From a virus (taxonomy: Duplodnaviria > Caudoviricetes): a DNA stretch of 31,303 nucleotides. Under the pieces are notes generated by a model. The model saw only the letters and a program-made list of their open reading frames with translations. It ran no database searches and had not been told where the DNA came from. The first letter of the stretch is position 1. Each line of letters starts with the position of its first letter. Below, piece after piece: positions 1 to 31,303 of this stretch. A program made the position numbers and the translations under genes. Location: positions 1-31,303 of IMG/VR virus record IMGVR_UViG_3300033076_001480. The stretch is one strand, 5' to 3'.

Positions 1-2
1 CG

Positions 3-170
3 AATCAGCATTACATCGGCATCCACAACAAAGCCAGCAGCGACGGACTGCAGCCGTGCCCGGTCGCGGTCGGCCTCGACAAGGGCGGTGAGCCGTACAT
101 TCAACTGATCGAAGGGAAGAAAATCCGGATGATCGACTTGCGGGATCTGATCGACGGAGCTAAGAAATAG
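3..170 (+). CDS. 3' end of a hypothetical protein, truncated by the window start
   Basis: Open frame ...PCPVAVGLDKGGEPYIQLIEGKKIRMIDLRDLIDGAKK* ends in TAG at 168-170 and is followed by a terminator. Confidence 0.6.
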   Translation, partial: NQHYIGIHNKASSDGLQPCPVAVGLDKGGEPYIQLIEGKKIRMIDLRDLIDGAKK

Positions 171-199
171 CAACTTTCAGAACGACCGTCTGTAAAGCC

Positions 200-232
200 G
201 GGACCGCACCTCGTTGGTGCGGTTCTTTTTTT
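200..232 (+). terminator. Rho-independent terminator
   Basis: GGACCGCACC-tcgtt-GGTGCGGTTC stem followed by a T tract. Confidence 0.8.
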
Positions 233-318
233 GTTTGTCCGCCTGACAGATCAAGACGACGTATAGTTCTTCCGTCTTCTCGCTTTGCTCCGCGTTTGCT
301 TCTCTCGGTTGCTTCGGG

Positions 319-359
319 ACTCGGCCATCGACACTCGCAGTCGGTGGCCGAGTTTTTTT
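319..359 (+). terminator. Rho-independent terminator-like hairpin
   Basis: ACTCGGCCATCGAC-actcgca-GTCGGTGGCCGAGT followed by a T tract; abuts repeat copy 1. Confidence 0.65.
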
Positions 360-385
360 AACTTCGGCTCATTTGAGCCGAAGTT
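360..385. repeat. 26-bp palindromic site, copy 1
   Basis: AACTTCGGCTCATTTGAGCCGAAGTT, perfect 12-2-12; 3 bp after the integrase stop. Confidence 0.95.
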
Positions 386-388
386 GCC

Positions 389-1435
389 TTACCCCTCCTG
401 CTCCGCGATCCGAACCAGCAGATCCAGATCGATTGACGAGCCGTACCGACTGGTCATCTCCAGCGAATCGTGCCCCAGCGCCACCCGCGCGCCGTCCAGC
501 CCGTGATTCCTGCCGACCCGGTTCTTGGCCTCGTGCCTCAACAGGTAGGGGTGGAACCCCGTGATGCCGGCTCTTGCGGCGGCCTCGGAGACGCAGGCGG
601 GATAGGTCTGGTTGGTGTAGGGTTTGCCGTAGCGATTGAGGAATACATGACCGGCAGCGGGAAGGTGCGGTTCGAGGACACGCCGAGCCTTCGGTCCGAT
701 GCCGACGACCCGCTGGTGCCCCCGCCAAGCGTTCTTGTGATTCTTGATCCGCCAGATCCAGGTCTGTTGCGTGCGGTCGATCTCCTCGACCTGCATGCCG
801 CAGATCTCCCCGGTTCTGGCGCCGGTCCAGTATTGCACCAAGAGCATCGCCCGCACCGCCGGGCCGGCTTGACGGCAGACGGTCGCAAGATCCTGCCAGC
901 TGCAACCCTCACGCTTCGGGGTCGGCTCGAAGCGTCGGTCGTTGGGTGCCAACGGTTCGATCTCCCGCAGTGCCGACCAGATCCCGTGCGGCAGCAAGCC
1001 GGCCTGCGACGCGCGGCGGAACAGGGTGCGGATTCGGGAAGTGCGGCGAGCGACGGCGACCAGCGACAGCCCCTGGTCGATCATCCGATCCCGAACGACG
1101 GTCAGTTCTCGAGGGGAGAAGTCACGCCCCCGCATCGGCCCGTAGAGTGTGGCCAGCAGGGTGAGGGGGATCCGGTACTGCTTGGCGTTGTCGGTGGTGT
1201 AGCGTTTGCCGGCCTCGCCCAGGAACCAATCGACCAACTGCTTGATCGTGTGGTCGGCTCTGAGCGGACCCACGTCGGCAAAGGGCCGGTCCAGCCCCAG
1301 CCGTTTGATCAATTCGTCGTAGTTCTTCTGCGCCGTCTCGGAGCCGAACGGCCCGAGGTAGTAATCCTTGTCGCGGACCCGGATTCTGGCCTGGCCGCTC
1401 TTGCGGTGGTGAAAGATTGTCGGTAACTTCTTCAC
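389..1435 (-). CDS. int: Tyrosine recombinase / phage integrase
   Basis: TGAR (Arg I), YLLRH (HxxR with H>Y), LGH, MTSRY (catalytic Tyr); N-terminal HRKSGQARIR..DYYLGPFGS; GTG at 1435 with GGAGGT RBS preferred over the ORF-track start at 1555. Confidence 0.92.
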   Translation of the reverse strand: MKKLPTIFHHRKSGQARIRVRDKDYYLGPFGSETAQKNYDELIKRLGLDRPFADVGPLRADHTIKQLVDWFLGEAGKRYTTDNAKQYRIPLTLLATLYGPMRGRDFSPRELTVVRDRMIDQGLSLVAVARRTSRIRTLFRRASQAGLLPHGIWSALREIEPLAPNDRRFEPTPKREGCSWQDLATVCRQAGPAVRAMLLVQYWTGARTGEICGMQVEEIDRTQQTWIWRIKNHKNAWRGHQRVVGIGPKARRVLEPHLPAAGHVFLNRYGKPYTNQTYPACVSEAAARAGITGFHPYLLRHEAKNRVGRNHGLDGARVALGHDSLEMTSRYGSSIDLDLLVRIAEQEG

Positions 1436-1615
1436 TCGAACCTCCGGTACTCGAAAGTACCCGAGCCTTACTCGGGTACGGGCACGGCAACAAGCGAATG
1501 GATTTCCGTTGCCGAGCCGAGCAAATGACGGAACCGATGTGTCGCCATGAGACACGTCCGGGGTGAGTGATACCCGAAGAACGGCGCAGGGAAAAGTGGA
1601 CGGAAGGTCACCAAC

Positions 1616-1645
1616 GAAAAGAGGAGAGGCGATCGCCTCTCCTCT
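1616..1645 (-). terminator. Rho-independent terminator
   Basis: Perfect palindrome AGAGGAGAGGC-GATC-GCCTCTCCTCT with a short T run on the minus strand, just after the stop at 1649. Confidence 0.7.
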
Positions 1646-1648
1646 CGG

Positions 1649-2047
1649 TCATCCTGCCACGCGAAGCTCGGCAATCCTCTTCTTCCACTCCCTGAGCAGC
1701 AGGTCGCTGTTCCGTATCTCGGCAAGCTCCAGAAACAGACAGCGCAAATCGGAAGGAGAGATCCGGTGTACGCCCCCTTGCGATCCTGGCGGGATCAGTT
1801 CGATCGGAGTTCCCTTCGTGTTGAGGAATTGCCAATCGACCATACGAAGCATCGAGTGGGCGTACCAGAACGTATTCCCCCTGCCCCACCAAAGGACGGT
1901 CTTCCAGGTGCCGTCCTGTCTGGACAGCAGGAATCGAGCATCATTCGCCGCGCCCGGAATGCCGTTCTGTTCGTACCAATCGGCCAGCATCACCAGATCG
2001 ACCGGGTCGTTTATGTTGACGGCACGCTCAACTTGCTCTCGGTTCAC
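1649..2047 (-). CDS. Hypothetical protein with a TIGR02996-like motif
   Basis: DPVDLVMLADWYEQNG; GTG start at 2047 is inferred. Confidence 0.6.
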   Translation of the reverse strand: MNREQVERAVNINDPVDLVMLADWYEQNGIPGAANDARFLLSRQDGTWKTVLWWGRGNTFWYAHSMLRMVDWQFLNTKGTPIELIPPGSQGGVHRISPSDLRCLFLELAEIRNSDLLLREWKKRIAELRVAG

Positions 2048-2069
2048 GATCTTGTCTTTTCTGTTGCAA

Positions 2070-2103
2070 AGCAAGAACCCCGGTGGTTGCCGGGGTTCTT
2101 GCT
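2070..2103 (-). terminator. Terminator-like hairpin
   Basis: 14-bp stem AGCAAGAACCCCGG/CCGGGGTTCTTGCT downstream of the stop at 2119. Confidence 0.6.
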
Positions 2104-2118
2104 GTTTCATGGCTGGTT

Positions 2119-2310
2119 TCAGAATCGCGGGTTGTGATTGTGTCCGCGAGAGAATCCCTCTCGCAAGCATTCCGCAAGGAACTGCTCTGCCGCCTCGCGG
2201 GATGCGGCTTGCTGCCAGTTGCTTCCGATCGCGCCGACACCATCGTCCGGGGCGATGTCGGCCAACAGTTCGGCGGCGTTGTAGTAGATCATCCAGTCTT
2301 CCATCGTCAA
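2119..2310 (-). CDS. Hypothetical protein
   Basis: GGAGGA RBS; fits the minus-strand operon. Confidence 0.6.
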   Translation of the reverse strand: MTMEDWMIYYNAAELLADIAPDDGVGAIGSNWQQAASREAAEQFLAECLREGFSRGHNHNPRF

Positions 2311-2319
2311 ATCCTCCGA

Positions 2320-2961
2320 TTAGGCGAAGTGCTTGAAGGCGTCCGGGTTGGCAATAACCTGCTGCACTACTTCCCAGCCGGGGCAGTGCGGCCCGGCATG
2401 GTCGCAGTGTGCCGCCTCCCAACCCGTTGCGTGGGCGCGGCACGCCTCGGTGTTGGCCTTGAACAGCCCCTCGACCAATCGCCGGAGATCGTCCGGCAAC
2501 TGCCAAGAATGACCGTCATATCCGTAGCTCCCGTGAGGCGCCCACATCTTCCCCGTGTCGGGGTGCGCACGAGTCGAGGGCAAGCAGATGCGGAAGGTGT
2601 ATGGGTACAGATCCTTGAGGATTTCGTTGCGCCAGTCGCGGTAGTATTCGCGACTGACTCGAAGCGTCCCGATCTGAAACGGGGCGCCGTCCCACATCTT
2701 TCGGTGCCGCTCCAAAACAACCTCGATGCCATCCGGCGGCATGCCGGACGCATCCCGCGCGGCGTAGGTCTTGCCGGCAAAGCCGGCAAAGCATTTCGCG
2801 ACACGCACAATCTCGGCCGGGTCTTCGGTGTGCCAGACCACCAGCCCGCCTTGCGGATTGCCGAGGATTCGGCTTTTGCATTCCGCCCACAGTTCCTTCA
2901 CCCGGTCATCCCCGACATAAGTCGAGGTCATCATCGATTCGTACAACTCGGCAACGCTCAT
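2320..2961 (-). CDS. Hypothetical phage protein
   Basis: 213 aa, GAGG RBS, globular composition. Confidence 0.7.
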   Translation of the reverse strand: MSVAELYESMMTSTYVGDDRVKELWAECKSRILGNPQGGLVVWHTEDPAEIVRVAKCFAGFAGKTYAARDASGMPPDGIEVVLERHRKMWDGAPFQIGTLRVSREYYRDWRNEILKDLYPYTFRICLPSTRAHPDTGKMWAPHGSYGYDGHSWQLPDDLRRLVEGLFKANTEACRAHATGWEAAHCDHAGPHCPGWEVVQQVIANPDAFKHFA

Positions 2962-3022
2962 GACTGTCTTCCTCTCGGTTGAAACAACACCGGGGATACG
3001 CTCTCCCCGGCGCCGGAATTAC

Positions 3023-3048
3023 AACTTCGGCTCAAATGAGCCGAAGTT
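3023..3048. repeat. 26-bp site, copy 2
   Basis: AACTTCGGCTCAAATGAGCCGAAGTT; overlaps the stop of 3048-3563. Confidence 0.95.
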
Positions 3049-3563
3049 CAGATCCATTTTCGGAAAATCGCATCGGCCGTTTTCTTGTCGGCCGGTTGGC
3101 TGATTTTCACCACCCGGAGAGTGTTCACGCTGCGGTCGAACTTTACCTTTACCGCAACATGCTGCCCATTCTGAACGGGCAGGGTAAGTACACCGACCCG
3201 CATGATGCGGTCCGGATACTCGGTGTAGATCATGTCGAATTCGATGCCGGCAACCCTGTGATCGAGTTCGACGCCGGCTTCCTGCGCTTCACGCAGGATC
3301 TTGTGACGGTTGTAGAGCGGCACGTCTTCCCGGCATTCCGCAATAGCTCGAGCCAGTGCCGCCTTGTCCGGAACCGGGACGGTTGCCGGGTTCGGATCGT
3401 AATCCTTGTGTCGCGGATAGATGTAGTCGTCGATATTGCTCGACCACTGTTTCAACTTCTCCTTCTCTGTTCGGCTGTAGATCTTCCTGACCCACACTTG
3501 GCCGTTCTCGCGTTCGGCGAAGACGATCCATCCGCCACCGATCTCTCGCTGGATCTGATCCAT
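3048..3563 (-). CDS. Hypothetical phage protein
   Basis: 171 aa, GGGAG RBS; flanked by copies 2 and 3. Confidence 0.7.
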   Translation of the reverse strand: MDQIQREIGGGWIVFAERENGQVWVRKIYSRTEKEKLKQWSSNIDDYIYPRHKDYDPNPATVPVPDKAALARAIAECREDVPLYNRHKILREAQEAGVELDHRVAGIEFDMIYTEYPDRIMRVGVLTLPVQNGQHVAVKVKFDRSVNTLRVVKISQPADKKTADAIFRKWI

Positions 3564-3584
3564 TTCGTTTCTCCCGACGGTTGC

Positions 3585-3610
3585 AACTTCGGCTCAAATG
3601 AGCCGAAGTT
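3585..3610. repeat. 26-bp site, copy 3
   Basis: AACTTCGGCTCAAATGAGCCGAAGTT. Confidence 0.95.
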
Positions 3611-3630
3611 CTTTCTGTCTGAACGCGACA

Positions 3631-3837
3631 TCAACTCAGAATGAACACATCCTCGCCGCGAAGATATCGACGAGCGTCGGTCAGGGTGAGGATCTCGCAC
3701 ACAAAAGCCCACCCCTCGCCGTCCCATTCGCCGACCGCCCAGGATTTTCGGTTGCCGGCGGTTCGGCTCCAGTGTGTTACGCGAAACTTGCCGTCCGGGG
3801 TTTCGTACACCCCGGAGGCTATTCGTTTCAACTTCAC
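3631..3837 (-). CDS. Small hypothetical protein
   Basis: VKLKRIASGVYETPDGKFRV...; GTGA overlap with the upstream stop. Confidence 0.6.
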   Translation of the reverse strand: MKLKRIASGVYETPDGKFRVTHWSRTAGNRKSWAVGEWDGEGWAFVCEILTLTDARRYLRGEDVFILS

Positions 3838-4313
3838 ACCCCCACCAGCCGTAAAACTTCCCGAATCCGGACTGTGCGGTCGGACTGGTCGAGCAGTACA
3901 GTGCATCGCAGGGCACGCCCGTAGGCTACCGGAACGTCCACCGTGCCACGCAGTACGATTCGGGATCGATCCTCGGTGCTGATCTCGTCCGGTCCGTGGA
4001 TGCCCAACTCGCCCCACGGGATGCGAGTCTTCTCGTCGGCCGGCTTGCTCGCCTCGTCATGAACGCGAGCGTTGCGGTCGTCCAGTTCGGCGGCTTCTCG
4101 CGTGTTCCGCTCGTGCAGTTCGGCCGCCGCTCGGAAGTCGTCCCGCAACTGATCCTCCCACCCCTCGAGCGGATGGCCGACGGGATATCGCGGCGTCTCG
4201 ATCAACTTGCGGATGCTGCCCTGATACCGCCTCTGGAGGAACGCCACACTTACTTCGTCGTCATCCCCGAAACGGACGGTCAGGTGCCGGTCTTTGCTTG
4301 TGTATACGGTCAT
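3834..4313 (-). CDS. Hypothetical phage protein
   Basis: 159 aa, GGAG RBS directly after copy 4. Confidence 0.7.
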   Translation of the reverse strand: MTVYTSKDRHLTVRFGDDDEVSVAFLQRRYQGSIRKLIETPRYPVGHPLEGWEDQLRDDFRAAAELHERNTREAAELDDRNARVHDEASKPADEKTRIPWGELGIHGPDEISTEDRSRIVLRGTVDVPVAYGRALRCTVLLDQSDRTVRIREVLRLVGV

Positions 4314-4325
4314 GGTTGCTTCTCC

Positions 4326-4351
4326 AACTTCGGCTCATTTGGTACAAAGTC
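4326..4351. repeat. 26-bp site, copy 4
   Basis: AACTTCGGCTCATTTGGTACAAAGTC; overlaps the stop of 4350-4646. Confidence 0.95.
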
Positions 4352-4646
4352 AATCGGCCTGCTCGCGCCGAGCGGACGCGAACCCCAACAGAATCATGTC
4401 ACGGGTGCATTGCCAGTCTTGCATCCACGCAAACCGGATGGTTTCTCCGGACCGGCAATCGGCATACTGCAGCAGTAGATCCAGAGCGATGCGTGCGATC
4501 GACTCGCACTTCGGAGCCGGAACGGAATCGGTGCCGGTCCACAAAGCCCGGATACGATGCATCTTCCAATCACTCGGATTCTTGTTGTCCATGATGTGAT
4601 GCGTCGCGCGCACCACATCGGCCATCTGCTCTTCGGTCAGGGGCAC
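4350..4646 (-). CDS. Hypothetical protein
   Basis: 98 aa, overlaps its neighbour in the operon. Confidence 0.6.
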   Translation of the reverse strand: MPLTEEQMADVVRATHHIMDNKNPSDWKMHRIRALWTGTDSVPAPKCESIARIALDLLLQYADCRSGETIRFAWMQDWQCTRDMILLGFASARREQAD

Positions 4647-5161
4647 AGGATCACCTTGCCTTTCCGCACATCCCAGGCGAGATTGCCGACCACCAGGTCG
4701 GCCTCCTCGTCCCGGCCGAGATCACGCAACTTGTCGGCTGCAATCAACTGGCACTCGCCCGTATCCTGAATCGACTGCTGCTCGATGAGAGCCTCCAACA
4801 GGAGACGGTCTACCTCCGATTCCCCCAGGCCGGAGAACAGCCGAACGACGGTTCCCCAATCGTCCTCGCCGGGCAGGATGTACTCGTCCGACGGGTTGGA
4901 ATTCCACTGGTCGCAAGCGTAAATCCATTCCTTGCTGCTGATCCGGTAAACGACCCGTTCGGCATACCAACCGTATGCCGTGAAACTGGTATTCAGCGCG
5001 GCGCCGGTCACATACTTGCCCAGCCGCGGGCACAAGTATGCTGTCAGTTCCGAAACCATGGCCAACTTTCGCGAAACCCAACGACCGGACGCACTACTGA
5101 ACAATGCCAGTTTCGTCAGGTGCGGCTTGAACTTCGGTTTGCTCTTGCGTTTGGTCTTCAT
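4637..5161 (-). CDS. Hypothetical protein with a C-terminal TIGR02996-like motif
   Basis: ATG at 5161 with AGGAG RBS; QLIAADKLRDLGRDEEADLV. Confidence 0.65.
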   Translation of the reverse strand: MKTKRKSKPKFKPHLTKLALFSSASGRWVSRKLAMVSELTAYLCPRLGKYVTGAALNTSFTAYGWYAERVVYRISSKEWIYACDQWNSNPSDEYILPGEDDWGTVVRLFSGLGESEVDRLLLEALIEQQSIQDTGECQLIAADKLRDLGRDEEADLVVGNLAWDVRKGKVILCP

Positions 5162-5172
5162 CGTCGCGTCTC

Positions 5173-5625
5173 CTAATAGCCCATCCACTGACGGGCCGTC
5201 TTGCATTCGACCACTTCCCACGAGTAGGTGTTGTTCCAGTCGCTTTCGGTCGGCTCGTAACCGGCCTGGATCGTATGGTGGTAGATCGACAACTCGAGGT
5301 TGTCGTCGTCGGCACGATAAGAGGCGATTTCCTCGCATTCCTCTTCGGCCCCCTCGATGTCGTCATGCCACTTGGCCTGCACCAAGTCGTCGGCGCTGAC
5401 CAGCGTACCGCCGTGATCGACGGACGCGGTCACGCGGTACTTCACCCACTCGCGCTTGACCGTGAACTGCTCGTGGATCGGATCCCCCTCGCGCACGCAC
5501 TCGGATTCGTCGTCGAAACCCGCATCGGCCAAGGCGTCGGCCACGATGTCGCGTGGCGTATCCTCGGGAAATCGCAATCCCCCGATCACCACGGCAATCC
5601 CGATCTTGTTATCCTCGGTTGTCAT
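5173..5625 (-). CDS. Acidic hypothetical protein with a TIGR02996-like motif
   Basis: EDTPRDIVADALADAGFDDESECVR; ATGA-coupled to the HTH gene. Confidence 0.65.
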   Translation of the reverse strand: MTTEDNKIGIAVVIGGLRFPEDTPRDIVADALADAGFDDESECVREGDPIHEQFTVKREWVKYRVTASVDHGGTLVSADDLVQAKWHDDIEGAEEECEEIASYRADDDNLELSIYHHTIQAGYEPTESDWNNTYSWEVVECKTARQWMGY

Positions 5626-5840
5626 CGCCGTTTCTCCCCCAACAGTTCGCCTACGGTCGTCATGAGCGCATCGGCAATGGCGGCCAGGCTATCGACGCGC
5701 GGGGCACGTTCCCCGGCCTCGATTTGGGATACCGTGGTCGATCCCACCCCCGCCGCTCGGGCGAGGTCGCGAACCGACCACCCCTTACGCTCCCGCGCCG
5801 CCCTGACCGTCTCCGCCAATCGCTTCGTGTCCATCGCCAT
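5622..5840 (-). CDS. XRE/Cro-family helix-turn-helix transcriptional regulator
   Basis: VRAARERKGWSVRDLARAAGVGSTTVSQIEAGERAPRVDSLAAIADAL is a classic HTH_3 pattern; ATG at 5840 with AGGGGG RBS. Confidence 0.9.
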   Translation of the reverse strand: MAMDTKRLAETVRAARERKGWSVRDLARAAGVGSTTVSQIEAGERAPRVDSLAAIADALMTTVGELLGEKRR

Positions 5841-5876
5841 AAAGAACCCCCTTTCAGCCGAAAACGGAACATGACG

Positions 5877-5904
5877 AGCATACCACGTCCCGTTTTCGGT
5901 GCAA
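5877..5904 (-). promoter_or_regulatory. Putative sigma70 promoter for the HTH operon
   Basis: Minus strand TTGCAC-N16-TATGCT with an extended TG; lies over the IR CCGAAAACGG..CCGTTTTCGG and next to copy 5. Confidence 0.45.
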
Positions 5905-5907
5905 GTC

Positions 5908-5933
5908 AACTTCGGCTCAAATGAACCGAAGTT
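5908..5933. repeat. 26-bp site, copy 5
   Basis: AACTTCGGCTCAAATGAACCGAAGTT. Confidence 0.95.
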
Positions 5934-5972
5934 GGGATGATCCCCCGGAATCGATGGTGTCTTGTCTGCTCT

Positions 5973-6012
5973 ATCCTACGCCGTGGAATCGGAATGTCAA
6001 CACCGATTCCAC
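5973..6012 (-). promoter_or_regulatory. Putative promoter with an operator-like inverted repeat
   Basis: Minus strand TTGACA-N16-TAGGAT; perfect IR GTGGAATCGG-N10-CCGATTCCAC straddles the -35. Confidence 0.5.
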
Positions 6013-6063
6013 AGATTTATTCAGGGGGAATTGTGATCGGCTGGCCCGTCGAGGCAGGAAGGA

Positions 6064-6831
6064 TCAGAATGGGACGGGATCGGAAGAGGTGGTGCCGGGC
6101 CAGCCGGGGGGATCGGCAGAGAACGGGGTCGGCGGCTGGCCCGTACAGGCAAGAATCAGACGGAGGCGAATCTCACCGAGTGCCCACGCCCGAACCGTGG
6201 CAACGGAGAGGGGGAATCGCTCCCGACGCAGCTGGCGGGAGATCTGCCGGTCCGAATATCCGCCCGCGCGTAGCTCGAGGATCCGGGATCCCCAGCGGCG
6301 CTGCGATTCGTTGACGGTCCATCCTTTGAGCGAATGCAGGTTGAACCCGTATCCGACCGGATAGTTTACCCTGTAGGCGCTGGTCTGGCCCGTCTCTGCT
6401 AAACGCATGCGCGCCACGCGCGCGATGCGTTTCCTTTGCTTGCCGATCTCTACCGTGTCCAGGATCCCTTGCAACCTGGCATGGCCGATAGGATCGGCCG
6501 AATCGATCCCGTCACGAACGGCAATCAACCGGATCCGGTCCCGATCGATCTGGCGCAGGAGGTTGACCAGATCGGCAGTACCGGACGATAGCTCGGCGAG
6601 GAACCGAACGGCCAAGCAATCACCGGGACGCCACTGACGGACGATCCGTCCACAACCCGGACGCAAGCGCCAATCGGTCGATGCCGTGGTTCCGGGATGC
6701 ACCAACAGACCGGACCATACGTTGTGTCTCGCCGTTGTGCCTGCAATGTGATCTCGGATCAACCGCTCTACTTCCTCGCGATTCTCACGGTTCACAATGG
6801 CGTAGCAGTACAGGCGGCGCGGAGCAAGCAT
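6064..6831 (-). CDS. Serine recombinase (resolvase/invertase)-like protein, catalytic residues degenerate
   Basis: YCYAIVN in place of YxRVS; RPG..RPGDCLAVRFLAELSS in place of GDxLVVxxLDRLxR; IAVRDGIDSADPIG; YPVGYGF; C-terminal HTH RILELRAGGYSDRQISRQL..SVATVR. Confidence 0.75.
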   Translation of the reverse strand: MLAPRRLYCYAIVNRENREEVERLIRDHIAGTTARHNVWSGLLVHPGTTASTDWRLRPGCGRIVRQWRPGDCLAVRFLAELSSGTADLVNLLRQIDRDRIRLIAVRDGIDSADPIGHARLQGILDTVEIGKQRKRIARVARMRLAETGQTSAYRVNYPVGYGFNLHSLKGWTVNESQRRWGSRILELRAGGYSDRQISRQLRRERFPLSVATVRAWALGEIRLRLILACTGQPPTPFSADPPGWPGTTSSDPVPF

Positions 6832-6855
6832 GGTTCGATCCCGAGTGAATCGACT

Positions 6856-6881
6856 AACTTCGGTTCAAATGATCCGAAGTT
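6856..6881. repeat. 26-bp site, copy 6
   Basis: AACTTCGGTTCAAATGATCCGAAGTT; 24 bp upstream of the recombinase-like ATG. Confidence 0.95.
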
Positions 6882-6921
6882 GTCAACGCACTCGGGATTG
6901 TAGCTTGCCTGGAGGAACGAG

Positions 6922-6951
6922 AAAACCCTGCAGGCGCTTGCCTGCAGGGTT
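6922..6951 (-). terminator. Rho-independent terminator
   Basis: AACCCTGCAGGC-gctt-GCCTGCAGGGTT with a T run on the minus strand. Confidence 0.7.
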
Positions 6952-6957
6952 GAACGG

Positions 6958-7227
6958 TCAGAATCCGGCAGCGCCCGTTGTGTCCATTCCCAGGTCGCTC
7001 ATCAGGTGGTAGACTCGGTTGGCAGCGTAGTTCGGATGTTCCCAGATACCCTCCTCTTTCAGTTTTTCGACCGACAGCAATTCTGTCAGTCTCACCGATG
7101 TCGGCCGTTCATCGATCCGGATGTAGAGATCGTCCAAGTAATCAACCACGGTCGGCGCCGACTTTTGGTAGTGTCGGCATGCTTCTGTGATCAGTAATCG
7201 AATCGATTCCAGTGCGTCGAACATCAT
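6958..7227 (-). CDS. Hypothetical protein
   Basis: 89 aa, GGAG RBS. Confidence 0.6.
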   Translation of the reverse strand: MMFDALESIRLLITEACRHYQKSAPTVVDYLDDLYIRIDERPTSVRLTELLSVEKLKEEGIWEHPNYAANRVYHLMSDLGMDTTGAAGF

Positions 7228-7281
7228 AGGTAATCTCCGGTTGATCTCCCCTAAATTCCAGGGGAGAAGGGTAAGGAATAA

Positions 7282-8052
7282 TCAAACGGTCGGCAGCGGC
7301 ACGCGCTTGCCTTCCCGTTTCTTGTCGGCTGCTTTCCCGTATCCGTACTCTCCCGCCTTCCGAAGTACCTGGATTGCTTTTGCTGCAGCCGTTCCGCTGG
7401 GCTGGGTGCCGTGAATCAACAGAGCAAACCGTTGCGTCGAACCGTAGGCGTGGGAATCATCGTGATCGATCGGCAAGCCCTTGTCCTCTGCTTCCTTTTC
7501 GGACAAGACGACTTCGGCGGTTCGCCAACCGCGGAGAACGGCCAGTTCATCAAACTTCGACCCCAACGAGAACACCCAACGGAAGTTGGGCGGAAACGAA
7601 TCGATCCGGTCGAAGTGTTCGCCGCTCTTGGTGTAGCAGTAGAACACCAAGTCCGGCCGCGCACGCGCGGCGCCGATCCAGGCTTTCAGGTAGGACAGGC
7701 TGAAGAAATCGCCGCTAGCGTGGATCCGCACACGTTTGGTGTTTCGCGTGCGGACCGCGTCGATCGACGCGACAATCAATGCTGTCGTTTTGGCCACCCC
7801 GGTCCGAAGTGTCGCTTTGATCATGTCCAGGTTGTACCAATGCGCTTCCCGCGCTTGGGAATAACGCTCATCCGATGCCGCAAAGCATCGGAATTGCGTG
7901 TCCGGTCCGTCCGTCACTTTGCCTGTCTCCCGCGATGCTTTCGACAGGCACAAGGAAGCTCCCGGACATGTCCAGCCCGCGGGGAGATAGATCACGAGCG
8001 TATCGCGCTCGAGTTTTCCGTTTCCGATAGACAACTTCAAAAGGCTATTCAT
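7282..8052 (-). CDS. Phage gp88-like protein (Cys-containing, radical-SAM-like fold)
   Basis: GNGKL, LPAGWTCPGASLC..CFA, RIHASGDFFS, FYCYTKS motifs typical of the GP88 family. Confidence 0.75.
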   Translation of the reverse strand: MNSLLKLSIGNGKLERDTLVIYLPAGWTCPGASLCLSKASRETGKVTDGPDTQFRCFAASDERYSQAREAHWYNLDMIKATLRTGVAKTTALIVASIDAVRTRNTKRVRIHASGDFFSLSYLKAWIGAARARPDLVFYCYTKSGEHFDRIDSFPPNFRWVFSLGSKFDELAVLRGWRTAEVVLSEKEAEDKGLPIDHDDSHAYGSTQRFALLIHGTQPSGTAAAKAIQVLRKAGEYGYGKAADKKREGKRVPLPTV

Positions 8053-8094
8053 GATGATTGCTCCGTTTTCGGTACACTGTTTGCGTGAAGAGAC

Positions 8095-8120
8095 AACTTC
8101 GGTTCAAATGAGCCGAAGTT
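8095..8120. repeat. 26-bp site, copy 7
   Basis: AACTTCGGTTCAAATGAGCCGAAGTT. Confidence 0.95.
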
Positions 8121-8200
8121 GTTCGGGTTGATCGGATCGAGGATGCCGAACGTGATCCGTTCGGCAACCCACACAATCGCAGCTGTGATGACGATCGTGG

Positions 8201-8698
8201 TCATTCCTTCACCGACAACGGGAAGAACGCGGCGAGGAGTCGAACGGCGATCTCGTGAGACTTCGCTACGTTCGTTTCCGGCGCGAGAATCGACCACGGT
8301 CCGATTGTTGTCCTTCGGACCGCGGTGAGCGGAGCGTAGCAGGTCACGTTGTTGAACGTGACCGCGGTCACTGTGAATTCAATCGTTCGCTCGGTGAAGC
8401 AAACATGCAGTACCGTTCGGTACTTCCGCCAGTGTTCCGGGTAGTCGGTGTGGATCGGACGCAAGATCCGCTGACGCGCGAGCCGACCGATAACCCGGCA
8501 GCGCGTATGACTGAATTGCTGGGATCCCATCTCCCGCGCACGTTGAACGAGGTCGGTCACTTGGACGGTGATCCGCCAGCGGGTAGATTCTTCGTCCCGA
8601 CCCTGTTCCTCGAGGTAGTCGGCGAAGATCAGGGCCGCGGTTCGATCCTTCCGAGCGGCGCGGAGAAGGGCGGATTCTTCTTTGTGTGTTGCGTTCAT
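8201..8698 (-). CDS. TIGR02996-like domain protein
   Basis: N-terminal EESALLRAARKDRTAALIFADYLEEQGRDEESTRWR. Confidence 0.75.
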   Translation of the reverse strand: MNATHKEESALLRAARKDRTAALIFADYLEEQGRDEESTRWRITVQVTDLVQRAREMGSQQFSHTRCRVIGRLARQRILRPIHTDYPEHWRKYRTVLHVCFTERTIEFTVTAVTFNNVTCYAPLTAVRRTTIGPWSILAPETNVAKSHEIAVRLLAAFFPLSVKE

Positions 8699-9081
8699 GC
8701 CATCACCTTTTCAGTCATGCTGTCCAACTTGTCAACCATGTTCCACGCAAGCCAGGCGAGCGTATAGGTCTGGCGCTCGAGGCTGTAATGCTCGATCGTG
8801 TAATCGTGGTTGATCCATTCGCCACGAACGTACCAAGAGCCGATCACATCATCGTTGTGACGAATCGCGGAGAACCATACTTCGCCATCCGGCGAAGCGT
8901 ATCGGGCGGACTCGTTCGCCCATGCCGATTCGCATGCCTCTGCGACCATTGGAACGAGTCTCCACCATTTCGCGTGCTTCTCCTCGCCGCGCTCCTCGCA
9001 GTAGTCGGCCACGATGTGGCAGGCGGTCACATCGGCGCCCACTAACCATCCGTCGATCAATCGCAATCGTTCCCTGTCCAT
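8695..9081 (-). CDS. TIGR02996-like domain protein
   Basis: ADVTACHIVADYCEERGEEKHAKWWR; ATG at 9081; first gene after the promoter. Confidence 0.65.
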   Translation of the reverse strand: MDRERLRLIDGWLVGADVTACHIVADYCEERGEEKHAKWWRLVPMVAEACESAWANESARYASPDGEVWFSAIRHNDDVIGSWYVRGEWINHDYTIEHYSLERQTYTLAWLAWNMVDKLDSMTEKVMA

Positions 9082-9120
9082 TGTGCTGTTCCCTTTCAGG
9101 TGCAGAGCAGACAAATAGAA

Positions 9121-9175
9121 GAGGGGAACCGTTCCCCTCGATCGCAATCATAGTATCGCGTGCGTTGCGTGTCAA
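9121..9175 (-). promoter_or_regulatory. Near-consensus leftward (early) promoter with a downstream inverted repeat
   Basis: Minus strand TTGACA (9175-9170)-N17-TATGAT (9152-9147); IR GAGGGGAAC-C-GTTCCCCTC at 9121-9139. Confidence 0.7.
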
Positions 9176-9759
9176 TGCACAAATTCCACAGACTCCGGGA
9201 TTGCTCTGTTTCCAGGTAGGGAATCGTTCCCTCATTCTTCTATCCGCGCGCGTGAGACTCGGCGCCGGATCGGGATGGACGAGGGGAACAGGGGGGGACA
9301 GGATACCGTCTACTGTTCGCTCTGTTGGTTGCTCGTGAACAGGTAGAGGAACAAACAGTACAGGCAGGAACAGGGAACCACGAGTACGGAACGGAACACT
9401 GACCACGGGACAGATGGGGTGGTCTTGTGCTGTGGTCAGTGTTCCGTTGTCGGAGCGGATCGGGATATGCCATCGACCCCTACTCCTCTCCTCTCTGTCC
9501 TTCCCCTGTTCACGAACCACGAACAGGGAACGCCTACTCTCTACTCGTGAACACTGCATCGCAGTAGTGTCGGCACTGCTCACGAGCCGTGAGCCGCGGT
9601 TCGGTGCCAGGTACTGGTGTACAGTGGACGGCCGTCCCGGTCCGGACCCGGTGGGGGGCTGGCCCCCGCGTGGCGTGTGGGGATGGTGATATCCCTCCCG
9701 TGGATTTTTTCTCCAATCGAACCGGCCTCTCCAGACCTCCCGCAGCCTGCCACCGAACC

Positions 9760-9785
9760 AACTTCGGCTCATTTGATCCGAAGTT
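9760..9785. repeat. 26-bp site, copy 8
   Basis: AACTTCGGCTCATTTGATCCGAAGTT; upstream of the late arm. Confidence 0.95.
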
Positions 9786-9898
9786 GCATGATGTCCGGTA
9801 AGGGGTGGTTATCGGTATCTCGGAAAAGGCGAGATGTATAGTGATGGCTGATATTGCGTGATTTTGACGCAAATGCGGGTCGGGAAGCGGGGGGAAGG

Positions 9899-10969
9899 AT
9901 GACACTGGAGAACGAAGCGGGTGCAGTGCAGAGTGCCGGGGGTGTTCAGCAGAGTGCGCCGGTGCAGGGGAGTGTCGATACGGCATCGGTGCAATCGGCT
10001 TCGACTCCCGTGAGTTCTGCGCCGTCTTCTGTTTCGCAGACTGCGGAGCAGCAGGCGTTGTCGGTGCGGGATGCGTTGGCGAATTACGGGTTGGATCTCA
10101 GGCAGCATTTCAATGACGACCATGCGGCGCTGCAGCATTTGGTGTCGTTGGCTCGTCGGTTGCCCGAGCAGGAGCAGTTGGCGAGGTACGGGCAGGAATA
10201 TCTGCGGCATGCCGACAAGTTTCAGAGTTGGTTGAGATCTCAGCAGGAGGCTGAACGGTCCAAGCAGCAACAGCAACCGTGGTTCAAGGCGCCGGAATAC
10301 GATCCTTCGTGGTTGAACAAGTTGGTGCGGGATCCGGTGTCGGGTGAGTTGCGACCGGCACCGGGGGCGCCGCCGGATCTGGTGCAGAAGTACATTGCCT
10401 GGCACGAGCATCGGAACAGTTTTCTGGACAACCTGGCAAAGGATCCGATCGGGGCGATCAAGCCGGGACTCGAGGAGATGGTCAAGCAGATCACCTCGGA
10501 GATGATTCGGCAGAACATGGGGCAGTATCAGGAGCAGAGCCGGGCGAACTCGTTCGTTCAGCAGAATGCTTCGTGGCTCTACGAGACGAATGCCGAGGGA
10601 GTGCCGGTCCGGGACCAGTCGGGCAGGCCGCGGTTGTCGGAACTCGGGCAGCGGTTCGGTGCCTATGTGCAGCGTGCCCAATCGATGGGGTTGGTCGATA
10701 CGGCGAGCCAGCAGGAATACGCGACGGCGATGCTGGAGCGGGATTGGTTCCGCCAGCAACAAAGCCGTCAGCAGCAAGCCTCGTCTTCCGCGCCGGTTGA
10801 TCCGGCACAGGCGGTGAAGCAGCAGTTCATTGCGGATCGGCAAGCCAACGGAAGCGGAAATCTCCAGGCACCGCCGGGCAATACCAACGGTCAGGTCAAG
10901 CCTGCCGGCCTCAATCAGAGGGGTCTGCAGGAGATGATGCTTCAGGAAATGAAGGCGGCCGGTTACTGA
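9899..10969 (+). CDS. Putative capsid scaffolding protein
   Basis: Low-complexity S/A/Q N-terminus, helical and Q-rich, directly upstream of the capsid gene; ATG at 9899. Confidence 0.6.
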   Translation: MTLENEAGAVQSAGGVQQSAPVQGSVDTASVQSASTPVSSAPSSVSQTAEQQALSVRDALANYGLDLRQHFNDDHAALQHLVSLARRLPEQEQLARYGQEYLRHADKFQSWLRSQQEAERSKQQQQPWFKAPEYDPSWLNKLVRDPVSGELRPAPGAPPDLVQKYIAWHEHRNSFLDNLAKDPIGAIKPGLEEMVKQITSEMIRQNMGQYQEQSRANSFVQQNASWLYETNAEGVPVRDQSGRPRLSELGQRFGAYVQRAQSMGLVDTASQQEYATAMLERDWFRQQQSRQQQASSSAPVDPAQAVKQQFIADRQANGSGNLQAPPGNTNGQVKPAGLNQRGLQEMMLQEMKAAGY

Positions 10970-10973
10970 GAAT

Positions 10974-10999
10974 AACTTCGGCTCAAATGAGCCGAAGTC
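10974..10999. repeat. 26-bp site, copy 9
   Basis: AACTTCGGCTCAAATGAGCCGAAGTC; 4 bp after the scaffold stop. Confidence 0.95.
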
Positions 11000-11054
11000 G
11001 AGGGGGTTCCGCTATCCAGCCACCGGGTGAGCGGGCGAAAGGGGGAGGAGAAGG

Positions 11055-12152
11055 ATGGCGGACACCTGGGAGCGGATCGTCAATACGACGATCCACAAGT
11101 ATCTGCGGGACGTGGAAGTGGGCGTCCTCCGCAACCGTAAAGTGACGGCGATGTTGCGGGAGAAGGGGCGAATCACCTTCAACCATTCCGGCGACCTGAT
11201 GGATTGGAAGGTGCGCTACAAGCGCGCTGCGATGCAGGGGTATGCCGACATGGATACCCTGACGTTCAGCCGTCAGAACCGTTGGAAGACGGCGCAGTTG
11301 GATTGGCGTGGCTATGCCGCGACCGACTCGACCACCAAGAAGGAAAAGTTGCAGAACAAGGGGACCGAGGCGATCGTCAAGGTCTTCTCGGAAATCGCTT
11401 CCAACCTCATGGAGGACATGGAAGACCAGTTCGGCGACGAGATCTACATCGACGGAAACGCGACGGGTAACTCCAAGCGTATCCACGGTCTGGAATCTTT
11501 CCTGGGCAACACCACTCCCGCCGCGGCGGGTTATGTGGCGCCGCCGTCGGACACCTATGCGGGGATTCTGACGGACCTCGGCAACTACGGTGGCAGTTGG
11601 TCGCAGAACGGTTCGAGTCAGGTCGAATGGCCGACCGGCACGGGCGACGCGCACTACGACTTCTGGTCGCCGCTGATCGTGGACTACACCGACACGGCGT
11701 GGTCAGCCACCACCAAGACGTGGCCCAATACCTGCCGCGAGGCGTTGCGATACGGCATCATCAAGGGTCGCCGCAACAAGAGCAAGCGCGGCTACCTCGA
11801 CATGATCATGTTGGAAAACGAGTTGTTCCGGCAACTCGAGGAGAAGATCGAGGCCAACGAGCGATTGGTCGTCAATCGTGGCGAGAGCATCAGCCTGGTG
11901 CAACTCGGCTTCACCGACACGATCATGTACGAGGGTGTCGAGGTCGGCTACGAGTACGGTATCCCGACGGGCTTGGGGTACGGGTTGTGTACGGAGTGCA
12001 TGGAGCTTTGCTCGCTGCAGGCCAATATGTTCGTGCCGGAAGGGCCGGACTACGACATCAGCACCCAGAGCTATCGTTTTTCGATCGACTTCTTCGGCAA
12101 TCTGAAGGTCGCCTCTCCGCGCAATTTCGTGAAGTGGAAAGCCGTCACCTGA
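11055..12152 (+). CDS. Major capsid protein (probable HK97 fold)
   Basis: 365 aa, strong GGAGGAG RBS; DW..YA..KEKLQNKG.EAIV..IYIDG..IHGL pattern and gene position. Confidence 0.75.
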   Translation: MADTWERIVNTTIHKYLRDVEVGVLRNRKVTAMLREKGRITFNHSGDLMDWKVRYKRAAMQGYADMDTLTFSRQNRWKTAQLDWRGYAATDSTTKKEKLQNKGTEAIVKVFSEIASNLMEDMEDQFGDEIYIDGNATGNSKRIHGLESFLGNTTPAAAGYVAPPSDTYAGILTDLGNYGGSWSQNGSSQVEWPTGTGDAHYDFWSPLIVDYTDTAWSATTKTWPNTCREALRYGIIKGRRNKSKRGYLDMIMLENELFRQLEEKIEANERLVVNRGESISLVQLGFTDTIMYEGVEVGYEYGIPTGLGYGLCTECMELCSLQANMFVPEGPDYDISTQSYRFSIDFFGNLKVASPRNFVKWKAVT

Positions 12153-12210
12153 GAACGTGATTCGGTGGCGTTTTCTACTTCCATGGGGTTCCGAACAGAA
12201 GGAGCGAGGA

Positions 12211-12837
12211 ATGTCTCGCGATGTTGCCCCGCCTTTTCCGCGGGGAGAATACTCGACTCAGTCGGGTGCGTTCGATCATCTGGTGGGCAAGGAGTGGGTT
12301 TTCGAGGATCTCGACTACACCCAATCCGCCTCCAACATGGGTGCCCGCAAGCACCGGACCGGCCGCTACGTTCACTGCCGACTTGTGAAGAACAGCGCCG
12401 GTGCCGCGCTGCTTCCCAAGCGGGTAGTGCGGTTCAAAGTGTCGGGCACCGCTTACGGCGCCGAAGTGGACGGCTACGTTCGCACCACGGCGGAACGCGG
12501 CTATCCCGTTGACGAGTTCCTGCCGGCGGCCGGCGTGCCCGACGGCGGGTACTTCTGGATCGTGGTTCGCGGACCGGCCATGGTGATCACGCCGTTGGCC
12601 GGAACCGAGTTCAACGGGGACATCACCGAAGGCACCGTGCTGGTGGCGCTGACCGCCATCACTTCGGGTGCCACCACGTCGGGTCGGCTGGCGGTGCAGA
12701 ACATTACCGGCAGCACCCAGACCAGCGACTATTCGTTCATCCTCAGCCAGGCCGAGAACTATGTCGGCCGGGCACTCAGTGCCAAGACGACCGGAAACAC
12801 CAATGCCGATCTTCTGATCGAAGTCGGCCGGTGGTGA
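12211..12837 (+). CDS. Putative capsid decoration or minor head protein
   Basis: Follows the capsid gene; G/T/A-rich beta-type sequence; ATG at 12211. Confidence 0.5.
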   Translation: MSRDVAPPFPRGEYSTQSGAFDHLVGKEWVFEDLDYTQSASNMGARKHRTGRYVHCRLVKNSAGAALLPKRVVRFKVSGTAYGAEVDGYVRTTAERGYPVDEFLPAAGVPDGGYFWIVVRGPAMVITPLAGTEFNGDITEGTVLVALTAITSGATTSGRLAVQNITGSTQTSDYSFILSQAENYVGRALSAKTTGNTNADLLIEVGRW

Positions 12838-12936
12838 GATTGCCCGTCCCGACCGGACCGTTCGGCGTGGGCGGTTCGCAGAAGGGCTTAGTAATCCTTT
12901 CACCTTCTGTGTGACGGTTCCGGTCGGGCGGGCAGT

Positions 12937-12962
12937 AACTTCGGCTCATTTGATACAAAGTG
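12937..12962. repeat. 26-bp site, copy 10
   Basis: AACTTCGGCTCATTTGATACAAAGTG. Confidence 0.95.
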
Positions 12963-12971
12963 GAGTGTTCC

Positions 12972-13310
12972 ATGGCTGAATACCTGTTGGGTACGGACAA
13001 TCGCACTCCGCTGGATCTCTACCGCGTTGCGATCAGTGCCGCCTCGGCGACCGACAACACTCTGGTCGCGGCGGTATCGGGCAAGAAGATCCGGGTGCTT
13101 CAGATGCACTACGGACCGGCCAGCAGTACAGCCATCAAGTTCAAGAGCGGCGCCTCGACGGATCTGACGGGCGCTATAACCACGGCCACGCCTCAGACGT
13201 TACCGTTTTCGCCGGTCGGCTGGTACGAAACCGCGGCCGGCGAGGCGTTCGTGATGAATCTGGGCGGGGCCGTGCAGACATCGGGAAGTCTGGTTTACAT
13301 CCTCATCTAA
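12972..13310 (+). CDS. Hypothetical virion protein
   Basis: ATG at 12972 with GGAG RBS; beta-rich, 112 aa. Confidence 0.6.
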   Translation: MAEYLLGTDNRTPLDLYRVAISAASATDNTLVAAVSGKKIRVLQMHYGPASSTAIKFKSGASTDLTGAITTATPQTLPFSPVGWYETAAGEAFVMNLGGAVQTSGSLVYILI

Positions 13311-13331
13311 CCCTTGGAGCGGAGCCACCCC

Positions 13332-14201
13332 GTGCCGAAGGTAAGCATTCTGTTCGCTCGTTTCCCTTACGGGGGCAACGAGTCGTATCAATCCGCCAAC
13401 TGGATGATCGAGACGATCGTCAAGGCGAAGGCCGATCCCCGGATCTGTAGCGTTGACCACATGGAGGTCAACGACACGCCGATCACCATGTCGCGGAACC
13501 GGGTGCTGAAAGCGTGCCTGGACCGCAAGATCGATCTGGTCTGCATGCTCGACTCCGACATGCATCCGGATCTCTACAAGGGGACGCGCAACGCGGTTCC
13601 GTTCTGGGACACGTCGCTCGACTTCGTGCTGAACCATGACGGACCGTCGGTCATCGGCGCGCCTTATTGCGGACCGCCTCCCGTCGAGAACATCTACGTC
13701 TTCCGGTGGGCGAACCAGCAGTCCGACCATCCCAACCCGGATCTGAAGATCGAGCAGTACAGCCGCGAGGAAGCCGCGGTCAGAACCGGCATCGAAGAGG
13801 TGGCGGCGCTGCCGACGGGGTTGATCCTCATCGACATGCGGGCGATCTCCAGGCTGAAGCCGGCCTGGTTCGATTACGAGTACGAGGATCCGCCTTTCAA
13901 CACGAAGAAGGCGACCACCGAGGATGTCTTCTTTACGCGGAACTTGTCGCTGGCCGGCGTTCCGCAGTACGTCAACTGGTCGGCTTGGGCGGGGCACATC
14001 AAGCAGAAGACCGTCGGCATGCCGCAATTCCTCGGCGCCGATCAGGTTCGCAAGGAATTCAGGGACGCCCTTACGCGACCGGCTGTCCGCGAAGGTCGGC
14101 TGGTCGATGTTTCACCGGCCAACGGATTCGGAGAGTCTGATGCTGAACGCCGTGATGCTCGTCGCACAGGCCGCTCAAGACGTTCCCAAGTCGCTGAGTG
14201 A
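13332..14201 (+). CDS. GT-A fold (family 2-like) glycosyltransferase
   Basis: ITMSRNRVL, CMLDSDM (DxD), PTGLILID, TEDVFF, AGH motifs. Confidence 0.75.
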   Translation: MPKVSILFARFPYGGNESYQSANWMIETIVKAKADPRICSVDHMEVNDTPITMSRNRVLKACLDRKIDLVCMLDSDMHPDLYKGTRNAVPFWDTSLDFVLNHDGPSVIGAPYCGPPPVENIYVFRWANQQSDHPNPDLKIEQYSREEAAVRTGIEEVAALPTGLILIDMRAISRLKPAWFDYEYEDPPFNTKKATTEDVFFTRNLSLAGVPQYVNWSAWAGHIKQKTVGMPQFLGADQVRKEFRDALTRPAVREGRLVDVSPANGFGESDAERRDARRTGRSRRSQVAE

Positions 14202-14559
14202 GCGACTGGTCGATTACGGACTTCAGGGCATCCTGATCGCCGTAATCGTCTCGATGACCTGGGCACTCCTGCGGAAAACCCTGGATTCCCGAGAGTCCGA
14301 TCTGGCCTGGCACCGGGCGGAACTGGACAAGAAACGCCAGGAATATCTCGGAGCGCTCAAGGAACAGCAGCAGACCTACAAGTCGAGCCTCGAACAGCAG
14401 CAGAAGGTGTTCGAGGCCAGCCTCGAGCAGCAGCAGGAAATGTTCAAAGCGTCGATGGAAAAGATGACCGCCGCCATCTGCTCGCGACTCGACCATGTGG
14501 ATCGGGAGATGGATGCGATCCGCCAGCGTATCGAAGCCAAAACCGAGAGAAAGACATGA
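14140..14559 (+). CDS. Membrane-anchored coiled-coil protein (holin-like)
   Basis: One TM segment (YGLQGILIAVIVSMTWALL) plus three 11-aa LxEQQQ repeats. Confidence 0.5.
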   Translation: MLNAVMLVAQAAQDVPKSLSERLVDYGLQGILIAVIVSMTWALLRKTLDSRESDLAWHRAELDKKRQEYLGALKEQQQTYKSSLEQQQKVFEASLEQQQEMFKASMEKMTAAICSRLDHVDREMDAIRQRIEAKTERKT

Positions 14560-15248
14560 TTCGCGGCGCCGTTCTGCTTCTGTTACTTGCCTGCTCGCCG
14601 CTCTTCGCCCAGTTGCGGGTGAGCGGCGAAACCAAGGTGCCTCGTGACCGGATCGTGCGACTGACCGCCGAGAATGCCGCCGACGCGGCGCTGATCTGGG
14701 ATGTGGATCGCGAAGACAGCGTGGACATCGAGGAGATCGGCAACCGCCTGCTCTTCACCGGTCCGCCGGGCACCTACAAGATCAAGTGCCGAGCGTTCCG
14801 GATCAAGGAAGGCAAGACATCGGTCGAGTCGGCCAGGGTGACGGTGGTTATCGGCGCGGGTACTCCCGACCCGTTTCCTCCCGATCCGAATCCTCCCAAT
14901 CCCAAGCCGGATCCGGTGCCGCCGGAACCGGAGAAGCCGGCCAAGGCGTGGTTGGTGGTGATCGAGGAGACGGCCGACGCCGCCAAGGATCGAGGACGTT
15001 ACTTCCGCGACAAGGGGATAACGGACTACCTGAAATCCAAGGGTTGGAAGCCGAGGATCTTCGACAAGGACGTGGTGGATCCCACAGGAAAGACACCTGC
15101 GGACCTGGCGCCGTGGCTCGCCCTGGTCAAGTCGCAGAAGTTGCCGTGGTTCTTCATCGTGGATCAGACCGGTTTGATCCGGGACAAGGGAGAACTGCCG
15201 AGCGATCCGGCTGACCTGCTCGCTCGACTCAAGAAGATCGGAGGCTAG
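14556..15248 (+). CDS. Secreted protein with a Pro-rich linker
   Basis: Signal peptide MIRGAVLLLLLACSPLFA; PDPFPPDPNPPNPKPDPVPPEPEKP linker. Confidence 0.65.
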   Translation: MIRGAVLLLLLACSPLFAQLRVSGETKVPRDRIVRLTAENAADAALIWDVDREDSVDIEEIGNRLLFTGPPGTYKIKCRAFRIKEGKTSVESARVTVVIGAGTPDPFPPDPNPPNPKPDPVPPEPEKPAKAWLVVIEETADAAKDRGRYFRDKGITDYLKSKGWKPRIFDKDVVDPTGKTPADLAPWLALVKSQKLPWFFIVDQTGLIRDKGELPSDPADLLARLKKIGG

Positions 15249-15249
15249 G

Positions 15250-16059
15250 GTGATCAAGTTCGTCGATTCGACCGGGCACGAACGGTATCTCGGCAACCTG
15301 ATCCACCAGGGGCCGCCCCGTCTGATGTGGCGCACCTTCGGCGATGCTCCCGAGGCCAGGATCATCCCGCGGTCGGAATGGGACAGCTTGGTTCCCGACG
15401 AGGACGATGAATACTCGCCGTATCTGCCGCCGGTCCACGATCAGGACGGCATCGGCATGTGCAACGCCAGCGCCACGGTGGCGGCCATGGAGTACCAGCG
15501 TGCCTTGCAGGGGCTGGACTACGTCGCCTTGTCCGGTGGCGATCTCTACGGTCGGATCAACGGCGGCTTCGATTCGGGCAGCATGCTCGAGGACGGCTTG
15601 GCCGAGTCGATGCGGGGCGGTGTCTGCTCGACTGCCGAATGCAAGTACCTCGATTGGCGACAGGGACGGCGCGGATCGAGCGAGCAGACCGAGGCCCGCA
15701 AGCGGTTCCGGGTGTTGGAAGCATGGCTCTGTCCGTCCTTCGACGCCTGCTACTCGGCCGTCCTGCAGGGCTTCAGCCTGATCTCCGGAATCATGTGGCG
15801 ACGAAACTACGAGCCGGATTCCAAGGGCTGGCTTCCCAATGGCGGATCCGGTGGTGGCGGCCATGCGGTCATGGGTTACAAGCCGACCCGACGCGGCAAA
15901 CAGTACGGGATCTGGCATCAGAACTCGTGGTCGGCCGGTTGGGGACGCAACGGCCGTTGCGTGTTTCCCGAGGCGGTCTACGGCGGACCCGTGGGGGGTT
16001 GGTGGGCGGTCCGCCAGGTGGTGACGGAGCAAGGCGACGTGCCCGCTCCGCGGAGTTGA
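15250..16059 (+). CDS. Papain-like (C1) cysteine peptidase
   Basis: DQDGIGMCNA (Gln/Cys), GGHAV (His), QNSW (Asn). Confidence 0.85.
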   Translation: MIKFVDSTGHERYLGNLIHQGPPRLMWRTFGDAPEARIIPRSEWDSLVPDEDDEYSPYLPPVHDQDGIGMCNASATVAAMEYQRALQGLDYVALSGGDLYGRINGGFDSGSMLEDGLAESMRGGVCSTAECKYLDWRQGRRGSSEQTEARKRFRVLEAWLCPSFDACYSAVLQGFSLISGIMWRRNYEPDSKGWLPNGGSGGGGHAVMGYKPTRRGKQYGIWHQNSWSAGWGRNGRCVFPEAVYGGPVGGWWAVRQVVTEQGDVPAPRS

Positions 16060-16064
16060 ACGAC

Positions 16065-16090
16065 AACTTCGGCTCAAATGAGCCGAAGTT
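16065..16090. repeat. 26-bp site, copy 11
   Basis: AACTTCGGCTCAAATGAGCCGAAGTT. Confidence 0.95.
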
Positions 16091-16107
16091 GAGGAAAGGA
16101 AGAGGTT

Positions 16108-16485
16108 ATGCCTTCTCACAATCTGCCCGAGTACCAGACGGTGTTTCCCGAAGGCGCCGTCACCGTGCTGCTCGACTGGCTGCGCGGTTCGCCGGCCGTC
16201 GATCTTCCCTGCCTGGTGCGGGCGGGCTACTTCGTTCTGGGGTATGCGTTGGGCCAGTTGCTGCCCGACCAGCATACCGAACTGGCTGTCAAATGCTCCG
16301 CGACCGGGGTTCCCGCCTCGAGCGACATCCTGGCCAAGCAGGAACTGACCGACGTCTTGGAGCAGGTGGTCAAGTGCCACAAGTCGGTTCACTCGACGGT
16401 CGCCGTCGGTGAGAACGCCCAGATCAACTGGCTGCCCATCGTCATGACGGTGCTGCAGTTGATCCAGCAGTTCCTCAAGAAGTAA
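16108..16485 (+). CDS. Hypothetical protein with an amphipathic C-terminus
   Basis: GAGG RBS; INWLPIVMTVLQLIQQFLKK. Confidence 0.6.
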   Translation: MPSHNLPEYQTVFPEGAVTVLLDWLRGSPAVDLPCLVRAGYFVLGYALGQLLPDQHTELAVKCSATGVPASSDILAKQELTDVLEQVVKCHKSVHSTVAVGENAQINWLPIVMTVLQLIQQFLKK

Positions 16486-16505
16486 TCCGTTGTCCCCGGT
16501 GCGAG

Positions 16506-16970
16506 GTGACGAACATGGAAGCGATCGTGCTGCTTCTGCTGATTTTCGGTGAAGCCGTTCCCGGACCCGTGGAACCATTGCCGTTTCCACGGGAACCGGA
16601 GTGCGCGTTTTGCCGGGATTGCGTCTGCGGGTGTCGCGGCGGTGCAATCTGCACCTGCGAGCGACGGGACGAGCCGAATGCCTGCCGCTCTTCTTCCGTG
16701 TTCGTCGGGTCGGTTTACGCGCAACCGACCATGGCCCGTCCGGCGGCGTCGGTCCTTCCCGCTGCTGCCGTCGTCGGTACGGGCCACCGCTTCGCTTCTC
16801 CGGGGAGTTATTCCCCTTATGTCGGGAGTCCGACTCCCTATGTATGGAGTCCCCGGCCTTATGTACGGAGTCCGGTGCCGACAACTCCGTACATACCGGC
16901 GCAGACCTACAGGCAACCGGCCATGCTGTCGTCGCCGGTCCGGTATTCGGGGTCGCAGGCCAATTGCTGA
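16506..16970 (+). CDS. Small exported Cys-rich and Pro/Tyr/Ser-repeat protein
   Basis: Hydrophobic N-terminus, CAFCRDCVCGCRGGAICTC, three PYVxSPx repeats. Confidence 0.5.
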   Translation: MTNMEAIVLLLLIFGEAVPGPVEPLPFPREPECAFCRDCVCGCRGGAICTCERRDEPNACRSSSVFVGSVYAQPTMARPAASVLPAAAVVGTGHRFASPGSYSPYVGSPTPYVWSPRPYVRSPVPTTPYIPAQTYRQPAMLSSPVRYSGSQANC

Positions 16971-16998
16971 AGGTGAGCGGCTGCGGGCGGTCGCTCGC

Positions 16999-17024
16999 AA
17001 CTTCGGCTCATTTGGTACAAAGTC
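16999..17024. repeat. 26-bp site, copy 12
   Basis: AACTTCGGCTCATTTGGTACAAAGTC. Confidence 0.95.
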
Positions 17025-17033
17025 GGGGATCTT

Positions 17034-17426
17034 ATGGCGAAAGACAGGGCGGTCGAGACGGCCGAGAAGAAAGTGAAGGCGATCATGCGGTCGGAGCTTT
17101 CCAAGCTCCCGCAGGTCGCCGAGGTGCTGTCCTACTTCCTGCATTATGCCGGCGGCCCCTCCGAATTGGCCCGCCTGCTCTGGGAGGAATTCAAGTCGGC
17201 CAAGCCGGGATCGAGCATCAAGCAAAGGACGCTCGACATGATCGTCAAGATGCTCACCTTCGTCAACGCGACGGAGGGAACCAAGCGTGACACCGAGCAT
17301 ATGGAAGACGACGAGATCGAACGCGAGATGCTGGAGATCGTTCGCAGCGTACCCGAGGCGGTACTGGATTCGGATGCGGAGGGCGGCGATGCCGAGGAAG
17401 AAGAAGACTCCGGGGATCACTCCTGA
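17034..17426 (+). CDS. Putative terminase small subunit
   Basis: 130 aa, helical, directly upstream of and overlapping terL; call is positional. Confidence 0.45.
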   Translation: MAKDRAVETAEKKVKAIMRSELSKLPQVAEVLSYFLHYAGGPSELARLLWEEFKSAKPGSSIKQRTLDMIVKMLTFVNATEGTKRDTEHMEDDEIEREMLEIVRSVPEAVLDSDAEGGDAEEEEDSGDHS

Positions 17427-19173
17427 AGCGGTCGTGGCGCCGGCCGCCGAGCCGCCGCACGGCCAGCCGAAACTGCCGACCGGCAACCCTACCGAGGATC
17501 TGCTCTCGCTACTCCAAGAACCATCAGGCGTCGAACTGCTCGACGAGGCGATGCGGTTCGGCCGCGACTGGCTTGATGCCGTCACGGCTATTCGCGCTCG
17601 TGAACTGTCGGCCGAGCGAGCCAAGAGAAGGCGGGCGGCGTTGCGTGTCTACGAGCCGCTGGAGACGCAGAAGGAGTTTCACGCCTCGCGGGCGCCGACG
17701 GCGCTGATCCGCGGCTCCAACCGATCGGGCAAGACGCTGGCGGCAGCGGTCGAGGTCGCTCGGGCGGTAACCGGTCAGGATCCGCACAAGAAGTATCCCG
17801 AAAGGGACGGCATCTGCTTTGCTGTCGGCAAGGATCTCAAGCATATCGGTCAGGTCATGTGGCGGAAGTTGGCCCGCCCCGGTGCGATTCGCGTTATCAA
17901 GGACGGCTCGGGAGCGTGGAGAGCCTGGCGTCCCTGGATCCCGGAGGATCTGGCGAGGAAGGCGGAAACCCGGCCCTCGCCGCCGCTGATTCCGGCGCGG
18001 ATGATCAAGGAGGTGGCCTGGGAGAACAAGAAGGAGCAGATCCCGGTCCTGGTGCGACTGACCAACGGCTGGGAGATTCACTTCTTCTCGAGTCTCGGCA
18101 AGCCGCCGCAGGGGTCGGCCATCGATCTGTGGTGGTTCGACGAGGAAATCGTCGATCCGGAATGGTTCCCGGAACTTTCCGGTCGCGTGCTGGACCGGCG
18201 CGGAAGAGGGATCTGGTCGGCTACTCCGCAGGCGGGCACCGATCAGTTGTTCGAGTTGCACGAGAAGGCCGAGAAGGAACGGCTGCACAAGCCGAAGGAA
18301 GAGCGGCTGGTCGAGGAGTTCGTTGCGCTGCTCTCGGACAACCCGCACATCGGGGAGAAAGAGAAGCAGATCTTCGAGGAGATGCTCGACGACGAGGGCA
18401 AGCGGGTCCGCATCGGCGGCGACTTTGCACTGTTGGGGTACAAGATCTACCCGCAGTTCAACATGTCGATTCACGGCATCCGGGATACGATGCCCGATCG
18501 CAACTGGTGCTACTACGCCTACGTCGATCCCGGCCATTCGGTCTGCGCCGTTCTCTTTGTGGCTATTCCGCCGCCGGATCTGCCGAGCATGAACCTGCTC
18601 TACGACGAGCTTTACATTCCCGAGTGCAACGCCTGGAAGTTCGCCGATGCCATGAAGCACAAGACCGAGGGCATCTGCTTTCAGGAGTTCGTCATGGATC
18701 GCCACATGGCCATCCATACGGAGTTGGGCATCGGCAAGACGGTCATGCAGCAGTACAGCGAGGAGCTTGCCAAGCGGGGTGTCAAAAGCGTGGCGACCGT
18801 CTCTTCGTTCCGGCTGGCCTCCGACAACATCGAAGCCGGCATCATGGCGGTTCAGGGGCTGTTGCGGATCCGCGACGACGGCACGCCGAAACTGCGGGTG
18901 GCTTACGACCGACTGCCCAACTTCGAGTACGAGATCCGGCGTTATCACCGCAAGCGGGTCGGTGGCGTCATTACCGACAAGCCCGATGCCAAGCGAAGCA
19001 ACCACCTGATGGACAACCTGCGGTACATGGCGATGCACGATCCGCGCTGGATCCAGCCTCCCCACAACCGCAAATCGCTGACGGGTGCCCGGCTCTATGT
19101 AAAGCAGAAACAGGATCGGAAGCGAAAGCGAAACGGTGAATCGGGCGGGGTCAATTTCGGACCGGGAAATTGA
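17389..19173 (+). CDS. terL: Terminase large subunit
   Basis: Walker A GSNRSGKT, Walker B WWFDEE, coupling motif SATP, nuclease YVDPG and HLMDNLRY. Confidence 0.92.
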   Translation: MPRKKKTPGITPEAVVAPAAEPPHGQPKLPTGNPTEDLLSLLQEPSGVELLDEAMRFGRDWLDAVTAIRARELSAERAKRRRAALRVYEPLETQKEFHASRAPTALIRGSNRSGKTLAAAVEVARAVTGQDPHKKYPERDGICFAVGKDLKHIGQVMWRKLARPGAIRVIKDGSGAWRAWRPWIPEDLARKAETRPSPPLIPARMIKEVAWENKKEQIPVLVRLTNGWEIHFFSSLGKPPQGSAIDLWWFDEEIVDPEWFPELSGRVLDRRGRGIWSATPQAGTDQLFELHEKAEKERLHKPKEERLVEEFVALLSDNPHIGEKEKQIFEEMLDDEGKRVRIGGDFALLGYKIYPQFNMSIHGIRDTMPDRNWCYYAYVDPGHSVCAVLFVAIPPPDLPSMNLLYDELYIPECNAWKFADAMKHKTEGICFQEFVMDRHMAIHTELGIGKTVMQQYSEELAKRGVKSVATVSSFRLASDNIEAGIMAVQGLLRIRDDGTPKLRVAYDRLPNFEYEIRRYHRKRVGGVITDKPDAKRSNHLMDNLRYMAMHDPRWIQPPHNRKSLTGARLYVKQKQDRKRKRNGESGGVNFGPGN

Positions 19174-19197
19174 CTTCGGCTCAAATGAACCGAAGTT
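19172..19197. repeat. 26-bp site, copy 13
   Basis: GACTTCGGCTCAAATGAACCGAAGTT; overlaps the terL TGA. Confidence 0.95.
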
Positions 19198-19210
19198 GAG
19201 CGGGGAAACA

Positions 19211-19654
19211 ATGCAGATCGACAACGAAACCCTGGCCATTACCCTCTACCGGGCGGTTCGCAATGCGGTTCACGCCTTTACCGGAACGCTCGACAAGGAT
19301 TGGGACGAGGCCCAGGACAGCCACAAGACGATGTTCCTGATCGTAGCTCTTCGGGGGCCGGACGTTATCGAGTATTCCGAGGGCCAACCGATCGCCGGCA
19401 TCGCAGCGAGGCTTTACGCCCTCGCTCATTGTGAGCCGACCACGTCGCTGGAATACTGGCAAAATTCCACCGACCGGATCACCTGTTTGGTTTGGGAAGT
19501 GGTGGCGCGGTATCTGGCGATGATCGTGGACAGCGACGAGTTGAACGATCTGGGGCAGGCCGAGCAGTTTTGGTTCGATTGGGCGAAAAGGAAGCGGGAA
19601 AGTTATGAGCAAGCCGAAAATCGGGCAGATCGTGTGGTGGTATCCGCAGGGTGA
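19211..19654 (+). CDS. Hypothetical protein
   Basis: ATG at 19211 after copy 13 and an RBS. Confidence 0.6.
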   Translation: MQIDNETLAITLYRAVRNAVHAFTGTLDKDWDEAQDSHKTMFLIVALRGPDVIEYSEGQPIAGIAARLYALAHCEPTTSLEYWQNSTDRITCLVWEVVARYLAMIVDSDELNDLGQAEQFWFDWAKRKRESYEQAENRADRVVVSAG

Positions 19655-19916
19655 CACCAACCAGACACCGTTGGCCGCGGTGGTGACGCGGGTCGGTTTC
19701 GACAGCCTGAACCTCAACATCTTCGCGCCCAACAGCGTGAACATGCTGATCCGCGACGGGGTGAGGCACAAGAGCGATCCGCGGAGTCGTTCCGATGACA
19801 TGCGGGAGAGCGGTTGCTGGGAGTATCCCGAGTGCGAACCGAAACCCGAAGAGCCGAAGATCAAGGAGTTCGAGGACGAACGCAAGATCGTTCGCTCGGA
19901 ACGGGTGGCCAAGTAA
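19605..19916 (+). CDS. Hypothetical phage protein
   Basis: KPKIGQIVWW..PLAAVVTRV..LNLNIF..GCWEYP; SH3-like small beta protein. Confidence 0.6.
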   Translation: MSKPKIGQIVWWYPQGDTNQTPLAAVVTRVGFDSLNLNIFAPNSVNMLIRDGVRHKSDPRSRSDDMRESGCWEYPECEPKPEEPKIKEFEDERKIVRSERVAK

Positions 19917-19940
19917 CTTCGGCTCATTTGATACGAAGTG
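19915..19940. repeat. 26-bp site, copy 14
   Basis: AACTTCGGCTCATTTGATACGAAGTG; fills the gap between a TAA and the portal RBS. Confidence 0.95.
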
Positions 19941-19950
19941 AGGATTATCG

Positions 19951-21885
19951 ATGAGCGATGCACTGCGGTCGATCACCGGCGCCTGGATGAAGAAGATCCG
20001 GCTGGCCATCGACTGGAAGGCCAAGGAGTTTCAGGACGACGCCGACGAGTGCATGCGCTTTTTCGACGGTCCTTATGATTGGCTGTACCAGGGCTGGCGA
20101 CAGGGCGGCTCGCGCGGCTTCGATTGGGGCGAAGGCGACGACAATCCGTTGCCTTCTCCCTCCTCGCGCATGACTGTCAACAAAGTGGCCGAACTGGTTC
20201 AACTCTTCGGACCGGCGCTCTACCACAGAAACCCGGTCCGCAAGGTGATCCCCCGCAAGATCGTCGAGCCGGTTCCCGAACTGTTCGGCGACGTGAATAC
20301 CGATCCGAACGCCGCCATGATGTTCCAGCAGGCGATGAGTACCGCCGGCCAGCAGATCATGGCGGATGCGCTGCGGGCCGATCTCCTCGAGAAATATCTG
20401 GGCTACACGCCGGCCGCTCTGGACTTGAAGGAAGAAGCCAGGTCGGCGATCGACGAGGCGTTGATCAAGGGGGCGGGTTGTCTGTGGACGGGCAAGTATT
20501 CACCGGAAGGAAGCCGGGGATCGTTCGCCGGCACCTTCTTCGATTCGGTGGACAATCTGGTTCTCGATCCCGACGCCAACAAGATGCGGGATGTCCGCTG
20601 GATCGCCCGCAAGCACACGCATCCGGCCTGGTACGTCGAACGACTCTTCGGTCTGGCGCCGGATACCTTCCGCGGCTTCGCCCATCAGGAGTCGTACACC
20701 CGGCAGTCGGAGACGGCCGATCGGGACGGCGATTGGAAACGACGTCAGGGGCAGACGGCCGATCTGGTGGTCTATTGGGAGATCTGGTCGCGGATGGGGC
20801 TGGGCGGTCGGCTTTCGGGAATCCCCAACGAGGATCGACAGAAGTTCGATACGCTCGGCGACTATGTTCGGCTGGTGATTACCGACACCATTCCATGGCC
20901 GCTCAATCTGCCGCCTCCCTTGTGCGATCTGCTCACCCAGCAGCAGGAGATGGTGCCGGCCGACGTGATGGGGCAGATCACCCAGCGGATGACCTGGGAT
21001 ACCCCGTATTGGGCCGATGACAGCTGGCCGGTTACGCTGATCAAGTTCCACAACCGGCCCGGCAAATTGTGGCCGATGAGCCATATGAAGCCGGGTATGG
21101 GGGAACTCAAGTTTCTCAACTGGGCGTGGAGCTTCCTGGCCAACAAGGTGAAGATCGCCACTCGGGACTTTCTGGCCATCGCCAAGAGTGCCGGTGAGGA
21201 ACTCAAGGAGCGAATCAAGCACGGCGCGGATTACACGATCATCGAGATCGAGGCGATCCACGGCAGCATCGACAAGGTAGTTCAGTTCCTCCAGTATCCC
21301 GGCTTCAACCCCGAGATCTGGAAGGTGATCGAAGGGGTAACCCTCAACTTCGAGCGCCGGGTCGGATTGACGGAGTTGATCTACGGCTTGTCGTCCCGCC
21401 AGATGCGGTCGGCTCAGGAAGCCAGCATCAAATCCGATGCGATCAGCGTTCGGCCCGACGAGATGGCCAACCGGGTCGAGGATGCCATGACGGAGGTGGC
21501 TCGCAAGGAGGCGTTCGCCGCCCGCTGGCATCTGCGGGGGCCGGATGTCGAACGGGTTCTGGGACCGCTGGGCGCTCAGGTCTGGGAGCAGGTGATGGTC
21601 ACCTCCGATCCCGGCGCCGTTTTGCATCAGTTGGAATACCGCATCGAGGCCAACTCCGCTCGGAAGCCGAACAAGGCGGCCGATCAGGAGAAGATGAAGG
21701 AAGCGATGCAGAATCTGTTCCAGCCGATCCTGCAGTATTCGATGTCCTCGGGCGATGTCAATCCGATCAACGCCCTGATGCGCGATTGGGCCAAGAGTAT
21801 CGACCTGGAAGCCGAGGCGTACCTGTTCCAGCCGCCGCCTCCGCCACCGATGCCGGCCGGTCCGCAACAAGCACCGCCTGCTTGA
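19951..21885 (+). CDS. Portal protein
   Basis: 644 aa downstream of terL; MTVNKV..L, DEALIKGAG, GLTELIYG..SAQEA motifs and Pro/Gln tail resemble P22/T7-like portals. Confidence 0.75.
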   Translation: MSDALRSITGAWMKKIRLAIDWKAKEFQDDADECMRFFDGPYDWLYQGWRQGGSRGFDWGEGDDNPLPSPSSRMTVNKVAELVQLFGPALYHRNPVRKVIPRKIVEPVPELFGDVNTDPNAAMMFQQAMSTAGQQIMADALRADLLEKYLGYTPAALDLKEEARSAIDEALIKGAGCLWTGKYSPEGSRGSFAGTFFDSVDNLVLDPDANKMRDVRWIARKHTHPAWYVERLFGLAPDTFRGFAHQESYTRQSETADRDGDWKRRQGQTADLVVYWEIWSRMGLGGRLSGIPNEDRQKFDTLGDYVRLVITDTIPWPLNLPPPLCDLLTQQQEMVPADVMGQITQRMTWDTPYWADDSWPVTLIKFHNRPGKLWPMSHMKPGMGELKFLNWAWSFLANKVKIATRDFLAIAKSAGEELKERIKHGADYTIIEIEAIHGSIDKVVQFLQYPGFNPEIWKVIEGVTLNFERRVGLTELIYGLSSRQMRSAQEASIKSDAISVRPDEMANRVEDAMTEVARKEAFAARWHLRGPDVERVLGPLGAQVWEQVMVTSDPGAVLHQLEYRIEANSARKPNKAADQEKMKEAMQNLFQPILQYSMSSGDVNPINALMRDWAKSIDLEAEAYLFQPPPPPPMPAGPQQAPPA

Positions 21886-21910
21886 ACTTCGGCTCATTTG
21901 ATACGAAGTG
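21885..21910. repeat. 26-bp site, copy 15
   Basis: AACTTCGGCTCATTTGATACGAAGTG; overlaps the portal TGA. Confidence 0.95.
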
Positions 21911-21919
21911 GGGTGAGTT

Positions 21920-22780
21920 ATGGGCTACCTGATGGATGCGCTGCACGGTGTCGGCTCCGCTTTGGCGGCACCGGGCGACTACACACGGGGTCTTCTGGCC
22001 GGCACTCCGGGGGAACGGGTCGATCCGCGCGGCCTGCTCTCCTCCTGGGGTTTGGCCGATCCCGACGAGGGCGGATTCCTGGCCGGCTTGCGGGATTTCG
22101 GGGTGGGCATGTTGACCGATCCATTGACGTATGCCGGTGGCTTGGCCGGCACGAAGGCGGCCGGCAATCTCTTCGCCAAGTTCGGCCCTCGTTACGGCGA
22201 CAACGCCTCCAAGATCGGTCGCTTGGCGTTGCCTGTCGGCGAGGATCTGCCCGGCGGCGTTCAGGCGTTCCACGAAGCGATGAACTCACCGGCCCGCAGC
22301 GCCATTCTGCACGAGATCCCCGAGGGGAGTCGCTTTTTGGGAGCCGGTGCCGAGAGTGTGAACTTCCGAACGCCGGCCAACGATGTGGTCAAGGTGCTGC
22401 AGCACAATCCCAGGGCGGCCACGGGTATTCCCGAGGTGGAAGGGGTGATCCAGCCGAGCCGGCGGGTGCTTCACGGCAACTACGAGGTGAACCGGGTGCC
22501 GCTGGCGCGCAACGTGGGCGACCCCGAACTGTATTCGGCAAACGCCGAACGGTTGCGGGAGACGCTCGGGAACCGGGGCATCGACGTGTTCGATCTGAAG
22601 CCGGAAGATCTGGGGTTGGTCGGTGGCAAGCCGACCATTCTGGACATGGGCAGCATCGATCCGGGGACAGCGCTACCCTGGAAGCCGATCACGGGTCAGC
22701 CGACGGCGCCGTGGCTCGCTTCGGGTGCCATGGCGGGGTCAAGCAGTCCTGCTCTGTTGCAGGCGTTGTTGGGGAGATAG
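21920..22780 (+). CDS. Protein with a Gly/Ala-rich N-terminus and a protein-kinase-like C-terminal domain
   Basis: FLGAGAESVNF..VVKV; GIDVFDLKPEDL; TILDMG. Confidence 0.6.
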   Translation: MGYLMDALHGVGSALAAPGDYTRGLLAGTPGERVDPRGLLSSWGLADPDEGGFLAGLRDFGVGMLTDPLTYAGGLAGTKAAGNLFAKFGPRYGDNASKIGRLALPVGEDLPGGVQAFHEAMNSPARSAILHEIPEGSRFLGAGAESVNFRTPANDVVKVLQHNPRAATGIPEVEGVIQPSRRVLHGNYEVNRVPLARNVGDPELYSANAERLRETLGNRGIDVFDLKPEDLGLVGGKPTILDMGSIDPGTALPWKPITGQPTAPWLASGAMAGSSSPALLQALLGR

Positions 22781-22788
22781 GAGCAACC

Positions 22789-23325
22789 ATGGAGTGGCCG
22801 GTAATCAGCAACCATCCCGAGATCCAGCAGGCTTACGAGGGGATGCGCCGAAAGGGCGAGTCGCACCGGATGGCCGAAATGCTGGCTCTCCAGTGCCCTC
22901 CGATGTCGGACACCGACCGGGAATTTCTGGAGGGCCACTGTAACGGCAACCAGTTCGAGAAGACCTTGGGACTCGGCAACTATTACGGGCGGGTGGCCAA
23001 GGAGCAAGGGTTCAGCACTACCGGAAAGGTATATCTTTCCGGCCTGGCACGCTACCCCGGTGACCCGGAAGCCTGGGTTTCCGGAAAGGGTGACGTGAAA
23101 CGTGTGATCGAGCAACGCGGCTGGTCATGCCGGGGAGCGGTCAACATCAAGGGCGAGGTGAAGCCGCCGAGCGGCGGGGGAATCGCCTCGAGCCTGGTCA
23201 CCGAGAAGGTGGCCGAGATGGTCGAGCAGCAACCGGAACTGGCGAGGCGGCCGGTCGAGGAGTTGCGGGAGCGGGTGGTCGATCGCTTCGCCCCGCCGGA
23301 AGCCAAGCGGGAGATCGAAGGGTAA
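22789..23325 (+). CDS. Hypothetical phage protein
   Basis: ATG at 22789 with AGGAG RBS. Confidence 0.65.
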   Translation: MEWPVISNHPEIQQAYEGMRRKGESHRMAEMLALQCPPMSDTDREFLEGHCNGNQFEKTLGLGNYYGRVAKEQGFSTTGKVYLSGLARYPGDPEAWVSGKGDVKRVIEQRGWSCRGAVNIKGEVKPPSGGGIASSLVTEKVAEMVEQQPELARRPVEELRERVVDRFAPPEAKREIEG

Positions 23326-23349
23326 CTTCGGCTCATTTGATACAAAGTC
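23324..23349. repeat. 26-bp site, copy 16
   Basis: AACTTCGGCTCATTTGATACAAAGTC; overlaps a TAA. Confidence 0.95.
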
Positions 23350-23358
23350 GGAGATGCG

Positions 23359-24375
23359 ATGGCCGGACCGAAGATCGCGGATCGGGTGAAGGATACGACG
23401 GTGACGACGGGCACGGGCACCTTGACGCTCGACGCCTCGCCGCCGACGGGCTACCGCGCCTTCGGATCGGTTCTTTCGAGCGGCGACACGGTGATTTATA
23501 CCATCGAGCATCAGACGCTCGGCGAATGGGAAGTGGGGATCGGCACCTACACCTCCTCGGGGACCACTCTGTCGAGGGATACGATCCTGTCTTCGAGTAA
23601 CTCCGGATCGGCGACCAACTTCTCTTCGGGCACCAAGAACGTCTTCATCGCGCCGGTAACCGATCTGATCGGCCGACTCTATTCGACCAGTGCCGCTTAC
23701 AGTTCGCTGGCCTCGTATCTGGCCGGGCGACTGCTTCTGCCGACCGACGGCTTGGCGATCCATCGCGACAGCGGATCGGCGCTCGAACATTGGGGGCCGA
23801 TCTGGAAACTGACGCCGCCCTCGAGCGGTTCGTTCAGTTGGGTCAACCAGGGTTCAGCCACGCTGACGGCGGACCACAAGGGGTTCATCCTTCTGGAGAC
23901 ACCTTCGAGCGGCGCCGACGATCTGCACATCCGGATCAAGTCGGCACCCTCGACTCCGTACACGATCACCACGGCGTGGCTTCCCAATCTGTATCCCGGC
24001 AACTATTCGATGTGCGGTCTGGTCTGGCGGGACTCGGCCAGCAGCAAGTTGCAGTCGCACATGATCGTCCGGAGCAATACCGCGGCATCGACACTGGGCA
24101 TTCAGGTATCGAGGTACAGCGGGCCGACGGGTTATCTGTCGAACGACGCCTTCGTGGATGCGGCGACTCTGTGCCTGGGGGGCGGACCGGTCTGGTTGCG
24201 GATCGCCGATGACGGGTCGAACCGGGCGGCGAGCATTTCGGCGGACGGGTACACCTGGCATACGGTCTGGTCGGGCACCCGGACCACGCACCTGACGCCG
24301 GATCAGGTGGGTTTCTTCGTCAACGGCAATACGGTGGCGGCGGCCGGCACCCTGCTCCATTGGCGGGAGACATGA
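23359..24375 (+). CDS. Tail fibre or receptor-binding-like virion protein
   Basis: N-terminal DRVKDTTVTTGTG..WEVGIGTY..TLSR module; lectin-like beta C-terminus. Confidence 0.6.
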   Translation: MAGPKIADRVKDTTVTTGTGTLTLDASPPTGYRAFGSVLSSGDTVIYTIEHQTLGEWEVGIGTYTSSGTTLSRDTILSSSNSGSATNFSSGTKNVFIAPVTDLIGRLYSTSAAYSSLASYLAGRLLLPTDGLAIHRDSGSALEHWGPIWKLTPPSSGSFSWVNQGSATLTADHKGFILLETPSSGADDLHIRIKSAPSTPYTITTAWLPNLYPGNYSMCGLVWRDSASSKLQSHMIVRSNTAASTLGIQVSRYSGPTGYLSNDAFVDAATLCLGGGPVWLRIADDGSNRAASISADGYTWHTVWSGTRTTHLTPDQVGFFVNGNTVAAAGTLLHWRET

Positions 24376-24376
24376 G

Positions 24377-24622
24377 ATGGGTGAGTCGCCGATGGGTGGT
24401 GTTCCGCTGGGAGCCTTGCGAGCGGCTTCCGGTGGCGAGACGGAGCGGTTGCAGAGAGGTCGCAGGGTGCGTCGGGAGCCGTTCCGACCGACACCCGACG
24501 GTCCGACGGTGAGACGGGACCGGGCGATACGGATGAGTGATTTCCCCGAAGCGAAGCGAATGTCGGCCAGGAGGCAATCGACGGCAGTCAGGCGGGAACC
24601 CGTTTTCGAGTACGAATGGTAG
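24377..24622 (+). CDS. Small hypothetical protein
   Basis: Fills the gap between two structural genes. Confidence 0.4.
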   Translation: MGESPMGGVPLGALRAASGGETERLQRGRRVRREPFRPTPDGPTVRRDRAIRMSDFPEAKRMSARRQSTAVRREPVFEYEW

Positions 24623-24634
24623 GAGGAGGCAGAG

Positions 24635-25087
24635 ATGTCGGGAGTACGTTTTCGGGCGCGCACCGCTCCGATCGCCACGGGGACCAGTGCCAAGACGATC
24701 ATGCAGATTATCGCCGCCAGCAACCACGGCGTGCATATCAACGAGTGGAGTGTTTCCTTCGCCGGAACCTCCAACACCGCTGCGCCGATCCGGGTCGATG
24801 TCATGCGGCAGACGACCGCCGGCACCATGGGCACTTCCAACAGCACCATCGTCAAGGATCCCGACGACAGTGATGAGACGCTGCAGACCACGGTGACCGA
24901 CAGCAGTTCGGGCGAGCCGACGGCGGGTGACATTCTGGATACCCAGTATGTCCATCCGCAGACCGGTTACACCTGGCAGGCACCCTTCGGCGGCGCCATC
25001 AAGATCGGCGGCGGCGATCGGTTGGGCATCCGGGTCACCGCGGGATCCGATGTCAACTGCGTGGTGTCGGTTCGCGGCGAAGAGTAA
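24635..25087 (+). CDS. Hypothetical virion protein
   Basis: AGGAGG RBS; beta-sandwich-like, 150 aa. Confidence 0.65.
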   Translation: MSGVRFRARTAPIATGTSAKTIMQIIAASNHGVHINEWSVSFAGTSNTAAPIRVDVMRQTTAGTMGTSNSTIVKDPDDSDETLQTTVTDSSSGEPTAGDILDTQYVHPQTGYTWQAPFGGAIKIGGGDRLGIRVTAGSDVNCVVSVRGEE

Positions 25088-25097
25088 CGAGTCGGGC

Positions 25098-25123
25098 AAC
25101 TTCGGCTCATTTGATACAAAGTC
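25098..25123. repeat. 26-bp site, copy 17
   Basis: AACTTCGGCTCATTTGATACAAAGTC. Confidence 0.95.
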
Positions 25124-25134
25124 GGGGGTGAGGT

Positions 25135-26289
25135 ATGCCGGGTCCGTACATCTACGACCGGGTCAAGGAGACGACCACGACGACCGGAACCGGCACCTAC
25201 ACGTTGGCCGGTGCCGCGACCGGCTTTCGTTCGTTTTCGGCGGTAGGCAACGGCAACACCTGCTTCTACTGCGCCGAGAACGGGACCGATTGGGAAGTGG
25301 GGGTGGGCACTTATACGAGTCTGGGAACCACCCTGTCCCGCGACGAGATCCTGGCCTCGAGCAATTCGGGGTCGGCGGTCAACTGGTCGTCGGGGACCAA
25401 GAATATCTTCATCACCCATCCGGCCGCTTACATGCTCGAGCAGCAGATTCCTTCGGAGCCGGGCGGACGGTTGACGGTGACTTCGGGAACGGCGGTCACA
25501 ACGACCGATGTGACATCGGCGGGCACGATCTATTACACGCCTCATCGCAACGGGCGGGTCGATCTGTGGAACGGACGGCGCTGGGTGACCGTGCTGTTCA
25601 CCCAGAAGTCGATCGTCTTTCTCGGCCTGACATCGGGCAAGAACTACGACGTGTTCGGCTACCTGTCGTCGGGCGATCTGGCGATCGAGGCGTTGGTCTG
25701 GACCGACGACACCAACCGGGCGACCGGCATCACGATGACCGACGGGTTGTGGACGAAATCCGGCGATCAGACCCGGCTGTATCTCGGCACGTTCCGCACC
25801 ACGAGTACGACGACGACCGAAGATTCCAAGGCCAAGCGGTTCGTGTGGAACGCCTACAACCGGGTGCCGTACCGGGACTGGCGGGACGAGACTGCCAACA
25901 GTTGGACGGATGCCGGCAACGGAACGTGGTCGGCGATCAATGGCGGCAGTTCGGTTTGGAAACACGAGTTTGTCCGGGGTCTGAACGTCGAACCGATCAA
26001 GGGAACGGTTATCATGACCGGCGGCCCCTTTTACTCGTCAGCCGTCTCGCTCGACAGTTCCGGCGCTCCGGACCGAAGCAAGGGGAGTTTTGCCTATCAG
26101 GATGCCGCAGGCGCCGTTTCCTGCCCGGCAGTCTTTCTTGATTTTCCGAGTGTCGGCTATCACTACCTCCAAGGTGTCGAAACCACTTTCAACGCCACTT
26201 CGAGAACTGCTTACGGCGACAACGGAGCGACGGTTGGTGGCGGGATCGGCGGTATACAATCCGGGTTTGTCACCGAGGGCTTCCGATGA
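25135..26289 (+). CDS. Tail fibre-like virion protein (N-terminus paralogous to 23359-24375)
   Basis: DRVKETTTTTGTG..WEVGVGTY..TLSRDEILASSNSGSA; GGRLT..TIYYTP; RFVWNAYNR. Confidence 0.65.
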   Translation: MPGPYIYDRVKETTTTTGTGTYTLAGAATGFRSFSAVGNGNTCFYCAENGTDWEVGVGTYTSLGTTLSRDEILASSNSGSAVNWSSGTKNIFITHPAAYMLEQQIPSEPGGRLTVTSGTAVTTTDVTSAGTIYYTPHRNGRVDLWNGRRWVTVLFTQKSIVFLGLTSGKNYDVFGYLSSGDLAIEALVWTDDTNRATGITMTDGLWTKSGDQTRLYLGTFRTTSTTTTEDSKAKRFVWNAYNRVPYRDWRDETANSWTDAGNGTWSAINGGSSVWKHEFVRGLNVEPIKGTVIMTGGPFYSSAVSLDSSGAPDRSKGSFAYQDAAGAVSCPAVFLDFPSVGYHYLQGVETTFNATSRTAYGDNGATVGGGIGGIQSGFVTEGFR

Positions 26290-26714
26290 GCAAGGCATTG
26301 ATAGTCGATAAGGCGTTGCGGGATGCCGGCATACCGATCGGCGGCGTCAGCGTTTCGGGATCCTCCGTCACGGTCGATTGGGGCACGGCCACGCAAGAGC
26401 AGATCACCCAGGGCTTGGTGATCATCGAGGCGACCGACATCAGTGATGATGCGTTTGAAGCCTGGAAGACGGCGCAACTGAAGGAGGAGGCGATCGCGGC
26501 ATTGGCGGGCAGCAACGACTCGACCCGCCTGGCGACCCGAGCGGCGCTTCAGGTGATTCATGCTTCCATCGTCGAGGTACGGCAGACGCTCAACGCCCTG
26601 ATCGATCATGTGAACTCGGGGACCGGAGTGCCGTCCAAACTGGCGATCCGGACTTTCGATCAGGCGGTCGCCGCCGTGGCGACGGTGATCAACCAGACCA
26701 ATATCACGCCGTGA
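26286..26714 (+). CDS. Hypothetical protein, possible fibre chaperone
   Basis: ATGA-coupled to the fibre-like gene. Confidence 0.55.
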   Translation: MSKALIVDKALRDAGIPIGGVSVSGSSVTVDWGTATQEQITQGLVIIEATDISDDAFEAWKTAQLKEEAIAALAGSNDSTRLATRAALQVIHASIVEVRQTLNALIDHVNSGTGVPSKLAIRTFDQAVAAVATVINQTNITP

Positions 26715-26722
26715 GGTAGCCC

Positions 26723-27646
26723 GTGTCTTTCGGCGCCGTTTCGGAACTTCCGGTATCGTCGATCCCGTTTGTCGATTCCGCCGCGCGGATCGCGATGCGG
26801 CGGATCGGCTCGTCGGTACGTTCCGAAACGCCCGTCCGCGGCGACAGCGCAAGACGGTATCTGCCGCCACCGACGGCTACGTTCGAGCGGTTGGCCGAGC
26901 GGCGGATCGTCCGGACGGCCGACGATACCATCGACAAGCAACCCGGCAAGGTACGGCGGACCGGATCGGTATCGGTGCCGGTCAACTTCTGCCGACCGAC
27001 GCCGCACCGCAAGAGTCGCAAGCAATTCCACAGGCCGCTGCCGCCGGCTTGTGAAGGGTTCCTGATCCCTGTTCTGCAGACGATCAGGAGAACCGCCAAG
27101 GGGGACGGTCGGGAGGCATGGTGGCTGCCTCTCGGCCGGACCCTGAGGTGGGGCGAGATGCGGCAACCCGAGCCGTCGGCCGCGCTGACTCAGAGTCGGA
27201 GCCGCCACAAGGCCGCCTGCCCCCAACCCGAACCTTACCCCGGTGACGCTTTCCGAACCCGCGCTCCGGGACAGGAAGAGGAGATCGGCGGGCAGGCGGT
27301 CCTGGCGGGCCGGCGAACAACGGTCGGCGACCAGCCGCTGGCCGAGGCGAGGAACAGCCGAACCCGACGGCGGGTGCCGCTCTTCTACGAGCCGCCCCAG
27401 GTGCAGACCGGCCGGCGACTCTCTGTGTGCCAGGTGATGCCGACCAACTTCCAGGGATCGGCCAGGCGGGGCAGACTGTGGAATACGGGATTGTCGGCCG
27501 ACGGCTCCGGGGAAACCTGTCCGCCGCGACCGATCCGGCCGGTCGAGCAGGATGACTATCGACCGGGGGCGGGGCAGGCCGAGGACAGTCGGCCGATCCG
27601 GTCGGAAGGCGACGACTATCGTCCGGGACGCCGGGACGAGTGCTGA
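26723..27646 (+). CDS. Hypothetical Arg/Pro-rich protein
   Basis: GAGG RBS, stop overlaps copy 18; C-terminal RPIR..DDYRPG duplication. Confidence 0.5.
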   Translation: MSFGAVSELPVSSIPFVDSAARIAMRRIGSSVRSETPVRGDSARRYLPPPTATFERLAERRIVRTADDTIDKQPGKVRRTGSVSVPVNFCRPTPHRKSRKQFHRPLPPACEGFLIPVLQTIRRTAKGDGREAWWLPLGRTLRWGEMRQPEPSAALTQSRSRHKAACPQPEPYPGDAFRTRAPGQEEEIGGQAVLAGRRTTVGDQPLAEARNSRTRRRVPLFYEPPQVQTGRRLSVCQVMPTNFQGSARRGRLWNTGLSADGSGETCPPRPIRPVEQDDYRPGAGQAEDSRPIRSEGDDYRPGRRDEC

Positions 27647-27670
27647 CTTTGTATCAAATGAGCCGAAGTT
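27645..27670. repeat. 26-bp site, copy 18 (inverted)
   Basis: GACTTTGTATCAAATGAGCCGAAGTT is the exact reverse complement of copies 16, 17 and 19. Confidence 0.95.
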
Positions 27671-27679
27671 GAGGGGAAC

Positions 27680-28840
27680 ATGGCGTCGATCCAAGTAGCG
27701 ACCTGGAAAGATCTGGTCGATCACCTGATGGACTTCCTCGGCGCGCATCCCGGCGGCGAGGCGAGACGCGATGCGCGGCGGTCGATCTTCAACTCGATGC
27801 GCGAACTGACCACGGGCCACAACTGGTCGTACTACTACCGCCAGGGACGCATCGTCACTTCGGCGCCGTATCTGACGGGCACGGTGAGTTACGACCACAC
27901 GGGGGGAACCTACGAGCGGCTGGTGACCCTGACGGGAGGCTCGTTCCCGGCATGGGCGGCTCAGGGGCGCATCCTGATCGGAACAACCATCTACGAGGTG
28001 GCCGACCGCAAATCGGCGACGGAGATCACGCTGGCCATCCACAGTAATCCGGGAGCCGATGTCGCTTCGACCAGTTACACCCTCTACCGGGACGCCTATC
28101 CGTTGCCGGTCGATTGCCGATCGATCGGCATGATGATCATCGACAACTTCACGACCGACATCACCTTCGAGCATCCCTCCAGTATGCTCTCGCGGCAGCG
28201 GGTCTGGCGTGGTACGGCAACGCCGCGGTTTTACTCGGTTCTCGGTAGTCCCGACTTTTTGGGCACTCTGCAGTTGGGCGTCTTCCCGCCGCCGGATCAG
28301 GCATACGGCTTGTCGTTCGTCTACCAGCGACGGCCGAGGCAGTTGGCGGTCGAGGATCACCACCAGGGCAAGATCTCGACGACCGCCGGCTCCGCATCGG
28401 TGACCGGCTCGGGGACGGCTTTTACGAGCAAGTTGCAGGGTAGCGTCCTGCGGATCTCGCAAACCGCCGAACTGCCGACGGCTCCCTGGGGCAGCAATCC
28501 GCCCGCGGTCAGCCGTATCGTGGTAGCGGTCAACAGTGCCACGTCGCTGACGCTCGATGATACCGTTTCCGAGACGATGACCAATGTGCCCTACCTGATC
28601 TCCGATCCGGTGGACATCGAAGACGGCGCCATGATGACGGCGCTTCTGCGGTGTTGCGAGCGGCAGATGGGGGTGGCTCGCAGCAAGGAAGATCGTCAGA
28701 TCCTCGAGAAGGCGTGGATCGACGCATTGATCCTGGCGCGCGAGGCCGACAGTCGGAGCTTCAAGGACGAGAACGTCGGCGGCCAGCAGCGGTGGCCTTA
28801 TCGGCTGGCCAACTTCCCGCTGGGCGGCGATCGCTCGTAA
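27680..28840 (+). CDS. Putative head-tail adaptor protein with inserted beta domains
   Basis: Helical N-terminus (HNWSYY), YPLPVDC, VFPPPDQAY..YQR, helical C-terminus; GSASVTGSGTAFT insert. Confidence 0.55.
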   Translation: MASIQVATWKDLVDHLMDFLGAHPGGEARRDARRSIFNSMRELTTGHNWSYYYRQGRIVTSAPYLTGTVSYDHTGGTYERLVTLTGGSFPAWAAQGRILIGTTIYEVADRKSATEITLAIHSNPGADVASTSYTLYRDAYPLPVDCRSIGMMIIDNFTTDITFEHPSSMLSRQRVWRGTATPRFYSVLGSPDFLGTLQLGVFPPPDQAYGLSFVYQRRPRQLAVEDHHQGKISTTAGSASVTGSGTAFTSKLQGSVLRISQTAELPTAPWGSNPPAVSRIVVAVNSATSLTLDDTVSETMTNVPYLISDPVDIEDGAMMTALLRCCERQMGVARSKEDRQILEKAWIDALILAREADSRSFKDENVGGQQRWPYRLANFPLGGDRS

Positions 28841-28864
28841 CTTCGGCTCATTTGATACAAAGTC
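28839..28864. repeat. 26-bp site, copy 19
   Basis: AACTTCGGCTCATTTGATACAAAGTC; overlaps a TAA. Confidence 0.95.
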
Positions 28865-28874
28865 GGGGTTTGTC

Positions 28875-29051
28875 ATGCGAGAAGAGCGGCGGACGGTGGA
28901 GATTCGGGACTTCCCCGGCATGGCGATCCGGATCGATCCGGACGACATCGAGCCGGGGGCGGCGGTCATTCAGATCAACATGCAGAGTACCCTGCCGGGC
29001 AAGTTGACGCTGCGTCCGGGGATGGTGCCGGTCACGTTCGAGGAAGAGTGA
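28875..29051 (+). CDS. Small protein (58 aa, not in the ORF track)
   Basis: MREERRTVEIRDFPGMAIRIDPDDIEPGAAVIQINMQSTLPGKLTLRPGMVPVTFEEE*; starts 10 bp after copy 19. Confidence 0.6.
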   Translation: MREERRTVEIRDFPGMAIRIDPDDIEPGAAVIQINMQSTLPGKLTLRPGMVPVTFEEE

Positions 29052-29052
29052 A

Positions 29053-29565
29053 ATGTTCCAGGGACACTGCGAACTCGACGAAACGATGAGCCTGTACTTC
29101 CAGGTAGCCACCTCGTCCGGTGTGGCGGTCAATGCCGACAGCCTGCCGACCTGGAGAGTCTACGGACCCGACGGCGCGCTGACCGCGGCGACGGGCAGCG
29201 CCTCTTTCGGCGACTCCGGGTCGGTGACGGCGGCTTCCAATGCCTCGCCCATCGTCATCACCTCGACGGCTCACGGCTTGAGTACGGGGTCGCGGGTGAC
29301 CGTCAGCGGGGTGGGCGGCAACACGGCGGCCAACGGGACGTTCACCATCACCAGGGTGTCGGCCGACACTTTCAGTCTCGATTCCTCGACGGGTAACGGT
29401 TCGTACACCTCCGGAGGCACCTGGAACGTGACGGGGCTGTACAAGGTGACGGTCGATTGCACCGAGGCCAACGGCTTCGAGGAAGGCGTCAACTACCAAA
29501 TCCTTCTGACCGGCGCCGTCTCTTCCGCGGTATTCGGACAGCTTTCGTCCTGGGGGGTCGGCTGA
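29053..29565 (+). CDS. Virion protein with an E1 FCCH-like beta domain
   Basis: VTAASNASPIVITSTAHGLSTGSRVTVSGVGGNTAANGTFTITRVSADTFSL. Confidence 0.6.
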   Translation: MFQGHCELDETMSLYFQVATSSGVAVNADSLPTWRVYGPDGALTAATGSASFGDSGSVTAASNASPIVITSTAHGLSTGSRVTVSGVGGNTAANGTFTITRVSADTFSLDSSTGNGSYTSGGTWNVTGLYKVTVDCTEANGFEEGVNYQILLTGAVSSAVFGQLSSWGVG

Positions 29566-29978
29566 TGGATACGGGAGTCCGGAGACAGGGTGAAGATTTC
29601 GCCTGCATCGTTCTCTGCACCAACGCCTCGGGAGTGCCGACCGATCCGGATTCCTGCCCGACCTGGGAGTTGTATTCGGGCGATTCGCCGGTTCTGGTCG
29701 GCAAGGCACCGATCATCGACAAGCAGGCGACTACGGGGCTGTTCGAGGTGCGATTCCTGCTTGACGAGACGACGCCGGTCGGCACTTATCTGCTGATCGT
29801 CCGCTGGAAGATCTCTTCGCACAACGGGGTGCGGATCCTGCGGTTCCGGGTGGTCGCGGGCGGCAAGGCCGGGGGTATACCGATCTCGATGGCCTGGTGG
29901 CGATTGCCCGAGGCGGATCGGCTGATTCGCCAGACAACGGCCGGCAGGCTGATGGAAGGACGCAACCCGAGGAGATAG
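29565..29978 (+). CDS. Hypothetical virion protein
   Basis: TGATG coupling; resembles the previous gene outside its FCCH-like insert. Confidence 0.6.
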   Translation: MDTGVRRQGEDFACIVLCTNASGVPTDPDSCPTWELYSGDSPVLVGKAPIIDKQATTGLFEVRFLLDETTPVGTYLLIVRWKISSHNGVRILRFRVVAGGKAGGIPISMAWWRLPEADRLIRQTTAGRLMEGRNPRR

Positions 29979-29980
29979 CG

Positions 29981-30478
29981 ATGATCACCGATCTGAAGTT
30001 GGCCGGCGAATTCGAGCTTACGGCGCGCGACAAGGACGGCCGGATGCTCTGGCTCGACAAGGCGATGAACGGCATCGTGACCGACGGACTGACCGACGCG
30101 CTACGAGCCGTCTTCGCCACGGGAACGCAGCGAAGTTGGTACTTCGGCCTGATCGGAGCGACCGGCTTCACGGCGCTTGCGGCGGCCGACACCATGGCTT
30201 CGCATTCGGGCTGGACGGAGTTGACCGGCTACTCCTCGTCCACCCGACCGGCCTTCTCGCCGACCATCTCCGAGGCGTTGGCTTTCAATCCGACGCCGAT
30301 CTCCTTTACGGCGACGACTTCGCTGCGGATCAAGGGGATCTTCATCGCCTCCGACAGCACCAAGGGCGGCTCGTCGGGCATCCTCTGGTCAACGGCGCAA
30401 CTGACCATCATCCGGGATCTGATCGTCGGGCAGTCGCTCGAACTGACTTACCGGCTGCGAGCCTCGGGGGGAGCATGA
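29981..30478 (+). CDS. Putative tail structural protein
   Basis: NGIVTDGL..WYFGLIG..ADTMASHSGWTE..RP motif seen in phage structural genes. Confidence 0.55.
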   Translation: MITDLKLAGEFELTARDKDGRMLWLDKAMNGIVTDGLTDALRAVFATGTQRSWYFGLIGATGFTALAAADTMASHSGWTELTGYSSSTRPAFSPTISEALAFNPTPISFTATTSLRIKGIFIASDSTKGGSSGILWSTAQLTIIRDLIVGQSLELTYRLRASGGA

Positions 30479-30678
30479 GACGTTGGCTGATCCCGAGCCT
30501 GGCGGTCCGGCTGACTGCCAGAAACCATCCGATGCCGCCGGAAGTCTTCCGATCCTGTCGGAACCGGAGCTTCACGGCACTCGACGGCTTGCAGGAAACC
30601 ATCGAGCAGACTGCCGTGTTCAGTCAGACCGCCAGGACACCCGGCGGTCCGTTGGCGACTTCGAGATACCGCAGGTAA
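30475..30678 (+). CDS. Small hypothetical protein
   Basis: ATGA coupling; stop overlaps copy 20. Confidence 0.5.
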   Translation: MRRWLIPSLAVRLTARNHPMPPEVFRSCRNRSFTALDGLQETIEQTAVFSQTARTPGGPLATSRYRR

Positions 30679-30702
30679 CTTCGGCTCATTTGATACAAAG
30701 TT
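30677..30702. repeat. 26-bp site, copy 20
   Basis: AACTTCGGCTCATTTGATACAAAGTT. Confidence 0.95.
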
Positions 30703-30713
30703 GAGGGTGAGGT

Positions 30714-31303
30714 ATGCCGGACAGTTTCGTTACCACGCCCGACGGTCTGCTTCTGGTGGCCAACGGAATCGATCCGGTCCTGGTCTGGGACGGCTTGCAG
30801 GGTGCCCCGACCGTCGCCGGCATGACGGCGCCTGTTGCTGCTCCGACCTTTGCGGGGTCCGGCTCCGGATCGATCACCGGCACTTACTACGCCTTCCTGC
30901 GGTTTGTTGATTTCTACGGCAACTTCTCGCCGCTCTCCCCTGTCTCCACGGCGGTCACCGTCTCGGCGGTCGGCACCATCACCTACTCTTCGGTCGAGGC
31001 GCCGATTCAGGAGAAGGTGGTACGTCGGCAGATCCTCCGCAACACGGCGGGTCAGGCCGATGTCTTCTACGTCGATGTCGATACCACCGATCTGACCAGC
31101 ACTTCGTTTGCCTCGACCAAGACCGATTCTTTGCTGGCGGCAAGCGACTACCAGTCGCTCTTCGACGAGAACGATCGGGATCTCTCGACGGTCAACAATC
31201 CGCCACCTTCGGACAAGGCGATTCTGGCGGTGCATCTCGATCGGGTCTTTCTGGCCGGCGAGGAGGAGTACACGGTCGGCTGTATCAGCCTGACGGCCGG
31301 CTC
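30714..31303 (+). CDS. Tail nozzle or stabilisation-like protein, truncated by the window end
   Basis: GAGG RBS; MPDSFVTTPDGLLLVANGIDPVLVWDG..HLDRVFLAG, beta-propeller-like; frame stays open to the end. Confidence 0.55.
   Translation, partial: MPDSFVTTPDGLLLVANGIDPVLVWDGLQGAPTVAGMTAPVAAPTFAGSGSGSITGTYYAFLRFVDFYGNFSPLSPVSTAVTVSAVGTITYSSVEAPIQEKVVRRQILRNTAGQADVFYVDVDTTDLTSTSFASTKTDSLLAASDYQSLFDENDRDLSTVNNPPPSDKAILAVHLDRVFLAGEEEYTVGCISLTAG

Follow-up and report, generated by a model that had tools for sequence, protein, structure and literature searches.

The locus considered here raises the question of whether a phage serine recombinase that appears to have lost its catalytic residues now serves as the binding protein of a genome-wide array of palindromes laid out like invertase crossover sites. 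Both features, the dead recombinase and the site array, are real and far from chance; a connection between them is a reasonable hypothesis, for which the other recombinase superfamily offers a precedent.

The window, which is the whole stretch of DNA analyzed, makes up record G000 entirely and is a virus fragment of 31,303 bases. Its gene products include a tyrosine integrase, proteins of the XRE type and of the GP88 family, the major head protein (11055-12152) and a large terminase (17287-19173), and there are portal-, adaptor- and tail-like genes as well; the genes are directed leftward to the left of approximately 9.8 kb and rightward elsewhere. A search with the major head protein recovered 21 related records, and the terminase used as search bait found nothing. 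Complete relatives measure 56-70 kb, so approximately half of the phage genome lies outside the window. Because an integrase is present, the phage would probably be temperate. Also recorded in the window were a papain-like peptidase match among the head genes (15250-16059), slightly below the Pfam cut-off, a late gene (29053-29565) with an FCCH-domain and tail-like match, and a stretch between the leftward and rightward arms (9180-9760) that is probably a non-coding control region; it contains several inverted repeats and is possibly an origin or switch region.

A serine recombinase fold and its catalytic residues

6064..6831, minus strand: serine-recombinase-fold protein of 255 aa (Pfam, alignment and structure model)

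The sequence-only reading had assigned this ORF to the resolvase/invertase pattern, and the assignment was borne out by the Pfam Resolvase family (PF00239, 27.6 bits against a cut-off of 23.3), by alignment with gamma-delta resolvase and by fold matches. In a fold search with the structure model (pLDDT 82, built on 15 sequences), ranks 1-15 of 48,161 chains were serine recombinases; the best match was TP901-1 (Z 14.7, rmsd 2.5, 126 aligned), and gamma-delta resolvase scored Z 11.8. The E-helix region had been described as intact, and the model does contain a long E helix at residues 114-153, which together with the catalytic-domain fold places the protein in the serine recombinase superfamily.

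The motif loss is as claimed. The first motif reads YAIVN against YxRxS, and the second reads AELSS against DRxxR, standing opposite DRLGR in the gamma-delta alignment. The columns of Arg8, Ser10, Asp67, Arg68 and Arg71 hold I, N, A, E and S, respectively, where the Arg8/Ser10 stretch was aligned through MAFFT and fold overlap and the profile match begins only at residue 43. None of the residues expected of an active serine recombinase (Ser10 and Arg8; Asp67, Arg68 and Arg71) is present. A displaced catalytic serine within the first motif was considered and rejected. R, S, R and R of the two motifs are kept in 52 of 61 dereplicated homologue rows, which were drawn from 106 profile hits and whose viral members were fetched by patterns demanding the active-site motif. 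The S10A substitution alone is reported to abolish catalysis in Tn3 resolvase (10.1101/2021.12.07.471667). Since the catalytic residues are lost and this one substitution suffices in Tn3 resolvase, the protein is very probably catalytically inactive.

The claim of an intact C-terminal helix-turn-helix (HTH) held in part. An HTH was predicted and confidently folded: the C-terminal part starts with the P-x-G motif common to phage resolvases, the domain (residues 154-235) is basic (pI 11.5), and the model shows a beta-hairpin and a three-helix HTH with a core pLDDT above 90. A Hin-type HTH was not established, because large serine integrases aligned across 79-84 residues (Z 5.3-6.1) and Tn3 resolvase across 46 (Z 5.2), all at Z 5-6. 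These scores lie below those of unrelated HTH proteins (Z 7), and the Pfam search returned no HTH_7 match in the ORF. In the model the C-terminal HTH looks more like the minimal recombinase domain of large integrases than like that of Hin, and its type is uncertain.

We also considered whether the gene is maintained. A full-length homologue, P0002 (29% identity, E 1.4e-15), lacks the same catalytic residues and has the same distinctive C-terminal tail; the two proteins paired with a support of 98 in a quick tree, on long branches. P0002 sits on a 2482-bp contig, for which no viral locus was found. A single-sequence search of 5.8 billion proteins revealed no close homologue of the ORF, and a search with a profile of the pair returned P0002 only, with none among 518 shorter candidates.

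A second allele was provided by run X1, which contains 96% of the sampled words of the window and may be the sample from which it came. Over positions 1-20,000, X1 differed from the window at 11 bases, nine of which were inside the recombinase ORF (6196-6537, with an uncovered gap at 6232-6268). Seven codons were changed, five of them synonymously; counted per base, 5 to 7 of the 9 changes were synonymous against 26% expected (P 0.06 to 0.002), in evidence that consists of two contigs at a depth of approximately 7. A patch that came from a diverged allele is the best explanation of these differences. The open reading frame, the dead full-length homologue and the mostly synonymous allele variation agree with the view of the gene as dead but maintained. 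Recent pseudogene decay was rejected on account of that homologue and the second allele, and on this comparison the ORF is probably not decaying.

The array of 26-bp sites

The sites are listed below by position.

360..385: site 1, perfect arms, 3 bp past the integrase stop
3023..3048: site 2, perfect arms
3585..3610: site 3, perfect arms, terminator-like score
4326..4351: site 4, broken arms, ATG 12 nt on
5908..5933: site 5, between a sigma-70-like promoter match approximately 40 bp before it and the XRE gene 68 bp on
6856..6881: site 6, in the leader of the dead recombinase
8095..8120: site 7
9760..9785: site 8, within the divergent control region
10974..10999: site 9, in the gap that separates the major head gene from a probable scaffold gene
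12937..12962: site 10, broken arms, ATG 9 nt on
16065..16090: site 11, perfect arms, ATG 17 nt on
16999..17024: site 12, broken arms, start 9 nt on
19172..19197: site 13, overlaps the terminase stop codon, ATG 13 nt on
19915..19940: site 14, broken arms, portal-like gene 10 nt on
21885..21910: site 15, broken arms, start 9 nt on
23324..23349: site 16, broken arms, start 9 nt on
25098..25123: site 17, broken arms, start 11 nt on
27645..27670: site 18, broken arms, flipped, start 9 nt on
28839..28864: site 19, broken arms, start 10 nt on
30677..30702: site 20, broken arms, start 11 nt on

Twenty sites of 12-2-12 layout had been described, and twenty copies were found, every core being AA or TT. 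The layout is that of hix/gix sites (26 bp, two 12-bp inverted arms and a 2-bp core). The hixL site itself has 12-bp arms and an AA core. The family carries approximately 46 bits, with 19 of the 26 positions invariant and positions 11-17 invariant in all 20 copies; on the sense strand the core is TT in 13 sites and AA in 7. The sites are intergenic: 19 of the 20 overlap at most two coding bases, against 8% of positions expected to do so under a gene list with a coding fraction of 0.90 that was drawn partly with the sites in view. The coding overlap of the twentieth is explained by a gene start placed too early, and several sites provide the last bases of the upstream stop codon.

As had been reported, copy 6 lies 24 bp upstream of the recombinase ATG and copy 5 lies 130 bp downstream of its stop codon. 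The recombinase is hence bracketed by two sites, but the arrangement is undistinctive, with 5 of the 19 inter-site intervals holding one gene.

The absence of strand exchange between sites, which the earlier reading had expected, was also supported. The sites have not visibly recombined, because gene order is the same as in repeat-less relatives although 12 of the 19 neighbouring pairs are inverted. Sites 5 and 6 around the recombinase gene are in direct orientation by core, and there are 20 sites, not one inverted pair. Run X1 contains four site-to-site joints, none with more than 34 nt on its short side and all at a depth like that of the genome (contigs drop rare variants); they were read as other copies and not accepted as recombinants. 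Three loose ends in X1 fall at site positions and do not occur in the window, which implies further site copies outside it; two of them have an ATG shortly after.

The 26-mer was found in no stretch of the viral collections, as 2 single copies in unrelated settings in metagenomes and as 12 single copies in genomes. A looser pattern gave 39 stretches, all single-copy, with no second array carrier and no host site family. Relatives carry the same late genes in the same order without the sites, so the array is lineage-specific.

The sites could be traces left by gene conversion or by a small copying element and retained only where they do no harm; they would then need no binder, and the recombinase gene would be a relic. 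Near-identical copies do form subfamilies, relatives have the same genes without sites, and 46 bits would exceed what a repressor needs. The window, however, holds no lone half-sites with 0-1 mismatch and no decayed copies, breakage of the arms follows the distance to the start codon (below), and a relic gene is at odds with the open frame, the homologue and the allele variation described above. We consider this origin improbable as a full account.

Arm breakage was examined against the positions of start codons. The ten sites with a start codon 9-12 nt on all show 3-5 mismatches between their arms, with folding energies of -0.8 to -8.4 kcal/mol, whereas the other ten have 0-2 mismatches (-10.8 to -17.5 kcal/mol) and lie at least 13 nt from a start or have none near. 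The association was strong (Fisher P 1e-5; late genes alone, P 0.005), with a 12-nt cut-off that is post hoc and with site copies that share descent and are not independent. In two of the ten broken-arm sites the orientation is flipped and the perfect arm touches the ribosome-binding site; this suggests that loss of pairing is what counts, not a single module of arm plus ribosome-binding site. The simplest reading of these sequences is that the site is needed as double-stranded DNA and that the hairpin is counter-selected where it would hinder translation. This link of broken hairpins to start codons is a new observation here.

6838..6898: extended inverted repeat around site 6, with outer 10-bp arms at 6838-6847 and 6889-6898

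Action of the sites as RNA hairpins, in processing, termination or translational control, is suggested by the perfect copies, which fold at -17.5 kcal/mol, by the terminator-like site 3, and by the extended repeat at site 6, which as RNA forms a single long leader hairpin of -38.6 kcal/mol that ends 6 nt short of the recombinase ATG. In the related phage G016, which is complete (below), A and T runs flank the sites of another palindrome family and resemble two-way terminators. Against this, half of the copies carry pairing-breaking changes, uncompensated and in both orientations, sequence is kept where structure is not, and Rfam gave no match in the window or in six loci. An RNA role for the array as a whole is highly improbable. 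The 26-mers are probably a DNA-level protein-binding array of the phage, to judge from how their sequence is conserved. Site 6 shows the opposite tendency to the broken-arm sites, and its leader hairpin would keep the dead recombinase scarce.

Candidate binders of the array

Our tentative working proposal is that the 26-mers would form a genome-wide array for a dimeric phage protein and that this protein may be the dead serine recombinase. The recombinase would form dimers by way of the catalytic-domain fold and the E helix; the two basic HTH domains would each read one 13-bp half of the 26-mer, and the bound dimer could not cut. Bound dimers would act as transcription roadblocks between genes, possibly also bridging sites, and would keep the prophage quiet; site 6, in the leader of the recombinase gene, would allow autoregulation. 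Site copies may have spread through copying or gene conversion, tolerated, under this proposal, because nothing recombines them. In the earlier reading the sites might, in addition, be copies of the recombinase's own former crossover site.

The 26-bp site divides into two 13-bp halves, which matches the 13-bp contact area described for the recombinase domain of a serine integrase (PMC3783163). Resolvase dimers are also reported to occupy non-crossover sites, the spacers of which differ by 3 bp, and S10A subunits function there (10.1101/2021.12.07.471667). The recombinase domain is described as reading only 3 bp directly (PMC3783163), which is too few to explain 46 bits and argues against the recombinase as binder, as does the long hairpin that site 6 retains near the gene's own start.

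5973..6000, minus strand: sigma-70-like promoter match, 10/12
9147..9175, minus strand: sigma-70-like promoter, the best of 1-13200 at 11/12, before the leftward genes, with no 26-bp site on it

A role as master operator is disfavoured by the best early promoter being siteless and by the count of sites near a promoter match: 1 of 20 (site 5) has one of at least 9/12 within 80 nt, for sigma-70-like promoters only. Since a good sigma-70-like promoter lies near site 5 alone and the top-scoring early promoter is siteless, the array suits a roadblock or bridging mode better than occlusion of promoters. An overlap of site 5 with the -35 hexamer was rejected, the spacing being 21.

5622..5840, minus strand: XRE/Cro-type HTH protein of 72 aa, rival binder candidate
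5858..5899: second, unrelated inverted repeat before the XRE gene, with 10-bp arms CCGAAAACGG

It is comparably possible that another phage protein, either the 72-aa XRE protein or the product of a gene in the missing half, binds the array and that the dead recombinase serves some other, non-catalytic purpose, such as binding a few sites of its own or a protein partner. Site 5 lies 68 bp from the XRE gene, and with complete relatives of 56-70 kb and approximately half of the genome missing, the true binder may be out of view. The XRE gene, however, is preceded by a different inverted repeat; a third exact CCGAAAACGG copy lies at 8063-8072, before the GP88-family gene, and this repeat is a candidate XRE operator. 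In addition, the related phages G016 and G017 have arrays and contain no HTH_3 protein. With a binder other than the recombinase, the 12-2-12 layout would also be coincidental, as would the presence of a site in the leader of the recombinase gene.

389..1555, minus strand: tyrosine integrase (Pfam), true start probably near 1462, rival binder candidate

The integrase appears catalytically intact, with R, K, R, H and Y apparently present and the first His of HxxR reading Tyr; its N-terminus presumably resembles those of planctomycete phage integrases. The sites might be core-type sites of this enzyme, arranged as 10-6-10 or 11-6-11 about a 6-bp centre that does not vary, in which case site 1 would be in or near attP and the others would be silent bound copies. 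Site 1 starts 3 bp after the integrase stop codon, positions 11-17 are invariant in all 20 sites, and the outer arms may resemble loxP and lambda core-type arms. Twenty core sites and an active enzyme should nevertheless rearrange the genome, yet gene order matches that of relatives. The related integrase of G013 (27% identity) occurs without an array, and no homologue of the window integrase was found in G016, G017 or G022. Integrase binding is therefore distinctly improbable in our view.

Resolvases and palindromes in other phages bear on the recombinase and on its competitors alike. A seven-sequence profile matched resolvases in 8 of the 21 related records, and the resolvase gene of every carrier precedes the head gene by 1.5-21 kb. 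Catalytic motifs are intact in six (G004, G007, G016, G017 and the identical pair G020/G021) and altered like those of the window in two (G006 and G018), so that catalysis appears lost in 3 of 9 carriers including the window, counting carriers and not origins. In the quick tree the dead rows are long branches, which support neither one nor several origins of the dead state. The altered resolvase-like genes, L018:598-1473 (G006) and L144:1021-2046 (G018), lie shortly upstream of head genes. A separate clade (P0004, P0009 and P0016; support 100, quick tree) has repeated resolvase-like domains with altered catalytic motifs.

The expected co-occurrence of dead resolvases with dispersed palindromes fared unevenly: a trio of phages has arrays beside resolvases of one subclade, which are intact, but G006, G018 and G019 break the association. 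G006 and G018 have dead resolvase-like genes and no repeat family in 12 kb and 16 kb including the head genes. G019 (L134, L158 and L164) has a 17-bp palindrome, built around a 1-bp centre, in 8-10 copies, and no resolvase profile match in the 55% of the genome present. Dead resolvases without repeats and repeats without a detected resolvase, within the same phage group, favour another binder. No comparable array accompanies the intact resolvases of G004, G007, G020 and G021.

Within the trio, the complete related phage G016 contains 8 near-identical 33-bp palindromes with a GCTCA-TTA-TGA centre and a 3-bp core, G017 contains 8 copies of TTGTCA-N3-TGA(C/A) (C1:6223-57149), and G022 contains two TCA-N3-TGA palindromes (C1:37694 and 42250) on either side of its intact resolvase gene. 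The resolvases of the three phages form one subclade in the quick tree, and G022 otherwise shares little with the head-protein group. A scan of viral contigs with the G016/G022 pattern found, among the 80 stretches listed, multiple copies on those two contigs only. The resolvase is the sole left-arm protein of the window with similarity to G016, G017 and G022, and the similarity is weak (E 0.03); the three phages share two further proteins that are also possible binders of their palindromes. The 3-bp core implies that the geometry is not that of crossover, and since these arrays adjoin intact enzymes, loss of catalysis is not required for an array. The likeness of the trio palindromes to the window site amounts to approximately five bases and may be due to chance; the short GCTCA-N-TGA pattern, with 23 records, was too loose to inform.

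Several side observations were made in these phages. The G016 palindromes (L145-L148) lie, for example, at C1:7257, 16455, 16821, 22859, 43784, 49529, 56197 and 63565. The G022 palindromes enclose a 4.5-kb resolvase block within a module with helicase-like and methyltransferase-like genes (labels by inspection), which is shared with G016 and partly with G017 and G004. Upstream of early genes in L149:7800-12900 (G017) and L148:2200-3900 (G016) there is a short hairpin and then CTGATGAG, six times in the former and three in the latter; the combination may resemble part of a hammerhead core, and Rfam gave no match in L131 and L132. In L136:750-6700 (G021), six leftward early genes have TCTCCGGTGAA right before the ATG.

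The unrelated phages L076, L080 and L081 (positions 700-6600) contain dispersed TTTACTCT-N4-AGAGTAAA palindromes, several directly before ribosome-binding sites, with an intact resolvase 3.4 kb off. Their centres are uniform within each phage and different between phages, so a fixed core can arise by homogenisation. Such homogenised-centre palindromes, also present in Cluster O mycobacteriophages (PMC4351075), favour a binder other than the recombinase.

A wider reading, which goes beyond our working proposal and which we consider rather unlikely in full, is that the resolvase-like family of this virus group would consist mainly of regulators of dispersed TCA-N(2-3)-TGA palindromes that shed catalysis more than once. 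In this phage the dead recombinase would cover the intergenic sites, 20 or more in number, and would repress across the genome as a roadblock or by bridging. It would be a serine-fold counterpart of MrpR, with the site arms tuned against folding over ribosome-binding sites.

Should the recombinase prove not to bind, a strong repeat array and a recurrently inactivated phage resolvase family remain. If it does bind, it would provide a natural, cut-free serine-recombinase module for binding or bridging 26-bp sites and would point to a candidate class of binders for the dispersed palindromes that have long gone unexplained in phage genomes.

Comparison with known systems

The array resembles the stoperators of Cluster A phages (L5 gp71, Bxb1 gp69), which are reported as tens of intergenic sites across a temperate phage with a proposed block of elongation; those sites are 13 bp, asymmetric, oriented with transcription and bound by an HTH repressor, whereas the window sites are symmetric and occur in both orientations (PMC3029335). 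The 17-bp repeats of Cluster O mycobacteriophages are likewise dispersed palindromes with invariant arms and an A/T-run centre either way round. They differ in their 7-3-7 layout, in lying within genes in a third of cases, in being untied to start codons and in belonging to phages described as having no integrase (PMC4351075). Since these repeats, too, have a fixed A/T core that is present either way round, likeness to hix is weak evidence (PMC4351075).

With Hin/hix and Tn3/gamma-delta res the locus shares the catalytic-domain fold, the 26-bp length of hix and, for the resolvases, dimers that also occupy non-crossover sites; Hin/hix, however, has two sites and an active enzyme, against 20 or more sites and a dead enzyme in the window (PMC3798978, 10.1101/2021.12.07.471667). 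The system is not Hin/hix, because it has no active enzyme and no invertible pair. Large serine integrases share the N-terminal fold, a C-terminal beta-hairpin and HTH that align over approximately 80 residues, and the 13-bp contact area; the window protein, at 255 aa, is without the zinc-ribbon, the coiled-coil and the catalytic residues (PMC3783163). The literature searched, including the portion of PMC8987985 covered, offered no case of a natural, catalytically dead serine recombinase used as a phage repressor, which is weak evidence of absence.

The general idea of a recombinase turned repressor already has a precedent in SPbeta MrpR, which has a tyrosine-recombinase fold, has lost catalysis and is reported to repress through the dispersed element SPBRE (PMC10516654). 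Like MrpR (YopR) and SPBRE, the window combines a phage recombinase fold without catalytic residues, a repeated intergenic element found genome-wide and integration by another recombinase. In contrast to the 15-bp promoter motif and proven binding of MrpR, the window has a serine fold, 26-bp palindromes mostly inside operons and a candidate binder (PMC10516654). The window system is an analogue and not a member of the MrpR/SPBRE type, because the fold is another one and the sites are longer, symmetric and mostly inside operons. If the proposed binding is true, both recombinase superfamilies would independently have become phage repressors.
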